The position numbers were made by a program, and so were the translations under genes. From the IMG/VR virus record IMGVR_UViG_3300035686_000003, positions 1 to 64,000 of that record: a stretch of DNA of 64,000 nt; one strand, given 5' to 3'. How positions within the stretch are numbered: position 1 is the stretch's first letter; each line of letters opens with the position of its first letter. The notes beneath the pieces were generated by a model. The model saw only the letters and a program-made list of their open reading frames with translations, made no database searches and was not told where the DNA came from. This DNA is from a virus. Lineage: Duplodnaviria > Caudoviricetes. Positions 1 to 64,000 of this stretch are shown here, one piece after another.

Positions 1-403
1 ACTCAATAGGCGGCAACTCATTTCCAATAGGCGGCAACTCATTTCCAATAGGCGGCAACTCATTTCCAATAGGCGGCAACTCATTTCCGTCTATTTTCCA
101 GAAACCTTCAATTCGAGAGCCTCTTTTGTTCCGCACTTCCCACGTTAGGGTTTTTCTTGCATCTAATGAGTCAGGTTTGACTTGGAATTCAAATGCCCCA
201 TATTCCACGATGGTCTTTTTCGCAGAACGGAAGCTTCTGTCTTTGAGTCTTGTTGTGAGGGGTTGCCATCCGTCAGTCCCAAACGGATCTGCTCTTGACG
301 CTTCACTCCAGAGGGTCTTTACTGAATCGTGTTGACCTTCTAGCCACATAGCGTCTTCTATTGATGTCATAAAGAATGGACGCTGTTTCCTTGTCTCTTT
401 CAT
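1..403 (-). CDS. Putative replication initiator-like DNA-binding protein (runs off window start; not in ORF track)
   Basis: Hand translation from ATG 403: MKETRKQRPFFMTSIEDAMWLEGQHDSVKTLWSEASRADPFGTDGWQPL...AKKTIVEYGAFEFQV...WEVRNKRGSRIEGFWK then (GNELPPI)x4; aligns with N-termini of 37484 and 38124 ORFs. Confidence 0.7.
   Translation of the reverse strand, partial: MKETRKQRPFFMTSIEDAMWLEGQHDSVKTLWSEASRADPFGTDGWQPLTTRLKDRSFRSAKKTIVEYGAFEFQVKPDSLDARKTLTWEVRNKRGSRIEGFWKIDGNELPPIGNELPPIGNELPPIGNELPPIE
4..87. repeat. 4 x 21-bp perfect tandem repeat CAATAGGCGGCAACTCATTTC (iteron-like)
   Basis: Copies at 4, 25, 46, 67. Confidence 0.95.
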
Positions 404-515
404 CGTTATAATGAGTATGCTTTACTGATGCCGTCATTAGCTGTCAAAATTCGTACTTGCAGCTTTTGGCGGCTTTTGCTATGATCAGTATAACAAATAG
501 AGATGACGTAAACCA

Positions 516-752
516 ATGACGGTAACTAAAAACACTCTTCACGGAGAATCCAAGAAGCGAACAGCTATTTGGCTGACACCAAGTATGCTTGAGTATATTG
601 ATTATTTAGCGGCTGCAAAAGGCTACAGTCGTTCAGAGCTACTAGAACAAGCAGCTCGCCAACACATCCTAGAGCAAGTGAAAACATTCCCTGACGCATC
701 CGTCAAGCTCAATCTAGATAATAGCTATCATCCTGAGTTTGTTATAGATTGA
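516..752 (+). CDS. Ribbon-helix-helix (CopG-like) regulator
   Basis: KKRTAIWLTPSMLEYIDYLAAAKGYSRSELLEQAAR fits RHH; divergent from the initiator-like gene. Confidence 0.75.
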   Translation: MTVTKNTLHGESKKRTAIWLTPSMLEYIDYLAAAKGYSRSELLEQAARQHILEQVKTFPDASVKLNLDNSYHPEFVID

Positions 753-785
753 TTTTGTAACCTACCTCCACCTCCCCTTCGTCGC

Positions 786-820
786 CACCGCAGCTGTAGT
801 AAACGTTAGCGGTGGCTTTA
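786..820. terminator. GC hairpin between convergent genes
   Basis: GCCACCGC...GCGGTGGC followed by TTT. Confidence 0.5.
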
Positions 821-826
821 GTTTGC

Positions 827-1009
827 TTAGGGTGCTTCTATTTCGTACCAATGCGTCGGATAACAAACTTCATCTCTGGAGTCTATCCACTCACGTCGAT
901 AGCTATCGTACCAACCTGTATCCCAAGTTTTGTATCCTTCACTCCCCAACCACACAATTACATCGAATCCTGGTTCAGGCAATCTTTCTTCAACGGGAAT
1001 CCAATTCAT
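827..1009 (-). CDS. DUF551-like small phage protein (copy 1)
   Basis: MNWIPVEERLP...V.VW...PTHW signature. Confidence 0.8.
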   Translation of the reverse strand: MNWIPVEERLPEPGFDVIVWLGSEGYKTWDTGWYDSYRREWIDSRDEVCYPTHWYEIEAP

Positions 1010-1050
1010 TACTTACCTATCCTTTGCTTATTGACTATTGCAGTTTCAGC

Positions 1051-1233
1051 TTATGGACGTGTTATTTTTGCCCAATGGGTAGGATGACAGACTTCATCTC
1101 TCCCATCAATCCACTCACGGGAAACCTCATCATACCAAGCTCTGTCCCAACTCTTGTAACCTCCTTCACCAAGCCACACAAGAACATCGTGTGATGTTGC
1201 AGGCAATCTTTCTTCAACGGGAATCCAATTCAT
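1051..1233 (-). CDS. DUF551-like small phage protein (copy 2)
   Basis: Same signature; tandem paralogue of 827..1009. Confidence 0.8.
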   Translation of the reverse strand: MNWIPVEERLPATSHDVLVWLGEGGYKSWDRAWYDEVSREWIDGRDEVCHPTHWAKITRP

Positions 1234-1296
1234 AACTCTTGCAATTTTTGCTAGCTTTTGTTATATTGTAGCCTACTACAAAATGAGGGAAGAGTT

Positions 1297-1560
1297 GTGG
1301 AGGATTTAACCGCACTGAAGAATAGATTCAAGGAACTCGATAAATATCTACGTCATTTGCAATCAATCAAGGGTGGTCATGGATTCGTAGAATTTAAATT
1401 TGACAACTTCAATGGTTGGATGCTGAGAGCTGACGATTATCAATGCGTTACTACTTGGGGTAAATACAACCCGAAGCATACTCTAGTGCTACTGTCGCAA
1501 CAGTGGCTTGAGTTACAAGACAAAATCATGGCAATCATAGAGGATGACGATGAAATCTAA
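1297..1560 (+). CDS. Hypothetical protein
   Basis: GTG after GAGGGA; first of four overlapping + strand ORFs. Confidence 0.55.
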   Translation: MEDLTALKNRFKELDKYLRHLQSIKGGHGFVEFKFDNFNGWMLRADDYQCVTTWGKYNPKHTLVLLSQQWLELQDKIMAIIEDDDEI

Positions 1561-1912
1561 GATTAACTTCACAGTCCAAGATATTCAAGAGGCTCTAACC
1601 TTTTGGATGAGAGAGAAGCGTGGCATCGAGATTACTGAATTCCACCGCATTGAAGCGGAAGGAGTTAACTCTAGTTTGAGGGTATATGCTGAAGTTTCTC
1701 AAGAGGAGCTAGAGGGTGAAAGGATTAATGATCATGGGGATATTACTTTTACGTATCTAGGAGTGCGTGTGTCCGTTGTCAGGTTGCCTTATGGTCATCA
1801 TGCTGTATCTTGTGTCTGTCCAGATAATGATGTCTTGCAGTTCAACTTTTATTCACCTGACACAAAGGAAGTCATTAAAACAATCAAGGAGTACATCACT
1901 AGCTGGCAATGA
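1544..1912 (+). CDS. Hypothetical protein
   Basis: RBS GAGG; overlaps neighbours. Confidence 0.6.
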   Translation: MTMKSKINFTVQDIQEALTFWMREKRGIEITEFHRIEAEGVNSSLRVYAEVSQEELEGERINDHGDITFTYLGVRVSVVRLPYGHHAVSCVCPDNDVLQFNFYSPDTKEVIKTIKEYITSWQ

Positions 1913-2103
1913 TTAACTTCATCGAAACATCTGAACAAATCCAAGATCCCATTACAGGCGATCTCGCACTCGTGGGCACTTGTGAGACATTTGTTGACGA
2001 AGTAACCAAAGCAATGTGGAAGAAGGCTATGAAGTCAAGTGTTACTGTTCAGCGAAATGAATTTTTGGAGTGGTACGTGAAATTTGTAGGAGGCAAGCAA
2101 TGA
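1909..2103 (+). CDS. Hypothetical protein
   Basis: ATGA overlap coupling at both ends. Confidence 0.55.
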   Translation: MINFIETSEQIQDPITGDLALVGTCETFVDEVTKAMWKKAMKSSVTVQRNEFLEWYVKFVGGKQ

Positions 2104-2444
2104 CGCGTCTAGTACCTGATGGTCATGGTGGCTGGATTCCTCCTCACTGGCAAGACTGCTATCTCCCTAACTACTGGTCTAAATTTGATAAGGAATCAGA
2201 AGTAACACAGATTATGAACGACATGGCAATGCAAGAGTTTCGTAATTTCATTGAAGCTAACCGACAAGAATTTCAGTCCCCTGATTTTTCCAAAGCTTAT
2301 CCAGATCACGATTGGAGAAATCATGTTCCTTGGTTGTTTCAAGATCTTTGGTCAGATCTTTCTCTTCGGGAGCGAGCATTGATTTTCTACATGGCTCAAC
2401 TCAACACTTTAACCGAAGATGATACTTTAGGCGAAGACCAATAA
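2100..2444 (+). CDS. Hypothetical protein
   Basis: AGGAGG RBS before ATG 2100. Confidence 0.6.
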   Translation: MTRLVPDGHGGWIPPHWQDCYLPNYWSKFDKESEVTQIMNDMAMQEFRNFIEANRQEFQSPDFSKAYPDHDWRNHVPWLFQDLWSDLSLRERALIFYMAQLNTLTEDDTLGEDQ

Positions 2445-2463
2445 CACTTATTCCTTCATTCGT

Positions 2464-2505
2464 AGCCCTAGTTGCTCTTATAGCTTCTGGGGCTTTTGCT
2501 TTTTC
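2464..2505 (+). terminator. Rho-independent terminator
   Basis: AGCCCTAG...CTGGGGCT hairpin plus T-rich tail after the ORF cluster. Confidence 0.55.
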
Positions 2506-3065
2506 TAGGGTATAAGAATAAATACTACCCTCAAAATCCGGAAACGGTGTGAGCAAATCCGGAAGTTCCGATTAGTGACCCACAATACGTCAATATAAGA
2601 CCGATTTTCTGGGTAGGTTCCGGATTTGCTATTGCGACACGAGATTTTCGACTTACACACTCCCTCATAGAAAAACACACCCTAAAGCCTTGCTGCACTT
2701 GAATCAGGGTGAATTGCCCGGTATGATTTTCGTCATAATTCCCCTACTTATTCTCACATTTTCACTCCGCTATTGCGAACTACTATCATTAGGCACTTTC
2801 CGAGTCCTTTCTGGGTGGGTTCTGACTCGTTTCTGGGTCGTTTCCGGATTCGGACAAACAAATCTACAAACCTTTGTGATAACAATTGATAATTTAAAAT
2901 TTTTGCTACAAACAAAAACGTTAGAAAACTTTAGCGACAACTGTGGCTGTAGTTAAATACGATGCGAAGACTGTAGTCGGCAGAGGCAGTCCTTATGTAG
3001 GTTTACGCAGGTGGATGGGTTGCCTTTGTGAGACACTGGGGCAATATTTAAAGTTTTATATTTTC

Positions 3066-4844
3066 ATGCCCTTAATCACGTCTAGACCAAAGGCTAAAAC
3101 AACGGTAGACGGGTTGCCCCTTGCGTATCAGCTATTTACCGAGGGCAATTACGTTCCAATTGTGACTGAGATTGAGAGGTCAACGCTTACTGATGATCTA
3201 ACGAATGCTGTCGTGGTCTTTAGTGCTAGTGGCGGCAATGATAGCGAATATTTCATCTCAAAGACTTCAGAATTTCCGAGCCAAGTTTCTTTGATTTCGA
3301 TTACGAATGATCGGATTAAAGCCTTGATCAAATTAGTCAAGGAGGATACGCTCTTTTTCCTTGATGGTGTAACTAACTTTCGCTACACGGTAGGGTTACG
3401 CACTGACGAAGGCTTGATGGAATTGGAGGCAGGCTACTTCAATGTCAACCCAAGTATTGCTCTTGGTAAGCTCTCGCAAACACCAACGCCTGATGCTGCT
3501 CCTATCATCGAACTGATGACTCCAAAGGTTAGCGATAACCTTTATGTTGGGCGTAAGTTCAAACTATTAGCGAAAGCTTCTGATGTTGGTGGGGCAATTC
3601 TCAAAGTTGACTTCTATGTCAATGATGCCAAGATTGGCTCCAATAACAGTTACTCAACGAAAGGGATATGGGACTACAGTTACACACCGACTCAAGCGGG
3701 AAGCTTAACTTTTTACGCGATCGCTAGCGATAGTAGCGGCTACGAAAGCAAGAGTAATGCTATAGCGGCATCTGTACAAGCGGAACCTGTTGTCCCTACT
3801 GCCAATTTCTCGTTTACTCCTTTGACAGGTGGTGCGCCCCTCAACGTCACCTTTATCAATACATCCGTCAATGCTTCAACGTATTCCTGGGACTTCGGTG
3901 ATGGTTCTGGAGTCAATACTTCAGCTTCTCCCACTCACATCTACCAAGAATCCGGCAACTACACTATTACCCTCACTGCCACAAACTTGTATGGCAGTGT
4001 AACGTTATCCAAGGGCATTACGGTAAATGTTGCAACAAACCAACCACCAACTGTTAATATCACAAATCCTGCGAACAATACAAGTGTAGTAGTAGGGCAA
4101 CAGTTAGCATTGACCGCAACAGCTAGCGATGGTGACGGGAGTGTGACGGGGGTTCAGTTCAAAGTCAATGGTGTTAACCAGGGAGCAAATCTTACCGCTT
4201 CCCCCTACACGACAGCATTTACCCCTAGCTCTCCCGGTTCCTACAGTATCACTGCTGTAGCAACAGATAACTTGGGTTTGACGACTACGAGCAGCGTTGT
4301 TTATCTAACTGTTACGGCTCCTACGACGACCACGACGACTACTCAGCCCCCCGTAGGAACAACTACCACCACAAGTACTACCCAGCCTCCTGCGACGACA
4401 ACAACGACGACTACGCAAGCATCTGGTACTACTACAACCACAACAGCGACAGTAGCTCCAACAACTACTACTACGACAACTGCTGCACCTACGACGACCA
4501 CAACTACTACGGCTGCTCCGACTACCACCACGACAACAACTACAGCTCAAGCGTTCGATAGAGTGTTTGTGTTCTCTAGTGGTAACAGTGGTGTGCTACA
4601 GAGTGGTGAGACTAACTTGACAGGTTGTACAGCTAACGCTGCTCAAAGTCCGACAACCCAGTTCAGATTCAGCAACATTGCGAATCGTCAAGGTACTCCT
4701 GCTAACATGACTATCTATCTTAGCAACACAGCATTCTTAAGCTTCAATTATCCCAGTGACTACGAAGGCAGACTCTTCTTACTCATTGATAACACTGGGG
4801 CACAACATCCAGGCGAAATCACCGCAGGAAGGGTTGACTTCTAA
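3066..4844 (+). CDS. Putative virion surface protein: Ig-like (Big_7-like x2) and PKD domains, mucin-like poly-Thr region, C-terminal shared module
   Basis: PKD motif YSWDFGDG...HIYQESGNYTITLT; Ig repeats (A.ASD.DG.V..V.F.VN); about 80-aa Thr-rich tract at 4310-4547; ATG 3066 preferred over GTG 2943. Confidence 0.8.
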   Translation: MPLITSRPKAKTTVDGLPLAYQLFTEGNYVPIVTEIERSTLTDDLTNAVVVFSASGGNDSEYFISKTSEFPSQVSLISITNDRIKALIKLVKEDTLFFLDGVTNFRYTVGLRTDEGLMELEAGYFNVNPSIALGKLSQTPTPDAAPIIELMTPKVSDNLYVGRKFKLLAKASDVGGAILKVDFYVNDAKIGSNNSYSTKGIWDYSYTPTQAGSLTFYAIASDSSGYESKSNAIAASVQAEPVVPTANFSFTPLTGGAPLNVTFINTSVNASTYSWDFGDGSGVNTSASPTHIYQESGNYTITLTATNLYGSVTLSKGITVNVATNQPPTVNITNPANNTSVVVGQQLALTATASDGDGSVTGVQFKVNGVNQGANLTASPYTTAFTPSSPGSYSITAVATDNLGLTTTSSVVYLTVTAPTTTTTTTQPPVGTTTTTSTTQPPATTTTTTTQASGTTTTTTATVAPTTTTTTTAAPTTTTTTTAAPTTTTTTTTAQAFDRVFVFSSGNSGVLQSGETNLTGCTANAAQSPTTQFRFSNIANRQGTPANMTIYLSNTAFLSFNYPSDYEGRLFLLIDNTGAQHPGEITAGRVDF

Positions 4845-5737
4845 TGCAAAGGATCTTTGTCCAGTTGGCAGCTTATCGCGATCCTGAGCTACCTTGGACA
4901 ATCAATGATGCGATCGCTAACGCACGTTATCCTGAGCGGCTAAGCTTTGGTGTTTGCTGGCAAGCTAATCCTGAAGACGATCAGTGGATTGTCGGACTTC
5001 AGTTCTTGTCGAATTGTCGAATCTATAAAGTGTTAGCCAAAGATTCAGATGGTTGCTGTTGGGCACGAGCGATAACTCAGTCGTTGTGGCAAGGGGAAGA
5101 GTATACTCTCCAAGTTGACTCTCATTCAAGGTTCGCTAAAGATTGGGATGTTAAGCTTCTGTCAATGTTAGCTGCTTGTGATAGCCCTAAGCCTGTGCTG
5201 ACTGCTTACCCTGCTAGCTACAGCTTTGCTTCTGGTATTGACCCTCAAGCTGTCCCCTATCGCATTGGAGCCAATTACTTTAACAACTATGGACTCTTGG
5301 AGCTACAGGCAACTAATGCAGTCGCTAGCGCCACTCCTGTGCGAGGGTATTTCTTGAGTGCAGGAATTATTTTTGGTGCGTCCTCCTGGATGAAAGATGT
5401 CCCCTATGACAAAGCCTTGTATTTCAATGGTGAAGAGTCCAGCCTTGCCGTGAGATTATTTACTAACGGTTGGGACTTGTTTCACCCCAATGAAGTTGTA
5501 GTTTACCACAATTATGGAAGAAGTGGTGCGCCAAGGCATCAATCAGAGTATACAAATGTTGAACGAGAGTTGCAGTCGTATGCTCGGTATCACGATATTG
5601 TTTCTGGCAAGGATTTAGGTAAGTTTGGTGTCGGGAATGTGAGGACGGTAGCTGATTATCAGCGAGAGTCTGGAGTAGATTTTATAAGTCAAAATATTAA
5701 CGAAAATTCTAAGAATGGAGTGTTTATAAATGCCTAA
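4844..5737 (+). CDS. GT60-family (Pfam GlcNAc-like) polypeptide/Skp1 alpha-GlcNAc transferase homologue
   Basis: IFVQLAAYRDPEL, YPERLSFGVCWQ, GCCWAR, EEYTLQVDSHSRF (DSH metal motif), KPVLTAYP, FNGEE..LAVRLFTNGWD..YHNY. Confidence 0.85.
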   Translation: MQRIFVQLAAYRDPELPWTINDAIANARYPERLSFGVCWQANPEDDQWIVGLQFLSNCRIYKVLAKDSDGCCWARAITQSLWQGEEYTLQVDSHSRFAKDWDVKLLSMLAACDSPKPVLTAYPASYSFASGIDPQAVPYRIGANYFNNYGLLELQATNAVASATPVRGYFLSAGIIFGASSWMKDVPYDKALYFNGEESSLAVRLFTNGWDLFHPNEVVVYHNYGRSGAPRHQSEYTNVERELQSYARYHDIVSGKDLGKFGVGNVRTVADYQRESGVDFISQNINENSKNGVFINA

Positions 5738-6770
5738 CATTAAGGGTTCTGCCAGTGGACGCCCGAACATCTTTGTCAGGATTGGCGCGACTCAGAACTT
5801 AGCAAGTAGTCCCTTCAATGCTACTAATACAAAAATTATTTATGCGTTAGATGCCAATGGTAACTTCCTTGGCTATACTCCTGGTCAAGCAGATTTCTTG
5901 CAGGGATTCTTAACTCTCAACACCAATGAAGGTTACTACTCCGTTAATACCCAAGACTTAACTGTTTCTGGCATTGTCCCCGATGAAGCTAGCACCACCA
6001 CTACAACGAGTAGCACTACGACTACAACCACTAGTAGTACAACAACTACCACAACAGTAAACGCTAGTGCTTATGCTCCAGCAACTCAAGCTGCGACTCA
6101 CCGTTGGGCAGTGCGAGCTAATACCGTAACGAAGGATGCTCAGAACAAGATTAGCGCGATCGCTGATTCTATCGGTTCACTGCCATTAGTCAACAACGCA
6201 ACACTCAAGCCGACATACGTTGAGAACGTTCAGAACTCTCAGCCTAGTGCCAGCTTTCGTACAGCTTCAGTACTAACTAATGCTCTAACTACTGTAACTA
6301 ATGTTGCTGTAGTGATGGTAATGAAGTTTAGTGACGACAACCCTTTTGGAAGCGTCTTCTTTGATGGTGCAACTAATCAACAAATTGGCTTGCAAACTAA
6401 TGGAATGACTGCTGCATCTACAACTTTTGCCATATTAGCTGGTGGAGGTGGTGCAACAGCTTCTTCTGTAGTCACGAATGCTTTTACCAACGCACACATT
6501 CTTGTAGCTTGGTTTGATAGCACACCTGGGACATTTACATCAAGCAAGATTTACTACGATGGGAACAAGCTAGTTCAGGATGGTGTTGCTCTTACCAATT
6601 TCAATGGTAAGTTGACTGTGGGAACACGAGCTGATCAAGCCGCTTCTTATGCCTTGTTTGAGTTACTCGACATGGTAATTCTGGAAAACCCAACTCTCAG
6701 CAATATTAATTACCACGGTCAAAACCTAGGAGCTATTTACAGTATTCCTTGGACAACCGCTACCCCATAG
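5730..6770 (+). CDS. Putative virion fibre: shared N-terminal module, Thr/Ser mucin-like linker, ConA/LamG-like lectin domain
   Basis: STTTTTSSTTTTTTSSTTTTTT at about 5990-6056; C-terminal beta-rich domain (SKIYYDG, LTVG). Confidence 0.65.
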   Translation: MPNIKGSASGRPNIFVRIGATQNLASSPFNATNTKIIYALDANGNFLGYTPGQADFLQGFLTLNTNEGYYSVNTQDLTVSGIVPDEASTTTTTSSTTTTTTSSTTTTTTVNASAYAPATQAATHRWAVRANTVTKDAQNKISAIADSIGSLPLVNNATLKPTYVENVQNSQPSASFRTASVLTNALTTVTNVAVVMVMKFSDDNPFGSVFFDGATNQQIGLQTNGMTAASTTFAILAGGGGATASSVVTNAFTNAHILVAWFDSTPGTFTSSKIYYDGNKLVQDGVALTNFNGKLTVGTRADQAASYALFELLDMVILENPTLSNINYHGQNLGAIYSIPWTTATP

Positions 6771-6781
6771 GATAGACGCTG

Positions 6782-9139
6782 ATGCCTAATCTTTCAACAA
6801 CTAATTTTGCAGTGTATTTGGGTAAGCTTCCACTGAAGTTGGGGACTACGCGATGCCCATTTACACTAGCGAATACCGTGTCTGTCTTTGGTTTTGATGA
6901 CCAAGGTAATGCTGTTAGCTGGGTTCCTGGTCGTAGTGATTTCTTAAACTCACTGACGGAACTCAAGCCTTACCGAGGTTACCTCCTCTCTCTTTCATCG
7001 CCCCTTACCCTTGACGACTTTGCACCTTCAATCCAGCCTAATGTAGTTGCGGGAGCCAAGTTCTTCGTTGATTCTGTCAATGGCAATGACTCGAACAACG
7101 GTTTGACGCCAGCTACGGCATTCAGAAGTTTGTCTAAAGTTGCTACTGCCGCCAATGGCACAACTATCTACCTTGCAAGGGAGTCGTATTGGCGAGAAGA
7201 GTTAATTTTTGACAATAACTCGAACATGAGTTTTATTGCCTATGGTAGTGGAGCTAAGCCTGTCATTGATGGGTCTGATATCGCCCCAACAGGATTGTTT
7301 ACGGCTGACACGACTCACACGAACACCTTCCGAATCAACTGGAATCTCGCTACCAACTATCCTCCCAACAGTCCAATGAGGATTTCTGTTTGGGAGAACG
7401 ACATTCGGATGAAGCGAGTGTTTTCTGCTGACGACTGCAACACTACTCCAGGTTCTTTCCATGTTGTAGGGCAAGAGTCAGGCTCCGGCAATATGAGTAG
7501 CCTTAGTAACTCAACGACCTACCAAATTTACGTTCGCCCATTCTCAGGAGGTGTTGCTGGCAAGGTTTATGATATTACGAAACGGCTTGTCTGCTTGTCG
7601 GGAGGAAACAATGCTCTCGTAGATGGAATTCATGGGAAAAAAGCTGGAATTAACGATGGTTCCATACGAGTCTTCTATGACTCTAACGTTAAGAACTGTG
7701 TCGCTGAACATGGAACCAAGCATAACTTCTATATCCAGAGTGGTGCAACATCTAATTGTGTAGCTTACAAGTCTGGAGATCCCGACTGTATTCCCTTCAT
7801 CGCATTTACTCCCACTAGGACTGGAGTGGATTTCACCTATGACGATTGCATTGCTTTTCGTGACTTAAGCGATCCAACGTATTCCAATGATACTTCTGGA
7901 GGCTGGGGTAGCCACGGTATCGGAGGCAGCACGATAGTTCGACGTATCGACATTCGGAATTGTGAAGCCTACAATTTTAGGGGTGGGATTGGTTCGGAGG
8001 CACAAACTTTCGTTGCCGACAACTGTTATGTTGAGCGTTGCGGTTCAGGTATTCAACCATCTGCTCCAATCTCTACGAACATCAGTGATTGCGAAGTGAA
8101 AGATTGTGCTGTGGGAGTTGCAATCGACTACTCTCAAGGTACTATCGATATCTCCAACAGTAAATTTTACGGATACCTTTATGGGGTGTTTAACGGATTT
8201 ACGAACAGGGTAAACAATGAGATTACCATAACGAACTGTGTCTTCGAGAGCGGTAGTGCGGCAAAAGTAGCGTATGGCGTCTACCTTGGTGGGTTTTCGC
8301 AACTCACAATGTTTAAGAACATCTTCTCCAATAACCTTTACTCTCTCCAGTGTTCAGGTGGGCAAGACATTAGCCTCATCAACAATAGTCAGAACGTTTA
8401 CTGGCACCCGACAGCGCAAGGTGCATTCGCAGGAACTCCTGTTGGCGCAGGCTACATTAACGCCTCTCTAGCTCAATGGCAATCGATTGCTACTACTGAT
8501 TTAGATTCAGTATTCGCTAATCCTAAGTTTGCGATTGCTGCACCAGTATTCTCGCTCCAAGGAGACTCTCCTGCGATTGCTTTAGGTGCTGGATTGATTT
8601 CCTCATTGTCAGCTCAACCTCCAGTAGTTACTCTTGCTGCTCCAAAAGTACGTCTAATCAATGAACCGTTAACGGTGACTGCTATTGTGACAGGTGGCAC
8701 TCTTACTACTCTCCAGTTTAGAGCTGATGGTGTATCGATAGGTGCTGCGGATACAGCTGTTCCCTATAGCGTAGCCTACACTCCTACAACGAAAGGAGTA
8801 AAGCAGTTGTCAGCTGTTGCGACATCTTCTGAAGGGCAAACGATAACTGCTGCAAACTATTCAATTACTGTATTTGATAGGAAGATAATGAGTGGCAGTG
8901 ACGGTGCAGGAACTTCACTTGTTGCCAGCACTGGAGATTATGTGTTGTTTGACAACAATCAGGCTGCTGGAGGGTTGCCTGCTACTGCTGAATTATTTAT
9001 TTCAGGATCTCAAGTAGGTGTATTGAACTATACAACCGATGCTTACAATAGCAAACCTTTTGTGTTCTATAGGAGCAGCAATAACTCGTTCTATTCGGGT
9101 ACAATTGCAGCAGGTACAGTAAATCTAACGTTGTTATAA
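6782..9139 (+). CDS. Tailspike/depolymerase-like right-handed beta-helix protein with Ig-like domain
   Basis: FFVDSVNGNDSNNGLTPATAFRSL cap motif; Asn/Cys ladder repeats; C-terminal Big_7-like domain. Confidence 0.75.
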   Translation: MPNLSTTNFAVYLGKLPLKLGTTRCPFTLANTVSVFGFDDQGNAVSWVPGRSDFLNSLTELKPYRGYLLSLSSPLTLDDFAPSIQPNVVAGAKFFVDSVNGNDSNNGLTPATAFRSLSKVATAANGTTIYLARESYWREELIFDNNSNMSFIAYGSGAKPVIDGSDIAPTGLFTADTTHTNTFRINWNLATNYPPNSPMRISVWENDIRMKRVFSADDCNTTPGSFHVVGQESGSGNMSSLSNSTTYQIYVRPFSGGVAGKVYDITKRLVCLSGGNNALVDGIHGKKAGINDGSIRVFYDSNVKNCVAEHGTKHNFYIQSGATSNCVAYKSGDPDCIPFIAFTPTRTGVDFTYDDCIAFRDLSDPTYSNDTSGGWGSHGIGGSTIVRRIDIRNCEAYNFRGGIGSEAQTFVADNCYVERCGSGIQPSAPISTNISDCEVKDCAVGVAIDYSQGTIDISNSKFYGYLYGVFNGFTNRVNNEITITNCVFESGSAAKVAYGVYLGGFSQLTMFKNIFSNNLYSLQCSGGQDISLINNSQNVYWHPTAQGAFAGTPVGAGYINASLAQWQSIATTDLDSVFANPKFAIAAPVFSLQGDSPAIALGAGLISSLSAQPPVVTLAAPKVRLINEPLTVTAIVTGGTLTTLQFRADGVSIGAADTAVPYSVAYTPTTKGVKQLSAVATSSEGQTITAANYSITVFDRKIMSGSDGAGTSLVASTGDYVLFDNNQAAGGLPATAELFISGSQVGVLNYTTDAYNSKPFVFYRSSNNSFYSGTIAAGTVNLTLL

Positions 9140-9141
9140 GT

Positions 9142-9456
9142 ATGGCTAATTTAGCAGCTAATGTCACTCGAATAGGAACCTATATTGGCTCAACTCCATT
9201 TGTTCTGGGTACTAGTGTTTTTGCTGTGGGAACAACTAAAGTTTCCAGCTTCAATGTCTCAGGCTCTCCTGTCTCTTGGAGAAACGGATCTACCTTCAAC
9301 AACTTGTCTGCTGGCGGGAATCAGGATCAATTGACTTCTGGGACAGCTTTCATTGTATTGCCCACGAGCGCAATAACAACTGACGATTCGTTATTCTCTT
9401 TTAATGCTCCCATTGCTTCAGGTGGAAGCACAAATACAAACGCATTTTTATTTTAA
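9142..9456 (+). CDS. Small protein made up mostly of the N-terminal module shared with 5730 and 6782
   Basis: YIGSTPFVLGTSVF...SFNVSGSPVSWRNG resembles YLGKLPLKLG...GFDDQGNAVSWVPG. Confidence 0.6.
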   Translation: MANLAANVTRIGTYIGSTPFVLGTSVFAVGTTKVSSFNVSGSPVSWRNGSTFNNLSAGGNQDQLTSGTAFIVLPTSAITTDDSLFSFNAPIASGGSTNTNAFLF

Positions 9457-9465
9457 TTTAAGATT

Positions 9466-9954
9466 ATGCCAAAAGCAATTAGAACAGTAGACGTGGTAGC
9501 CAATGGAACAACAAGTCAAGTTCCATTAATTGTTGATAGAAATGCAAGCAATGAGGAAGCGATCGCAAGATCTTTGGTGTATGACGGAAATCTGGTCAGC
9601 CTAACCAACCCTTTGCCTATAGCCAGAGTTCCCAGGACACTAGCTGCAACCAATTACGCAACAGCCACTAACGCAAGCGCTATAGTGACCTACGCCGCTG
9701 TAGCTGGACAAAGTAATGTTATTTCAGGAATTGCGTTTTCTTATTCAGGAACTCCTGTTGGCGGTAGCTTAACGATTGCAGATGGTGCAACGACTGTTTT
9801 TTCTATTGATGTCATTTCTGGTGGAGCAGGATTTATTCCTTTCAATCCTCCTGTTCGGGGAACAACAAATACGGCTTTGACCATTACTCTTTCTGGGGGT
9901 GGTGCTGGCGTTGTTGGGAAAGTATCTGTCCTAGGTCGTTGGACAGAGGTATAA
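9466..9954 (+). CDS. Putative virion structural protein (beta-rich)
   Basis: G/T/A/V-rich; located in the coupled operon. Confidence 0.6.
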   Translation: MPKAIRTVDVVANGTTSQVPLIVDRNASNEEAIARSLVYDGNLVSLTNPLPIARVPRTLAATNYATATNASAIVTYAAVAGQSNVISGIAFSYSGTPVGGSLTIADGATTVFSIDVISGGAGFIPFNPPVRGTTNTALTITLSGGGAGVVGKVSVLGRWTEV

Positions 9955-9956
9955 CG

Positions 9957-11870
9957 ATGGGACTTTCAGGACTCTCAGGAAACAGTGGTCTAACACACTC
10001 AAAAATCTTGCCTAGACCTGTCGATGCTGGTGCGACCTATGTTGCTACGTTTCAAGGTGCTGCCACCCACAATTCAATTACCTTTCGAGCAAAGACTAGT
10101 GGGACATCTGTGCGAATTGCCTATAGTGAATTTAGTGATTTTAGAGAGATAAACTATAGTCCAACTGTTGCTCCCACATTAGGGATTGCGAACATTACGA
10201 TTATTGGTTTGAAACCTGATACTATTTATCATTGGAGCTTTGAAGACGATGGCAAGCGCACCAGTATAACAGGAAGATTCAAAACTTATCCTCTACCGCT
10301 AACAATGGCTTCTTTTAAGTTCGTTTCCGGTAGCTGTTCTAGGACAGATTCTGTAAACAGTGCAAATGGAACTGTTTATCAGGCTATGATTGACGAATCT
10401 CCTTTGTTTTTTCAACACTTAGGGGATATGCATTATTACGATATTGGAGTAAACGACATTACACTATATCGTGCAGCTTATGACAAAGTTTTAAGTATGA
10501 GCAATCAAGCTCTGCTGTACAGGTCAGTGCCTACTAATTATATGTGGGACGATCACGATTACGCGAGCGACAATAGTAACACTAATGCTGCCGGGAAGGA
10601 ACCTGCTAGGCTATCTTATCGTGAACGATTTCCTCATTACCCTTTACCTGCTGGCACAGGCAACAATCCTATCTACCATAGTTTCACTGTAGGAAGGGTT
10701 CTATTCATAGTAACAGACACTCGGAGTGAAAAGTCAGATCACAACATTGCTGATAGTACAACAAAAACAGTACTAGGAGCTGTTCAAAAACAATGGTTCA
10801 AAGACACTCTCTTAGCTGCTAAGTCTACTCACAAAGGAATCGTTTGGATTAACTCGCATCCCTTTCTTTCAACAAATACAGCTGATGAAAATTGGGGAGG
10901 ATACCCAACCGAGCAAAAAGAAATTTGTGACTACATTGTCACTAATCAAATCCCTATCTTATGTATTGTAAGCGGGGATGCACACATGATCGCAATTGAC
11001 AATGGAAGTGGCTGTAATTACTCCACTAATGGTTCTGGCAGTATTCCTGTTTTTCATTTTGCTCCTTTAGATCATCCCAATGGTTCAGTAAAAGGAGGAA
11101 CGTATTCACATGGTACATTTCCTTCAGGAGAAGGGCAATATGGTCTGGTAGACATTCAAGACACCACTAATTATTTAAGGCTTATAGGGGCAGGTAAACG
11201 AGTGGGATCAGGTGTACTTACCAAACATACTGTGTATGCTACGAGGTGGGATGCAATAAATGACTGCTATGGATTACCGTCTGTAACCAATAGGGCTTTA
11301 CGTTTTTTTTATAACACGAATACATTTTTCAACACCTTGAAAGATTTCAAAACTAACACAGCGCTAAGCGTAGGATTAAGGCTATCTACGTCTGGAGCTG
11401 GCGTTAATTTTGACACCGGAAGCACCGCTGTACCTTCAGTACTAGCCTCTGGAACTGAAATTTTAGATACTTTCAAAAACAAAATAAATCTTGACTTCAT
11501 AACAGCTGAGTTAACGGATGCTACGAGTACTTTCCTTCTTGACCTCAATGGATTAGATAATACTAAGCGATATCTGATCGAAGTCTCTTGCGATCGCTAC
11601 AATAGCACCTATAACGGGCAGAGGGGTGTTAGGATAACTCTTAACGGGGTTACGGTACTAGAGAACTTAAGCACTACTGGGGTCGTCGTCAATTCTACTA
11701 ATTCAGTGAGTTTCTCTAGCGGCTACAACTCAATTAACGGTTATGTTGCTCGCTGGATCTTTACTCCTACCGCAGGAACAGCTCAAATCGTGTCACAACA
11801 AGACACTAGTTTTCCTAGTACGACTAAGGCGCATCCAGTGAAATTCTTTCGGCTCTCGGAACTCCTATAA
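9957..11870 (+). CDS. phoD: PhoD-like alkaline phosphatase/phosphodiesterase with FN3-like N-domain and C-terminal beta domain
   Basis: GLKPDTIYH..GRFKT, SGSCS, HLGDMHYYD, MWDDHDY, DTRSEK, LGAVQKQWF, SGDAH motifs. Confidence 0.8.
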   Translation: MGLSGLSGNSGLTHSKILPRPVDAGATYVATFQGAATHNSITFRAKTSGTSVRIAYSEFSDFREINYSPTVAPTLGIANITIIGLKPDTIYHWSFEDDGKRTSITGRFKTYPLPLTMASFKFVSGSCSRTDSVNSANGTVYQAMIDESPLFFQHLGDMHYYDIGVNDITLYRAAYDKVLSMSNQALLYRSVPTNYMWDDHDYASDNSNTNAAGKEPARLSYRERFPHYPLPAGTGNNPIYHSFTVGRVLFIVTDTRSEKSDHNIADSTTKTVLGAVQKQWFKDTLLAAKSTHKGIVWINSHPFLSTNTADENWGGYPTEQKEICDYIVTNQIPILCIVSGDAHMIAIDNGSGCNYSTNGSGSIPVFHFAPLDHPNGSVKGGTYSHGTFPSGEGQYGLVDIQDTTNYLRLIGAGKRVGSGVLTKHTVYATRWDAINDCYGLPSVTNRALRFFYNTNTFFNTLKDFKTNTALSVGLRLSTSGAGVNFDTGSTAVPSVLASGTEILDTFKNKINLDFITAELTDATSTFLLDLNGLDNTKRYLIEVSCDRYNSTYNGQRGVRITLNGVTVLENLSTTGVVVNSTNSVSFSSGYNSINGYVARWIFTPTAGTAQIVSQQDTSFPSTTKAHPVKFFRLSELL

Positions 11871-11932
11871 AACTGTGAAACCACAGCCAACCACTGATTA
11901 CAATTAGTCTACGATGATACTTTAGTTTACTT

Positions 11933-12745
11933 ATGCCGCCTAAGCCACACGAATATCGCTATCTTGAGGGATTTGGTGGGGGAAAGACCCCCATGTGTGG
12001 TTGCAAAAGCTACAAGTGTAAAAAATGTAAGCGTCGGTTTTTCAAAGAAGAAATCGACATGACCCATTGCCCCGATTGTGGGCAGGAACGCTACTGTAGC
12101 AACCCCCGTATCAAACACCCAGAAAAAAACGATACCTGGCTACCCTGCTTTGTTCATGGTGGTCATAGTTTAAGAGGAATGGCATCACCTGTAATGAAGA
12201 CTGGTAAATATTCCAAGCACCTCCCTAAGCGTCTTCTAGAGGCTTATGACAAGTCTAGAGAAGATCCTGAAGTTCTATCTCTTAATGATGACATTGGACT
12301 CACTGAAGCAAGGATTTCTGATGTTCTCCAGCGTGTCGATGCCAATGAGTCAGGAGCCATCTGGGATGAGTTGGCGAAGACTGCTCAAGACTTTAAAGCG
12401 GCTAGACGTGCCAATGACACCGAAAGAGTAGGACAACTTCTCGAAGACATCCTGCGTTTAATCTCCAAAGGGAAGGGGGACAGAGAAAACTGGCGAGAGA
12501 TTGGTGACCTCATGGAACGTAAGCGGAAGCTCAGCGAAAGTCAACTTAAGCTGCTAACGACCAAGCAAGAGTTTATCTCTCGTCAGCAGGCAGTGCAATT
12601 CGTTGGTGCGCTCGTGGCGATCGTCAAGGAGAATGTTACTGATCCTGCTGAGAAAAGGAAAATCGCAGCAGGGATACAGACGCTCATGAACCTACCAGAA
12701 GACAGAACTATCGAAAATACTGCTAATCTCAGGAATCTATTCTAA
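11933..12745 (+). CDS. Terminase small subunit-like protein (Zn-finger plus HGG motif)
   Basis: C..HGG.S.G...KTGKYSK motif followed by helical segments, typical of HGGxSTG-type TerS. Confidence 0.55.
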   Translation: MPPKPHEYRYLEGFGGGKTPMCGCKSYKCKKCKRRFFKEEIDMTHCPDCGQERYCSNPRIKHPEKNDTWLPCFVHGGHSLRGMASPVMKTGKYSKHLPKRLLEAYDKSREDPEVLSLNDDIGLTEARISDVLQRVDANESGAIWDELAKTAQDFKAARRANDTERVGQLLEDILRLISKGKGDRENWREIGDLMERKRKLSESQLKLLTTKQEFISRQQAVQFVGALVAIVKENVTDPAEKRKIAAGIQTLMNLPEDRTIENTANLRNLF

Positions 12746-12906
12746 TCTTCGTCATCAGGATAATCAAAGTTATACAGCAGATCAATGTGATCACGCAAAT
12801 GAATCTGAACAAAGTGAACTAGCTTGCCTAACTCTTCTTCTGACAAAGAATTTAGCAATGATAACTGTTCATAGTCAAGACTATCGATGAATTTAGTGTG
12901 ATTCAT
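12742..12906 (-). CDS. Small hypothetical protein (54 aa, below ORF-track cutoff)
   Basis: MNHTKFIDSLDYEQL...; AGGAGA RBS and upstream motif at 12934. Confidence 0.55.
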   Translation of the reverse strand: MNHTKFIDSLDYEQLSLLNSLSEEELGKLVHFVQIHLRDHIDLLYNFDYPDDED

Positions 12907-12967
12907 TACTTTCTCCTACTACTTACACTTGCTGGTAGACGCACCCTGAAGACAGCTGTAGTATGCT

Positions 12968-13246
12968 CTAAAGTTTATTGCATTCATCTATTGGCTTCAC
13001 TTCGTACCAATAAGATATTCTGCGGATACCCGCTTCAAATAAAGCGGCAGAATCAAAATGTGGTAGAGCTTTTCTAAGAACAAAGAAGATATCATCCTGA
13101 ATTATCGAATCCTTTTCCCAAGTTACGCTGTATTGCCCCGAAAGATAAGTAATGCGCCCCACCACATTACCAGTAGACTTTCCCACATCTAGGTCAAGTG
13201 TGTCCAGAATTAAATGAGTTACTTGCTCTCCTGAATTGTGTCCCAT
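12968..13246 (-). CDS. Hypothetical protein
   Basis: AAGGAG RBS. Confidence 0.6.
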   Translation of the reverse strand: MGHNSGEQVTHLILDTLDLDVGKSTGNVVGRITYLSGQYSVTWEKDSIIQDDIFFVLRKALPHFDSAALFEAGIRRISYWYEVKPIDECNKL

Positions 13247-13259
13247 AATCTTGCTCCTT

Positions 13260-13481
13260 CTAACTTCCGCTAGCAGACTTCAGAATTGTCAGAACTTTGA
13301 CGAGTTCCTCTAGGTCAACTATTGCTGTTGTTTGGTTGCTTTTGTAGCTGTCGTCGGTCATCGTGACTTCTACCTTGCCTTCGTCATAAGAGTTGCCGGA
13401 AAGCACGAAGTCAATCTGCGAGATGTAAGTTTCTTTGCTTCGGTCTTCGTAGCAATGAAGCGTTAGTTTGATTTCAGCCAC
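13260..13481 (-). CDS. Hypothetical protein
   Basis: GTG after AAGGAG; the track's poly-Q extension is probably leader. Confidence 0.55.
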   Translation of the reverse strand: MAEIKLTLHCYEDRSKETYISQIDFVLSGNSYDEGKVEVTMTDDSYKSNQTTAIVDLEELVKVLTILKSASGS

Positions 13482-13538
13482 AAAAGCACTCCTTTGTTGT
13501 TGTTGTTGTTGATTGTTGTAGATACACCCTAATGTCAA

Positions 13539-13808
13539 CTATTGTTTGCTGTTACGCATTATAGGATGCGGTTCGACAACCTGCCATTCCGTTCTGTAGA
13601 CGGTCTTTGAAAACTCAGTTTCTTTGTCAACGTACTCAACAGCTAAATGGCTCGCACTAAAGTAGCCGAAAGCTTCAGCAGCATGAATGGCTTGATCGAG
13701 GTCGTCATAGAAGTGACCCTTGTTCTCATCTTTGCTCCACTCACCGACACCGACAAGATACTCGCCACTTCTCCAGCTAACCACGTAGTACCCACGACTT
13801 CTGCTCAT
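13539..13808 (-). CDS. Hypothetical protein
   Basis: GAGGAG RBS plus motif. Confidence 0.6.
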   Translation of the reverse strand: MSRSRGYYVVSWRSGEYLVGVGEWSKDENKGHFYDDLDQAIHAAEAFGYFSASHLAVEYVDKETEFSKTVYRTEWQVVEPHPIMRNSKQ

Positions 13809-14040
13809 TGCTCACATCTCCTCTGTAATCTCAAGTACTCTTCTGCGACACTGTAGTGGATGCACCCTCAAGTTTAGAAGGGAAGGTCTGGTTCATACTT
13901 TAGCAACCAACAAGCGATTCCTGCATTGCAAGCTCTCTCGCAGGCGATCAGATACCTCCTGTCCCACTCATAGGTAGGCGATCGCACCCAGTAGCCGCTA
14001 GACTCGCCATCGTAATACCAAGGGTCAACACTTGCTTGCA

Positions 14041-14295
14041 TTAGTAATCCTCCTCTACATCATCAAAACTCACTTCGTTCGTACCATCGAACCTGTCCAC
14101 ATCAACGCTCACGAACCCAGGACAGTTGCGTCCAACATTTTCTGGCGTAATTTCAGCACCTACTAGCTCCAAATCATCTATGTGACAATGAACTTTCATG
14201 TTCGTTGAGTCGCACTGATAGAAGTCATAAGGATAAGGTAGCCTATTGTGGGCTTCACCGTCAAAGTGGACGCAATCGTAACAACTGTGTGGCAT
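14041..14295 (-). CDS. Cys-rich hypothetical protein
   Basis: CxxC...C...C pattern; coupled to the upstream ORF. Confidence 0.6.
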   Translation of the reverse strand: MPHSCYDCVHFDGEAHNRLPYPYDFYQCDSTNMKVHCHIDDLELVGAEITPENVGRNCPGFVSVDVDRFDGTNEVSFDDVEEDY

Positions 14296-14591
14296 TAGTA
14301 TCTCCCACTATCAATCATTGACTGGATTAGGCGAGCTGAAGCCAATTCTTCATCATCTAGTTCTGCATCAGGGTTGAGTTTCCACACTGCCCACATCAAG
14401 GATTGTTGATGTGATAGGTCGTCAAAGTCGAAATCATTTGCGTCTAGCTCAGCTTTTATCATCTTTAGTAGCTCCAATGAGGCTGCAACCAAGACTCTTG
14501 TAGCCATATCAGTGCTTCCACCAGGACTTTCGCTGACAGTCAACTCTTCCGCCCACATTGCTAGGGTCTTCAGTACTACGTATGGTTTCAT
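14295..14591 (-). CDS. Hypothetical protein
   Basis: AAGGAG RBS plus motif. Confidence 0.6.
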   Translation of the reverse strand: MKPYVVLKTLAMWAEELTVSESPGGSTDMATRVLVAASLELLKMIKAELDANDFDFDDLSHQQSLMWAVWKLNPDAELDDEELASARLIQSMIDSGRY

Positions 14592-14649
14592 TGGTCTACT
14601 CCTTTGTTTTAGTGTTTACGGTAGCTTGCACCCAAATTGTAGTATACCA

Positions 14650-15231
14650 CTAGACATAATACCAGAGTGTGCCCCAATAGTCACCGTTGCCAAAACGAAT
14701 GCGACTGAAGTTTACCCTGCGTCCCTTCCAGTACCAATGGGGGTCATTGGAGTCAAAGAGGTGAAAGCTGTCTTCTGGGAAGAAATATCCCGACTCCATG
14801 AGGTTAGACTCAATTTTCTCAAAAGCTTTATTGATTGTGCCGTGGAACTTCTGCCAGTCCCAGTTGCCATAGCCGTCTTTCGGGAAGACAATGAAGTTGC
14901 TATATGAGACTCCTGGAAGCGGCGGAATTCTGGAAGCTGGTCTATCCTCATACCAAGTTGTAAATAGTTCAATGGTTAACGTTTGTTCTTGTAACCAAGG
15001 AATCTTTGAGGGTTGATAAGTCGTAATAACGCTTCCTGGTGCAACATCAACTGTTCTGTTGTCAAAACCTGACACAGACTCAATCCAAGAGTCAAACTTT
15101 ACCATTTCATTGTTAACGTAACCCAGCTTTCGCAAAGTTGTCAGCTTTATTTCTTGACTTACACTGCCATCTTCATGTGAAGGGAATCTGTGACGCCCCC
15201 AGAAGTTATTGCGAATCTTTTGCTCGAACAT
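14650..15231 (-). CDS. Hypothetical protein
   Basis: GAGGAG RBS plus motif, 193 aa. Confidence 0.65.
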   Translation of the reverse strand: MFEQKIRNNFWGRHRFPSHEDGSVSQEIKLTTLRKLGYVNNEMVKFDSWIESVSGFDNRTVDVAPGSVITTYQPSKIPWLQEQTLTIELFTTWYEDRPASRIPPLPGVSYSNFIVFPKDGYGNWDWQKFHGTINKAFEKIESNLMESGYFFPEDSFHLFDSNDPHWYWKGRRVNFSRIRFGNGDYWGTLWYYV

Positions 15232-15280
15232 TTGTTTACTCCTCTAGAGCTGATATCTTCTGTAGATGCACCCTTGGCTC

Positions 15281-15601
15281 CTAACTATTCATCATCTTCA
15301 ACGTCTTCCGCATACACAACCCGAAGCGATTAGCTTCACGGATTACACGATTGGTATTTGCTTCACCCCAATTCTCTGTAGTGTCAATCTCATCCACAAT
15401 ATCTTGGTAGAAGTTCTCAAACATTAGCAGCAGTGCCTCTACTGTCTCTGGTCGTGCAGTTGGGTAGCAATAGTAGGCTTCCTCCCTCATACAACTTATC
15501 GAAGCTTGCAGGATATTTTCTGGACTTGGCTCGTGATCGCCCAACTTCTGCGCTATTGCTTCGATGGCAGCTTCATGATCTTTGAACATTGAATAAGTCA
15601 T
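15281..15601 (-). CDS. Hypothetical protein
   Basis: AGGAGG RBS before ATG 15601 plus motif. Confidence 0.6.
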   Translation of the reverse strand: MTYSMFKDHEAAIEAIAQKLGDHEPSPENILQASISCMREEAYYCYPTARPETVEALLLMFENFYQDIVDEIDTTENWGEANTNRVIREANRFGLCMRKTLKMMNS

Positions 15602-15626
15602 TGGTTCCTCCTGTGTTTGTTGTAGT

Positions 15627-15884
15627 TTACTCTGGTAGTTCACCCTTGTCAACGAAGTGTTGTAGCAGCGGGATTAGAGCCTCAGCCATGTCACGATTCA
15701 GGTGCATCCGGATGCAAGTGTCGCCTTCAAAGTCTACTCCGACTCCTAATCTCATTGCTGTTTCAGTCATTAACGAACTCTCTGAGATCCAGCAGAGGCT
15801 TCCATTTAAATCCCTGAACTCTCTAGTTTTCGTAGGGTCGTCGTTTGTACGCCTTAGCTCTATCATTGGTAACTCCTTAGTCAT
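15627..15884 (-). CDS. Conserved small phage protein
   Basis: F.D.NG..C.I.ESS...RMHL.R.....LIP.LQ.FV..GEL pattern common in phages. Confidence 0.65.
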   Translation of the reverse strand: MTKELPMIELRRTNDDPTKTREFRDLNGSLCWISESSLMTETAMRLGVGVDFEGDTCIRMHLNRDMAEALIPLLQHFVDKGELPE

Positions 15885-16137
15885 TTACTAACATTAAGAA
15901 AATTGCTGTTTCAAATCCTGGTAACTCTAACCAAACGTGATTCTTCGGCTCACGATGATAGTGTGTGACCTTACACCCATTCCACTCCCACTCGGTATAT
16001 GATCCTAACCAAGAATTAGGGTTCTTCGACTCTTCAACTGTTGGGTTTACATTCTCTAGGTCACGAAAGAATTCGTTATAAGTACAGAGAGACTCGAACT
16101 GACGCTGCGTAATCTCTAATGTTATTTTTGGTTCCAT
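15877..16137 (-). CDS. Hypothetical protein
   Basis: AGGAG RBS; overlapping chain. Confidence 0.55.
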   Translation of the reverse strand: MEPKITLEITQRQFESLCTYNEFFRDLENVNPTVEESKNPNSWLGSYTEWEWNGCKVTHYHREPKNHVWLELPGFETAIFLMLVND

Positions 16138-16153
16138 CGGTAACTCCTGTGTT

Positions 16154-16483
16154 TCAGTGGTGCCTGATTACAATTAGTTCTTTCTCATTCTTCCAGATTA
16201 GCAAAGGGTTTTTGGATTGGTATTGGCAATGTGCGAACACCAATCCATTGATGAGTGGATCGACAACATCAAAACTTTCAAGCGCCTCTAATGCTTCTTC
16301 AAAGGTTGGTGATTTAAGCACTGTTACAACATCAACCCCCTGTTCTTGACATTCTTGAATGCACCCTTCATATCGGGTATGATAGGGAATTTCGTATCGA
16401 AACTTTAGTTCCCCATCACAATTACGCTTTAGGTCTGTCATCTGTCTACTCCTGGAAATTTGTTTACGGTAGTGATCAAACAA
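16154..16483 (-). CDS. Hypothetical protein
   Basis: Part of the coupled chain. Confidence 0.5.
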   Translation of the reverse strand: MFDHYRKQISRSRQMTDLKRNCDGELKFRYEIPYHTRYEGCIQECQEQGVDVVTVLKSPTFEEALEALESFDVVDPLINGLVFAHCQYQSKNPLLIWKNEKELIVIRHH

Positions 16484-16763
16484 TCCAAGCTTTCATCATC
16501 AATGGTTGGCTGTCCGATGTCCAGTTGGGGATAACGATATCAAACGTTTCTGATGATTTATCGTTTTCACCCCATAAGCTGCCATTTTGTGAAAAGTAGG
16601 CAAAACACTGAGTGTCACCCAATTCATGCTCAAACACCACTTCCGACAAATCGTATTCTCGTTGATTCGACTCCCAATCAGTAACCAAAAGTTTATTGTC
16701 GTTCACCCAAAGTAACACCATTGCATCTGGGTGATTAATGTTTGTACTGTGATATCTCGCCAT
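16476..16763 (-). CDS. Hypothetical protein
   Basis: AGGAGG RBS plus motif. Confidence 0.6.
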   Translation of the reverse strand: MARYHSTNINHPDAMVLLWVNDNKLLVTDWESNQREYDLSEVVFEHELGDTQCFAYFSQNGSLWGENDKSSETFDIVIPNWTSDSQPLMMKAWIV

Positions 16764-16818
16764 TGCTTCCTCCTGTTAACCTTTGTAACGGTAGTGCGCC
16801 CTTGAGGGATTTAGTTAG

Positions 16819-17244
16819 TCAATCGCAGATCAACTTTCCTGTTGCAGTGTAACCCTTGACGACTCCCTCCTTGAATCTCAGAAAATATCCTTCTTCAAAG
16901 CAGTGTTCTGCAAATCCCGGATCGCTACCTAATTGATTGATGCTCGCTAACGGAAGTTCTCTGTCGTAATTATCGGTAGCTACTAGAGATAATTCACCAC
17001 TGTTGTCGAACACATGAACTACTGGAGTGCAGTCAACTTCAACTTCTGCCAACTCCACTAGGCTAGTATCATTCTCTCCTCCATGCTTTTTCGCTCGCAT
17101 CAACCTAGCCTCTTGTTCGCCATAGTGGTACAGAAGGTTAAGCAACAGTTCTGCTTGTGTGCAATCGGCTTCTGCTGATAACTTTCGTAGCAACGTGCGA
17201 TCATCTACGCTAGCCAAAAACGTAACCTTGATTTTGTCTGACAT
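16819..17244 (-). CDS. RHH-like DNA-binding protein (paralogue A)
   Basis: KVTFLASVDDRTLLRKLSAEADCTQAELLLNLL..YGE. Confidence 0.6.
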   Translation of the reverse strand: MSDKIKVTFLASVDDRTLLRKLSAEADCTQAELLLNLLYHYGEQEARLMRAKKHGGENDTSLVELAEVEVDCTPVVHVFDNSGELSLVATDNYDRELPLASINQLGSDPGFAEHCFEEGYFLRFKEGVVKGYTATGKLICD

Positions 17245-17261
17245 TGTTGTGTCTCCTAATT

Positions 17262-17687
17262 CTACTTGTCGATTTGTCGAGCAGCAAGTCTAGCTTTCAG
17301 CATCGCAAGGGTTGGCGGTATGTGCTTAAATCCGTAAGCACGAGGGATGTCTGGTTCTGTTTCAAGCTTTACCCACCATGAATTGTTGCCAGTTATATCG
17401 TAAGCCTCCAACTGTGCATCAGCAAATTCAGTTTCATTGAAATAAGCTGAAGCAAACAGTTCATCGCCATCAGTTAGCCAACATAACGATAGCCCATTGG
17501 AGTTGGCGGGGGTAGCATCGACAACGTTCTGTACTTTTCGTGCTTGCACCAAGGCTTCTCCATAGTTCTCGATGAGGAGGCGCATGAATTCGGACTGATT
17601 GGTTCTGGCTCTAGCAGCTAGAATCCGTAGTCGTTCACGATCATCAGCAGTCCCCTTGAAATTGATTGTCACATTGTTTTTGGTCAT
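17262..17687 (-). CDS. RHH-like DNA-binding protein (paralogue B)
   Basis: TINFKGTADDRERLRILAARARTNQSEFMRLLIENYGE. Confidence 0.6.
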   Translation of the reverse strand: MTKNNVTINFKGTADDRERLRILAARARTNQSEFMRLLIENYGEALVQARKVQNVVDATPANSNGLSLCWLTDGDELFASAYFNETEFADAQLEAYDITGNNSWWVKLETEPDIPRAYGFKHIPPTLAMLKARLAARQIDK

Positions 17688-17781
17688 CGCTTTGTTTCTC
17701 CTTGATTCCTGTAAAGATTGTAGCCTACTCACTAAAGAAAGACAACTCATCCTATAAGTAAGAACTTTTGCGATAGAATAA

Positions 17782-17829
17782 AATAACAGCTACCTTGGCT
17801 TACTTCTACAAACTTAGGTAGCTGTTATT
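17782..17829. repeat. 14-bp inverted repeat upstream of the KilA-N gene
   Basis: AATAACAGCTACCT / AGGTAGCTGTTATT. Confidence 0.85.
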
Positions 17830-17849
17830 AACCCTATAAAAGGATCGCT

Positions 17850-18620
17850 ATGACCCATCTTATCAGACAATGGAACGGTAGAACAATTCGCATCCGTCCA
17901 GATCGGTATGTGTCCTTAACCGACATGGCTCAAGCCACAGGCAAGAAATTTAGTCATTGGAACGATACGAACAGCTCAAAGTCTTATCTGTCAGTACTTT
18001 CACACAAAGCCGGAATCCCGGCATCGGAACTAGTCCAAATTCGCAAGGGTGGATTGCCTGAAGAACAAGGTACATGGGGTCACCCTAAAGTTGCTATTCG
18101 CTTTGCTCAATGGTGTAGCGATGATTTTGCGGTACAGGTAGACTCATGGGTAGATGAACTCATCACCACTGGTAGTGTCAGCCTAACACCCACGGCTCAA
18201 GTCCCTTACTTCTACAGGCGGATCGCTACATTCCACGAGAAGACTGGAAGAATCCCCGATGGATACTTTTGCATATTCCTTGAATGTTTGCAACTCGTCA
18301 GCGAACTAGAGCGACATGGGTATCAACTGCCTGACGATGGTGCGATTGATGTTTCCATTGGTTTGTGCTTCTGCGGTTACTTGCGGAAAGAACTTGGCAT
18401 TGAGCCGGATGATGTGTGCAAGAAATATCCCCATCATTATCCGAATTCCCGAAAATCTGTGCCTGCAAACCTGTATCCGTTTGAGTTGTTGCCAGAGTTT
18501 CGCTCTTGGATGCAAAAGCGTTACTACCAACACAACCTACCGAAGTATATCAAGGGGAAGAAAGATCCGCAAGCAATTGAGGCTGTAGGGAAGTTCTTGG
18601 GGTTACTGGAGGGGTGTTAA
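17850..18620 (+). CDS. KilA-N domain DNA-binding protein
   Basis: WNGRTIRIRPDRYVSLTDMAQATGK...QGTWGHPKVAIRFAQWCS..FAVQV. Confidence 0.9.
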   Translation: MTHLIRQWNGRTIRIRPDRYVSLTDMAQATGKKFSHWNDTNSSKSYLSVLSHKAGIPASELVQIRKGGLPEEQGTWGHPKVAIRFAQWCSDDFAVQVDSWVDELITTGSVSLTPTAQVPYFYRRIATFHEKTGRIPDGYFCIFLECLQLVSELERHGYQLPDDGAIDVSIGLCFCGYLRKELGIEPDDVCKKYPHHYPNSRKSVPANLYPFELLPEFRSWMQKRYYQHNLPKYIKGKKDPQAIEAVGKFLGLLEGC

Positions 18621-18646
18621 GGCTAACGATTTGTTAGGGTTGAAAG

Positions 18647-19012
18647 TTACGCCCAACTCATACCTAATGCTTTGAGGCTGTCAAAGGTTAAAGGCTCTAG
18701 CGATATTACTTGATTGTAGAAAGCTAGAGCTTCATCGTATTGATTAGCCTCAAAGTCTCGCTCCATGCCCAAATCGTCGTTCCCCCACACAGCAACTCGT
18801 ACAAATTGCCACTCTGGATAACGGCAGATTCGGTTGTCCAATAACTTTACTTCAACATACTCTTGCCCCTGCCAATCTTCATCAGCCTCAGATTCATCTA
18901 GCGCGTTACGTGAATCATAATCTAAGCTGCCTCCATCTTTGAGATAGTTGCCGCACCACCAATCAGTTGTTTTTACAAATTGGCTTAAGTTTTGTGGAAC
19001 TGCTTTAGCCAT
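18647..19012 (-). CDS. Hypothetical protein
   Basis: AGGAGG RBS. Confidence 0.6.
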   Translation of the reverse strand: MAKAVPQNLSQFVKTTDWWCGNYLKDGGSLDYDSRNALDESEADEDWQGQEYVEVKLLDNRICRYPEWQFVRVAVWGNDDLGMERDFEANQYDEALAFYNQVISLEPLTFDSLKALGMSWA

Positions 19013-19060
19013 TGTCCATCATCCTCCTAGTTAAGTTGATATCCTTGTGGAGATTTCCTC

Positions 19061-19102
19061 GCAAAACTCTAGCTGGCATTAGTTAACTAGAGTTTTGCTT
19101 TG
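19061..19102. terminator. 12-bp stem hairpin
   Basis: GCAAAACTCTAG / CTAGAGTTTTGC. Confidence 0.6.
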
Positions 19103-19110
19103 GTTTGCGA

Positions 19111-19428
19111 CTACCAAGAGATGTTGACTAAGTAGATGCCTGGTTCAAGAAATCCATCGCTACACATTTTACGCATGACATTAGCAAGTGACCAGATTTC
19201 ACAACTTCCCTCTCGAACAGCATCTTCAGCTTCTTCAATGTCCCACTTATCCTGTAGGGGAGCGACAATAATTCGCTTGTAGCTATCGTTACTTGCTTCG
19301 GTGATCTCGAAGTTGTTAGTCAGACCATAACATTGCTGAATGTAACAAGCAAGATCGAAATCGCTCACCTCAATAACTTGTGTAACTTTTGTTGGCAAAG
19401 GAAGCTTTTGTGTACTCATTGGTTGCAA
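19111..19428 (-). CDS. Hypothetical protein
   Basis: C-terminal LEPGIYLVNISW; RBS AGGAG. Confidence 0.6.
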   Translation of the reverse strand: MQPMSTQKLPLPTKVTQVIEVSDFDLACYIQQCYGLTNNFEITEASNDSYKRIIVAPLQDKWDIEEAEDAVREGSCEIWSLANVMRKMCSDGFLEPGIYLVNISW

Positions 19429-19480
19429 GATCTCCTGCTTTTGTGAAGGTGTAGTTAACTAGGCTTAGCAAAGGGCAAAA

Positions 19481-19918
19481 TTATTGCTCGTCATCAGAGA
19501 TGTAGCTTTCGCCTAATTTTATCCAAGCGTACTGCCCATCGAATGACGCAAGCTCTGTCATTAACGAGTGCCCTTCTTTGCTGCTAAGAACGAAATCATA
19601 ATTTCCACTCCCGCACGTCCAAACACTGTAGCACCCTCTAGCTCTCTCTGAATAAAGCATTGATGCAACTATTTCCGCACTACACTCATCGAATTCCGTT
19701 TGCTTGAATGGTTCAGGGGAAGTACAGTATTCGATATTCCAGTTGTAGGTTGGTTCGTTGGTATCTTTTTCATCCTCATCTGTTGGGCAAGTCAACTCAG
19801 TTAAATCTTTGATGAAGGAGTGTAAATTAACTTCATCGAGATATACTTCGGGAATCACTTCGCAACAAGTTAAATAGTTGCTTCCACGAACAGTAATTTT
19901 GCCTTTAATCTCAGTCAT
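19481..19918 (-). CDS. Hypothetical protein
   Basis: AGGAGAG RBS before ATG 19918. Confidence 0.6.
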   Translation of the reverse strand: MTEIKGKITVRGSNYLTCCEVIPEVYLDEVNLHSFIKDLTELTCPTDEDEKDTNEPTYNWNIEYCTSPEPFKQTEFDECSAEIVASMLYSERARGCYSVWTCGSGNYDFVLSSKEGHSLMTELASFDGQYAWIKLGESYISDDEQ

Positions 19919-19971
19919 TGATTCTCTCCTACTTTTGTCAGCTTTAGTGGGGTAGGGTGACATTGGTGCGT

Positions 19972-20298
19972 TTAGGCAACAATCCAATCATCTTCATCTT
20001 GCCATATCACAGTTTCGCTTCCATCGTACTCATTGATTCTGAAAGCTGTACCTATTGGCACCCACTCGATGTCAAGCTCGTCAGCGCCTCCTAGATAAGG
20101 GGACTGCTTTTCATCTATCCCCAGCAAGTCACAGACTAATGCTTTTGTGATTTCCCCACGACGATTTTGTTGAACTAATTCAACGATTTTAGGGTGAAAC
20201 AGTAGCTCCTTGTTGCTGTGCCAAGAGTACCACCCAGCACCAAATCCAGGCGAGTACAATACTGCCACTCTACCATCACGAATTACTTTGTTCATCAC
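19972..20298 (-). CDS. Conserved phage protein
   Basis: VAVLYSPGFGAGWYSW...FRINEYDGSE pattern, widespread in phages. Confidence 0.7.
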   Translation of the reverse strand: MMNKVIRDGRVAVLYSPGFGAGWYSWHSNKELLFHPKIVELVQQNRRGEITKALVCDLLGIDEKQSPYLGGADELDIEWVPIGTAFRINEYDGSETVIWQDEDDWIVA

Positions 20299-20622
20299 TC
20301 ATTCTCCTCTCGTTGTTGTAGCTATAGTTTCTATTGCTTCCTCTAGGCTGCTGTAGATACGCACCGGATAATCTTCGCATGAGAGCCAACGGTGTTTGAT
20401 GCACTCAACGGCTATGCGCTCGGTGTGAGGGTGGTTGTAAACGCTGTAGACTTCATCTGCCCAACGGAGAATATATAGACTTTCGTTAGACTTTGTATTC
20501 ACAACCAACACTCCTTGTCTGTCTGCCACCATCTCTTTCTCGGTAATTGGCTTTGCGTACACCTCTTGATCTGTCAGAAACATTATTGTGTGATCGCAAT
20601 CTCGAACTTTTGTGATTCTCAT
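20299..20622 (-). CDS. Hypothetical protein
   Basis: Coupled ORF. Confidence 0.55.
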   Translation of the reverse strand: MRITKVRDCDHTIMFLTDQEVYAKPITEKEMVADRQGVLVVNTKSNESLYILRWADEVYSVYNHPHTERIAVECIKHRWLSCEDYPVRIYSSLEEAIETIATTTRGE

Positions 20623-20819
20623 TGTACTTCCTCAGTTACGATTGTCCAACGTTTGTCAGGCAAGTCTGACCTCCACTGTTTCGGAACAATTAGCGTTGCG
20701 CCGCTATCTTCATCGACAAAGAAAAAGCCTTCGTCTTCCTCTTTCCAGTATTCCCAAATTCCATAGTCTTTGCCGGAACAACTTAGACGATATGAATAAG
20801 TCGCAATTGGTCGAACCAT
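20619..20819 (-). CDS. Hypothetical protein
   Basis: GAGG RBS before ATG 20819 plus motif. Confidence 0.55.
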   Translation of the reverse strand: MVRPIATYSYRLSCSGKDYGIWEYWKEEDEGFFFVDEDSGATLIVPKQWRSDLPDKRWTIVTEEVQ

Positions 20820-21331
20820 TGTACTTCCTCGGTTGAGTTTACGAAACGTTTGTTGCATTCGTGAACAGTAGATACACCTCTGTAGTATACTACAATCCCT
20901 TACGTCGCACGAGGTCATCAAGGGATTGGTACAAATCAATGATGTTACCCATCTCTTGTAAGGACTCCCACAAGAAGATCAACTGATCGTCTGTGAGACT
21001 GAGACTGAAGTCGTTAGCGGTTGGTTGCTCTGGCAACAAAGGTTTCTGTGGCATTACTAATCCTTCCTCTTCAATGACTTAAACAATTTTGTTCGTTCAA
21101 CTAATGTATCCCACAATACGTGGATAATCAAATACAACTCCAGCAACTTTTGTCTCACTTTTGTTTCCTCCGAGATTTCTTGTCTATTCCAGCATCTACC
21201 TCGATCATCTCGTAACCTACTGAAGCATTAACGACTTCAGCAACAATGATAACAGCAGTGAGCATGAGTAGTGACTCTAGTGTTTCTTTCATGGCTTCTG
21301 TGCGCTGGTGGAGGCGATCGCTCGCCACAAG

Positions 21332-21777
21332 AATAGCTTTTAGTCATTAGCTGTTAGCGTTTAGCTTTTTAATGAGGGTAGTCAACATTCGTTGTACTTC
21401 GGAGAGTTCTTTCTCTAGCTCAAGATACTGTTTTGCTGTGAGATATTCAAGATCACGACTAAGAATCAATTGATACTGTAGCTCGCAAGCTGAACCCATT
21501 GCCATCTGCATGAATCGAGCAAAGTCAGCATCAGAACCTCTGCCACACCCTTCTGCAATGTTAGTTGGTATGGATGACGCTGAACGTTTCATCTGACTCG
21601 TTAAACCGTAGATTTCTTCTTTCGGGAAGTCTTTGCTATTTCTGTAAACAGCCAACGTTAACACATGAGCTTTTTCCCAAACCTTCAACTGCCTAAAATC
21701 TTTCATTGCAACTCCTTCTCCTTGTTTTTGATTTTATTTGAAGCTAATAGCTAATCGCTTCCTGGCTAAAAGCTATT
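21332..21777. mobile_element. Putative mobile unit: four-helix-bundle gene between inverted heptamer-repeat arms
   Basis: Terminal IR AATAGCTTTTAG (21332) / CTAAAAGCTATT (21766); arms are (n)TTAGCT 7-mers. Confidence 0.55.
21347..21706 (-). CDS. Four helix bundle protein (23S rRNA IVS-protein/Avd-like family)
   Basis: FRQLKVWEKAH...FPKEEIYGLTSQMKRSASSIPTNIAEGCGR...MAMGSACELQYQL. Confidence 0.92.
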   Translation of the reverse strand: MKDFRQLKVWEKAHVLTLAVYRNSKDFPKEEIYGLTSQMKRSASSIPTNIAEGCGRGSDADFARFMQMAMGSACELQYQLILSRDLEYLTAKQYLELEKELSEVQRMLTTLIKKLNANS

Positions 21778-21845
21778 TATACAACCGTAGTCCTCTGCCG
21801 ACTACTGGACGCTTGAGCAATGCTTTTACGTGCGGTTGTGGGGTG

Positions 21846-22079
21846 TTAGTTTAAAACATTCCCATTTTTATCTAAGTATTTCCATTGTCCTCCAGGAGTG
21901 TATTGAAAATCTTCTGCGTTTAGCGTTGAACTCGTAAACATTACCCACACTGCATCTTGGTCATTCACAATTCTCTCCACTAGGAAACCACAAACGTAAA
22001 TTTTTCCCGTGAAGGCTAGAGCTTCTAAGCTTTTAACTATTCCGTAAGCCACATCTTTATTCATTGTCTTTACCTCCAA
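21846..22079 (-). CDS. Hypothetical protein
   Basis: GGAGG RBS before the internal ATG. Confidence 0.5.
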   Translation of the reverse strand: MEVKTMNKDVAYGIVKSLEALAFTGKIYVCGFLVERIVNDQDAVWVMFTSSTLNAEDFQYTPGGQWKYLDKNGNVLN

Positions 22080-22105
22080 AATCTTTTCTAACTTAACTCA
22101 CGCTC

Positions 22106-22357
22106 TCACTCAAGTATCGCTGTAGTATACTCTTGTCGTTGGATTAACTTCAGTAGCTTTAGTCGGCTAACTATACTTGTCTGTTCATCGGGTTCCCAGA
22201 TTCCTTTGATGCAGTAATACTTTGTCATTGAGTCCAGGATGTTGTCAATGTCATTAGTCCAAGTTGGATTCTGCGCGATCGCTACCAACACATCATCTTT
22301 GTAATAGCCTCTCGTGATGTCATTGATATCTTTGGTTACTAGTTCTAAGCCTTCCAT
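22106..22357 (-). CDS. Hypothetical protein
   Basis: ORF in the array. Confidence 0.5.
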   Translation of the reverse strand: MEGLELVTKDINDITRGYYKDDVLVAIAQNPTWTNDIDNILDSMTKYYCIKGIWEPDEQTSIVSRLKLLKLIQRQEYTTAILE

Positions 22358-22466
22358 GATTGTTGCCTCAAAGATTTGCTCTCAGTTTAACTTTATCGCA
22401 CCTGAAAAGTCCACGAAAAGTCGATATCGTAAATGCACCCTAATGCTTACCATTGCTAAGCTACAG

Positions 22467-22657
22467 CTAACTTTCGATAGCGTCAATGGCTAGTGTCACC
22501 TCAAGCGGATCTTCTTTTTCGTTACCATCTTCGACACTCAAGAATCCTTGGCGGATTGCGAGGTCATCGAAACATTCGTCGCTATCCAAGAGTACTAAAC
22601 CCTTACCTCTGCGACCTCAAATCTCTGCCGACCTTCGTGATAGTAAATCTTAGCCAC
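22467..22657 (-). pseudogene. Frameshifted small ORF
   Basis: GTG 35 nt after the motif gives VAKIYYHEGRQRFEV, stop; continuation GKGLVLLDSDECFDDLAIRQGFL... in another frame; 191 nt. Confidence 0.4.
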
Positions 22658-22671
22658 AACCCTTACGTCCT

Positions 22672-23022
22672 CTACGATAATTTTGTTTTTGGGTAGATAC
22701 ACCCGATGAAGTTAGAAGGAATAATCAAAGTATTCGTCTCTAACGCCCAACCAAACTGTTTGCCACCATTCTTTACTTTCCAGCGACCACTGCCATCTCT
22801 AGCCTTGAAGATTGAGTGAATTGCGCCTTTTGGATTTCTTGAGTATTCATAATTCTGGCATTCGTCCATGCCACGAGTATCTAATCGGTTAGCTTCGTCA
22901 TACTGAAACTTTGCACTTTTCCCAGATTTCGACACTTCAATGATGGTTCCCGCTTTTCTGTCCGAATACCACACTACCGTAATGCCCATGCCTACTACTG
23001 GCTTAATTTCGTCTTCAATCAT
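22672..23022 (-). CDS. Conserved phage protein
   Basis: P.VGMG.T...YSDR.AGTII.V pattern. Confidence 0.65.
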   Translation of the reverse strand: MIEDEIKPVVGMGITVVWYSDRKAGTIIEVSKSGKSAKFQYDEANRLDTRGMDECQNYEYSRNPKGAIHSIFKARDGSGRWKVKNGGKQFGWALETNTLIIPSNFIGCIYPKTKLS

Positions 23023-23086
23023 TATCCTACTCTCTCAGTTAACTAAAGTACAAACCAAAGCTACTGTAGCATACCATAGTATCAGC

Positions 23087-23485
23087 TCAACTGTTAGTCT
23101 CATTGTTTCTACCTGGATACCACAACAGACAATCTTGGATAACTTCTTCTGTCCTCAATGCCCAGTAGTCATACTTCACCAGGCTAAGTTTCTCCACAAG
23201 ATATTGACATCTCATTCGTAGCTCTTGCGCCTCAGCAGCCGTCGAGTGGTCACTGAAACAGAGCTGCGCAGCTATCACTTCAACGTAGACCTCTTGGGAG
23301 GTTAACGGTTGCCAGTCGAAGGGTTCTAATCGTTTGATGTGGTGCCGATGGCGACTCTTGCGCCAACCAGATGAATCTTGGAAGTAGACATAGGGTTCGA
23401 TGATCTCTATCAGCCGGATTCTACGCCAACCTTCGCCCCAACTATGGACTTCATGTAACCAATGAGTGAATAATTCTTCGTTCAT
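23087..23485 (-). CDS. Hypothetical protein
   Basis: GAGGAGG RBS; coupled. Confidence 0.6.
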   Translation of the reverse strand: MNEELFTHWLHEVHSWGEGWRRIRLIEIIEPYVYFQDSSGWRKSRHRHHIKRLEPFDWQPLTSQEVYVEVIAAQLCFSDHSTAAEAQELRMRCQYLVEKLSLVKYDYWALRTEEVIQDCLLWYPGRNNETNS

Positions 23486-23778
23486 GCAACCTCCTCAAAA
23501 ACTCGATGTAACCATTCAATCTGGTCTGCTTCTTCACTAAGGATCGTAGATATCTTACTGTATCCCCCAGCCTTGCTTAACTTCATTTGCGTTTCCGCTA
23601 GGCTCACTAGGCTGATCAATCTTTTCTTATTGTAGCCTACTACAGTTGCTTCAGAGGCAATAGTTGAGCGTAGGCAGGCGATCGCAGCTTCCAGATCATT
23701 GAACTTCTCCGGGTTTGGGAGATCGTCTACTTGGAGTATGTGCGTGTCGATAAGTGATATAGCTTTTGTCGGTGTCAT
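23482..23778 (-). CDS. Hypothetical protein
   Basis: Motif 25 nt upstream. Confidence 0.55.
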   Translation of the reverse strand: MTPTKAISLIDTHILQVDDLPNPEKFNDLEAAIACLRSTIASEATVVGYNKKRLISLVSLAETQMKLSKAGGYSKISTILSEEADQIEWLHRVFEEVA

Positions 23779-23829
23779 GGGTGTATGTGATGTAGGGACT
23801 GTGGTAGATACACCCGTCGCTACTGTAGC

Positions 23830-24039
23830 TTACACTGACAATTGAATCCAGTAGGCACGATTGCCAACGTTATACCCGTCACCTAGGCTAAAAGCTCCCA
23901 TTGCTGGTTCACCATCGGTAGTCCAAAAGGATACAAGGAAGTAATAATCTTCTAAACTTATTTCCTCTACTACTGCTTCTCTGGGTTCTACTCCATGAGT
24001 ACAAAGCCAAACTTCTTGATCGAGTTTTACTGGTAGCAT
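23830..24039 (-). CDS. Hypothetical protein
   Basis: AGGAGA RBS. Confidence 0.55.
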   Translation of the reverse strand: MLPVKLDQEVWLCTHGVEPREAVVEEISLEDYYFLVSFWTTDGEPAMGAFSLGDGYNVGNRAYWIQLSV

Positions 24040-24099
24040 TGTTCAATCTCCTATTGTTTACTTATGTCACTAGAGTATACTACTGCTACTTGAGTGAGG

Positions 24100-24603
24100 T
24101 CAAGAGTCAGTGTGTTGGTTAAGTGAAAGCCATTCTAGAATTTGCTGCTTGCGTTTTTCATAGGCACCTTGAGGAGTTTTCTTTACAACCCAGAGAGTGT
24201 AACCAATGGATTTTAGTTCTTGGTGTAGTTCCTTGTACTCTTCTGGTAATGCTGGCTTGGAAGCGTTGATGACCATTGAAAGATTTGCTTCACCATGCTG
24301 TCCTACATGAACATAACTTTCACAATGAGCAGGATTCATGTCAGATGCTACCTCTGGAAACAAAGCGATAATGTCACTCTCGAATTTACGAAACATAACT
24401 TTTGTGACTTCATTGTCTGCCATGATCTTTCTCTCCTGGTTATCATCACTGCTCAAGTAATCACCGTTAGCTAATGCCTCCTCTAGCTCCTCTAGTTCAG
24501 CGATCGCCTTGGAAGTGTCGTAGTCGCTATCGTTACTGTGGTGAGCAATGTATATCGTGAGTTCACGGATCTGTTGTTGAATTTGGTTGTAGGTTAGTTG
24601 CAT
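24100..24603 (-). CDS. Conserved phage protein (possible in-frame fusion of two cassettes; internal RBS/ATG near 24424)
   Basis: VMFRKF..DIIALFPE...SYVHVGQHG.A pattern in the C-terminal half. Confidence 0.6.
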   Translation of the reverse strand: MQLTYNQIQQQIRELTIYIAHHSNDSDYDTSKAIAELEELEEALANGDYLSSDDNQERKIMADNEVTKVMFRKFESDIIALFPEVASDMNPAHCESYVHVGQHGEANLSMVINASKPALPEEYKELHQELKSIGYTLWVVKKTPQGAYEKRKQQILEWLSLNQHTDS

Positions 24604-24640
24604 GGGTAATTCTTGTGTATCTGATATTGTCTGTGACGTT

Positions 24641-24726
24641 AAGCTTTTAGCCCTTAGCTGTTAGCCATTAGCTTTTTCTTGATTTGAGCTAACAGCTAAC
24701 AGCTAATAGCCAATAGCTAAGAGCTT
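24641..24726. repeat. Palindromic heptamer-repeat element (TTAGCTN / NAGCTAA arms), no gene
   Basis: aagcttttagcccttagctgttagccattagctt...tgagctaacagctaacagctaatagccaatagctaagagctt. Confidence 0.85.
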
Positions 24727-24731
24727 TCTTG

Positions 24732-25025
24732 TCAACTTTCGTTAGCTTTTGTTAGATAGTGGCGAGCGATCGCAACCCAATCTTCATCGGAGATATTGTT
24801 GATGGCTGCTGTGAGAATTGAGGCAAACATTGATTCAATCGAGTTAGCTCTCTTGGTCTTCGGACTATCAGAAAATTTTACCTCTAGCGCCTCTGCATAA
24901 TCGTTGAACCAGGATTCCATCGTATCAGCTAAATCATACTCGTTCACGGCATCCTTTGCTAGGGTAATGAACTCTCGTAGCAACACTTGGTCATTGTCTA
25001 CGATCAGTGTAATTGTCGCGAACAT
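24732..25025 (-). CDS. Conserved phage protein
   Basis: T.LIVDND...DW.AIA.HY pattern; motif upstream. Confidence 0.6.
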   Translation of the reverse strand: MFATITLIVDNDQVLLREFITLAKDAVNEYDLADTMESWFNDYAEALEVKFSDSPKTKRANSIESMFASILTAAINNISDEDWVAIARHYLTKANES

Positions 25026-25076
25026 GGGGAACCTCTGTGTACTATTGTTTGCGGTAGATACACCCTGACACTCTAC

Positions 25077-25391
25077 TTACTCACCGAAAAGATATGTTGA
25101 GATAGTGCGAGAATCCTCATCTTCATCGTCGTACTCATCATCATCTTCCTCATTCTCTGCCAGATACCCGAATCCTGTCTCCCCTTCATTCATTGTCGTA
25201 CGGACGACTTTACTCAGTGTCTCTAGATGATTGTTGCTCAACAAATCTTTCAGACACCCATACAAGACTATTGCCTGTGAACCATTAAGTTCTTTGATTT
25301 TTGCCTTACAGTCGCTCCAGTTGCCATTGATGGCACTTGTAGCAATGAATTCTGCGAGTGCAGATAAATCAGCCATTCCTTGATAAGCCAT
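25077..25391 (-). CDS. Hypothetical protein (paralogue of 25445)
   Basis: INGNWSD..A....LN..QAI shared; acidic tail. Confidence 0.6.
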   Translation of the reverse strand: MAYQGMADLSALAEFIATSAINGNWSDCKAKIKELNGSQAIVLYGCLKDLLSNNHLETLSKVVRTTMNEGETGFGYLAENEEDDDEYDDEDEDSRTISTYLFGE

Positions 25392-25444
25392 GAGAAACTC
25401 CTGTGTTGTTTCAATGTTTGTTTGTGGAGTTGAGTTACTAGTTG

Positions 25445-25711
25445 TTAGTTGTTAGTCGTCAGTTGTTCACCTAAAGCTTTGACGGCTAGAAAGTATGAAG
25501 CATCATTCATCTTTTTAGCGCCCAATAGTGTAACCAATGTAGCATTAGTTTCGCTTAAGCCTTCCTCCTTCATTACGTTGAATACATAGATTGCTTGTAG
25601 CGGATTAAGGCAAGCTAAAGTTGCGATCGCGTCACTCCAGTTACTATTGTCGATTGTCTCGTTGATGTCAAGTGCCAGTTGCTTGAGTTGCGAAGGTGTT
25701 AGTTCTTGCAT
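25445..25711 (-). CDS. Hypothetical protein (paralogue of 25077)
   Basis: IDNSNWSDAIATLACLNPLQAI. Confidence 0.6.
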   Translation of the reverse strand: MQELTPSQLKQLALDINETIDNSNWSDAIATLACLNPLQAIYVFNVMKEEGLSETNATLVTLLGAKKMNDASYFLAVKALGEQLTTNN

Positions 25712-26043
25712 TAACTTATCTCCCATTGTCCAGTTGTTTCATTGTACACTCCTGTTACTTCTGAGTAATCCAGAGTTAAAAACTTCGGAAATTGATTGCA
25801 ACCTTTCAACTTTTCTTCAACTATGGTGGCTGCATCATCTTCATTGTCGGCATCAACATCCCAAACTATATCTATCCAGATATATTCGTCATTGACTTCT
25901 TGAGTTCCAATTGGATATCCACCAAAATCGTAGTGGCGAACACTTAGATCCGCAATACCGAACTCCCAAAGTTTAACAAGTTGCTTTGGTGGGTTCCAGA
26001 AACTGATTGTTGCATCAACCGAATATCGCTTAATCATTGTCAT
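25711..26043 (-). CDS. Hypothetical protein
   Basis: GAGG RBS. Confidence 0.55.
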   Translation of the reverse strand: MTMIKRYSVDATISFWNPPKQLVKLWEFGIADLSVRHYDFGGYPIGTQEVNDEYIWIDIVWDVDADNEDDAATIVEEKLKGCNQFPKFLTLDYSEVTGVYNETTGQWEIS

Positions 26044-26047
26044 TACC

Positions 26048-26323
26048 TCAACCTCCTATTATCAACCTCCTTACCGTTCTAACTTCATCGGGGTAACTTT
26101 GTCTAGGGACATAACTACAGCCAACTTCAGTGAACATAACACGGTTATAAATGTCATAGTTGCTTAAGCCTGCACGATAGGTGATGACTGAGCGGAGGCG
26201 AGATTTTGTTCTTTGCTGACAATGTTTGCCGAATACGTCGATGAAGGATTCTACTTGGATTTCTGTGAGTTCGATATTGTAGGAAATAACATCTGACAGC
26301 GAGAATCTTTGTGAGTTGTACAT
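26048..26323 (-). CDS. Hypothetical protein
   Basis: RBS plus motif. Confidence 0.6.
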   Translation of the reverse strand: MYNSQRFSLSDVISYNIELTEIQVESFIDVFGKHCQQRTKSRLRSVITYRAGLSNYDIYNRVMFTEVGCSYVPRQSYPDEVRTVRRLIIGG

Positions 26324-26384
26324 TGATTTACTTCCTCAGTTAACTTGTATTGTTATTGCAGTGGATACACCCCGAAGCATCAAC

Positions 26385-26795
26385 CTACAATCCTTCTACA
26401 TCCCAAAGTAAGTGGTTGTAGAGGTCTTCACCTAACCAAGACAATAGCTTTTGCTGTTGTTTAACGCAAGCTTGAAATATCTTCTTAGCTGCTTTCAAAT
26501 CACTGTAACCAAACTCATTAACCCAATCCTCAAACTCAGGATTATTCTCAACATCTGAGCTATCTAAAGCTAAACAGTTGAGAACATTAGCAGCATCCGG
26601 TTCGCTAGAGATACCGTAGCCTTGCGAGAAGTACGTTGAGATCTGTTTGCCTCCCCTGATCTTAAGTGTCAGGAAATAATGATTCGCATCCCGCCATCCA
26701 GGGTTACTCTTGTTTTCGCTGACGCGATCGCACCTCACGATACGAATGTTATTTTCTGCGATGAACTGATGAATTGTTTTCGTTTGTGTTGTCAT
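26385..26795 (-). CDS. Conserved phage protein
   Basis: YFSQG...P.A..VL.CL..D...FEDW..EFGY pattern. Confidence 0.65.
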   Translation of the reverse strand: MTTQTKTIHQFIAENNIRIVRCDRVSENKSNPGWRDANHYFLTLKIRGGKQISTYFSQGYGISSEPDAANVLNCLALDSSDVENNPEFEDWVNEFGYSDLKAAKKIFQACVKQQQKLLSWLGEDLYNHLLWDVEGL

Positions 26796-26859
26796 TGTTT
26801 TAGTCTCCTGTCGTTTGCGATTGTAATACTTTTGTTAGTAGATGATACCCTAGGTGATT

Positions 26860-27063
26860 TTAAACATTTCTGATTTCAACGTCTAATGCCTCTTGATCAA
26901 CATCTAAATGAGCAAAGAATGTGATCGCTTTTCCTTCTACTGTTACCTCTACTGATTCTAGAAAATCCTTCAATCGATAGTGCTTTTCTACTCTTACATC
27001 ATCAATTGTCTTGCCTTTCAGTGAACGCAAAAACTCAATCAATAATTTTCTTTCGTTATTCAT
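26860..27063 (-). CDS. Hypothetical protein
   Basis: AGGAGA RBS. Confidence 0.55.
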   Translation of the reverse strand: MNNERKLLIEFLRSLKGKTIDDVRVEKHYRLKDFLESVEVTVEGKAITFFAHLDVDQEALDVEIRNV

Positions 27064-27156
27064 TGTCTTATCTCCTGTAGTTTACTACTCTTTATCGTCA
27101 ATGTCAAAATCTTCTAGCCGTCCCCGATACTTTACGTCCATCCAAACATCTCGCGA

Positions 27157-27372
27157 TCACACATCACTCCACCCGTAACTAACTCCATTCACCGTAGCTC
27201 TAAAATCATCGTAGTTAACGTGTAAAGCATAGCCTAGGTCACTAATGTACCTACTGATGTCAGCTCTTGTTTGTAGCTGTGAGGCTATATCGTCGGGGAT
27301 GTGGAGTGTAATTGTCGTGCTTTCGACTTGTCGATGGTCGATGAACAGTAGATCGATTATGTTGATGGTCAT
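27157..27372 (-). CDS. Hypothetical protein
   Basis: ORF in the array. Confidence 0.5.
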   Translation of the reverse strand: MTINIIDLLFIDHRQVESTTITLHIPDDIASQLQTRADISRYISDLGYALHVNYDDFRATVNGVSYGWSDV

Positions 27373-27375
27373 GGA

Positions 27376-27642
27376 TTAAACCTTTAACATTTTGAACTCA
27401 AGTTCTGTTGTCAATGAGTCTAGTTCAGCTAAATCTTTTAGAAACAACGGGTTACTGAGGTTTTCTGGGTTGGCAAGGAGTTCTACCTTGTATTGCTTTA
27501 AGTCGGTTAACGCCTCTCTTGTTAGTTCTAGCGGTATTGCACTTCCAGCACATATTGCTTGTCCTGCGATCCATGTTGCACTCGTCTTGCCAGAATGCCA
27601 CTCACACAATTTCTCACCAATCTCAAAGTCAAAGCTAATCAT
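27376..27642 (-). CDS. Hypothetical protein (paralogue of the next ORF)
   Basis: F..E.G.KL..WH.G..S....G.AI..G.AI shared. Confidence 0.65.
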   Translation of the reverse strand: MISFDFEIGEKLCEWHSGKTSATWIAGQAICAGSAIPLELTREALTDLKQYKVELLANPENLSNPLFLKDLAELDSLTTELEFKMLKV

Positions 27643-28085
27643 TACCGTAACTCTCTCATTGGATTGCTGACTACCGACTTACTGCCACAGTTAGTACACC
27701 AAGGAGTTGCTTCTCCCGATGCGTTGGGTGTGCTGATGGATTGTTTTACCTCACCCGTCCACTGATGCCCACACCTTAAGCACTCATGGTCACGGCACCA
27801 AGACTTTGAGGCTATGAGTTCAGAGACAAGCTTGAACCGAATGTGGATTATCAGTTCATTCAATGCAGCCAAGTGACTCAAGAACTCAGTGTGGCTGTAC
27901 TCCTCTCGGTTAGCCATCAACTTACCTTTACACAACTCAAGATACTCTAGTGTCGCTTCAGCAACTTCTGGCGCGATCGCCTCCCCTGACACTATAGCTG
28001 TACCGACCTCTAACGCAATGCTACGACTTCCTGTGTGCCACGAGAGTAACTTTCTGCCAACCTCAGAATTAAATTGTATTTTCAT
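27642..28085 (-). CDS. Hypothetical protein with C-terminal zinc ribbon
   Basis: Paralogous N-domain plus HECLRCGHQW...WCTNCGS. Confidence 0.65.
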   Translation of the reverse strand: MKIQFNSEVGRKLLSWHTGSRSIALEVGTAIVSGEAIAPEVAEATLEYLELCKGKLMANREEYSHTEFLSHLAALNELIIHIRFKLVSELIASKSWCRDHECLRCGHQWTGEVKQSISTPNASGEATPWCTNCGSKSVVSNPMRELR

Positions 28086-28449
28086 TGCTTGCATCCTAGT
28101 TGTGTGTAATCTATTTCCGCCTACTTTTGCCACCCTACAGCCACTTTAGCTTGCTTCAGGTAGCTTTTGTCATCTCTTGGGTTTTCGTGGATTTTAGCGC
28201 CACTTTTTGCGTGTGTAGCGGCACGGCTCGGAACTCTTTGTCCGGAGTTGTAGCGGTATTTCTTGTGAGGGTTTTAGATCCTGAATTTCATTGAGTACGA
28301 GAATGTTTGTTCTTGGAGGCTCTTTGAGTCTTAGCGTGAGCAACAAGATCTTGGTTGCACGACATCCTTTTGTGACCTCAAAGCCAGCTACCTAACCCGC
28401 TTGCGAGATAGTTAGTCTTTTCTTAGTCTCTTTATATATAAGAGGAGTG

Positions 28450-28524
28450 GATCAATTTGATCCGGTCACTAGATCAATTTGATCTTGTCATAACAAGTGG
28501 AGACTAGTCCAATTTGATCCGGTC
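28450..28524. repeat. Three copies of CAATTTGATC (two as quasi-palindromic GATCAATTTGATC, 22-bp spacing) in a non-coding gap
   Basis: Copies at 28450, 28472 and about 28508. Confidence 0.75.
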
Positions 28525-28587
28525 TTCACAAAAACTATCGTGGTGTTGGAAGAGTTTCGCCCCAGCCACATCACAAAATACCTTATT

Positions 28588-28881
28588 TTAAGCTACTTCG
28601 ATAACCTCCCAATCATCCCACTCACAATCTTGGTACAGCAATTCAAACCAAGTCGTATCGCTGTCATCATTCGCCCAATCTAGGGTTATCTCCTCATCGA
28701 TAACGATCTGGTAATCCTCATACACATCGAACTCTGTAGAGTTAGCCTCTAGCCAAGCTATCACCCTCTCATGGTTGTAGACACCATCCTCCATGAACGC
28801 AGACACTTCATCGTCTCTCAGAACATACTTCACAGCCTTGCTCTCACCGTAAGACTCACCAATCACTTTTAGTTCAATCAT
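28588..28881 (-). CDS. Acidic hypothetical protein
   Basis: Very D/E-rich; motif upstream. Confidence 0.6.
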   Translation of the reverse strand: MIELKVIGESYGESKAVKYVLRDDEVSAFMEDGVYNHERVIAWLEANSTEFDVYEDYQIVIDEEITLDWANDDSDTTWFELLYQDCEWDDWEVIEVA

Positions 28882-28958
28882 TGTCTCTCTTGTTGCTGTA
28901 GTTTACTTCAGTAAGCGAAGCGGCTGTTTTCAGTGTGCGGTAGATGCGCCCTGTATCA

Positions 28959-29681
28959 TCATCTAGTCGTTATAGCCTCAAAATTCTTTAGTTTCCAGTC
29001 CAGACCGTGGACGTTGATCGTTATGTGTCGCTGATAATTGTCGCTACCGCTGCATAAGCGGCATGAGACACACTGAATCTCAGGGTTCATTGAATTAGGA
29101 CATTGGATTTCATTGACAAGCTTAGGACTAGTTATAGACCTCACGCGGAAGGTTGACCAACCACGACTAGCAGCAAGCCGAACATCCTCCTCAGTTTCGC
29201 ACGATGCCATTAGGAATAGGCTCCATCGAAGATCTAGTTTCCTCCATTGGTGCGTGTATCCTGTGTGATGTTCAAAGTATTCCAGTAGATTTTGCCACAC
29301 TTCGAGAGGTACTGCTGAGGGATCGCCATAAGCTGTAATCCTTAGCTTTGATCCCTTATCTCTTGCTCTATCGAGTACATCTTGAGTTATCGCAGGATAA
29401 ATGCCTCGCTGATATCCATGCCAAACCGTATTCATTGGCACTAGATTCACATAACATACAGATCGTTTTAGTGGACAGTCGCCGCAAATGCTGACATCAG
29501 ACTCATCTTTGATTGCTTCAGTGGGAGGCTGATTTTGAGTTAAGACGATAGCCTGAACCATAGCACCAGTTTTATCGTTTTTAGACTTTGTTTCTAAGCG
29601 AGTCAGGATTAGTACGATGGGTTGCCCGTCTAGTTGACTTTCGCCTTCGTAAGCTATCACACCATTGGGATACTTTGACAT
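28959..29681 (-). CDS. Cys-rich putative Fe-S/metal-binding phage protein (gp88-like/radical-SAM-like)
   Basis: N.KTG.MVQ, ICGDCP...CYV, LR..AYGDP, GYTHQW, CP..C..C.LC. Confidence 0.6.
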   Translation of the reverse strand: MSKYPNGVIAYEGESQLDGQPIVLILTRLETKSKNDKTGAMVQAIVLTQNQPPTEAIKDESDVSICGDCPLKRSVCYVNLVPMNTVWHGYQRGIYPAITQDVLDRARDKGSKLRITAYGDPSAVPLEVWQNLLEYFEHHTGYTHQWRKLDLRWSLFLMASCETEEDVRLAASRGWSTFRVRSITSPKLVNEIQCPNSMNPEIQCVSCRLCSGSDNYQRHITINVHGLDWKLKNFEAITTR

Positions 29682-29727
29682 TACTACTGCCTCAAATAGT
29701 TGGTTGATTTGTGTGGTAGATACACCC

Positions 29728-29802
29728 ATCAGTGATCAATGATCAGTAGACAGTTATCAGTTTTGATCACTGGTAACACCGTAGGTCTAACTGTTCACTG
29801 AT
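29728..29802. repeat. Palindromic heptamer element, second family (CAGTGAT/TTATCAG versus TGTTCAC/TGGTAAC)
   Basis: Ends ATCAGTGA / TCACTGAT; relatives at 33799-33871 and 35002-35034. Confidence 0.7.
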
Positions 29803-30111
29803 TCACTCCAACCCTTCAATTAACTCTCGTGCGATCACTCTCGACTGTTCACGAGTGCAGCGATAGGGGATTGATGATGAACTCCAGTAGCCACGGTGAT
29901 CTGTGTCGTAATCCGAAGATCCTGTTCTGAGTGCCCACCAACCATCATACACTTGAAGCCGAGAATCTACACCGATGAAATCTGAACCATACTCCTCTAA
30001 ATCCTGCGGTTTAAAGTTGTCTCGGAGATATTTGCTATGTTCGTAGATTTCATTAACCAACTCTACTACCGAAATATCTATTGATTTGTTGTCAGATAGT
30101 TGTACTTTCAT
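29803..30111 (-). CDS. Conserved phage protein
   Basis: D.RLQV....W...TG.SDYDTDHRGYW.SSSI. Confidence 0.65.
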   Translation of the reverse strand: MKVQLSDNKSIDISVVELVNEIYEHSKYLRDNFKPQDLEEYGSDFIGVDSRLQVYDGWWALRTGSSDYDTDHRGYWSSSSIPYRCTREQSRVIARELIEGLE

Positions 30112-30160
30112 TGTTTTCCTTGACTATTGGTTTCTGTGGTAGATGCACCCCACCTTACCC

Positions 30161-30547
30161 CTAAATCCAAGAGTTAGCTTGACTTTGACACTCAGCGAAT
30201 AACTTTGAGTAATTGTTGCCTGATTCCTGCCAAATTATCATGCCTCCCGAATATGACTGGATTGCTTCCACCTTATCTCTAACGCTTACTTCCTCAGCTT
30301 CATCCTCAATCCCACAACACGATAATGCAGCCTCTAGATCAGGATCGTCAATGCGAACTTCTGCCAAACTACAGTGATACTTTGGCTTCCCTTCGTTGTC
30401 TCTACCGCAAGCGTCATCCATATTCACCAATTCCTTAACTAGCCAATAATCCCTAGCACCATCGTAAAGTTTCTGTGAGATCCACTTGCCGCCATACTCA
30501 GACCAATTCACGTCACCTGTCAAGAATGAAAATCTAACTTTGCTCAT
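30161..30547 (-). CDS. Conserved phage protein
   Basis: FLTGDVNW.EYGGKW. Confidence 0.65.
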   Translation of the reverse strand: MSKVRFSFLTGDVNWSEYGGKWISQKLYDGARDYWLVKELVNMDDACGRDNEGKPKYHCSLAEVRIDDPDLEAALSCCGIEDEAEEVSVRDKVEAIQSYSGGMIIWQESGNNYSKLFAECQSQANSWI

Positions 30548-30588
30548 TGAAATACTCTTGTGTTGTTTCAAGGTTTGTTTGTGGAGTG

Positions 30589-30665
30589 TAGCTCTTAGCT
30601 GTTGGCTCTTAGCTATTAGCTTTCTATATTTGAGCTAACGGCTAATAGCTATTAGCTAACAGCTA
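30589..30665. repeat. Palindromic heptamer-repeat element (TTAGCTN family), no gene
   Basis: tagctcttagctgttggctcttagctattagcttt...atttgagctaacggctaatagctattagctaacagcta. Confidence 0.85.
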
Positions 30666-30669
30666 TCCT

Positions 30670-31044
30670 CTAGCTGAAATATAGGATGCCATCATCCCCT
30701 ACATAGATGTCAACATTGCCATAAACCTTTGCTGCCTCAGTTAACTGTCTGTCATACGGTTCAGGATAGTCTCCATCCCAAAATCCTGCACCGTGACCAC
30801 ACCGAGTCAGCCAAAAGTCGTGGAGGATTGTTTCTAGATCGTGACCTTGCTCAAGCAAATAGTTTATCGTCTCACTATTGCTACTTAAGAAATCCTCACA
30901 TTGGGAACGTTGCAACAGTGTTTCATCAGAATCAAAGTCGTCAATGTCGTACCCATCATACAGGGGACGCCCACCACTGTCCATTGATGTTGCCAGTGCT
31001 GTAACGAGATATGATGCGAATGCTTCATCAGTAACAATAGTCAT
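30670..31044 (-). CDS. Conserved acidic phage early protein
   Basis: HDFWLTRCGHGAGFWDG motif. Confidence 0.7.
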   Translation of the reverse strand: MTIVTDEAFASYLVTALATSMDSGGRPLYDGYDIDDFDSDETLLQRSQCEDFLSSNSETINYLLEQGHDLETILHDFWLTRCGHGAGFWDGDYPEPYDRQLTEAAKVYGNVDIYVGDDGILYFS

Positions 31045-31100
31045 TGGTAACTCTTATGTTGTGTTGATTGATTGGTTGCAGATGCGCCCCGATGTTAACT

Positions 31101-31841
31101 TTAGTCTTGCTCGTGTGTCCAGATTACGAAAGCATCATAGATTGCTTGTGCTGTATCTGGGTTGCAACGAATAGGACAAATGTTACCTAAATCTTTAACT
31201 TTCTCGTGGATGAAATCAGGAAATTCATAATCCTTGCCATCTTCCCAGCAAGCTATCTCGAAGTTGTTCAACGTCTTAGGGTTAGGTACTTTTAGAGTAA
31301 GTCCGGGCGGTTGAATTGACAAGGTGTAACTCACATCACCTTTAGTGAAGATGAACGGAGTATACCTCATGCCATTACCTATTGGCTCTAACACATCTTG
31401 GATGTCTACCATCTCATCGCTGTAGTCTCCATCTAGAGCCTTCAGCCATTCTTCATCATTGCTGCTAATCCCACCAGATGCGAGAATTTCAGCGATCTTT
31501 TGCATTCTGATGTTGCTTAAGCCGTCTATGTGCAGGCTATAGCGCTTCTCAATTCCTGTCAAATAATCGACATCACCATCAACCGATGAGAACCAAGTAT
31601 TAGAATTGATATGACTGCTACTCGGGTCATAGACGCCTAAGTTTATAGCATCATAAATACAATCATAAAGATCTCCCGGTTCTTCCCACTGCTCAACATC
31701 AGACTCTTGAATTTCTTCCGATGTCATTGAGCGATCCGTTAGGGGATAGCCGTTACTGTCACAGAATCCGCAATCCTCAAAGTCGCCCATAGATGCTGAC
31801 TCAGGACTAACTGTATCGTAAGTGAATCTAATCGAGATCAT
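31101..31841 (-). CDS. Acidic hypothetical protein
   Basis: TY..V.PESA..GD....GF motif; motif upstream. Confidence 0.65.
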   Translation of the reverse strand: MISIRFTYDTVSPESASMGDFEDCGFCDSNGYPLTDRSMTSEEIQESDVEQWEEPGDLYDCIYDAINLGVYDPSSSHINSNTWFSSVDGDVDYLTGIEKRYSLHIDGLSNIRMQKIAEILASGGISSNDEEWLKALDGDYSDEMVDIQDVLEPIGNGMRYTPFIFTKGDVSYTLSIQPPGLTLKVPNPKTLNNFEIACWEDGKDYEFPDFIHEKVKDLGNICPIRCNPDTAQAIYDAFVIWTHEQD

Positions 31842-31900
31842 TGTTCTTACCTCAAGTACTTAGTTTTACTTCGGTAGCTGCACCCGTCAACTATAGCTTT

Positions 31901-32149
31901 CTACCGTTTTACTTTTGTTTGCTTTGAATCTTCTACATATGTGGCATAGAGACTATTTCCTTCCATCCACAAACCTAGTTGATTCTCACGTAGTACACAA
32001 GCCAACAATGTTAGGAGAAACTTTTTCTCTTGTTCTTTTTCGCTATCATCCGTTGAAGGATAATTCTTGGCTAATTCTTCAGCTTTGCTTTTGTCAGCTT
32101 GAGCTAACTTTTGTACGTATGTGGCGAATGCTGTTGCTTGTGAAGTCAT
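31901..32149 (-). CDS. Hypothetical protein
   Basis: GAGG RBS. Confidence 0.5.
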   Translation of the reverse strand: MTSQATAFATYVQKLAQADKSKAEELAKNYPSTDDSEKEQEKKFLLTLLACVLRENQLGLWMEGNSLYATYVEDSKQTKVKR

Positions 32150-32215
32150 TGATTCTTCCTCTCTTGTTTACGTCAGTGTAACTTTTGCTCTCAGAGGTAG
32201 CAACTGTGAGTTTCT

Positions 32216-32434
32216 CTACAGGTGTCTGTATGCCTGAATTATCGATACGTTTTGTAGATCCGTCAAGTCGTGTACCTCTGCTTGTATTTCTTCAGCTTCA
32301 AAGATCTTCCCTGATGTATCTTCCACTGAATACCAATACTTACCTTCCTCTACTTGGTATTCGCCAGTGTACTTTCCAATAGTTGCGCCCGTTGAGCTTG
32401 TGTAGCTTTTGTTTGCTAGTCGTGCTGAAAACAT
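32216..32434 (-). CDS. Hypothetical protein
   Basis: AGGAGA RBS. Confidence 0.55.
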   Translation of the reverse strand: MFSARLANKSYTSSTGATIGKYTGEYQVEEGKYWYSVEDTSGKIFEAEEIQAEVHDLTDLQNVSIIQAYRHL

Positions 32435-32658
32435 GAGTGTAATCTCCTACAGACTTTTGGATGGTATAGGTGGTAACGATTGTGGGTTTAGCCTGTGTCA
32501 AAATGAGACTTCACAATGAGACATTAGTCTATGACCCCAATTTTGATGCCACAATCGCTACCTATCGTCAACTTCTGCCAAAACTTTTGCTGACAGAAGG
32601 GTTACGGAATACTGCCACAGTAAGTGTAGCGGCTGTACTCAGTAACAGCTGTTAGCCT

Positions 32659-33177
32659 TTAGCTATTGGTTGTTAGCTCAACTGTAACTTCCTTGCCTAG
32701 GTCGGTCAATTCAAAGTACATATCGTGATCTCTGCCTTTGCCCTCATAGTCTCCAATGATGACTAGTCCCTTTTTGACCAGGGAAGCGATCGCACCTCTA
32801 GCAACCTTTGGATCTAGCCGTGATGATTGAATCACTGCGAACACCCAAGGAGAATCATCTTCTACTGCATCACAGTAATCGTTTGTACGGCTAGCTTTGA
32901 GTAATGCTTTTTCGTTAGCTGTAAGGCTAGCTACAACACCGTCGCGTTTCAAGAGAATTTTCGCAGCACGATCACGCTTGAATTTTTCTATTGCGGCTTC
33001 TGCCTGAATGTTTGAGATCTCGTCAAAAGTCTTTCCAGCTAAGCCTATTGAATCATCATTATCCGATACATATTCGTCGGGAAGACTGAAAATCTCTGAT
33101 GCGTAATAGTCGCCCTGGTATTCGTACCCACCTAAGCAAATTAGGTCGTTAGTAAAGAATAGCTTAGTCGTTTTCAT
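32659..33177 (-). CDS. Protein with C-terminal winged-helix-like domain
   Basis: LTANEKALL...KVARGAIASLVKKGLVII...FELTDLGKE. Confidence 0.6.
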   Translation of the reverse strand: MKTTKLFFTNDLICLGGYEYQGDYYASEIFSLPDEYVSDNDDSIGLAGKTFDEISNIQAEAAIEKFKRDRAAKILLKRDGVVASLTANEKALLKASRTNDYCDAVEDDSPWVFAVIQSSRLDPKVARGAIASLVKKGLVIIGDYEGKGRDHDMYFELTDLGKEVTVELTTNS

Positions 33178-33234
33178 TGTTCCGTTCTCATTCGTTAACA
33201 ACATTTTGGCAGATGCAACCTTTGGCGACAATAG

Positions 33235-33432
33235 TTAGCGATCGCCCTCGAACTTTGCCACTAACTTATCGTAGTATTCTTGCGCCTCTTCCCCTTCATC
33301 GTCAATCCCAGAAGTCAGGATACCAGGGCGATAGTTGCTAGAGCTTAACACTCGATACTGCCATGATCTCATGCCGCTATGGTAATCCGAGCAATACCAA
33401 TATAAGCCAACAATTTTGTCGTACGTAGTCAT
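33235..33432 (-). CDS. Hypothetical protein
   Basis: YWYCSDYHSG..SWQY; GGAGG RBS. Confidence 0.6.
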   Translation of the reverse strand: MTTYDKIVGLYWYCSDYHSGMRSWQYRVLSSSNYRPGILTSGIDDEGEEAQEYYDKLVAKFEGDR

Positions 33433-33530
33433 TGCTTGTATCCTCCGAATACTTTAGTAACGATAGCTGCAATGGTAGCAACTAACTTGAATTTGGCAAC
33501 TGTGAGTAATGTTAGAAACACTTGATTTAC

Positions 33531-34043
33531 TTATCTCCCTAGAATCTTGCTGACATCAGTGATTAGAGCATAAGTGATCGCATCAAGGCACGTCCAAACA
33601 TTATCGTTGTCTCCTTCCCCTACAAACCAAGATGTAGTTGTTGCGATCGCACACCCTAGTTTAACCTTAGCGTACATCAATGCACTAGCCATATAGGGAA
33701 ATACAACTTTGATCGCCCCATAAGTTAACTTAAGTGTTACTATGGCTAACCCTAGAGTCATTATTAGGGCAAAGATGAGGCAATGAAGGAAGGTAAAATC
33801 AGTGGACAGTGAACAAGGATCAGTGATCAATTTCTCTTTACTGTTCACTGGTAACTGACAACTGATCACTGTATGTTGTCCCTCTAGAGGCAACAGTAGC
33901 AAACAATCGTTGACTATGGCGTCTCTAGTGCGACCCTTGCCACTCAGAGGGATCTTAGCCCCCGTAGTGTCCATGAGTACTTTGGCGATCGCAATAGCTT
34001 CCGTGCGTGTAGAGATTGCTTCAATGTCTGCGATAGTAAGCAT
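33531..34043 (-). CDS. Putative membrane protein with N-terminal LSGKGRT module
   Basis: N-domain shared with 35376; hydrophobic helix; in-frame heptamer insert. Confidence 0.55.
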   Translation of the reverse strand: MLTIADIEAISTRTEAIAIAKVLMDTTGAKIPLSGKGRTRDAIVNDCLLLLPLEGQHTVISCQLPVNSKEKLITDPCSLSTDFTFLHCLIFALIMTLGLAIVTLKLTYGAIKVVFPYMASALMYAKVKLGCAIATTTSWFVGEGDNDNVWTCLDAITYALITDVSKILGR

Positions 34044-34082
34044 TAGTTATTCCTTTGTTTGTAGTTGTAGCGAGAGTGGGAA

Positions 34083-35312
34083 TTAGTTAGCTGCAAGTGT
34101 CACTTCGTAGGATTCTTTGATCATCTGAGTGGCTTGACGTTCTAGTTGCTTCTGCTTTTTGATTTCTGCCCAGTTAGGACAATACTTATTGATGAAAGCA
34201 TCTTCATTCATAGTCTTGGTATAGGTTACCTCTACACCCTTCTCAGCTTCAAGACCTAACGCAGTAGCGATCGCGTTACGTAAGTGATCTTTGTCAATCC
34301 CTTTGCCGCCTATGTTGCCTTCATACTTGCCATTGAAGCGTAAAGCCTTACAGATCTTCTGCAATTCACGATAAGGCATAACCTTTACTTGCGCCCACGA
34401 TAGTCCCTCTGGCATAGCGAGAGCCACTTCTGTTGCAGGGGTAGAGCTAGATTTCTTGCGACCCTTAGTTGCTTTTGTGGGTTCTACGTAACCTTGGAAC
34501 AAGAGCATCCCTGCTAGTTGTGTTTTCAAGACTACAGTTGCAGCATTAGCACGAACATCTTTGAAATCTACAGGGTAGTTAGACTTTAAAGCTTTGAAAG
34601 CATCAACAGTTTTCTTACGATCCCACGATTGCAATTCCTCCAGGGACGCAACTGTAGGCATAGGTAGCTTAGGCGTAACTTTAGCTTGCTTTGGTGCTTT
34701 GGGAGTCTTAGGTTTGGAGGATGTAGTCTTAGCTAGAACAGTCGTTTCACTTGCTGACTTTTGTGAATCAGGTTTAACGGGTGTAGGTATGTCTACTTGA
34801 TCGATAAGTTCCCACTTAGATCCCTTCTCCAGGTAGACTCCATGAGTACGGATGAGGTATGCCCGTTCAACAAACCCTCGATAATTCTCTTTAGTAAAGA
34901 TCTCGAAGCTTCCATCCTCCCTAGTCATCTTGATTACTTTCACTGTTGACGGAGTTGCGATTGCCTTCGCAGTAGTGCCAGTCGCAACGATGGCAGGCTT
35001 GCTGACAACTGATAACTGTTCACTGGTAACTGATTCAGGGGTGTATTCTGCAACTAATGCTAGGTATGCGGGACTGTTCTTGAATTGTCCTAGGAGTTTC
35101 CAGATACGCTCGATTTTGTTACGGTGCGTGATTCCTGCTACCTCAAACTTATTCGCACTCGTAGGCTCAATCTCGTAGCAAGCGATCGCCAAAGCTACAT
35201 CAGGAATACAATCCGCCTTATCGAATCTCACATAGTCCTGGAGGAAGTCTTCTAGCAGTTCGGTGAACCGTACGTCGTTAGCAACTAAAGCGGCAACTGT
35301 TGGCTGTGTCAT
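34083..35312 (-). CDS. Lys/Thr-rich multidomain protein with helical (Rho-N/SAP-like) repeats
   Basis: 409 aa; YRELQKICKAL...IGGKG.DK..L resembles the module in neighbouring ORFs. Confidence 0.65.
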   Translation of the reverse strand: MTQPTVAALVANDVRFTELLEDFLQDYVRFDKADCIPDVALAIACYEIEPTSANKFEVAGITHRNKIERIWKLLGQFKNSPAYLALVAEYTPESVTSEQLSVVSKPAIVATGTTAKAIATPSTVKVIKMTREDGSFEIFTKENYRGFVERAYLIRTHGVYLEKGSKWELIDQVDIPTPVKPDSQKSASETTVLAKTTSSKPKTPKAPKQAKVTPKLPMPTVASLEELQSWDRKKTVDAFKALKSNYPVDFKDVRANAATVVLKTQLAGMLLFQGYVEPTKATKGRKKSSSTPATEVALAMPEGLSWAQVKVMPYRELQKICKALRFNGKYEGNIGGKGIDKDHLRNAIATALGLEAEKGVEVTYTKTMNEDAFINKYCPNWAEIKKQKQLERQATQMIKESYEVTLAAN

Positions 35313-35375
35313 TTGAAAATCCCTCTCTCGTTTACTTTTGTTGACTATAGTTAGCAGTAGATGTACCCGTCAAGA

Positions 35376-35720
35376 CTAGCTTACAAACATTAGCGAAAAA
35401 CAATCTTTGAAGACATTAGTAACTGTTGCTACTTTCTTGCCAATCTCCTCAAAGGTATCGATAATCACATCTCCTGTCTTGGTTTGTGTAACCGTTGGTA
35501 GTTGAGAACTTTGAAAGTTACACACGTCACAGGTCAGGGATGAAGATTGATAGTTGAGTGGTAATGCTGCATAACAGTCTGCTTTGATTACCTCAATGGT
35601 TCTACCCTTGCCTGAGAGCTTGATCACCATTCCACTAGATATAATGACCTCTTTCGCTACTGCTCTAACCTCTGCTATTGTCGTAGCTTCATCAATCATC
35701 GCCAGTAACTTAACTTCCAT
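35376..35720 (-). CDS. Hypothetical protein with LSGKGRT module (first gene of the leftward array)
   Basis: AGGAGA RBS; paralogous to the 33531 N-terminus. Confidence 0.6.
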   Translation of the reverse strand: MEVKLLAMIDEATTIAEVRAVAKEVIISSGMVIKLSGKGRTIEVIKADCYAALPLNYQSSSLTCDVCNFQSSQLPTVTQTKTGDVIIDTFEEIGKKVATVTNVFKDCFSLMFVS

Positions 35721-35898
35721 TGTCTAATCTCCTGTGATGTGTACGTCCGTCTACTGTAGCTAGCGATCGTAACTCTCGCAACCCCTGAAACCCTCGCTAG
35801 TTCTCGTTTTCCCCCGTGGGATCTCTACTATAGCAATGTAGTAAACCACCTGTAATGAGTATATATACTCAACTTTTCTGTAATATCTGTAGAGGAAG

Positions 35899-35926
35899 AT
35901 GATAGCACAAAAGATTTATATGTCAA
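35899..35926 (-). promoter_or_regulatory. Sigma70-type promoter for the leftward array
   Basis: TTGACA-16 nt-TATCAT with TG extension on the minus strand. Confidence 0.55.
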
Positions 35927-36100
35927 GGATAATTTTCGACTAGCTACGAGCAGAGAATAAGGGCAGGGGGCGGGTCACCTGAATCCCTACCGCACAACAA
36001 AAGCCGCAAAAGCAACACTTTAGCTGTGTTAGTAGACGACGGATTAGCATTAGTTGCGATAGAATTAGTTAAAGTAGTAAACAAAAGTTAGGAGAAGACA

Positions 36101-36466
36101 ATGAAAGGAAAGAGTAAGTTACCACAGGAATTGGCTGACCCCGAAAGAAACATTCGCAGCAATCGCCCACTACCGCAGCTGTGGAGGGAGAGAAATCCTT
36201 CTGCACGGCACCTGTATTATCCGAGTGATGTAGTGTGGAATTCCTATATCTCACAGGAAGACTATGACAAGAGATACGCCTCAGTCGTGTGGTGGTTAGA
36301 TCATCGGCTACAACTCTTCAATCCTTTGATGCCACAGCAACTATTGACACTCACCCGCCTCTGTAAGTTCATGGAAAAGGGAGAAGTCATTGAGGCAGAA
36401 GAATGTATCTCGTCACTGATCAAGTGGGAGGAAGTACGAGAAGAGTCATCGGTAGAAGCAAATTAA
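36101..36466 (+). CDS. Hypothetical protein
   Basis: AGGAGA RBS; hairpin after stop. Confidence 0.6.
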   Translation: MKGKSKLPQELADPERNIRSNRPLPQLWRERNPSARHLYYPSDVVWNSYISQEDYDKRYASVVWWLDHRLQLFNPLMPQQLLTLTRLCKFMEKGEVIEAEECISSLIKWEEVREESSVEAN

Positions 36467-36502
36467 TGCCCTGCAACAGAAAGCTACAGGGCAAAAGTTT
36501 AT

Positions 36503-36919
36503 CTACTTATCTTTGAGCTGAGGCAGTAGATGAGGGTAATAGGGGTTTAAAGACGCCGTATACCGTTGAATCAGGAATTGTATTGCCTCATCGTCATCCT
36601 TGAGATGGTAGAGGTAAGCAATCGCTTGCAACTGCTTGCGGGTGTTAGACGAAAGTTCCGGTGGTTCCTTCCACCCAGTTTCGCTACGCTCAAACACTAA
36701 CTCGCAAGAGTTAGTGGACGAACGAAGTGAGTTTTGTTTCACTTCAGGGGTGCATTCGCCACGAAGTAACACACGATTGAAGCAACAGTAGAAGTCAATG
36801 AGAAAGACTAGGGTTTCGTAATCATTGGCTTTGTGTTGTGCGAGCGCTATACCTTCGAGTTGTCCCTCGACTTTACCAAGAGCAATATCTCCTGGACATC
36901 GAATAGTTAAGTCAGTCAT
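36503..36919 (-). CDS. Hypothetical regulator-like protein
   Basis: C-terminus LQAIAYLYHLKDDDEAIQFLIQRY parallels 37109 LRAIAIAEGLKDEGDAVQMLIDLY. Confidence 0.55.
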   Translation of the reverse strand: MTDLTIRCPGDIALGKVEGQLEGIALAQHKANDYETLVFLIDFYCCFNRVLLRGECTPEVKQNSLRSSTNSCELVFERSETGWKEPPELSSNTRKQLQAIAYLYHLKDDDEAIQFLIQRYTASLNPYYPHLLPQLKDK

Positions 36920-37122
36920 TATTCCTCCAATTGATCTGCTAGTGCATTCAACTCATCGTACTCAGCCAACTTCTGTTTAGCCAAAGCTCGCAATCGTTGA
37001 GCTATGGTGAGTTCTTGCTGTGCTTGGTCGGACAGTTGTTGTAGGTGTGGGCGGATGTCGGATTTGGTGAGATGTAAAGCTCGTGCGTCCCATTGCAAGT
37101 TCTCATCATTAGTCTCGCTCAT
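36919..37122 (-). CDS. Small coiled-coil protein
   Basis: Coupled ORF. Confidence 0.5.
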   Translation of the reverse strand: MSETNDENLQWDARALHLTKSDIRPHLQQLSDQAQQELTIAQRLRALAKQKLAEYDELNALADQLEE

Positions 37123-37417
37123 AAGTCACCACTCCCATTGCTACTGTTTTGCTTCTGCCTGCCCATACTACCTCATTAAGATCTGCTTGATTGTAGAGAT
37201 CTATGAGCATCTGTACTGCATCCCCTTCATCCTTCAGCCCCTCAGCGATCGCTATAGCTCGCAATTGTTGCCAATGGGAACCTGGAGCGAACGTTCGTAT
37301 CAGCGATCGGATGATTGTGGTTTTCGTGTGTTGGGACAACTTTATCTGTGCCTCAAGGATATCTACCTCTTCTTGATCTAACTCAACATAGATTGCAGCT
37401 GCCTTACTCTTTCTCAT
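37109..37417 (-). CDS. RHH-like regulator
   Basis: AIYVELDQEEVDILEAQIKLSQHTKTTIIRSLIR; divergent from 37484. Confidence 0.55.
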   Translation of the reverse strand: MRKSKAAAIYVELDQEEVDILEAQIKLSQHTKTTIIRSLIRTFAPGSHWQQLRAIAIAEGLKDEGDAVQMLIDLYNQADLNEVVWAGRSKTVAMGVVTYERD

Positions 37418-37483
37418 TGTCTGTTTCCAGTATCAACATATATATGCTAGCATAGATATAGTGAATTAGGCAAGGGAAATGCA

Positions 37484-37996
37484 ATGAGTGAAGTTGAACC
37501 ATTTTTCAAAATCAATGACAAAGATGCAGAGTGGTTGGAAAGTCAACCGATATCAGTCTACATATTATGGCATCAGGCGGCTCGCTCGAATAGGTTTGGT
37601 TCTGGGTGGGCACCTTTGAAAACAAATATGAAACGTTCGACATTCATGAAAGCCAAGAAAATCATAGAGGAGTATGGGGCTTTCAAGTTTGAGGTGCGAC
37701 AAGGAACGAAAGATGCAAGAAGAACAGAGGGGTGGGCAGTGTTCAATATGCGTATGCACAATGGCAAGCGCATTGAAACAAAATATCAAGAGTTTTTGCT
37801 GGGGGACTATTGGCAGGATGTCAGAACACAGGTGTTAAAACGAGATGGTCACAAGTGTCAAAGCTGTGGATCTAGGAAAAATCTTCATGTTCACCATTTA
37901 ACGTATGAGCATCACGGTGAGGAGCATCTACACTTAGATGAGTTGCAAACGTTGTGCAGCGTCTGTCATGCTGTAGAACACGAAAGCGATACCTAA
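37484..37996 (+). CDS. HNH endonuclease fused to an initiator-like N-domain
   Basis: W..VR..VLKRDGHKCQSCG...LHVHH..Y...LQTLCSVCH..EH. Confidence 0.85.
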   Translation: MSEVEPFFKINDKDAEWLESQPISVYILWHQAARSNRFGSGWAPLKTNMKRSTFMKAKKIIEEYGAFKFEVRQGTKDARRTEGWAVFNMRMHNGKRIETKYQEFLLGDYWQDVRTQVLKRDGHKCQSCGSRKNLHVHHLTYEHHGEEHLHLDELQTLCSVCHAVEHESDT

Positions 37997-38123
37997 GCCC
38001 CTTAAAACATTAGCCGCTCTCTGGGGGCAAACCAAAGAACGGCTAAGTCAGGAGGAGAACAATGACAGCAGGGTGCAATCTGTAGTGAAGTCGAGTAAAC
38101 AACACACAAGAGATATAAATATT

Positions 38124-39149
38124 ATGCCACAGACAAACGTTCATCGTCAATACGTGAAAAATTCTCAAGAGGATTTGGACTGGGTTGCAGAGCAAGAACC
38201 CTGTGTCCAACAGCTTTGGCTTGACTGCGTGAGAGTAGAAAAGTATGGGGAGCATTTCAATGTCGTCAAAAGCAAGCTTAGCCGAAACTCATTCACCAAA
38301 GCCAAAAATATCCTAGAAGAACAGGGATTGTTTGAATTTGAGCCAATCCAAAAACAGTCTCAAGCGGGAAGATGGCAGGTTCTTGGATGGAAAGTAAGAA
38401 ATTTGCATGGCTCAAAGAACGAAAACTACTGGAAACCTCAATCTGTCCTTGCACAACAAATGGGCGAGGACGCACAACGATTAAGCGAGGATGCACAACA
38501 GATGGGTCACGTCGCACAACAAATGTGCAAGCAAAACGCTGTCGGCTTTGACACCACTGGCTTTGACTCTTCCCTATTAGGTTCCTATAAGGATTCTACT
38601 ATTAACCTACTAACTAGCGACCAATCCTCTGAACAATCACGCTCTGGTCGTTCGGAGAGCGCTCCGCTAGAGGCTACGCACTCCTCACTTCCCGACGCTC
38701 TAAACCCTGACTCCGGAGCTTCGCTGAGAAACGAAAATCCTGAACAACCAGAAACCTTTTGTGACTCAAAGGATCAAGATTCAAATCCAAGCACGAACAT
38801 GATTGATCACTCCGGACAAAGAGTTCCGCCCCGTGCCGCCACGCCCACAAAAAGTGCCGCTGAAACGCACGGAAAGGCAGGCAACGATACAATCACCCTG
38901 AACGAGATCCAGGAGGCTCTAGGACGCTTCCAGCCCCCGCTAAGCTGTTACGTCGAACAACTAGCCTTGTGGCTGTACAAAAACAAGTATCGTTCCGAGG
39001 CGAGGCAGTTGATGAGTACCTACGAGGAGGTCAATAGTTGCGATGAAGTGACACTAGAGTTTGCGATCGCCCACGTCAAGGATTCAATTGCGACAATCGA
39101 TGACTTCAGGGTGTACTTCAGCGATCTGCTGACACCCCTGCCAATGTGA
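38124..39149 (+). CDS. Putative replication initiator with in-gene 21-bp repeats
   Basis: Shared N-domain; GCACAAC at 38451, 38472, 38493, 38514; disordered linker; helical C-domain. Confidence 0.6.
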   Translation: MPQTNVHRQYVKNSQEDLDWVAEQEPCVQQLWLDCVRVEKYGEHFNVVKSKLSRNSFTKAKNILEEQGLFEFEPIQKQSQAGRWQVLGWKVRNLHGSKNENYWKPQSVLAQQMGEDAQRLSEDAQQMGHVAQQMCKQNAVGFDTTGFDSSLLGSYKDSTINLLTSDQSSEQSRSGRSESAPLEATHSSLPDALNPDSGASLRNENPEQPETFCDSKDQDSNPSTNMIDHSGQRVPPRAATPTKSAAETHGKAGNDTITLNEIQEALGRFQPPLSCYVEQLALWLYKNKYRSEARQLMSTYEEVNSCDEVTLEFAIAHVKDSIATIDDFRVYFSDLLTPLPM

Positions 39150-39203
39150 TATACTTGTAGTAGGCTCAGCTATACAAGTTGGGCTTACTACAATATCTGT
39201 GGA

Positions 39204-39398
39204 GTGACAATGAAGTGTGAGAAATGTGTTGATACTGGAGCAATAAAAGTCGCTGACCAAAGTGAGCAAAAATTTTGCGACTGTGAGCGGGGGCGACAAA
39301 TGCAGACTTTAGAACAAATAAAGAAGTGGAAAGACGAAAATATCTTTGCGAAGATGAGTGATGCGGAGATACTACATTTCTTGCGGTATATCAGTTAG
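39204..39398 (+). CDS. Small Zn-finger protein
   Basis: CEKCVDTG...FCDC. Confidence 0.55.
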   Translation: MTMKCEKCVDTGAIKVADQSEQKFCDCERGRQMQTLEQIKKWKDENIFAKMSDAEILHFLRYIS

Positions 39399-39964
39399 AC
39401 GTGATATCCCATGATATCATCCAAGGTTTTGTGTAGAGTCTCTATCGATTCATTGTTATTAAGCATATAGATACTGTCAGCTTTCTTAAGCAAATATCTT
39501 CGTATCTCGGAGTGATTAAGATCAGAAGTTTCCTGTTGCTCAACATTGCGATAAAGGTCGAGCAATAGTAACTTGTGATTACCTTCGTGGGCGATCGCTA
39601 CCACTTGTTGTGCTTCCTCAATAGCTCTGAGAGATACGAAGCAAATGTTTTGGTTGGCGAGAATTGTGGGTGCGGAGCTTTTGATGTTCAATGCGGAATG
39701 TGAAGGAATCCATTGCTGACCAAAGTGGAAGAGTGCCACAAGTAATTCTTGTACTGTTGTTTTGTTGTTGTTCCCTGGGATTGGTAATGCTTTACCCTCT
39801 GGTGTTTCCAGATAACCTTCAGGGGCACCAATGAGCCTTTCCAATATCTCTTTGATGTATCGAATAGGATGGAAGTGGTAGAAGTTGTACTTCTTGTGGA
39901 GATAGTTCGCAACTTCAGTTTTGCCTGTGCCAGTTTTACCGTGAGCTACAACAATTAATGCCAT
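39395..39964 (-). CDS. Deoxynucleoside monophosphate kinase-like P-loop protein
   Basis: IVVAHGKTGTGKTEVANYL...PI..IKE...LNNNESIETL. Confidence 0.75.
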   Translation of the reverse strand: MALIVVAHGKTGTGKTEVANYLHKKYNFYHFHPIRYIKEILERLIGAPEGYLETPEGKALPIPGNNNKTTVQELLVALFHFGQQWIPSHSALNIKSSAPTILANQNICFVSLRAIEEAQQVVAIAHEGNHKLLLLDLYRNVEQQETSDLNHSEIRRYLLKKADSIYMLNNNESIETLHKTLDDIMGYHV

Positions 39965-39991
39965 TGACTTAAACCTAAGTAAGGTGATTTG

Positions 39992-40213
39992 TTATGACGC
40001 AATACCCTTCGTCTCGTACAATTTCATTGGCTTAAACGGTAAAGCATTGAAAGTTGTTCTCTCCTCAAGGAATAGCACTAGTTCGCCAGTGCCAGCTTCA
40101 GCTCCCGGTAGAAATACGGAGCTGTGAAGTTTGTAGTCAGGGGAATCTGCAAACCCTTTAGTCATGAACTCAACAGTTGTTTGTTCGGGATGTCGTAACT
40201 TAATTGTTATCAC
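39992..40213 (-). CDS. Hypothetical protein
   Basis: GAGG RBS. Confidence 0.5.
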   Translation of the reverse strand: MITIKLRHPEQTTVEFMTKGFADSPDYKLHSSVFLPGAEAGTGELVLFLEERTTFNALPFKPMKLYETKGIAS

Positions 40214-40834
40214 TTACCTCTTTCCTTGATATTTCTCAATGTATTGTTCTATAACTTTTCGTTCTTGTGCGATGACCTTCTCGTCCACCTTCAATGCCTG
40301 TGCAATCTCTTGTACTTTGAAGGCAGCATTAGTTTCATTGACTCCGTAATACATGGAGAAGATTGTCTTCAGTACCTCCATGTATTCAGCAGTTAACCCC
40401 GCTGCACTTGCACCCATCAAAGCAAACTTGTTCACTTGCTCTTGATGAAGGAATGTTAAGAACTCATCGTTAAGTTGTCGCCCCTCACGTCTGCGTTCGC
40501 CTAACACTTGTCGAGCAGCAGGACAACTTTCGTCGCCACAGTAGCGTTGTCTTCCAGCCTTAAGGTTTGACCCCCAAGCTTTGATTATGTGATCGCAAAC
40601 TGTTGTCGCTTCAGCATTATAGATGTTGCCTGAGCAGCGGCAGTGCCACGTAGAGTGACCCAATTCATTTCCTGCATCGGCAATAACCTTCAGGGCACCA
40701 AAAGATTCCCCAACTAGATTGTTCCTTTTCGCCTGTCCCTTCTGGGAGCGATTAAGCACAGTGTCTAACTGGAGAATTATATCAATGAGAAATTCTTTAT
40801 CTAACCTCAGTAACTCTTGTCTGCTATATTTCAT
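40214..40834 (-). CDS. DNA-binding protein with a Cys-rich domain typical of AP2/HNH-associated N-termini
   Basis: NLVGESFGALKVI...WHCRC...C...NLKAG...CG. Confidence 0.55.
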   Translation of the reverse strand: MKYSRQELLRLDKEFLIDIILQLDTVLNRSQKGQAKRNNLVGESFGALKVIADAGNELGHSTWHCRCSGNIYNAEATTVCDHIIKAWGSNLKAGRQRYCGDESCPAARQVLGERRREGRQLNDEFLTFLHQEQVNKFALMGASAAGLTAEYMEVLKTIFSMYYGVNETNAAFKVQEIAQALKVDEKVIAQERKVIEQYIEKYQGKR

Positions 40835-40892
40835 AAGACTACCTTAACAAACAGGAGTCAACTATGGCAGTACTATTGCGAAATTGGGGCAA

Positions 40893-41291
40893 CTAAACGT
40901 TGCAGGAGTAAGACGAGTAGTGTTTGGGGTAGTACTTGGATTTTTGCTTTTCTACGGCTTCAACGAACCATTGTGGTAAGTTGTGTTCTTCTTGAATGTC
41001 TAGCAGATCCAGGTAACTCAACCAGCCCCTAGCTCTATCTTGTGCATACTCTTTGATGGAAAAGTTGATGCTGCATTTACAAACGATCAACTGGGTTAGC
41101 AATTGCATATCTTTCGTTTGCAAAAGCTTCCCATGAGTATCAAATCTGTAGAACGCCTCCTTGATAGAGATTGGTTTTTTGACGGATTGAGGCACCTTTC
41201 CTTTAAACACATCATAGGGAGCAAAGTTGTAGACATCTTTCAGTCTTGCATACAACTCAAAGTTCTCGTCAAACCTTTCGGAGTATTTCAT
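40893..41291 (-). CDS. Hypothetical protein
   Basis: Coupled ORF. Confidence 0.6.
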   Translation of the reverse strand: MKYSERFDENFELYARLKDVYNFAPYDVFKGKVPQSVKKPISIKEAFYRFDTHGKLLQTKDMQLLTQLIVCKCSINFSIKEYAQDRARGWLSYLDLLDIQEEHNLPQWFVEAVEKQKSKYYPKHYSSYSCNV

Positions 41292-41473
41292 CGAAGTATA
41301 TTGCCAGTAGTTACAGCTGGAAGTAACGGTGGCGTACCTCCACTACGATTGTTATCACAAGCTCCTACAGCTAGCACAACGAAGACTACGGCAAGTGCGA
41401 TGAGGGTTAGGCGGAATAGTCGGTATTGGATGACGACGGGTGTCTTGAGGACATTCGCTAAGATTATATTCAT
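41288..41473 (-). CDS. Small membrane/lipoprotein-like ORF
   Basis: Hydrophobic stretch ending VGAC. Confidence 0.45.
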   Translation of the reverse strand: MNIILANVLKTPVVIQYRLFRLTLIALAVVFVVLAVGACDNNRSGGTPPLLPAVTTGNILR

Positions 41474-41784
41474 TGGAGTTCTTCCAGCTTGTAGCTTCGG
41501 GTCTTTCTAGTTTTTTGCAGTTGCGCCAACAGTTCTTCGTGTTGTAACGCCTCTTTTTCCCTTTGAGTTTCCGCATCAACAAACTTTTTCTCTAGAAACT
41601 CCGAGATCTGATTGAGACGAGCAATCGCCAAACCCATGCGAGTTCCCGTAGCTAGAACATCCACAGGATCTTCGCCTGCAAAAGCAACTGTTTCTAATTC
41701 CTCGATTGCATCTTGTGCTTTACGATGAAGTTCGTTTAGCTCTTGTTTTGTGATTTCAATGGTTAAGTTGTTTTCTTCGTTCAT
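41470..41784 (-). CDS. Coiled-coil hypothetical protein
   Basis: GAGG RBS. Confidence 0.55.
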   Translation of the reverse strand: MNEENNLTIEITKQELNELHRKAQDAIEELETVAFAGEDPVDVLATGTRMGLAIARLNQISEFLEKKFVDAETQREKEALQHEELLAQLQKTRKTRSYKLEELQ

Positions 41785-41851
41785 GATTTTCCTCTCGGAT
41801 CAAATATCCCTAGTATGACTATTACAATGATAGACCCTATGATAAGTTCTA

Positions 41852-42355
41852 TCACTTCTTTAGCGTCTTGCGAATTTCTTCCCAGTGTTCCTCCTTAAGC
41901 TTTGTTAAGTCACCATTCTTCGCCTTCAGTTCACCAAAGCTGCTGTAGCCTTGCTCTGGTTGACGACTAATAATTTTAGTGGCATAACCTTCACCGATGC
42001 CATCAAATTCAAGTAACTGAGCCTTGGATAGGGGTGCAATACGTTCATCAGGCTTTGGTTCTTCGGGCACGATAGCTGTCCGTGGTGTTTCAAAGATTGG
42101 CAGAGGCTCACCATTGCGGCGGGAGTCAACTACAGTGAAGCCTTCGAGTTCGCTTGTGACGACAGGTGTGCGGGTGAGGACTTCGAGGGTTTCGTTTTCG
42201 TATGCACCCTTGATGATTGGGTGTTGAAGCATTGCGTCGATATCGTCATCAGGAATGTTGAGGCTGATTCCAGGGGGTATGACGAGAGATTTCAGTTGTT
42301 GCCCTAGCATATAGTTGGCAACGAAAGTGGAGGCGTTGTTACGAATACTTCCCAT
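41852..42355 (-). CDS. Head-module accessory protein with C-terminal helix-hairpin-helix domain
   Basis: LLEFDGIGEGYATKII...GYSSFGEL; downstream of the capsid gene. Confidence 0.65.
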   Translation of the reverse strand: MGSIRNNASTFVANYMLGQQLKSLVIPPGISLNIPDDDIDAMLQHPIIKGAYENETLEVLTRTPVVTSELEGFTVVDSRRNGEPLPIFETPRTAIVPEEPKPDERIAPLSKAQLLEFDGIGEGYATKIISRQPEQGYSSFGELKAKNGDLTKLKEEHWEEIRKTLKK

Positions 42356-42442
42356 AGTTGACGTTGAATAAAGAAAAATTATAATTGGGTGAAAGGGTGG
42401 GGATGAGCCACCCTAGTTACTTTACTCACAGGAGATGAGCTT

Positions 42443-43444
42443 ATGTCTATTGTAGACCAACCAGACTATAATCCGCAAAAACATTACTTGGGCAACCTTT
42501 GTAAACAGCAGCACGACTACTTAGGAACGGGCTACAGCCTAAAGTTTCGCAGTAACGATGAGTGTTGGCATTGCAAAAAGGCATATATGACCAACTATGA
42601 TCGGAGTCTAGTGCCGCAAAGGAAAAACGAGAGAGAGCAAAGGTTAGCTCTTGTGGAAGCTAAGATTGTCGATTTACCTAATTACGATGCGAATAAGTTT
42701 AGGTTGGGTAATCTTTGTAGAGAAAAACACAGCTTCCGAGGAACAGGGCAGAGCTTAAGATACAAGTCTAACCGTCAATGTTTCTTCTGTCATTCTGAAA
42801 AGAGTGCTAAAAGTTATGCTGAGAATCGAGAAGAAAGACTAGCACAAAGACGGAAATTCAAAGAAGAGAATTACGAATATTGTCTACAACGGCGACGTGA
42901 GTACAAAAAGAATAACCGAGAACTGTTTCGTGAAATTGAAGCTAGGTATCGAAATAGCGAGAACGGGAAAAAGCTAGTCAAAGCTTCAATTAAACGTTAC
43001 AACAAAACTGAGAAAGGGCGAATCAGAGCAGTAAGAGGAGCGCATAAAAGAAGAGTCACGCTTCGTAATGGTCATCATGAGTTTTATAGCAAAGAAGATA
43101 TTCAGAATCTTTTTGAAAGGTTTGGATTGTCTTGTGCCTATTGCGGAAAGCACCAATCAAAACTGGAAAACGTTTTAGAGATAGAACACGTTGTACCTAT
43201 AACAAAAGGGGGAGCTGATCGATTGCAAAATTTTGTACCTGCTTGTCGTTCTTGCAACAATAGTAAGCGAGCAAAAATGCTGACTGATTGGTACTTAAAG
43301 CAAAACTTCGCCACCTTAGATAGATTAAATAAAATAATCTTACAATTAGGTAGCGAAGAAATTGAGCAGATAGGCTTGCAGGAGATCGAGCATGGAGTTA
43401 GTTTTCTCCAGCAAAAATTAAATCCCCTCGTAAAAGCGGATTGA
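42443..43444 (+). CDS. HNH homing endonuclease-like protein
   Basis: CAYCG...EIEHVVPITKGG...NFVPACRSCNNSK; duplicated N-terminal LGNLC...H...CxxC modules. Confidence 0.9.
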   Translation: MSIVDQPDYNPQKHYLGNLCKQQHDYLGTGYSLKFRSNDECWHCKKAYMTNYDRSLVPQRKNEREQRLALVEAKIVDLPNYDANKFRLGNLCREKHSFRGTGQSLRYKSNRQCFFCHSEKSAKSYAENREERLAQRRKFKEENYEYCLQRRREYKKNNRELFREIEARYRNSENGKKLVKASIKRYNKTEKGRIRAVRGAHKRRVTLRNGHHEFYSKEDIQNLFERFGLSCAYCGKHQSKLENVLEIEHVVPITKGGADRLQNFVPACRSCNNSKRAKMLTDWYLKQNFATLDRLNKIILQLGSEEIEQIGLQEIEHGVSFLQQKLNPLVKAD

Positions 43445-44350
43445 CATTGGTTTTAAGTTCACGATGCCCGCAACTCTACTCCGACAAACAACTCGTGTAG
43501 AAAATACGACTTGTTCGGGTGGTCTTTGTTCAAAATCAAGAGGGATTTCATATCTGATTTTAGAAGGGTTACGCTGATAGCCAATCATTAAATCAGATCC
43601 GCCTGTACCCAATCCAGCGAGCATTTGTACTGGCACAATTTCTTTTATGCCTGTTGCAGATGCTCTCTGTGTGGTCAGGAAAAAGTTGAGTAGGGTGTTG
43701 TCTGTATTAGCGGGATAAACAATTGCGGCAATACGATCGTATTGCTCTTGAGGCATCAAAAGAACATCAGGTTGCTCAATACCCCTAGTGGCTTGACGCA
43801 TTCGAGTGAGGAAATCGACCAGTTCAAGGTAAATTTGCTCAGGTGTCTTATGTATCCATCGGGTAGAATTAGTGCCACCATTAGTATTCCCGTTGTTAGG
43901 AGAAGTCTCTCGAATAACATTAGGTAATGTAGTTAATCCAAGTAAAGAATTCTCCGCAGCACCAGCATATCCAATTTTGTCAATGCCTTCTTCAATCACT
44001 CTTCGAGCAACAATTCCCATTTCTGCTGATATATTCATACCAGCAAATTGAGCAGCTTCCAAATCCTCTAAACTGATTTCGTAGCCGTCTACAAGAGTAC
44101 GAATAATGCCCATTTTCTTCTGTACATAGGCGTTAACCAATGGCACATCAGTTGAGGCATTAGCAAGAATTTTTGCTTCGCCAACTGCGGAGAAAAGACT
44201 GTAAGAGAAGGTTTCAGCTCGATAGTCAACCTGGTTGGTGATAGGAATCAAAGCTCCACTCGCCATTTGTAGGTCAGGGAAATCCTGTCTTACAACTTCA
44301 TTGAAAATGTAATCTAGCTGTTCTTTGAGAAAAATACTATTTGCAGGCAT
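43418..44350 (-). CDS. Major capsid protein (DUF2184/HK97 fold)
   Basis: SIFLKEQLDYI, GEAKI..., DLEAAQ..G, IGYAG...GL...PN, W..KTPEQI..., PDVLLMP. Confidence 0.85.
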   Translation of the reverse strand: MPANSIFLKEQLDYIFNEVVRQDFPDLQMASGALIPITNQVDYRAETFSYSLFSAVGEAKILANASTDVPLVNAYVQKKMGIIRTLVDGYEISLEDLEAAQFAGMNISAEMGIVARRVIEEGIDKIGYAGAAENSLLGLTTLPNVIRETSPNNGNTNGGTNSTRWIHKTPEQIYLELVDFLTRMRQATRGIEQPDVLLMPQEQYDRIAAIVYPANTDNTLLNFFLTTQRASATGIKEIVPVQMLAGLGTGGSDLMIGYQRNPSKIRYEIPLDFEQRPPEQVVFSTRVVCRSRVAGIVNLKPMSIRFYEGI

Positions 44351-44380
44351 TTTTTATATCAATTCCTATAGTTTAAAAAA

Positions 44381-44929
44381 TTACCCTGGCAAATTCAAAT
44401 CAAGAATCGCCAAGCCTGGTGCGGTAGTTTTCTCAAACCAACGTGCCCCAGTAAGAGCAAACGTTTCACCAGCAACTGCAACAGCACGGAAGTTACCCAA
44501 TTGCAAGACGCCAGCTCCAGGTGCATAGCGAACGTGAACAGGCAAAGTTAGGTCTACAGGTGTTTCGCTATAAACGTAAATTTTGCCTACTTTTCGAGCA
44601 GGGACAGAATATTTTGCGGGATAGTTTGTGGACAACGAATCAGCCGCTTCATAAAAGAAGTTGGCTTCTCCATTTACTGTGGGAGTCCGGTGACGCAACA
44701 CAGCAACACCGAGGATTAAATCGGTTGCAGCATTCGGTAGTTTAACAGTAGGTCTTCCAGTAGTATCAGAACCTCCTGCATAAGCGAGCGCTTGACCGTA
44801 CTCGATGGGCACAGTAGAAATAGTTGTGATGTCTTCGTTACCATGTTCGACACCAAAGAGCATTCCCTTCAGAGCTTTCGGATGGTAGTATGTGTAATCG
44901 GCAGCAGTATATTGACTAGCTCCAGCCAT
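44381..44929 (-). CDS. Head decoration/cement protein
   Basis: IEYGQA...LGVA...RKVGKIYV...VHVR...GARW; position between scaffold and capsid. Confidence 0.7.
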   Translation of the reverse strand: MAGASQYTAADYTYYHPKALKGMLFGVEHGNEDITTISTVPIEYGQALAYAGGSDTTGRPTVKLPNAATDLILGVAVLRHRTPTVNGEANFFYEAADSLSTNYPAKYSVPARKVGKIYVYSETPVDLTLPVHVRYAPGAGVLQLGNFRAVAVAGETFALTGARWFEKTTAPGLAILDLNLPG

Positions 44930-44938
44930 AGTGTCTCC

Positions 44939-45721
44939 TTATTTCTTGTATCCAGAAAGTTGACGCTCTTTGCGAGCCTTCATCGTCGGACTATCCTCTT
45001 TAGCAGCAGGCTTTTTGTCCCCAGCATCTAAGGTGAGTTGCCGATTCTGGTTGATCGCATCAGCTAACTGTTGAGTACCTTCGTCTGCTTTAGTAGTAGC
45101 AGTAGTTTGCGGTTGTGGCTTAAGCGCCAAGTACAGATGCTCCACAAAAGCATCGCGATCGCTACCTTGGCTATCAATGCGGCTCTTAGCTTCAGCAGGA
45201 AGAGTCTCAATTGTTTTGAGGAATCGTGCTTTGTATTCAAGAGCTGGTACAGCGAAATCTGGCTCAAATGCAGAATCAACCTTCTTCAATGAAGGGGATA
45301 CTTCGTTCACAACGGTCAGCAACTCTTTGCAATAGGATGCAATCTCATCGGAATCCATCTTTTTAGACTTCCGCTTCTCATTGGCTTCCTCTTCGTCTTC
45401 GCCTTTTGCACCTTCAGCAGCAATCTTGTCTTCCCACTCCTTATTCTTCTTGGTAGCTGCGTCAAGTTTGGTTTGTAGTGCAGCCACTTCAGCGTCTAGC
45501 TTTACTTTGCTAGATTCTGTTTCGTTCAGAGAGGTTTTCGTTTCAGATAGGGCAGACTCAACAGTTGCTTTAGCGGCTTCAGCTGCATCAAGTTTCAGTT
45601 TAAGATCGGCAATTTCGTTAATCAGAGAATCGTTTTTAGTTAGAGTTTGGTCAACGGCTACTGCCAAGGATGCATCATCTACTTGATAGACCGAGTTGCC
45701 AATTTTAAGTGCTTGCGGCAT
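44939..45721 (-). CDS. Scaffolding protein (coiled coil)
   Basis: Acidic coiled coil with repeated K-x-D motifs; follows DUF2213. Confidence 0.65.
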   Translation of the reverse strand: MPQALKIGNSVYQVDDASLAVAVDQTLTKNDSLINEIADLKLKLDAAEAAKATVESALSETKTSLNETESSKVKLDAEVAALQTKLDAATKKNKEWEDKIAAEGAKGEDEEEANEKRKSKKMDSDEIASYCKELLTVVNEVSPSLKKVDSAFEPDFAVPALEYKARFLKTIETLPAEAKSRIDSQGSDRDAFVEHLYLALKPQPQTTATTKADEGTQQLADAINQNRQLTLDAGDKKPAAKEDSPTMKARKERQLSGYKK

Positions 45722-45724
45722 AGT

Positions 45725-46396
45725 TTATGCAAACAGTAAGTGGGCTAAATCAGTGAGATTAAATATGTTCCCCCGATTAATATGAGGCTCAGGAGAGGTT
45801 ATATCTAAAGGTAAGGGTTTAACAATTTCTTGTTGCTCAGCAAAGTCTTCTTCGGAGTCAAACCTTACTCTTGCATCACGACCAGCTCTTGCAAAGTCTA
45901 CGATCGCCAAATGGTTGTAGCGAATGTTAGTTTGCCGCTTGTCATAGGGGAGTTGTTCCCCAGAATCACTCGTGAATACTCCGCTTTCATCGATTACGTC
46001 GCAATCGTAGCCACAGCTTAGCTCTCGCATACCGGAAGCAACTTTAGCAATGGCATCAGCTTTCTGTAGGTTGATTTTGACTTTGATGTAAGGATTGCTC
46101 GTTGCATCAATTTCATCACCAACAATACCGACTCCATAGCTATCAAAGTTGGTAGGCGTAACCCTAACTGGAGGGTGCTTGACAGTCATCGGAACTCCAG
46201 CAAGAGTTTCAAGACTCTTGGGGTCTAGGACATCATCAGGATGCCGTAGTTCACGAATGATCTTCCCAGAGCTGCGATCACGATACTCGAATACGCCCAC
46301 TCTAGTAGCAATGCCATCAAGTCGTAGATGACCTTGATGTGCTTTGAATGGACGATTAAGAGTTTGAATTATGCCGTTATCGAAGCGAAGTGTCAC
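45725..46396 (-). CDS. DUF2213 prohead protease-like protein
   Basis: TRVGVFEY, ELRHPDDV, P.TVKHP, RELSCGY, RQTNIRYNHLAIV..ARAG. Confidence 0.9.
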   Translation of the reverse strand: MTLRFDNGIIQTLNRPFKAHQGHLRLDGIATRVGVFEYRDRSSGKIIRELRHPDDVLDPKSLETLAGVPMTVKHPPVRVTPTNFDSYGVGIVGDEIDATSNPYIKVKINLQKADAIAKVASGMRELSCGYDCDVIDESGVFTSDSGEQLPYDKRQTNIRYNHLAIVDFARAGRDARVRFDSEEDFAEQQEIVKPLPLDITSPEPHINRGNIFNLTDLAHLLFA

Positions 46397-46457
46397 TGAA
46401 TTCTTTGTAGCAACACATTCATGTTACTTAGGTGTGAAATAACATTTTTGTGTGCAA

Positions 46458-48440
46458 TCACAGTTTTTCGTTTTGTTCGTCACGACGATAACGATAATGG
46501 CGCAATTCTTCAGGTGTCAAATCATTGATAAGACCTAAGAATTCTTCTGGCATATGAGCCAAATACAGATCCATTGCTTCTCGAACTGTGTTGCAACCTA
46601 GGATTATTTTGGTTTCATCCAAAGTTTTGCGTTCCAACCAATCGTCTGCATTAGCTTTGAGTTGATAAACTTCAAAGATTTTTCCAGTCGGTTGTTCTCC
46701 ATCAGAGAGAGCTTGGTAAAACTCTTTGGTGGCATAGAAGTCTAGCGGTTGATTGTCGTGCCCCGTATGCTTCTGGATGTAGCCGTAGATACCTTCCATC
46801 GTGCGACTATGACGCAAATCACCTGGTAGGTATTCTACAGCTAATGTGCGATCGCCCCACTTGAATCGTTTCACAGCAGCATCTGTGCGGCGTTTGTCTG
46901 CCATACGTTCACGATCGCTCTCTTCAGCTTGCATTTGTGCGTTAGTGCCACCATCGCCACCTGAAGCAGCAATAGCCTTTTGCCCTATCTTTGTCCCTTC
47001 ATCGACTCCTGAATGCGCTGTACCTCCAGCCGCCATGCCAGTAGGCTTTCCACCTAAGACTGGCAACATAAACTCAGGATCGTCTTTATGTTCCCAAAGG
47101 AGCTTATCAATCTCAGGGTCAAGGGTTGTTTCCATTGTCCACTCTGGCGAACCATAGCGGTTCTTTCGTATCTCTAGCGGGTGCAATGAACCGAGCATTC
47201 GGTAGATTTGGTCAGTGCGAGCTTGAGTTTGGCGCAACTTAGCTTCTGCTTCCATGTCAAGGCGCATCGAAGACTTAGTGGAAATTTTCCAGCCTTTCGG
47301 TTCTTTACCTTTTGTTACTCCTAGCTTGCTAATAAGACAAAGTCGAGCAATAGTTCTCGTTGGTTTCAACCAGTTGTGCCGCTGAAAGGATTCTTGAGCA
47401 TCAGCGTAGTCATATTTTTCCGACTGCCCACTAGTGTTGCCTTGGCTACCTTCGCCCCACAATTTTGTATGAGGAATACCTGATTCAGCAGTCAATAAAT
47501 GCTTCAATCGGTCAACGATGTCACCTACACCACCATAGTTGCGGTGAACAAATTCAGCCTCTTCAGTCTCAGCATCCATAGCCAATCCCTTGTTGTAGCT
47601 CATGCCCAACTGTATAGCTAGGAAGCGACGTATGATTGCGTCCGACTGCCCTTGAAGAATTAAGTCCGACAATCCTTTGAGTTTGTATGTGAAGACTGAG
47701 TAGTCTTGGATCATTCCAGAGCTTGCCATGATTGACTGCATATATGATGAGAATGCAATCACGATAGATTGTAGTATGCTCAGGTCATTACCTTGATTTG
47801 AGTTGAGCATCCAACCGTAAAGTTTTCGTCCTGAGAATCTGAGTACTCTCGACTTATGAATCCTTGTCTGATTTAATGGAACCTTCTGTCCATCTGGCAA
47901 TCTTCTGTTTAGTTCCCATAGACCTATCAAATCATAATATTCTGGCTCAATGAGTGAGTGACCTCCAATCTCAGTCCCCCATACGGAAGGTCTTAGTTCA
48001 TAGGACGACAAGACTTTGAGTTCAGTAATCTCTTGGAGATTTTCCTCATCAATGGCTTGGTCAGGAGTTCTACCGTCATTGGCAAAGATAACGATATAGG
48101 CATTGTGGTGAAGTCGAGCTAAAACTGAAGCCTCTACCAACTTTTCATGGAGATTTAGCTTATCCTCCATGTAGTTGACGATATCTTGAGGCGCAATGTT
48201 GTCTTTGCCTAAGTTCAACGAATACCATTCAACAGGAGAATCTTCTGGCAATAGTGCAACAATTTTTTGAACTAATCCAGAAGTTTTGAATAATACCTCG
48301 CACTCTTCACGAGTGATTGTCGTTGCTTGGACATTGATTTCAAAGTTTAAGCTTTTGTCTCTGCGTGTACCTGTACCCGTTGAAAGGTTGTACATTCCCG
48401 CATAAGCATCTAGTAGCGCACCATCTTCTCTGTAAGTCAT
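46458..48440 (-). CDS. Portal protein (DUF1073-type) with C-terminal inorganic-pyrophosphatase-like domain
   Basis: RIHKSRVLRFSG, S.LQ, SGIPHTKLWG, EIR; tail YGYIQKHTGHDNQPLDFY...DETKIILG. Confidence 0.8.
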   Translation of the reverse strand: MTYREDGALLDAYAGMYNLSTGTGTRRDKSLNFEINVQATTITREECEVLFKTSGLVQKIVALLPEDSPVEWYSLNLGKDNIAPQDIVNYMEDKLNLHEKLVEASVLARLHHNAYIVIFANDGRTPDQAIDEENLQEITELKVLSSYELRPSVWGTEIGGHSLIEPEYYDLIGLWELNRRLPDGQKVPLNQTRIHKSRVLRFSGRKLYGWMLNSNQGNDLSILQSIVIAFSSYMQSIMASSGMIQDYSVFTYKLKGLSDLILQGQSDAIIRRFLAIQLGMSYNKGLAMDAETEEAEFVHRNYGGVGDIVDRLKHLLTAESGIPHTKLWGEGSQGNTSGQSEKYDYADAQESFQRHNWLKPTRTIARLCLISKLGVTKGKEPKGWKISTKSSMRLDMEAEAKLRQTQARTDQIYRMLGSLHPLEIRKNRYGSPEWTMETTLDPEIDKLLWEHKDDPEFMLPVLGGKPTGMAAGGTAHSGVDEGTKIGQKAIAASGGDGGTNAQMQAEESDRERMADKRRTDAAVKRFKWGDRTLAVEYLPGDLRHSRTMEGIYGYIQKHTGHDNQPLDFYATKEFYQALSDGEQPTGKIFEVYQLKANADDWLERKTLDETKIILGCNTVREAMDLYLAHMPEEFLGLINDLTPEELRHYRYRRDEQNEKL

Positions 48441-48442
48441 AG

Positions 48443-48832
48443 TTACACCACGAATGCCGACATGATTGTTGCCTTGCCACCAGTGCCGCACCCACATAAT
48501 TGATTCAATGCTTCACTCGCACTAAAACCTTGAGGCACTATGAGGGGGATACTCAAGTCAATCGCAAGCTGAAGATTAAGCAATGTTTCGATTGGTATAG
48601 CTTGTCCCGTAAAGGTCACGCCATCTTCTGCCTTTGACAGAGCTTGTATTTCTAGGTTTGTTTGTAATCTTCGAGCAGCAACGTAATAGTAGCGGTATAC
48701 GATGGCTCCAGACGGATCTATTCCTGCTGATAATTCAAGTAAGTCGCTAATGAATTCTATGTCTTGCTCAAGCAAAGCGTCTGCAAGCAGCTGGGCTTTA
48801 GCAATTGCTTGAGGCAGTGTGAGCAATGCCAT
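48443..48832 (-). CDS. Putative head completion/adaptor protein
   Basis: 129 aa, first gene of the head operon. Confidence 0.45.
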   Translation of the reverse strand: MALLTLPQAIAKAQLLADALLEQDIEFISDLLELSAGIDPSGAIVYRYYYVAARRLQTNLEIQALSKAEDGVTFTGQAIPIETLLNLQLAIDLSIPLIVPQGFSASEALNQLCGCGTGGKATIMSAFVV

Positions 48833-48901
48833 ATATAAAAGCTTTTATCTGTGGTTCTATGGTAAGTAATTTGGGTAGCAAAAGTTACGTGGAAATACGT
48901 C

Positions 48902-49318
48902 ATGGGATTCACCTACATTTCTAACAAGGCAGCAGTTCAAAAGCAGCTGGACGAAGCTTTTACGTCAATGGTTGACTATTATTTCAAAGCGATACGAGCA
49001 GTGGTTAACACTGATAGATATTGGTCAGGTTTTGAGAAAAATCCCATCCGAGATATTGTAGACAAGACGACTTTTCGAGAGTCTCAAGGACAGGAGAAGT
49101 TAGGTCGAATGCATCATGCAATCTTTTGGGCAGCAGCTCATGCTGTATACGTGAGATACGGTGGAACAACCCCTAACGGCAAGCGATTTCCAGGTCGTGC
49201 CTTTGAAGAAGTTGCAGCAGAAGAAGCAGATCTAGCTAACTTCTTTATCAAAGCTTACAAGTCAGGGGGTTCTATGCAAGTAAAAGGTGTTGTGTTGATG
49301 TCGGGACAGGAAGTGTAA
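48902..49318 (+). CDS. Tail completion protein (HK97 gp10-like)
   Basis: RDIVD..., HAVYVRYGG...FPGRAF. Confidence 0.6.
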   Translation: MGFTYISNKAAVQKQLDEAFTSMVDYYFKAIRAVVNTDRYWSGFEKNPIRDIVDKTTFRESQGQEKLGRMHHAIFWAAAHAVYVRYGGTTPNGKRFPGRAFEEVAAEEADLANFFIKAYKSGGSMQVKGVVLMSGQEV

Positions 49319-49381
49319 ACCCACAACAAAGTTTTGTTTACTTTTGCCAACATTAGAGTGTCATTGCAACAGTAGTTTCGT

Positions 49382-49783
49382 ATGTACTTTTCTAACACAA
49401 AGGCTTTGCGAGACTATCTCAGTGAGCTTTTGCGTCCTCTACTGGGAACTATGACTTTACCTAGTGGAGCAGTTGTTCCTGCTGTTTTCGTAGGCGAACC
49501 TCCAGTGGGCAGTGTTGCATCTGGATTAGCTTTGAACTTTCCGAAAATGGCTAATGGAAGTAGTGGTGCTTTAACAGGGGGTACAGCTTCTACACGAAGA
49601 TTTCAGTTTTATCTCGTTCAGCATCCCGGCACTGAAAAACTCAATGAAGCCACAGATTTAGTTTCGAGAGCATTAAAACCTGTCAATTGGCAATATATTC
49701 CTGGAGTACAGAATCCTGACGGTCAGCAACTTACGCTTGACCAATGTATCTTCAGCTTCAATCGTAGTGCTTTAGTTCTTTAA
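49382..49783 (+). CDS. Putative tail terminator protein
   Basis: Size and position before the tail tube gene. Confidence 0.5.
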   Translation: MYFSNTKALRDYLSELLRPLLGTMTLPSGAVVPAVFVGEPPVGSVASGLALNFPKMANGSSGALTGGTASTRRFQFYLVQHPGTEKLNEATDLVSRALKPVNWQYIPGVQNPDGQQLTLDQCIFSFNRSALVL

Positions 49784-49912
49784 GCCGTCAAAACCCACAA
49801 TAGTTTTATTTTATAAGTTCAACAATAGAGGAAACAAAACCCTCTCTTGGGCGTAGAGGGGAAGTGAAAACTTTATTCGGCACATCTATTCTAACCCTTA
49901 AGAAAACCTCTT

Positions 49913-50800
49913 ATGCCTCAACAAGCTATTTGTCTTGATTTGCTCGAATCTACTGGGACTCAGCTTTATGCTGGGTTAGTCCCAGTGGGTTCTTGTACTC
50001 CGACTCCTTATACAGTGGTTCTTGGTGCAGCTGTTGCAGTAGGTGACGAAACCGTTACTGTCACTGCATTGCCAGTTGCAATTCCTAGAGGAAATCGTTT
50101 AGCCTTTTCTACCACTGTAACAATCACCACAAGTGCGTCTGTAACTCAAAACGCTACATCTATTAGTGTTACTGCTTTAGGTTCAGCTGTGCCTTCTGGT
50201 ACCACCCTAAAGTTTGGTAATGTAACCGTTCAAACAACTGCCGCTGCCGCTGCTGGCGCAACAACTCTAGCAATCAATCCTGCACCTGCTGCGATCGCAT
50301 CTGGCGCAACCGCAACGTATCGTCCAAACCCTATTGTTTTAGTTCTAGCTGCTGATGCTGCTGCTGCAACTACCACTCTCTCGATTGATCCGGCTCCTGC
50401 TGCAATTACTAGTGGTCAGACAGCAATTACTTATGCACTCCTTGAATTACTGGGTGGTGAGTCTGCACCGTTCCAAGGTTCCACTGAATTAAACCAGGTT
50501 ACCCTGCTTAACTCTGGTGGTTGGATGTCGAAATCTGCCTCCCAGTCCCAGTACAACTTTCAGTGGACAGGTTACATTCCCGAAAACTCTGCTGCTGCTG
50601 CTGGCTATCGTTTGCTAAAGAATGCTTGGTTTAACAAGCGTTACCTTTATGTCGAGCGCTACATGGCTAATGGCGAGATGTCTGGAGGTACTGTTGTTAT
50701 CACTGCATTTTCTGATCAGGTTCAGGGTGCTGGATATGTACAGTATCAGTGTACGTTTGAAGGTCATGAAGCACCTGTGTACAACTTTGGCGCATCCTAA
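49913..50800 (+). CDS. Tail tube (major tail) protein with inserted beta modules
   Basis: C-terminal GTVVITAFS....G.VQYQCTFEG; GW.SK...SQ.NFQWTG. Confidence 0.7.
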   Translation: MPQQAICLDLLESTGTQLYAGLVPVGSCTPTPYTVVLGAAVAVGDETVTVTALPVAIPRGNRLAFSTTVTITTSASVTQNATSISVTALGSAVPSGTTLKFGNVTVQTTAAAAAGATTLAINPAPAAIASGATATYRPNPIVLVLAADAAAATTTLSIDPAPAAITSGQTAITYALLELLGGESAPFQGSTELNQVTLLNSGGWMSKSASQSQYNFQWTGYIPENSAAAAGYRLLKNAWFNKRYLYVERYMANGEMSGGTVVITAFSDQVQGAGYVQYQCTFEGHEAPVYNFGAS

Positions 50801-51039
50801 TGCATGAGTTGCTCAAAGATGATCGCGATCGCATTGTATTTGTGAATTGCAGCATTGAGGGCAAGAAGGGAACTGCTGGTTATGCTTTTTTCGCAAAGGG
50901 CTTACCAGCAGGCACCCATCAATTATTTAATCCAATTAACGGCAAAAAGGTTTCGATTGAACTACCTGAGCAAGCCGTGAACTTACCGGGAGTAGGTCAA
51001 CAGTTTAATTATCCGTTCAAAGTATTAGAGGAATCATAA
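50800..51039 (+). CDS. Hypothetical tail-module protein
   Basis: TAATG coupling. Confidence 0.55.
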   Translation: MHELLKDDRDRIVFVNCSIEGKKGTAGYAFFAKGLPAGTHQLFNPINGKKVSIELPEQAVNLPGVGQQFNYPFKVLEES

Positions 51040-51045
51040 AAAGTT

Positions 51046-51735
51046 ATGAAGAAGCTACCATTTGTTGTTCGTCCAAAAACTTCGTTTGAAATTGTGGGTA
51101 ATGAAGATATTGGTCAGATTAAGTTACTCAAAGTTAATGGACGACTAGCAGCAGAGAGAGTTGAGTTAGATGAAGAGGAGTTTCGACAGACTCGATTACA
51201 GCTTGATGTTTATAAGCTTGCTCGTGACATTGCTAATCTTGAGGGGATGAGTGTCGAGAGTGCTTTTTCTTTGCTTCAAAGTTTTAACTTAAGCGATCCT
51301 GTACTTTCCAAGTATCTCGAACCTGTATCTAATTTGCTTGAACGTCAGCTTGCAACAATGAAGGGACAAGATCAAGCGGTTACAAGTGTCCTTCGGCATC
51401 GAATCGTTCAGTTGGATGATGATGGTAACGAGATTCTTGACAAGAACGGTAAGCCTGTCATCGGCATGGATGATTGGGAAATTTCTGATACTCACGGTTT
51501 AACAGATCCTTTGATTTCTGCAATCTACGAGTTCTACATCAAAGAATTGAATGGTGGAAAGAACCCCGATACCAAGGCTGAAGAAGAAAAAAACGAACCT
51601 GGGACGAACAAATCCGAGAACTTGAATCCATCAAGCTCACAGACTGGGGAGAAATCTACTGGCGAGTCCAAACCTATCGAAGCGGAGACTCAAGATTCGA
51701 CGCAGACAATTTCGGACAACAACCCGACTGGTTAA
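51046..51735 (+). CDS. Tail assembly chaperone (G-like)
   Basis: Position between tube and tape measure; contains the slippery site. Confidence 0.7.
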   Translation: MKKLPFVVRPKTSFEIVGNEDIGQIKLLKVNGRLAAERVELDEEEFRQTRLQLDVYKLARDIANLEGMSVESAFSLLQSFNLSDPVLSKYLEPVSNLLERQLATMKGQDQAVTSVLRHRIVQLDDDGNEILDKNGKPVIGMDDWEISDTHGLTDPLISAIYEFYIKELNGGKNPDTKAEEEKNEPGTNKSENLNPSSSQTGEKSTGESKPIEAETQDSTQTISDNNPTG

Positions 51736-52049
51736 TTTTTCAGATCATTGAAGCCTTTGAAAAAGATAAGCGTGAGCAGTCAAACATCAACAGCTTCACA
51801 ACCGCTGTTTTTGCTGCTGGAATCTTCAATGGTTTTAGTGGAAGCACTAGCGACAAATGTGAATTCACTGATTTGCTACCTTTTTCTGGTGAAGTAGAAG
51901 GTAAAAATAATACAAAACAGATCAATGAGCCAACTAAGGAAACTGCTCAAGTATTTCTGAAGCTAATGAAAGATCACCTACTCCCACCAGGAGTAGTAGC
52001 GGAAGCTTTTAACGCAAAACTAGTGCAACGACTGCAAGCAATAGCTTAA
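51582..52049 (+). CDS. Tail assembly chaperone -1 frameshift extension (GT-like)
   Basis: A AAA AAC at 51588-51594; the -1 frame opens just after TGA 51579 and reads KKRTWDEQIRELESIKLTDWGEIYWR... to TAA 52049. Confidence 0.75.
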   Translation, partial: RRKKRTWDEQIRELESIKLTDWGEIYWRVQTYRSGDSRFDADNFGQQPDWLIFQIIEAFEKDKREQSNINSFTTAVFAAGIFNGFSGSTSDKCEFTDLLPFSGEVEGKNNTKQINEPTKETAQVFLKLMKDHLLPPGVVAEAFNAKLVQRLQAIA

Positions 52050-52053
52050 ATCT

Positions 52054-52100
52054 ACGAGTTCTCACGTTTAAATTTAGTTGAGGACTCGTTATTCTATTTT
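52054..52100 (+). terminator. Hairpin before the tape measure gene
   Basis: ACGAGTTCTCA / TGAGGACTCGT plus T-rich tail. Confidence 0.5.
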
Positions 52101-52132
52101 TGAGCAACTATATAAAATCTTAGGTATAACCA

Positions 52133-55100
52133 ATGGCATTGGGTAGTGGCGGCAACTTAGGCACCTTGAGTCTACATATCGAGGCAGACACAAGAGATTT
52201 TGATACCAAAATACTCCAGGTAGAAAAACGTGCTGCCGAAGCTGGTCGCAGAATGTCCAAGTCTTTAGGGGGTGAATTATTCAAGGGGTTGGATAGCCCT
52301 TTGAGTGTGAATGTAGATCATACGTCCTTAAAGGAACTTAACGCTCACCTAGATCTAAAGAGAAAACACTTACATCAGGTCATTGAAGATTTCAAGCGAA
52401 ACCCCATTGTTGCCAAGTATAAAGTTGAAGGAAAAGAGGCTCTTGAAAACTCTAGTGAAACACTCAAGGCTTTAAGCAACAAGCAGGTTGGTGTATCTGT
52501 ACTGGGTACAGGCAAAGCACTAGGGGAGATGGAGGCGATCGCGTCTAAAGACTTAAGTCAGACTGCTCGCATTGATATTGAGATTCATGGTGAAAAAGAT
52601 CTTGACAGAATTTTGCGTAAAATGCAAAGACTTCAAGATAGAAGCATAAGGGTAAATGTTACTAGTGCAAACTATGAAGATATTTCAGCTCCAATAATTA
52701 GTGCTGGAATAAAAAAAACAGGGTTGGTGCCGGACAATTCTCCACAAGAGCGAGCATTACTCAAAGCAATAGAGAAAGTCGGCGGGAAAGAACAAAACGC
52801 TCCATTGTCTGCTGGTGGGCAGGAGATGAAAACTGCCGTTTCTCAAGCACTACGAGAAAATCAGCAAAGCTTTGGATCGCAAGCAGCCGCTACTGTTGTT
52901 AGCACATTGGTTGAACGAACTGTAGGACTCGCTCTGGAAGAAGGATTTTCTAGGGTGATGTTAATTATTTCTAATGTAATTAAAGACAAGCTAAGGTTTT
53001 TAGATTACATTGGACTTAAAGGACTACGACAAGAGCTAGAGAAGACAGTTACTAAAAATTATCGACAAGTAGCTTATACAGAGCAAGGAAGAATTGGCGG
53101 TTTTCGTGGTTTAGCGAGAGATGTTCGCAAAGTTGCTACACTTCCAGCAAAGATGTTGGCAGCACCAGCTTCTCAAGTCATCGGTGGTTTCTATGGTGGC
53201 ATTGGACAGGCATACGCAAGCGCTTTTGCTCGTGGTTCAATGAATAAGTTTCAAGAACGAACCGGAAAGTCAGTCGAAGAGGTTGGTGAAAAAGCTAGCG
53301 GGGGTTTAGCTGGTAGATTTACAGGCACTAATATTGCTGAAGGGTTAGTTTCCAGAGCTGGGACGATCAAGGGAGCGCAAGATTTCATAGAGCCTAGGCT
53401 AAGGACTGCTGCATTGGGGAGAGCGGTTCAGACTGTTGACCCAACTGGTCAAATAGAGAAAGTTCTTCAACCAATACTGAAGAGATATGGTGTCAGGTTA
53501 AACACAGAACCATTACGTAATGCTGATCCTGAGCCAATCACTAATTCTATAAAGAAAATTAGTCAAGCTCTGAAGCAGAACGATATTCAGAGGGATGTTG
53601 CAAACTTTACTCGTTCAATCTTGACGTTGGGCAAGGTAATTAAAACAACTCAACAAAATGTTAACCAGGCAACTACTCCAGAAGAACGCAGTAGTAGGCG
53701 AGGGCAAGCTGATGCAGCTAGAGCTGAGCAGATTGTAGAAATACTAGGAAATCTTGAAACTACCGCTCGCAATGCAACTGAGCCTATTATTAGCAACTAT
53801 AAAAAGGAAGTAGCCGCTGCCGCAAAAGCTTTGGGCGTAGAGCTTTCCAATATAAAAATTGACCCAGACAAACAGTTAGGTCAAGACATAAAAAATGTCG
53901 CAATAGTTTCCGGTGGATTTGCAGGAATGCAAGGGGAAGCTGGGCAAAGGCAGGCACCTATGTATGAACAGATACTAGGTGATGGAACCAAAGTGGTACC
54001 CTTTAATAACGAAGATTTTGATACTTCGGTAAAAGCTCAGGACGATAAGCCTGCTTGGGTTAGAGACATAGCTGGCTTGTTTGCAAGGAATATTAGCAAG
54101 GGCTACAATCCTGCCTCTATAAAAATGGCGCAACAGGCTGCTGAGTATAAGTTGACGAATCCAGCCGTTGATCTTCAACTAATTGGACATTCAGCGGGTG
54201 GGATTATTGTCAAAGAAGCACAGGCAATGCTTAAGGAAATCGGAATAGAAGCAAAAGCTATTGCCTTGGGTAGCCCAAATATAAGAGATGCGGCTTTCAA
54301 TGGGACGGACTCCAATTTTCTGAGTTTCATGGCAGAAAAGGATATGTTAAATCCTCTGTCAGGAGAAACAACTCCTAGAATACCAGGGATTGAGAATCAT
54401 TCTATTGATGAGTACCTATCCAACCAGGCAGTACAAGCAGTTTTAAAAACGGTAAGCAAGGTAGGGATTACGCCTAGGCTTATTGAAATTTTAAACAAAA
54501 CTGGTACAGAGTTTTCAGACTTAACTACGCTAACTCAAGCTTTAGAGGATCACCTTCGAGAATTCACAGGGTCGTTAGATAACGCTACTCAAGAAGTTGC
54601 AAATCAAAACATTGCTCCGTTACAGACTCCTGAAACAGATCCTAAACAGGCAGCGCTAAAAGCTAGGGTATTACTTTTAGCAAGAAAGTCCCAACAAATA
54701 ATTCCAAATTTCAACCCTGCTAATTATGGTAACGCTGCTAGTGCTGCTAGTACTAATAGACAACAGGCTTTACAAGCACTAGAATCCGTGAAAGGATTTG
54801 ATTTTAATCAGCAACTTTCAACTCAAACCTCTAATGAACTCAGGAAAGCAATTAGAAATCTTCAAAGTTTTCTCAAGAGAGCTGGACAAGAAGATAATAA
54901 CAATAGCATCACTGAGCTTGAGCAACTACCGCTTGATGAGTTAAGTACACTGATAGAAACAAACGTGGCAGCAGTTAATTCTATTGCTGCCAATTACCAG
55001 TCGTCTGCACAACAAATAGACGACTTAAAGGCTAGGCTGGGGAGCTTGACCGTCAAAGATTTAAGAGAGATTGGAGGAAAAGCAAACATTCCCAACCTGA

Positions 55101-58100
55101 GTCAGTTAAACAAAGATCCTTTAATCAATAAGTTAACTGAACCCCAGAATGCGTTTAATGTTGCAAAATTTGCTTCGGAAAAAGAACTCTTAAAGTCAAT
55201 ACGAAACGCAGAAAAAAAAGCAACTCAAGCTTTGCAGACGGCTCAAAAATTAAGTGGCGACGAAAAACTTAAGCTTCTTGCAGAGATTAGACAGTCTATT
55301 GAAGCTCAAATTCGCAACATAGACGCTAACTCTGAAAGGGTAACTGATTCAGGGTATAGGCAACGACTAGGAGCTACCAAAGGCAGGCTTGGGCAAAGCT
55401 ATCGTAGAACATTTGATGTTTCTTCGGTAGAAATAGATACAACTAGGCAAAGTCTACAAAATGCTATAGATCAGGGTGGTGCTACTCCTGGTTTATCAGC
55501 TGCTTATACAACACCACCAAAGAATTTTCAACGTTTGGTTGCTAATGCGGCTCAAGCAGCAGGGGTAGAGCTTAACGAGAAGAATCAACCGGAGCTAGTT
55601 GAAGATGACATAAAACTTTTAGCTTTAGGCTCGAAAGCTTTTTATGACTTTACAAAGAACCAAGTAATTGTATCGCGTAGGACAGCCCAAGCACTTAAAT
55701 CATCTGTTACTGACCTTCATAAATATGAAGAAGAACTTGGCGAGGCTATCCATGAAATACAACACGCAGCTGATCTAGGGTTTAGCAAGTTAGATCCCAC
55801 CAACTTTGGTTCTCAAATCATTGAAAAGTCAGCTAATATTCCTACCATTGAAGACTCTCAATTAACCAAAAAATTACTCAAACAAGTAGAGGGGTCTGTA
55901 TCTAATTACAAGATGCTACGACCTAATGCATCGCCTGCCGAACTTGCTGCGGTGCGAAAACTGGAGATGCACGCTTCATACCAACAAAAGAATGCACCTC
56001 AGTATATCAATCAGCTAAAAGATAAGTATGGACAAACGAAAACATCAAGAACTGAATTAGAGGGTATAAAGAAAAATCCTTTTGAGAATATCAGCAAGCA
56101 ATTTGAGAACTTTGTTAACACCATAAAAAAGGTATTGCGATCACTGTTTGCTGCTTTCGAGAATACATCTAGAGGACTTGCAATAGCTGATTCTTTTGCA
56201 ACGCTAAGCAACGTATTTGAAAATTTCAACAAGCAGATGTTGCGCTATGGAGAAGAACTGCAAGAGGTCTTTAATAATATTAGTCTTGCTTTTGACTTTG
56301 TTATTGGGATGTTCATGGAGAAAAATGCTCATGTTGATAAGCTAGTTCAAAAAGCAGAAAGATTTTATGTTAATTTCCAAAGAACCAAGAAAGGAGTTGC
56401 CGATCCCTCAGAAGGTTTGCCCTCTGGGGTAAAAGTAACAGAAAACAACCTCGTTTCCAAGAACAGAAGTTACAGTTTTCAAAGCAAAAGTGGCAAAGAA
56501 GTTGGGGTTTATTTTTCGCACAAGAAAAATATGTCCGATGTTCACTTTGACATTGACAAAAGTATGTCAACCAAAGTCAATGACATGAGCCAAAAGGAAA
56601 AAGATGCAATTGCTTTGAAAGTCTTGAAGATAATGAAGCATGATGCAAAAAGTAGAAAAGAGGGCTATCGTTACAAAACCTCAGCTTACACAGGAGATGA
56701 TTATGGAGCAGTTCGATCTGAAGCCTATGAGCAAATTGCTGGATTTAGTCGTCCTGTTGCAGGTAAGGTAGGAGGCTACCAGTTTGCCGTTGTTCAAGGA
56801 GGAAAGTTAACTCCTGACAATAAAAAATTAGAGCAGCAGGAATACATCCACGATCATTCACCTGATGATGTATCCCAAAATCTAGCTCAATTCAAAGAGC
56901 TTCTTGCAATTCAAAGACAAGCAGCAAAAGCAGCGGCAGCAAACAATCGTGCTAACAAGGGTTTGTCAGTTGCTAACGGCAGAGGCTTAGATGAAGCCTA
57001 CGAAAACTTTGAGAAGTTTGTAAATAAAGTTAATGATAAAGCAGAAGAGTTAATCAAAGCAACGTTTACGCCTGAACTAAAGCAACGAAGGGTAATAGAA
57101 TCAGCCGAAGCAATCAAGAGTTCTGCTCCTACAGGTAAAGCTGCTATGCCTGCCGCTGATAAAGAATTTTCAACTTATTTATCGGCAGGGTTTTCTGGTA
57201 TGCAAGGGTTCAACCCTCAAGTATATGAGAAAATGGCAGGAGTTTTGGGCGAAAAACACAATTTTGTACCCATTACAAATGAAGAGTACGACACTGATGC
57301 AACAGTGTTTGATGACTTGCCTGTTTTTCTAAAATCAGCACTTGAGAGAATTACTGCTGGCGGAATGAAGGGTATAAACCCAGCAGCCGCTAAGATGGCG
57401 CAAAGAGCCTATGAAGACTATCAACTTGACCCTTCAAAGAAAATCAGATTTGCTGGATATTCAGCAGGGGCACACGTAGCTTCTGATGCTTTAGAAATAT
57501 TTAAGCAGCTAGCACCTAACGCTGACGCTAGGGCTGTTGGTATTGGTGGGGCACCCTTTGATCAAAGGCGATCAACACTTCGACCAGAGCAATATGTCAA
57601 TATGTTGCGAAAGGATGACTTGCTCCTTCGTGCATTTGCTGGTGCCTTTAAGATGAATGGTGCCAACCAAAGGATTATTGAGCCGAGTGTTAATAAAGGG
57701 GCGATAAAAGCATTAGATGCTCACTTCATAGAAGGTTATGCCGATGATCAGAATACGGCAAGAGAACTAAAGTATCTTATCGAGGCATCTGAATCTGAGA
57801 TACAAGCATTTCTGAGTTCCGTAGCAGATAGCTCAAGTGTCCTTTCGGTTTTTGCAGACAACGCTGGAGCTTACAAAGGTACTGCTGAAGAAATAATAAA
57901 ACAGCTCGATAATCTTGCATCAGCATTAGAACAGAAGACGGCTCAAATTCAACCACGAATGCAACAACGTGGACAAGCGAGTTTGAATTCTGTAATGCAA
58001 TCTGGAATGGGTGCTTTTAACAACACCTTATCTAATGCTCAAGGACTGAGGCAGACGCCAGCACAAATGCAGCGTTTGATGGCTGAAGCACGAAAGCGAG

Positions 58101-61100
58101 CAATGCAATCAGCAGCGGCTACAGGTATTAGAGAAGGTCAGGGTATCCTTAATTCGGGAATTAATAAGACTTCAAGCTTAGCTGAGACATTTAGACAGCC
58201 TGGTGTAAAAGTCATTCAAGCATATGGAGAAGATCGAAAGGCGCAAGTGAGAGCTTCGTCAGCTCAAGCCATTGCAAGTGTAGCGAATGCGACAGAGGCA
58301 GTTTCTAACAGTATCAGTGAAGCGGCAAGAGTCTTAGCTGAAAAAGCTCAAAACACAAACAACGATGCATTAAAACTTCTTTACAACGAACTTTCCCTAA
58401 ATACTCCGGTGCTTGAAGCGATCGCACAGCGTACTGGACAAAAGGTAGAGACAATCATTCAGAACATTGCATCTGAAGCAGAAAACTCTATTAACGAAAA
58501 AACCCAACAACTTTCAAGTGGTTACCAAGGAGGGATCGATGCAGTTCAAGAAGGAGGTGAGCAAGCTAAAGGGTTTGTAAATGTTGTTGCAGGATTAAGT
58601 CAACGAGCAACTACAGATCCCATAGGAGCTTTCAATGAAGCTAAAGCGTTGTTAGCGGGAAAAATTCTAGATGATCTTAAAGCTAGATTCCCTATTTTTG
58701 GTGAGATTCAACGACGCTTTGGGATGATAACAGGGGCTGCAAGTGCTTTGGTAGGAGCTTTTGTGGGGTTTGCTGTTTTGAAAGGTGTGATGCTGTTCTT
58801 TGAGAAGATAGGGTTTGCGGCTATTGAAGTAGCAACTCGCTTTGAAAACTTAGAGCGCATCATTCGATTTACAAGTGGCAGTGCAACAGAAGCAGCACAA
58901 AATATTTCCTTTGTTCAAGGACTGTCAGACAAGTTTGCCTTGAATCCCGAAAAGGCAATGAGTGGATTTGCTCAGATGTCAGCGGCTGCACTCGAAACGC
59001 CTTTGCAAGGTGAAGGTGTTAAGAAGATTCAAAGCAGTATTTCTCAGGCATCAGCAGTCTATGGTTTAGCTCCAGAATCTCAAGAGCGAGTTTTTGTTGC
59101 ATTGAACCAGATGATTTCAAAGGGCACCGTAAGTTCAGAAGAACTTCGTCAACAACTCGGTGAATCGTTGCCTGGTGCCTTAAATATTGCAGCTCGAAGC
59201 ATGGGGGTTACAACCTCTGAATTCAACAAAATGTTAGAGCAAGGACAAGTTCTTTCAGAAGATTTCTTGCCTAAATTTGCAGCACAACTAGCGGCTGAAA
59301 CAGAAGGAGGCGTTGCTGGAGCAGCTACTAGCGCCCAAGCAAAAATTAATCGATTTAATAACGCAATCCTTACATCTCAAAACATTCTTGGTAAAGGTTT
59401 GATGCCTGTTAAGAATTTTGGCTTAGATGTTCTTACAGGTTTGTTGACAGGATTAACAAAAATCTTGCCAGTTGTTGCTCATCTCATGGGAAGCCTACTG
59501 TTCGCTTCTGTTTTGCAGCTGGGTAAATCATTCTATATGCTAGCAGCAAATCCGATGGTGAGAGGCGCAGTCTGGGGAGGACTCAAAGGGGCTATTGGTG
59601 GTCTGATAACTATCATTAAATCGCTTTCTGGTTACATTTCACAATTCGCAAAAGCTTTCCTCGTATTTACAGCAATTACCGAAGGCTACAAGATGTTCAA
59701 AGCTGCCACAGCAGACGGTGGTGGCGAAAGTAGAACTTATGCTGACAAACTGACAGAAGGGCTTGGCAAGTATCGTAAAGCTTTGGCTGATGCTCGTGGT
59801 GAGACTGAGGCACTTAAGAAATCTACAAGACCAGAGACGCTTCTAGATGCTACTTTCCTAGGCAACTTGATGCCGAAAGAAATAGAGGAAAATGATTCCC
59901 TAGCAAAGAAAGCTGGGTATTATGCAGGCAAGTTTACCTCAACTGGTTTACTCAACGAAGACCAGATTGAAGGGATGAGCAAAAATGCATTAGGTCGCAC
60001 TGCTCTCCAATGGGGACTCGGAGGTATTACAGGTGCCCAAAAGGGATTCGGTTTAGCAACCTTTGAAGAGAAGAAGTTTGCTGACCAACAAGTAGCAACA
60101 GGCGACATCAGAAGTGCAGCCAACGAAACTACTTCACAGATAATTTCTGCTATACCAGGCAAAGAACTAGCAGCATTGAAGGAGTATGACCGTAAGCTTC
60201 GAGACATCCAGATCAAGCGTCGTGGTATCAGTGAGACACAACCCCAGAACAAAGAGGCATTGAGGAAGCTCAAGGAGGAAGAAGCACAAATCCTCAAGAA
60301 CAGGGATGCTGCACAGAAACCTATCAGTGCATTACAAGCTCAAGCCCAAAGCTCGGTAGATGCATTAAAGGCTGAGGTGGAAAAGTATGAGAAGCTCGCC
60401 CTTGAACCCGGAAAGAATCAAGCCTACTACAAAGAAACACTCGCAGGACTCAAAGGTGACCTTGAAGCTGCATACAAGTTCCAAGATAAGCTAAATCAAT
60501 CAGTTGGTGAAGCTGTCAATGCATTTATCCTGTTACAACGACAGTTACAAAATGTAGCCGACCGTTTAGCTGATGCGAATGATCGTATTCAGATGATTGC
60601 TAACAGTGCAAAAGCTGACTTATTCGGAAGGACTGATTTAACTCCAGGTCAAAGGGAAGCGGGACAACAAGAGATTGAACAAGCTGCATTGGGTGAGCAG
60701 ATTAAGCAACGTCAAAGTGCAATTCAGCAATATCAGGTTCTCCTGGAAGATGCTGATAGCCAAAAGATCCTTGAAGCTCGTGGAATAACCAATGTTGATG
60801 CGATAGGTCAAGCTGAGTTAGGAACACTTGCAGGTAAAGCAAAGGATGGCACCCAGGAGAAAGAAGTTCTCACAAGGTTACAGGACGTTAAGCGACTCAA
60901 GCTCGAAACCCAAGATCTGACAGCTCAACTAGCTCAATCTCAAGCGGCAACTCGCGACAGAATCTATGATGCTAACAAACAAATTATTGATTACTTCAGA
61001 GAAGTATCCAGACAGTCTGCTGAGCTAGCTTTGTCAACGAAGGAAGCTGGGGCACAAATCGCAATGCAAGAGCAGAAGAATAAGCTCAAGTCAGCACTGC

Positions 61101-64000
61101 AAGGCTTCCAAGACAATTTCTTCAGCTCGTTCGTAGATTCTCTTATTGAAGGCGTAGATTCTCTCAATGAGCCAATAGCAGCAGCCATCGAAAGAGAAAG
61201 AGAAGTCCAGTCAGCCAAATTTGCTAAAGATGACCGTGATCGTCAAGCCTATGAGTTACAAAGGTCACTACCGTTAGCTGGTGCCGAAGTAAAGCTAGAC
61301 TTTGGTGCATTAGATTCAGCTCCCGTCAAAGAACTAGAGAAGACCCTCCAAAAGTCAGCAGAAGCTAGCAAACAAGTTACAGCAGCATCAAAAGAAACTG
61401 GTGCGGCGATCGCTGACTCGTCAAAGCAAGCTGGGAACCTGAATACTAATGTAACCAAAGTTGCCGAAGACACGAAAGAGACTAAAGCAGCAACTGACAA
61501 CGTAACGACTGCACTAAAGGAGAACGTTGAAGCTGCTCAAAAAGTTGGTGGACAGGTTTACCTCAACACTCAGGAAGTCGATGCAAACACTTTGGCTATC
61601 GGTGGCACCAATGACGCCCTTGGGAACCAGAGTGATGCTCTTGCTGGCTTAGGTGGGCAGTTGCTTGAGCAAGGGGGTTTGATTGATGGGATTAATAGCA
61701 TCTGGAACACTGTTAGTGGAACCATTGCTGGAGCAGCTGCTAGGACTTGGGATTGGTTTAAGGGATTGGTTGCAAACACTCCCATCCTAAGTGGAATCAT
61801 GGAAACTCTTGACGGTTGGGCTAAAAGCATTCAGAATGCAATTGCTAAAGCTTGGGAATTCTTCAAAGGATTAGCTGATAACGTTCCATTCTTGCGTTCC
61901 ATTGCTGATGCAGTAGGAGCCATTGGTTCAGGTATTGGTGGGGCTGTTCAAAATGGAATGCAAGCGATTGGTATTGGCAGGGAACAAATAAATACTGGGA
62001 AGGGTGTAGGTGTCGTTGGAAAATATACCATCGTGGAGAGTGTTGGTGGTGCTATCCAAAACGTCAATACCTTTAGAGATTTAGAAAAACATCATCCCTC
62101 TAGAGGTCGAGAAGCAGGTAGAAGCTACGGTCATGTTGATGGAGAATTTGAAGAAATTAGAAATACTAGAGATGGACGCACTCTAGTTAAAAAAGATTTC
62201 GTTCTGTCAAAAAATGGAAATCAAAATGTAGATATCCCAGCGATGGCTTCTGGTTTCGTCAAAGTGCTAGGTGATGCCACCAACACTGTCCAGATCTATG
62301 CCGATAAAGAAATGACAAAACTTCTTGGGCAGTCATTGCACCAAAGAAGTGTAGCAGTAAAAACAGGACAATTTGTTAACTACGGGCAATCGCTGGGTAT
62401 TCAAGGAGATAGGGGTTCGCCAGGTGCAATTCATGCACACATTGAACTAGAGAAAAGTAGATTTGAACAATACATCAAAGATCTCAAAGATGGAACCTTC
62501 GAGGGTGTAAATGGTGGTGTTAGCACAGCATTAGATGGTGCTGGCGGATCAGTAGTGAAGCTTGGACAAACAATGGTTCAAGAATTAGCTCACTACCCTG
62601 GAGATGGACACAATCATGGTGGCTTTGACGGCAAACAATCTCAGGCTGAACGCTCAAATCTTCAAGGTGCTGGAAACATCCTTCGTGGTGGGAATTTCAA
62701 TCCCTTTGCTGGTGGATCTAATTCATTTGCAGCAAGAGTAGTCGGTCATAGCGAAGGCAACCGAACGGCAACTGGCGGTTTCAACCGTGGCTACAGGGGT
62801 CATGGTGACCCTGGCAATGGTCAAAGAAATGTCGGTTCGTTCAGTGTGCAAACGGGAACTCATGGAAATATGAGTGCTGAACAAGCCGATGTGTATTGGC
62901 AAAAGAAACTGGCGGCAGTGTTGCCACAATTCCAAACAGCAGCAAGAGGTGCTGGATTAGACCCAAACAATCCTAAGCTTCTGGCAAACTTCCTTGACCT
63001 CCACACTCAGTCGCCAGCTGCTGCTACTGATAAAGGGCATCGTAATTTCCTAAGTCAGCTACCTGCGATCGCTAAAGCGGGTATGAGCGATGAGTCGATA
63101 TTACAAGCTCGGATGTCAGGCTACTATCGCAACAATGGTCGTGCTAACTTCCCTGGCTTTGGCAATGACCCCAACCGTCTGCGTCGTGACCAGATGCGGC
63201 GTATGGCGGCACTGCAAGCGGCTCTACCAGGTGCAATACAAGCTACAGGGGCACCAGCAGGTTCTAGTGGAGTAGTTGCTTCAGGAGCGGCTCCAGCGGC
63301 ACAACAGAACTTACCTGTGTTAGCTCCAGTACCTTTTGCTTCCATGAGTAGCACAAGTGTCGATACGGCACCACTGTCTGCTGCTCAAGCGGAAAGTGAA
63401 AGAATTCGTCGTGAACAAGAACGTCAAGCCATTGCCAAGGAACGTGCAAGAAACGAGGAAGCTCGTGTTCAAGGTGAGCAAAGGCAGCGTCAGCGACTAG
63501 AGCAACTACGGCAAAGCATCCGTGATACGGAAGGCGATCGCATCCAAACGAATCGTCAATTCACGAACCTGGGACTAGACGCACAAATCCAAACACCAGA
63601 CGTTGAGTCAAGTAGAAAGATACTTGGTGTCAACGAGACTTATGATGACTTAGAGCGTGACATTGCTGAGAAGGTTCGCAAGGCAACAGCTGGTCGTGAC
63701 CAAGCTAGGGCGACTTTACAAAAATTAAGTTCTCCCGACTACGTTCCTCAACCAGGACAAGATGTTGGACGTGACATCGAAGCAACACGTACAGCTATTA
63801 CCCAGGCTGAGAAGTATTTGGGTGACCTTACGAGAATTCAAGGTGAACTGAAAGGTCAGCGTCAGGAAAGAATTCGCTTTGAGGAGGAACAGGCTGCTCG
63901 TGAGAAGAAACTTCGTGAACAGCAAGAACGATTTGCCACTGAAGAAATCAGTATCTCAGTTCTAGAAGCTGAAGCTCAACGACTCAAAGATTTGCGAGGG
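52133..64000 (+). CDS. Giant multi-domain tape measure protein (at least 3,956 aa, runs off window end; absent from ORF track)
   Basis: MALGSGGNLGTLSLHIEADT start; frame spot-checked at six points; tape measure motif QMISKGTVSSEELRQQLGESLPGA at 59108; GHSAG, GYSAG, HEIQH, M23-like HAH and lysozyme-like motifs. Confidence 0.85.
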   Translation, partial: MALGSGGNLGTLSLHIEADTRDFDTKILQVEKRAAEAGRRMSKSLGGELFKGLDSPLSVNVDHTSLKELNAHLDLKRKHLHQVIEDFKRNPIVAKYKVEGKEALENSSETLKALSNKQVGVSVLGTGKALGEMEAIASKDLSQTARIDIEIHGEKDLDRILRKMQRLQDRSIRVNVTSANYEDISAPIISAGIKKTGLVPDNSPQERALLKAIEKVGGKEQNAPLSAGGQEMKTAVSQALRENQQSFGSQAAATVVSTLVERTVGLALEEGFSRVMLIISNVIKDKLRFLDYIGLKGLRQELEKTVTKNYRQVAYTEQGRIGGFRGLARDVRKVATLPAKMLAAPASQVIGGFYGGIGQAYASAFARGSMNKFQERTGKSVEEVGEKASGGLAGRFTGTNIAEGLVSRAGTIKGAQDFIEPRLRTAALGRAVQTVDPTGQIEKVLQPILKRYGVRLNTEPLRNADPEPITNSIKKISQALKQNDIQRDVANFTRSILTLGKVIKTTQQNVNQATTPEERSSRRGQADAARAEQIVEILGNLETTARNATEPIISNYKKEVAAAAKALGVELSNIKIDPDKQLGQDIKNVAIVSGGFAGMQGEAGQRQAPMYEQILGDGTKVVPFNNEDFDTSVKAQDDKPAWVRDIAGLFARNISKGYNPASIKMAQQAAEYKLTNPAVDLQLIGHSAGGIIVKEAQAMLKEIGIEAKAIALGSPNIRDAAFNGTDSNFLSFMAEKDMLNPLSGETTPRIPGIENHSIDEYLSNQAVQAVLKTVSKVGITPRLIEILNKTGTEFSDLTTLTQALEDHLREFTGSLDNATQEVANQNIAPLQTPETDPKQAALKARVLLLARKSQQIIPNFNPANYGNAASAASTNRQQALQALESVKGFDFNQQLSTQTSNELRKAIRNLQSFLKRAGQEDNNNSITELEQLPLDELSTLIETNVAAVNSIAANYQSSAQQIDDLKARLGSLTVKDLREIGGKANIPNLSQLNKDPLINKLTEPQNAFNVAKFASEKELLKSIRNAEKKATQALQTAQKLSGDEKLKLLAEIRQSIEAQIRNIDANSERVTDSGYRQRLGATKGRLGQSYRRTFDVSSVEIDTTRQSLQNAIDQGGATPGLSAAYTTPPKNFQRLVANAAQAAGVELNEKNQPELVEDDIKLLALGSKAFYDFTKNQVIVSRRTAQALKSSVTDLHKYEEELGEAIHEIQHAADLGFSKLDPTNFGSQIIEKSANIPTIEDSQLTKKLLKQVEGSVSNYKMLRPNASPAELAAVRKLEMHASYQQKNAPQYINQLKDKYGQTKTSRTELEGIKKNPFENISKQFENFVNTIKKVLRSLFAAFENTSRGLAIADSFATLSNVFENFNKQMLRYGEELQEVFNNISLAFDFVIGMFMEKNAHVDKLVQKAERFYVNFQRTKKGVADPSEGLPSGVKVTENNLVSKNRSYSFQSKSGKEVGVYFSHKKNMSDVHFDIDKSMSTKVNDMSQKEKDAIALKVLKIMKHDAKSRKEGYRYKTSAYTGDDYGAVRSEAYEQIAGFSRPVAGKVGGYQFAVVQGGKLTPDNKKLEQQEYIHDHSPDDVSQNLAQFKELLAIQRQAAKAAAANNRANKGLSVANGRGLDEAYENFEKFVNKVNDKAEELIKATFTPELKQRRVIESAEAIKSSAPTGKAAMPAADKEFSTYLSAGFSGMQGFNPQVYEKMAGVLGEKHNFVPITNEEYDTDATVFDDLPVFLKSALERITAGGMKGINPAAAKMAQRAYEDYQLDPSKKIRFAGYSAGAHVASDALEIFKQLAPNADARAVGIGGAPFDQRRSTLRPEQYVNMLRKDDLLLRAFAGAFKMNGANQRIIEPSVNKGAIKALDAHFIEGYADDQNTARELKYLIEASESEIQAFLSSVADSSSVLSVFADNAGAYKGTAEEIIKQLDNLASALEQKTAQIQPRMQQRGQASLNSVMQSGMGAFNNTLSNAQGLRQTPAQMQRLMAEARKRAMQSAAATGIREGQGILNSGINKTSSLAETFRQPGVKVIQAYGEDRKAQVRASSAQAIASVANATEAVSNSISEAARVLAEKAQNTNNDALKLLYNELSLNTPVLEAIAQRTGQKVETIIQNIASEAENSINEKTQQLSSGYQGGIDAVQEGGEQAKGFVNVVAGLSQRATTDPIGAFNEAKALLAGKILDDLKARFPIFGEIQRRFGMITGAASALVGAFVGFAVLKGVMLFFEKIGFAAIEVATRFENLERIIRFTSGSATEAAQNISFVQGLSDKFALNPEKAMSGFAQMSAAALETPLQGEGVKKIQSSISQASAVYGLAPESQERVFVALNQMISKGTVSSEELRQQLGESLPGALNIAARSMGVTTSEFNKMLEQGQVLSEDFLPKFAAQLAAETEGGVAGAATSAQAKINRFNNAILTSQNILGKGLMPVKNFGLDVLTGLLTGLTKILPVVAHLMGSLLFASVLQLGKSFYMLAANPMVRGAVWGGLKGAIGGLITIIKSLSGYISQFAKAFLVFTAITEGYKMFKAATADGGGESRTYADKLTEGLGKYRKALADARGETEALKKSTRPETLLDATFLGNLMPKEIEENDSLAKKAGYYAGKFTSTGLLNEDQIEGMSKNALGRTALQWGLGGITGAQKGFGLATFEEKKFADQQVATGDIRSAANETTSQIISAIPGKELAALKEYDRKLRDIQIKRRGISETQPQNKEALRKLKEEEAQILKNRDAAQKPISALQAQAQSSVDALKAEVEKYEKLALEPGKNQAYYKETLAGLKGDLEAAYKFQDKLNQSVGEAVNAFILLQRQLQNVADRLADANDRIQMIANSAKADLFGRTDLTPGQREAGQQEIEQAALGEQIKQRQSAIQQYQVLLEDADSQKILEARGITNVDAIGQAELGTLAGKAKDGTQEKEVLTRLQDVKRLKLETQDLTAQLAQSQAATRDRIYDANKQIIDYFREVSRQSAELALSTKEAGAQIAMQEQKNKLKSALQGFQDNFFSSFVDSLIEGVDSLNEPIAAAIEREREVQSAKFAKDDRDRQAYELQRSLPLAGAEVKLDFGALDSAPVKELEKTLQKSAEASKQVTAASKETGAAIADSSKQAGNLNTNVTKVAEDTKETKAATDNVTTALKENVEAAQKVGGQVYLNTQEVDANTLAIGGTNDALGNQSDALAGLGGQLLEQGGLIDGINSIWNTVSGTIAGAAARTWDWFKGLVANTPILSGIMETLDGWAKSIQNAIAKAWEFFKGLADNVPFLRSIADAVGAIGSGIGGAVQNGMQAIGIGREQINTGKGVGVVGKYTIVESVGGAIQNVNTFRDLEKHHPSRGREAGRSYGHVDGEFEEIRNTRDGRTLVKKDFVLSKNGNQNVDIPAMASGFVKVLGDATNTVQIYADKEMTKLLGQSLHQRSVAVKTGQFVNYGQSLGIQGDRGSPGAIHAHIELEKSRFEQYIKDLKDGTFEGVNGGVSTALDGAGGSVVKLGQTMVQELAHYPGDGHNHGGFDGKQSQAERSNLQGAGNILRGGNFNPFAGGSNSFAARVVGHSEGNRTATGGFNRGYRGHGDPGNGQRNVGSFSVQTGTHGNMSAEQADVYWQKKLAAVLPQFQTAARGAGLDPNNPKLLANFLDLHTQSPAAATDKGHRNFLSQLPAIAKAGMSDESILQARMSGYYRNNGRANFPGFGNDPNRLRRDQMRRMAALQAALPGAIQATGAPAGSSGVVASGAAPAAQQNLPVLAPVPFASMSSTSVDTAPLSAAQAESERIRREQERQAIAKERARNEEARVQGEQRQRQRLEQLRQSIRDTEGDRIQTNRQFTNLGLDAQIQTPDVESSRKILGVNETYDDLERDIAEKVRKATAGRDQARATLQKLSSPDYVPQPGQDVGRDIEATRTAITQAEKYLGDLTRIQGELKGQRQERIRFEEEQAAREKKLREQQERFATEEISISVLEAEAQRLKDLRG

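Follow-up and report, generated by a model that had tools for sequence, protein, structure and literature searches.

A glycosyltransferase gene lying between two genes for fibre-like proteins with long threonine runs, in the genome of a tailed phage, raises the question of what this enzyme modifies. The locus is part of a 64,000-nucleotide stretch of viral DNA (the window), which belongs to a 147.7-kb genome. Judging from sequences, predicted structures and the analogy with characterised relatives, we consider the best reading, with slightly better than even confidence, to be that a single enzyme O-glycosylates the Thr linkers of the phage's own fibres in the cytoplasm. The relevant features are the following:

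3066..4844, plus strand: ORF1, fibre-like protein of 592 aa, with an N-terminal region without known fold, two Big_7 Ig domains and a PKD domain, a poly-Thr linker and a C-terminal tip module
4323..4544, plus strand: poly-Thr tract of ORF1, candidate acceptor region of 74 aa with 50 Thr, in which T7-T8 runs stand between AP, QPP or AAP
4545..4841, plus strand: C-terminal tip module of ORF1, about 95 aa, all-beta (model pLDDT 88)
4844..5737, plus strand: GT60 (PF11397) glycosyltransferase (GT), 297 aa, soluble, GT-A fold, from Pfam GlcNAc, phrog_24687 and an AF2 model
5730..6770, plus strand: ORF3, fibre-like protein of 346 aa, with a docking module (aa 1-85), a poly-Thr/Ser stalk and a ConA/LamG-like C-terminal domain (aa 112-346)
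5994..6056, plus strand: poly-Thr/Ser tract of ORF3, candidate acceptor region of 21 aa with 17 Thr and 4 Ser (T5-SS-T6-SS-T6)
6782..9139, plus strand: ORF4, tailspike-like protein of 785 aa, with the same docking module as ORF3, a beta-helix hydrolase region, an Ig domain and a tip module without Thr linker
9142..9456, plus strand: ORF5, 104 aa, docking module only (alignment A2), with a 117-aa counterpart in the related genome G001

By profile and model, positions 4844-5737 encode a genuine GT60/PF11397 enzyme with a predicted GT-A fold. The profile search proposed in an earlier, sequence-only reading of this DNA was run, and the GT60 identity claimed there holds: the Pfam GlcNAc profile matches with E 3.5e-62 and 211.4 bits (cut-off 21), a result reproduced on the whole genome, and the PHROG match is phrog_24687 (E 8e-56). 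The metal motif DSH occupies residues 92-94 (nt 5117-5125) and the conserved His222 is encoded at nt 5507-5509; D92, H94 and H222 are invariant among 30 GT homologues. Searches of the PDB with the GT sequence and the GT profile gave no match, and matches came from the fold search only: for the AF2 model (pLDDT 95.5), ppGalNAc-Ts fill ranks 1-46 of the Foldseek PDB matches (E 3.5e-11, TM 0.58-0.67), in line with the kinship of GT60 enzymes to polypeptide GalNAc transferases stated in that reading. As had also been stated, signal peptides are absent; neither a signal nor a transmembrane segment was found in GT, ORF1 or ORF3. The genome yielded no elongating GT of the GT2 or GT1 families. Characterised GT60s transfer alpha-GlcNAc onto Thr of Thr-rich mucins, need Mn2+ and have been assayed with the acceptor KPPTTTTTTTTKPP (PMC3769586); the phage GT probably takes GlcNAc from UDP-GlcNAc. 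Circumstantial evidence for transfer to a polypeptide, at Hyp or at Thr within Thr-rich stretches, comes from the flanking tracts, the enrichment described below and peptide-linked bacterial relatives. The bacterial GT60 relative P0086 is a PqqD-GT60 fusion, and in the L119 operon a PqqD-like PT-repeat protein is followed by GT60.

The GT gene overlaps both neighbours, as noted earlier, through TAATG at 4842-4846 (ORF1/GT) and through 8 nt at 5730-5737 (GT/ORF3). ORF1 is taken to start with the ATG at 3066; its open frame also extends upstream to a GTG at 2943. The two neighbours had been described as the only mucin-like proteins of the window; this proved to be an understatement, because runs of at least four Thr are confined to ORF1 and ORF3 among the 448 ORFs of at least 60 aa in the whole genome. 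The GT sits between the sole two Thr-run proteins of the genome, which makes it probable that the phage attaches sugars to the stalks of its own fibres. The units of the ORF1 tract, which include APTTTTTTTQPP and AAPTTTTTTTAAP, resemble the above-cited peptide that has been validated as an acceptor for GT60 activity from T. cruzi. Candidate acceptor peptides of the Thr-run type are APTTTTTTTQPP and STTTTTSSTTTTTT. All four Thr codons are used in the ORF1 tract (ACT 15, ACA 14, ACG 13, ACC 8), codons are mixed in the ORF3 tract too, and TRF reported just a weak 33-nt repeat of 2.2 copies; thus, the Thr tracts are not a simple DNA repeat, consistent with the point made previously from the codon mixture. 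Promoter and terminator scans gave results at chance level, and comparison of the cassette DNA to cultured phages returned low-complexity stretches as the sole matches.

ORF1 and ORF3 look like fibre proteins, and a virion location is suggested by their architecture. The Ig/PKD modules mentioned in the sequence-only reading are recovered by Pfam in ORF1 (Big_7, E 2.9e-20; PKD, E 5.5e-16), and the tracts do separate Ig/PKD or docking modules from terminal domains. A search with the ORF1 shaft retrieved G001 and PKD-only matches, and nothing else. The tip module is 54% identical to the C-terminus of L009-714, and its family (alignment A3) includes the C-termini of ORF1, ORF4 and the G001 orthologue of ORF1; nearly all of the 65 representatives carry the module C-terminally, and its fold has no PDB match (Foldseek E >0.1; VIA Z <=3.5). 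The docking module is common to the N-termini of ORF3 and ORF4 and to ORF5 (alignment A2). The N-terminus of ORF3 is 52% identical to L009-357, the only protein found in ORF3 homologue searches; the C-terminal domain as sole query retrieved nothing, while its structural neighbours in the ESM Atlas (TM 0.80-0.84) are mostly from Uroviricota and include some Laminin_G_3. ORF4 matches the phrog_16653 hydrolase and shares 44% identity with L009-590, a protein matched by the Pfam families Beta_helix/NosD.

The cyanophage label given to this DNA is supported by an excess of HIP1 (GCGATCGC), with 32 copies in the window compared to 0.44 expected, and filamentous cyanobacteria are the likely hosts. 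No hint of the host came from the nearest cultured phages, as identified by the J protein and by a 1012-aa protein encoded at 114896-117934. The latter protein resembles a helicase/terminase-type ATPase more than a clear TerL.

Under the favoured reading, a soluble cytoplasmic GT60 polypeptide glycosyltransferase would be made from one late transcript shared with the fibre proteins. It would transfer a single HexNAc, probably GlcNAc from UDP-GlcNAc, in a Mn-dependent reaction via D92/H94/H222, and the acceptors would be Thr residues of the ORF1 and ORF3 poly-Thr linkers, before or during virion assembly. The linkers that connect the shaft or docking modules to the distal binding domains would thereby become extended stalks with dense O-glycosylation. 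Stiffening of the stalks, sheath penetration and protease resistance are speculative roles for such glycosylation.

The survey of poly-Thr enrichment at homologous loci, suggested earlier as a check, was carried out. Among viral GT60 loci with full flanks, 20 of 41 have a Thr-rich ORF within 8 kb, compared to 1 of 26 viral loci anchored on RNR (a control that is not matched for structural modules and was chosen because a J-protein control gave only 2 loci) and 2 of 43 bacterial GT60 loci (p=9e-5). For all loci regardless of flank, the numbers are 21/67 and 2/68 (p=6.5e-6). Within loci, the Thr-rich gene is directly beside the viral GT60 in 10 cases versus 3.5 expected (about threefold, p=0.00075), and the commonest layout has it immediately upstream of GT60 on the same strand. 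On the GT tree, no fewer than 12 changes are required to explain the Thr-rich-neighbour label, and the association thus draws on many lineages. These results bear out the expected enrichment for viral loci, but not for bacterial loci, nor for three close relatives without a tract (L005, L010 and L387). A Thr-rich ORF is missing from about half of the viral GT60 loci with full flanks, and the Thr-rich neighbours at other viral GT60 loci received no structural annotation from PHROG or Pfam scans. In the reverse test, GT60 was present in the fetched chunk of 1 of 80 viral loci with at least 7 consecutive Thr codons. A crAss-like module contains four poly-Thr ORFs and no GT60. The tip-module family has one poly-Thr member located in a crAss-like module that lacks GT60, and two others on contigs shorter than 1.6 kb. 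In cultured jumbo phages, GT60 stands beside a carbamoyltransferase and GT9, near DNA polymerase, and has no Thr-rich ORF. The glycosylated-fibre interpretation put forward initially is supported in part, by several of its components (GT60 identity, fold, fibre-like modules, viral enrichment, predicted cytoplasmic location), and is weakened in that the coupling of enzyme and tracts is not obligate, as the three relatives, the reverse test and the jumbo phages indicate.

Close relatives differ in which parts of the cassette they carry. In G001, the J protein of which is 71% identical, the ORF1 orthologue (73% identical over ORF1 aa 1-420) has no Thr linker, and GT, ORF3 and ORF4 are all absent. 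L009 has the GT and orthologues of the tip module and ORF3, each with a Thr tract; the tract of L009-357 is in the same position as that of ORF3 and is longer. The contrasts involving G000/G001 and L009 could result from a single event in which a host-range cassette was transferred as a block and the GT was merely carried along.

Among the four nearest GT relatives, three (the above-mentioned L005, L010 and L387) keep the GT without poly-Thr nearby. Their GTs are 48-49% identical to this GT and belong to the same clade (support 98), and the intact GT gene comes right after that of an orthologous 578-aa fibre-like protein that ends without a Thr tract. No Thr-rich ORF was found within up to 10 kb of the GT, the L005 record being covered over 20.9 kb, and two metagenome scans for relatives of the L005-type fibre came back empty. 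Thus, long Thr tracts are no prerequisite for the GT. This arrangement speaks for a rival reading, in which the tracts are plain unmodified flexible linkers, and the GT60 glycosylates other sites on structural proteins, such as the protein encoded just upstream, and travels with the fibre operon. The genes upstream of the GT in these relatives encode phrog_1645 virion structural proteins, the GT stands at the end of the structural operon in all three (closing it in L005), and Thr or PT linkers are common without GT60. However, Thr runs are favoured by the biochemistry of the GT60 family, Thr-rich genes are enriched directly next to viral GT60, and exposed long Thr runs would hardly be spared by an active GT in a shared cytoplasm; we regard this explanation as unlikely. 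Equally unlikely, in our view, is an auxiliary (moron-type) role for the GT60 gene, which may have come from a host: its product would modify a host protein or envelope component in the course of infection, e.g., against superinfection or progeny binding to debris. The family is classified in PHROGs as 'moron, auxiliary metabolic gene and host takeover', and filamentous cyanobacteria have chromosomal GT homologues (42-44% identity) without Thr-rich neighbours. Conversely, the phage GT clade is not nested within the cyanobacterial clade, the GT has no membrane or secretion signal, its gene lies in a late-type operon and overlaps the fibre genes that flank it, and a Thr-rich enrichment at viral but not bacterial loci would be left unexplained.

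Modification of phage DNA or of a nucleotide precursor (DNA hypermodification) would account for the L005 GT gene overlapping a DNA methyltransferase gene, with dCTP deaminase and ThyX genes 3-4 kb away, and for the location of GT60 near DNA polymerase in XacN1 and RAS14. The known phage DNA GT-A enzymes are JGT/TarP-like and carry R...DDD...EDY/F motifs (bioRxiv 10.1101/2023.12.21.572611). These motifs do not occur in the present GT, which is a GT60 with DSH and a ppGalNAc-T-like fold, embedded in fibre genes in the window; 5mYOX or thymidylate-synthase-like base-modifying genes were not found beside it within the window. We regard an action on DNA as very improbable.

O-glycosylation of the fibre linkers, which remains our preferred reading, may extend beyond this phage. 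We give slightly less than even chances to the broader proposition that tailed-phage GT60s represent a hitherto undescribed system of mucin-type O-glycosylation, widespread and cytoplasmic, which coats Thr or Pro-Thr linkers in fibre and appendage proteins of the phages themselves, and of which this cyanophage would be a minimal case with one enzyme, two substrates and pure poly-Thr acceptors, and the first polypeptide GT60 activity outside eukaryotes. If GT60s do modify Thr linkers of fibres in this way, bacterial viruses and the cytoplasm of bacteria would have mucin-type O-glycosylation, and hundreds of environmental phages would be involved, given that PF11397 was found on at least 581 viral contigs and a Thr-rich neighbour at about half of the well-covered loci. 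This would have a bearing on phage stability, host recognition and immune recognition, and on how the GT60/GT27 initiation enzymes of eukaryotes arose. The locus offers a compact test case, with a 297-aa soluble enzyme and two short, well-defined candidate acceptor tracts. A literature search found no publication describing GT60 in phages or a GT60/Thr-rich pairing, in agreement with the earlier remark that no such cassette is known from a cyanophage.

To our knowledge, virion glycosylation has been proven experimentally in a few actinobacteriophages only; for mycobacteriophages, Freeman et al. 2023 reportedly showed it by experiment. There, it is the C-termini of the capsid subunits and of the tail-tube subunits that carry the glycans (PMC12619734). 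The present phage resembles these systems in that the GT is encoded among structural genes, between overlapping fibre-like genes, and has virion proteins of the phage itself as its proposed targets. Unlike in mycobacteriophages, the candidate sites lie in linkers inside fibre-like proteins, Thr runs being present in ORF1 and ORF3 and in no other ORF of at least 60 aa; the enzyme is a GT60, the host is a cyanobacterium, and the glycosylation is a prediction.

The closest solved structures are those of GT27 ppGalNAc-Ts (GalNAc-T1, T2, T4, T10, T12; TgGalNAc-T3; PGANT9), which have in common with the phage GT a DSH-type metal motif and with the candidate tracts the Thr/Pro-rich character of mucin acceptors, whereas the phage GT is 12-17% identical to them, has no lectin domain and belongs to another CAZy family. 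Dictyostelium Gnt1 is cytoplasmic, and the phage GT is likewise predicted to be soluble and cytoplasmic. The eukaryotic GT60s (TcOGNT-2, Gnt2, Gnt1) share with it the Pfam family, the GT-A fold and the DxH motif, and their acceptors are Thr runs of the KPPT8KPP type (PMC3769586), to which the ORF1 units are alike in type. Unlike these enzymes, the phage GT is phage-encoded, has 297 aa, and would work with neither a membrane anchor nor a Golgi, and its candidate acceptors are the linkers of fibres.

The GT60 glycosyltransferase gene (GT) lies in a tightly packed cluster of fibre-like genes, listed here together with the tail genes found farther along the genome.

3066-4844, + strand: ORF1, fibre-like protein with a poly-Thr tract, joined to GT by TAATG
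4844-5737, + strand: GT, 297 aa, sharing the TAATG junction with ORF1
5730-6770, + strand: ORF3, fibre-like protein with a poly-Thr tract, overlapping GT by 8 nt
6782-9139, + strand: ORF4; ORF5 (docking module only), ORF6 and the PhoD-like enzyme come next in the same orientation, separated by very short gaps
9939-11870, + strand: PhoD-like phosphodiesterase (Pfam PhoD, E 1e-20; phrog_24476), sharing an operon with the fibre genes
52133-64000 in the window, to 66370 in the genome: 4745-aa ORF that immediately precedes the J-like gene, candidate for a very long tape-measure protein
68241-70976: J-like central tail fibre

The sequence-only reading had correctly placed GT in overlap with both neighbours, and its claim that these two are the sole proteins with Thr runs extends to the whole genome, where runs of at least four Thr are found in ORF1 and ORF3 alone among 448 ORFs of at least 60 aa. 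The ORF1 tract contains 50 Thr in 74 aa, and the ORF3 tract is a Thr/Ser segment of 21 aa; the mixed usage of Thr codons was confirmed, a weak 33-nt repeat being the only repeat in the tract DNA. In ORF1, two Big_7 Ig domains and a PKD domain are followed by the Thr tract and then by an all-beta tip module of ~95 aa, which is also C-terminal in ORF4, in a 714-aa protein of L009 (a contig with a near GT relative) and in the ORF1 orthologue of G001, which is closely related to the phage as a whole (alignment A3). The tip-module family has 65 representatives, is C-terminal in nearly all of them, and includes one from a crAss-like structural module; its fold had no match in the PDB. An N-terminal module of ~85 aa is common to ORF3, ORF4, ORF5 and proteins of L009 and G001 (alignment A2), a pattern that would fit several fibres sharing a single docking site. 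The C-terminal domain of ORF3 has ConA/LamG-like structural neighbours, chiefly from tailed phages, and ORF4 is a beta-helix hydrolase of the tailspike type. From these fibre or tailspike architectures we infer a virion location for ORF1, ORF3 and ORF4. The PhoD-like phosphodiesterase carries a C-terminal extension of ~220 aa and is absent from G001.

The whole record (147.7 kb, IMG/VR virus, rated complete by CheckV, with the window as its first 64 kb) represents a tailed phage that encodes DNA polymerase, RNR and helicases. The window contains 32 copies of the HIP1 octamer GCGATCGC (e.g., at 3717, 4910, 6156 and 9559), compared to 0.44 expected, and the whole genome contains 65. HIP1 is a signature of many cyanobacteria; therefore, the earlier cyanophage label is well supported. 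The density of HIP1 is 8.5-14 per 10 kb in L005, L009, L010 and L387, the contigs with the nearest GT relatives, and only 0.7-2 per 10 kb in G001; the 67 other viral GT60 loci each contained fewer than three copies.

Membership of the enzyme in GT60, proposed from sequence, was borne out by profile searches (PF11397, GlcNAc, CAZy GT60, E 3.5e-62; phrog_24687, E 8e-56), and residues D92 and H94 of the DSH motif, together with H222, are unvarying across 30 homologues. Sequence searches of the PDB gave no match to GT; the AlphaFold2 model (pLDDT 95.5) retrieved polypeptide GalNAc-transferases at all Foldseek ranks 1-46 (E 3.5e-11, TM 0.58-0.67). No transmembrane or signal segment was found in GT, ORF1 or ORF3, as the earlier reading had it for signal peptides. 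Genes of the GT2 or GT1 families are missing from the genome; thus, a glycan made by the phage only would be one sugar per site.

The GT60 family is encoded by at least 581 viral contigs. In dereplicated loci, we recorded, up to 8 kb from the anchor gene, ORFs with at least 10 Thr in 20 aa, using bacterial GT60 loci and RNR-anchored viral loci as controls. Such ORFs were found at 21 of 67 viral GT60 loci, 2 of 77 bacterial GT60 loci and 2 of 68 RNR-anchored loci, the last control being unmatched for structural modules (Fisher p=6.5e-6). For full-flank loci, the respective fractions were 20/41, 2/43 and 1/26 (p=9e-5), so that the Thr-rich neighbours predicted for homologous viral loci are indeed more frequent there than in the controls. 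The density of Thr-rich ORFs was 24 per 100 kb right beside GT, compared to 1.7-4.1 per 100 kb farther off, and a within-locus permutation gave 10 adjacent loci observed versus 3.5 expected (p=0.00075). The commonest layout is a Thr-rich gene immediately upstream on the same strand. At least 12 changes of the Thr-rich label are required on the GT tree; therefore, many lineages contribute. Tracts at other viral loci are PT repeats in most cases, and pure poly-Thr like that of ORF1 and ORF3 is rare (2/41 loci with at least 12 Thr in 20 aa).

We consider it somewhat probable, and the most likely mechanism, that GT would act in the cytoplasm during late gene expression and O-glycosylate the Thr linkers of ORF1 and ORF3, the proposed acceptors. 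The closest relatives of GT, which share 48-49% identity with it and belong to a clade with support of 98, are on HIP1-rich contigs and bear on this reading in two ways. In L009, GT is preceded by orthologues of the tip module, ORF3 and ORF4; a Thr tract is present in the ORF3 orthologue and in front of the tip module. In L005, L010 and L387, the orthologous upstream protein ends with neither tract nor tip and is directly followed by GT; thus, the conserved feature of this clade is a GT closing the structural operon, in which phrog_1645 lies upstream of GT, rather than the tract, and the enzyme must also act, or once have acted, on another acceptor or in another role. An IS605 OrfB/TnpB-like gene lies immediately 3' of GT at the structural-operon edge in L009 (10945-12552) and L387 (2195-3406). 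In G001, with a J protein 71% identical, the Ig repeats of the ORF1 orthologue run directly into the tip module, and the in-frame Thr run, GT, ORF3 and ORF4 are all missing from this 87% complete genome. GT and tracts are, accordingly, jointly present or absent in this pair, which one block transfer could explain.

The tractless loci would fit a GT that leaves the linkers unmodified and modifies phage proteins elsewhere, an alternative that we regard as unlikely given the adjacency of Thr-rich genes in the survey; action on a host target appears just as unlikely. Modification of DNA is highly improbable, as the known phage DNA GT-A enzymes are a different, DDD-motif family (bioRxiv 10.1101/2023.12.21.572611). 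The pairing is not obligate in either direction. A GT60 lies nearby at just 1 of the 80 viral loci that have at least seven consecutive Thr codons, and in a crAss-like structural module (Crass_capsid; L392, 2902-10561) four ORFs, including one that bears the tip module, reach 13-15 Thr in 20 aa, with no GT60 within 17.7 kb.

Among bacterial relatives, one homologue (P0086) is fused to PqqD, and Coleofasciculus sp. B1-GNL1-01 (L119, 5746-9113) has one same-strand operon of three genes ending in GT60, whose make-up suggests a role in glycosylating a (RiPP-like) peptide:

gene 1: 222 aa, PqqD-like N-terminus, hydrophobic segment, (PT)n repeat, Cys-rich tail
gene 2: 521-aa membrane protein
gene 3: 373-aa GT60, overlapping gene 2

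In Scytonema hofmanni UTEX 2349 (L170, 2566-8984), an 826-aa PT-repeat protein, two small ORFs and GT60 adjoin an integrase-like ORF; the region is possibly a degraded prophage that shares the GT60/PT-repeat pairing. Chromosomal GT60 homologues of cyanobacteria had no Thr-rich neighbours. In filamentous cyanobacteria (L093, L388, L389, L390), the chromosomal GT60 is conserved beside a GerE-type response regulator, and on two of these contigs the pair is preceded by genes for a T2SSE-type ATPase and a KaiB-like protein.

Glycosylation of mycobacteriophage virions is established, at capsid and tail-tube C-termini (PMC12619734). Our literature search found no publication tying GT60/PF11397 to phages, in line with the earlier statement that a GT60-plus-mucin cassette is undescribed in a cyanophage. 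With this locus, pure poly-Thr tracts and a one-enzyme layout are on record for a clade of cyanophages, along with clear counter-examples to obligate GT60/Thr-tract coupling. Unlike the fibre context of the cyanophage GT, the longer GT60 homologues (457-478 aa) of the cultured jumbo phages XacN1 and RAS14 adjoin a carbamoyltransferase and GT9 near DNA polymerase, with no Thr-rich ORF nearby; in Xanthomonas phage XacN1 (L396, 7989-16937), this is a sugar-modification cluster in which GT60 is followed by the carbamoyltransferase, with GT9 nearby. The Trypanosoma cruzi GT60 transfers alpha-GlcNAc onto mucin Thr, requires Mn2+ and was assayed on KPPTTTTTTTTKPP (PMC3769586), an acceptor of the same kind as the ORF1 units APTTTTTTTQPP and QPPATTTTTTTQ.

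Follow-up and report, generated by a model that had tools for sequence, protein, structure and literature searches.

A giant cyanophage tape measure protein with two serine-hydrolase-like domains and a putative zincin N terminal to its core

We analyzed a 64,000-nucleotide window (positions 1 to 64,000 of the 147,706-bp virus record IMGVR_UViG_3300035686_000003) and identified a 4,745-residue open reading frame (ORF) whose product is a true tape measure protein from the tail of a cyanobacterial siphovirus. Our preferred reading, to which we give a probability of about two in three, is that this protein is a tape measure in which an enzyme cargo like that of polyvalent proteins is fused to a complete canonical ruler, with N-terminal hydrolases that act on the envelope or on host targets.

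Tape measure proteins are usually seen as rulers, at times with a cell-wall hydrolase. The T5 tape measure Pb2 has a metallopeptidase domain, that of mycobacteriophage TM4 has an Rpf motif, and those of staphylococcal phages have a transglycosylase and an M23 domain. The present protein resembles these hydrolase-bearing tape measures in its TMP core, its hydrophobic segments, its helix-rich stretches, and an M23-like domain in the ruler half, and its gene is likewise placed between those of the tail tube and the tip. Unlike them, it has about 2,190 extra N-terminal residues with two Ser-Asp-His hydrolases and a putative zincin, and its length exceeds the usual one several-fold. What the family adds to the known tape measures is a front half, conserved and some 2,000 residues long, with seemingly intact serine hydrolases and an unclassified candidate zinc protease.

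The ORF lies in a tail module whose order is portal, major tail protein, tape measure ORF, and, downstream, a lambda-J-like tip fiber (phrog_31, E 4e-187). The genes of this module within the window are as follows.

46458..48497, minus strand: portal protein, given for context (phrog_146, E 1.1e-61)
49913..50800, plus strand: major tail protein, upstream of the tape measure ORF (phrog_1407, E 1.3e-7)
51046..51735, plus strand: 229-aa ORF at the tail assembly chaperone position, so placed by position only
52133..64000, continuing to base 66370 of the virus record (L002:133-14370), plus strand: giant tape measure ORF, 4,745 aa, with matches to tape measure families of PHROG and to TMP_3 of Pfam

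A first-pass annotation had read a tape measure of some 4,000 or more residues in a single frame. No stop codon occurred from 52133 on the plus strand to the end of the window, and in the full record the frame ran without internal stops to its end at base 66370, which gives the total of 4,745 aa. The motifs on which that annotation rested were all located where it had placed them: GGFAGMQG at 53909, GHSAGG at 54185, the Rho-N-like motif at 55046, HEIQH at 55751, AGFSGMQG at 57182, GYSAGA at 57455, TMP_3 at 58820-59368, HAHIE at 62432, and HSEGNR at 62747. Relatives of similar size were present in independent assemblies (P0003, 5,054 aa; P0004, 4,721 aa), and the tape measure ORF is therefore not an assembly artifact; the collinearity of these relatives and the 14.2 kb of stop-free sequence rule out a misassembly or a chance ORF. 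The 229-aa ORF matched no family in PHROG or Pfam. There was no megablast match to the tape measure ORF among GenBank phages, and pattern scans of IMG/VR and GTDB genomes confirmed no relative.

We divided the ORF into the following features, all on the plus strand.

53840..54562, plus strand: α/β-hydrolase domain D1, aa 570-810, with oxyanion motif GGFAGMQG and predicted triad Ser687 (GHSAG), Asp737, and His756
55037..55138, plus strand: Rho_N/SAP-like helix-extended-helix motif, aa 969-1002 (Rho_N, PF07498, 22.6 bits versus 24.9, E 1.1e-4; phrog_2724, E 4.6e-4)
55430..56122, plus strand: predicted divergent gluzincin-like metallopeptidase domain, aa 1100-1330, with H1207-E-x-x-H1211 and invariant Glu1278
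56399..56830, plus strand: conserved globular segment, aa 1423-1566 (identity to its counterparts in P0003 and P0004, 48-63%)
57080..57862, plus strand: α/β-hydrolase domain D2, aa 1650-1910, a paralogue of D1, with Ser1777 (GYSAG), an Asp within RKDDLL (aa 1826-1831), and His1864
58718..58825, plus strand: hydrophobic membrane-like segment, aa 2196-2231, where the canonical tape measure part begins (Kyte-Doolittle 19-mer maximum, 2.19)
58820..59368, plus strand: tape measure core, Pfam TMP_3 (PF20155), aa 2230-2412 (E 4.6e-24; 85.7 bits versus a 41-bit cutoff)
59459..59521, plus strand: second hydrophobic segment, aa 2443-2463 (Kyte-Doolittle maximum, 1.79)
62003..62494, plus strand: M23-like peptidase domain, aa 3291-3454 (PDB 8kea_A, E 2.5e-9), with HxH kept (H3434, H3436)
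62690..63262, plus strand: SEGNR domain, aa 3520-3710, with homologues P0153-P0156; a putative orphan family, cell-wall associated

The tape measure core had been proposed at about 58830-59350, and the TMP_3 match covers this stretch with a score well above the cutoff. PHROG tape measure families also matched the core (phrog_18891 at E 3e-32 and another at E 2e-29). From about residue 2190 to 4745, the protein has the layout of a canonical tape measure, with the hydrophobic segments, the core, long helix-rich stretches with the M23-like and SEGNR domains between them, and a Gly-rich C terminus. Residues 1 to about 2190 would then be an enzyme-carrying extension made up of D1, D2, the gluzincin, the Rho_N-like motif, and the 56399-56830 domain.

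The duplication of an α/β-hydrolase domain, seen at first in the motifs, was borne out by the comparison of D1 with D2 (blastp E 3e-19, 34% identity), which makes them paralogues. Structure prediction for D1 returned a minimal lipase/cutinase-like α/β-hydrolase fold (pLDDT 92.7), in which Ser687 follows the strand at 680-686, Asp737 follows 729-734, and His756 follows a short strand at 749-750, in keeping with the superfamily pattern of a GxSxG nucleophile elbow and a triad placed after strands 5, 7, and 8. At these fold-predicted positions, 98 related domain copies kept Ser in 98, Asp in 94, and His in 97, and GxSxG was present in 204 of the 216 hydrolase copies. The Ser-Asp-His sites of both D1 and D2 look catalytically intact. 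The best profile match of the hydrolase was to a secreted CE5 cutinase or carbohydrate esterase, and the structural neighbors of the D1 fold include acyl-protein thioesterases. D1 scored below the curated cutoff of Pfam Lipase_3 (PF01764; 20.0 bits versus 22), as did D2 for Cutinase (PF01083; 14.3 bits versus 25.9). D1 and D2 are predicted to work as lipases or cutinases do but are not members of Lipase_3 or Cutinase by sequence. These below-threshold matches would also suit catalytically dead domains that serve for binding or as spacers. We give that reading hardly any credence: the 98 copies share no more than 23-35% identity with D1 overall, yet each triad residue is kept in 96-100% of them and Gly595 of the oxyanion motif in all.

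The HEIQH motif at about 55750, with its downstream Glu, had been called a zincin. HExxH was invariant in 40 of 40 copies of this domain, and H1207, E1208, H1211, and E1278 were invariant in 14 aligned sequences. The predicted structure places HExxH and Glu1278 on helices, and Glu1278 is probably a metal ligand. Sequence searches with the domain found no relative in Pfam or PDB. None of six members matched a Pfam zincin family at an E of ≤0.05, the polyvalent-protein MPTase families included; the best row was DUF6782 (E 0.088), for one of the six members only. A Foldseek search of the model against PDB and BFVD gave nothing at an E of ≤0.001, with polyvalent-protein entries among the weak BFVD rows. 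We looked for short stand-alone homologues and found none. The sequence pattern and the model suggest that the HEIQH domain is a new kind of zinc protease, a divergent gluzincin.

The helix pair near 55040 fits the Rho-N pattern as proposed, but its score falls just under the Pfam Rho_N threshold. The segment at 56399-56830, in which a domain had been noted without an assignment, is indeed conserved and still has no Pfam match; it was found in only three proteins, the present ORF, P0003, and P0004.

The placement of the hydrolases N terminal to the core had been described as unusual. The placement is real, but it is not an oddity. We collected 251 cluster representatives of related proteins and examined 151, 83 of which carried the TMP_3 core together with hydrolase domains. 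All hydrolase copies (one to four per protein) were N terminal to the core in 83 of these 83. At least 83 protein clusters contain the module, and among the cyanobacterial species sampled about 2% have it in prophages; the proposed tie to cyanobacteria holds wherever a host could be assigned. N-terminal hydrolases are a recurrent, conserved architecture of this lineage. Our literature search, whose coverage was incomplete, found no paper that describes tape measures with hydrolase, lipase, or esterase domains. A CxCxxC motif near the C terminus was rejected as a family feature, since just 2 of 85 giant relatives have it.

A split form of the architecture is found in the Aphanizomenon phage vB_AphaS-CL131 (MG209611). 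CL131 resembles the present virus in having the same hydrolase-like domain (tblastn E 4e-9; three to four copies), in the position of the module immediately upstream of the tape measure gene, and in its host, a filamentous cyanobacterium. It differs in that the module, here part of one fused ORF, is encoded there by separate genes annotated "hypothetical protein"; the hydrolase domains are in ORF047 and ORF048, directly upstream of the tape measure ORF049. The CL131 tape measure did not match the core HMM, and no zincin was detected in CL131. Another example of the split form is P0081, in L019. All three CL131 proteins were detected in purified virions by LC-MS/MS, and ORF048 gave 105 peptides with 54.6% coverage from CsCl-purified virions (PMC6293099). 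Virion carriage of the hydrolase module is thus experimentally shown for the homologous ORF047 and ORF048.

These data bear on the proposal that the N-terminal extension is a scaffold or chaperone-like module of the assembly phase, which the zincin cleaves off before the tail is completed and which is never delivered. Several phages are known to cleave their tape measures while the tail is being assembled. A zincin that often lies directly before the TMP_3 core in relatives would suit such processing, as would the existence of split-gene forms. We regard the scaffold proposal as improbable, since the homologous CL131 ORF047 and ORF048 products are abundant in CsCl-purified virions and a catalytic triad conserved at 96-100% would be superfluous in a scaffold.

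CL131 has a tail of 361 nm and a tape measure of 2,131 aa (PMC6293099). By analogy, only the canonical half of the present protein (about residues 2190 to 4745) is probably the length ruler, and we therefore expect for this uncultured phage a tail of about 270-430 nm rather than the 712 nm given by all 4,745 residues at 0.15 nm each. The tape measure of CL131 is from another sequence family, so this tail-length argument carries over by analogy.

The C terminus of the tape measure lies at the tail tip in lambda and T5. Under our preferred reading, the protein would occupy the tail lumen until infection, when it would be ejected. Peptidoglycan would be opened by the M23-like and SEGNR domains; the N-terminal hydrolases, nearest the DNA, would leave next and cleave ester or lipid bonds, either of the envelope or of host targets; and the zincin may cut the polyprotein into working pieces. 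Several observations sit poorly with this scheme. Folded domains of 25-30 kDa fit badly into a tail-tube lumen about 4 nm wide, simple self-cleavage would not call for several zincin copies, of which P0012 has as many as six, and the M23-like domain appears to lack the canonical first zinc-ligand His. A role of the N-terminal hydrolases as intracellular or periplasmic effectors fits as well as envelope breaching.

Polyvalent proteins carry one to five interspersed copies of a zincin MPTase, with HExxH and a Glu on the next helix, and a Rho-N accessory domain (PMC5512222). Like the polyvalent proteins described by Iyer et al. (2017), the present protein is a very large multidomain polypeptide, probably carried in the virion, with a Rho-N-like motif and a putative zincin, which in its family is often present in several copies among other enzymes. 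In both, the domains are presumed to free themselves by autoproteolysis. The examples in PMC5512222 are packaged in the phage head (P1 DdrB and the N4 virion RNA polymerase) or pass by conjugation, whereas the present module is fused to the tape measure or lies just upstream of it. Its hub enzyme is an α/β-hydrolase, which is absent from PMC5512222; it has no DNA- or RNA-directed domains; and its zincin is outside the Pfam MPTase families.

These likenesses could mean that residues 1-2190 are a polyvalent-type effector package that enters the host together with the DNA and works there, in takeover, counter-defense, or the remodeling of lipids or acyl proteins, and that the M23-like and SEGNR domains alone deal with the cell wall. 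The zincin copy number, the Rho-N motif, the weak BFVD rows, and the acyl-protein thioesterases among the structural neighbors point in this direction, and if the C terminus is at the tail tip, the N-terminal module would exit last, beside the DNA. The Pfam search, which found no nucleic-acid-modifying, ART, or anti-restriction domain, the failure of the zincin to join an MPTase family by sequence, and the secreted CE5 enzymes as best hydrolase match speak against it, and we consider a purely intracellular package rather unlikely. A broader proposal, which we put forward only tentatively, is that giant cyanophage tape measures are an unrecognized route of effector delivery, in which a polyvalent-type enzyme package (serine esterase or lipase domains in one to four copies and an orphan gluzincin in one to six), fused or encoded just upstream, precedes the DNA through the tail lumen and yields active enzymes when it is cleaved in the host envelope or cytoplasm. 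If true, this would be a siphovirus counterpart of the lumen-loaded cargo of contractile injection systems. The architecture raises the questions of how folded enzymes are stored in or beside a lumen of about 4 nm, which ester or lipid bond is cut on entry into cyanobacteria, and whether siphoviruses deliver polyvalent effectors by way of the tape measure. CL131, as a cultured phage with virion proteomics and the same module, makes experiments feasible. Pfam has no model for three families that our alignments could serve to define, namely, the hydrolase associated with tape measures, the HExxHxxQ zincin, and the cell-wall domain SEGNR.

Of the two candidate wall-directed domains, the M23-like one, first recognized by its GAIHAHIE motif, is homologous to a domain of shown lytic activity. 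It aligns over about 160 residues with residues 738-897 of gp15, the hub of the Anabaena myophage A-1(L), and the hub peptidase domain lyses Anabaena cells in vitro (PMC10966104). The match to Pfam M23 (PF01551) was marginal and below the cutoff of 28.7 bits, at 27.6 bits for the isolated segment and 22.1 for the whole protein. Reading the sequence by eye, we found D3355 present and a Leu four residues before it in place of the expected His of HxxxD, a position that is Gln in the active hub domain of A-1(L). The two domains share HxH and apparently also a noncanonical first motif (8kea; PMC10966104), and they differ in that the A-1(L) domain is in a myovirus baseplate hub and the present one is inside a tape measure.

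The SEGNR domain had been labeled lysozyme-like, and this label was not confirmed. Two atlas leads linked the domain to PF21277, but neither GH108 (PF05838) nor T6SS_VgrG3-like_C (PF21277) was supported, with hhalign probabilities of ≤0.7 in all four comparisons. Profiles of 5 and 20 sequences gave only chance matches to PDB and none to Pfam. The SEGNR motif contains an invariant Glu, and the domain occurs in 28 of 401 cyanobacterial species genomes. It appears to be an orphan family, common in cyanobacteria and tied to the cell wall by its fusion partners, which were SLH in 4 of 10 cases and M23 in 1 of 10. A SEGNR-M23 fusion is also present in a Microcoleus phage.

The tape measure frame opens at 52133, is stop-free through the end of the window (bases 1-64000 of the 147,706-bp IMG/VR virus record) and terminates at record base 66370, which upholds the single ORF that the first-pass annotation had followed to the window end. 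The 4,745-aa product matches Pfam TMP_3 (85.7 bits versus a 41-bit cut-off) and PHROG tape measure families (E values of 3e-32 and 2e-29), in agreement with the proposed tape measure identity. Collinear relatives of 5,054 and 4,721 aa (P0003 and P0004) come from independent assemblies, one of the two in a syntenic locus. This ORF is a real gene that encodes a tape measure, and its neighborhood is a siphovirus tail module. We read the protein as a complete tape measure to which a polyvalent-type enzyme module is fused, an arrangement that is widespread in cyanophage lineages.

Genes of the tail module and segments of the tape measure protein (L002, the virus record around the ORF)
Upstream of the tape measure: portal (phrog_146, E value of 1e-61)
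Upstream of the tape measure: major tail protein (phrog_1407)
Upstream of the tape measure: 229-aa ORF in the chaperone position
Record 52133-66370, plus strand: tape measure
aa 570-810: Ser-hydrolase domain D1
aa 1207-1211: HEIQH motif of the zincin domain
aa 1423-1566: conserved segment
aa 1650-1910: Ser-hydrolase domain D2
aa 2230-2412: TMP_3 match
aa 3291-3454: M23-like domain
aa 3520-3710 (window 62690-63262): SEGNR domain
Record 66961-67455 (L002:14961-15455, beyond the window): stand-alone PT-HINT/Hint protein, 164 aa, directly after the tape measure
Record 68241-70976 (L002:16241-18976, beyond the window): lambda-J-like central fiber, 911 aa (phrog_31, E value of 4e-187; Pfam FNIII-A_GpJ and Phage-tail_3)

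The ~400 bases that separate the putative chaperone ORF from the tape measure (51736-52132) hold small ORFs only (49 and 58 aa on the plus strand), which could be a frameshift extension of the chaperone (G/GT type). A HINT domain also lies at the start of the central fiber (aa 22-153), and a PT-HINT plus GpJ fusion is likewise present in the P0004 locus. HINT domains near the tape measure may process the tail tip by autoproteolysis or in a splicing-type manner.

D1 and D2 are paralogues (34% identity; blastp E value of 3e-19). Their single-sequence Pfam scores are below threshold (Lipase_3, 20.0 bits versus 22; Cutinase, 14.3 versus 25.9). An AlphaFold2 model of D1 from a 22-sequence alignment (pLDDT, 92.7; pTM, 0.90) grouped in Foldseek with Bacillus subtilis lipase A, cutinases, PETases, and thioesterases at a probability of 1.0, and the 22-sequence profile matched the CE5 cutinase 4psc (E value of 2.2e-6), aligned at the nucleophile elbow. 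Among 98 full-length hydrolase copies, Ser687 and the oxyanion Gly595 are kept in all 98, His756 in 97, and Asp737 in 94 (with Glu in three more); in the D1 model, each of these residues follows the strand at which the fold would place it. The GxSxG motif is found in 204 of 216 copies. The paralogy, the fold model, and the conserved Ser-Asp-His bear out the duplicated alpha/beta-hydrolase domains first noticed by eye. Domains of the D1/D2 type are predicted minimal, lidless lipase/cutinase-like serine hydrolases that are selected for catalysis.

An exhaustive profile search recovered 251 cluster representatives with the hydrolase domain, including 113 at an E value of ≤1e-10. We examined 151 hydrolase-bearing proteins for the core (the query, P0003, and the best hits among the 251), and the tape measure core HMM also matched in 83. 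All hydrolase copies, one to four per protein, lie N-terminal to the core in 83/83, so the placement that had been called unusual is instead recurrent. Those relatives that are named in source databases are called "tape measure domain-containing protein." The extreme relative, P0012 (6,835 aa; JGI/NCBI), has four hydrolase and six zincin copies ahead of a core at aa 4995 to 5299. A related 3,359-aa tape measure, P0034 (L010:6001-16080), has a precomputed Beta-lactamase2 match (PF13354) plus M23; the enzyme cargo therefore differs between relatives.

That a tape measure can contain a murein hydrolase is already established. We came across no account of hydrolase-bearing tape measures in the literature searched. 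Polyvalent proteins carry several zincin copies and Rho-N domains, but the paper describing them mentions neither tape measures nor esterases (PMC5512222). In Aphanizomenon phage vB_AphaS-CL131, three to four hydrolase copies are encoded on ORF047 (330 aa) and ORF048 (1,811 aa), which lie just upstream of ORF049 (2,131 aa), the annotated tape measure. LC-MS/MS of CsCl-purified CL131 virions detected all three products, ORF048 with 54.6% coverage and 105 peptides (PMC6293099). The hydrolase module is therefore virion-borne, at least in CL131. P0081 (locus L019) is a further split-gene case.

A local iterative search found 40 zincin copies in 28 of the giant proteins, with a maximum of six, in P0012. 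HExxH is present in 40/40, mostly as HExxHxxQ, and H1207, E1208, H1211, and E1278 are invariant across 14 referenced sequences, a pattern that by sequence is a gluzincin-type arrangement and that sustains the initial zincin call. The domain had no sequence match in Pfam or PDB, and a search for short stand-alone homologues found none. In its AF2 model (pLDDT, 84.8; >90 at residues 30 to 200), long helices come after a three-stranded sheet. We read the HEIQH domain as a divergent zincin family without a close solved relative. Its candidate substrates are the tape measure itself and proteins of the host. The Rho-N-like helix pair is seen as a Rho_N match, although just under the Pfam threshold. 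The segment at aa 1423 to 1566 is well conserved in the three closest proteins, and no family could be assigned to it, including by Pfam search. Three domains of the giant tape measure, including SEGNR, are without Pfam models.

The M23-like domain matches the peptidase domain at the C-terminal end of the hub of Anabaena myophage A-1(L) (8kea_A residues 738 to 897; E value of 2.5e-9), as its early assignment would lead one to expect; the Pfam M23 score is 27.6 bits, below the cut-off of 28.7. Cells of Anabaena PCC 7120 are lysed by the hub domain, which was less active or less well expressed when its conserved catalytic residues were mutated (PMC10966104). HxH is retained in the tape measure, but the usual HxxxD His is Leu, whereas the hub has Gln there; we therefore predict a non-canonical M23-like peptidase.

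The SEGNR domain is a separate family for which four short homologues were found. Of the 401 cyanobacterial species genomes sampled, 28 carry it, often in multiple copies (loci L041 to L060). In its alignment, the Glu of S/A-E-G is invariant, and H-x-D-P and D-Q-x-R-R motifs are present. Cellular SEGNR proteins are fused to SLH cell-wall anchors in 4/10 tested and to M23 in 1/10, and in a Microcoleus phage the domain is fused to an M23 peptidase inside a cell-wall enzyme cluster adjoining baseplate genes. These fusions and neighbors point to a role in the cell envelope. Two protein-atlas queries with the domain suggested VgrG3-like_C; hhalign against true members was negative for both VgrG3-like_C and GH108, and PDB and Pfam searches returned nothing. 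A lysozyme fold is plausible but unproven. The enzyme-carrying tape measure of the first-pass annotation thus stands, without its "unusual" and "lysozyme-like" labels. We hypothesize that the N-terminal domains breach the envelope and that the polyprotein processes itself.

The CL131 tail is 361 nm long (PMC6293099), which the 2,131-aa tape measure alone roughly explains (0.17 nm per residue). By analogy, the ruler portion of the 4,745-aa protein is probably aa 2190 to 4745 (2,556 aa), and we infer a tail of ~270 to 430 nm, the range reflecting whether its embedded globular and Gly-rich stretches are counted; at 0.15 nm per residue, the full 4,745 aa would reach 712 nm. The TMP core has a hydrophobic segment on either side (aa 2196 to 2231 and 2443 to 2463), and the C terminus is 22 to 34% Gly. 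The protein's only three cysteines form a CxCxxC cluster (GCGCRAC; aa 4594 to 4599; L002:13912-13929, beyond the window) that is kept in P0003, missing in P0004, and shared by just 2 of the 85 giant relatives.

The host is cyanobacterial in every case where one can be assigned. CL131 infects Aphanizomenon, the P0023 genome carries 10 phycobilisome-protein genes, and one member of P0012's cluster, a fragment, comes from a Cyanobacteriota MAG. The hydrolase module is present in 6 of 301 species genomes, a sample made up of cyanobacteria alone, within open frames of 1,647 to 3,854 aa. On a 102-kb contig, a gene for NblA (phycobilisome degradation; L017:1-239), a cyanophage marker, adjoins the giant tape measure P0006.
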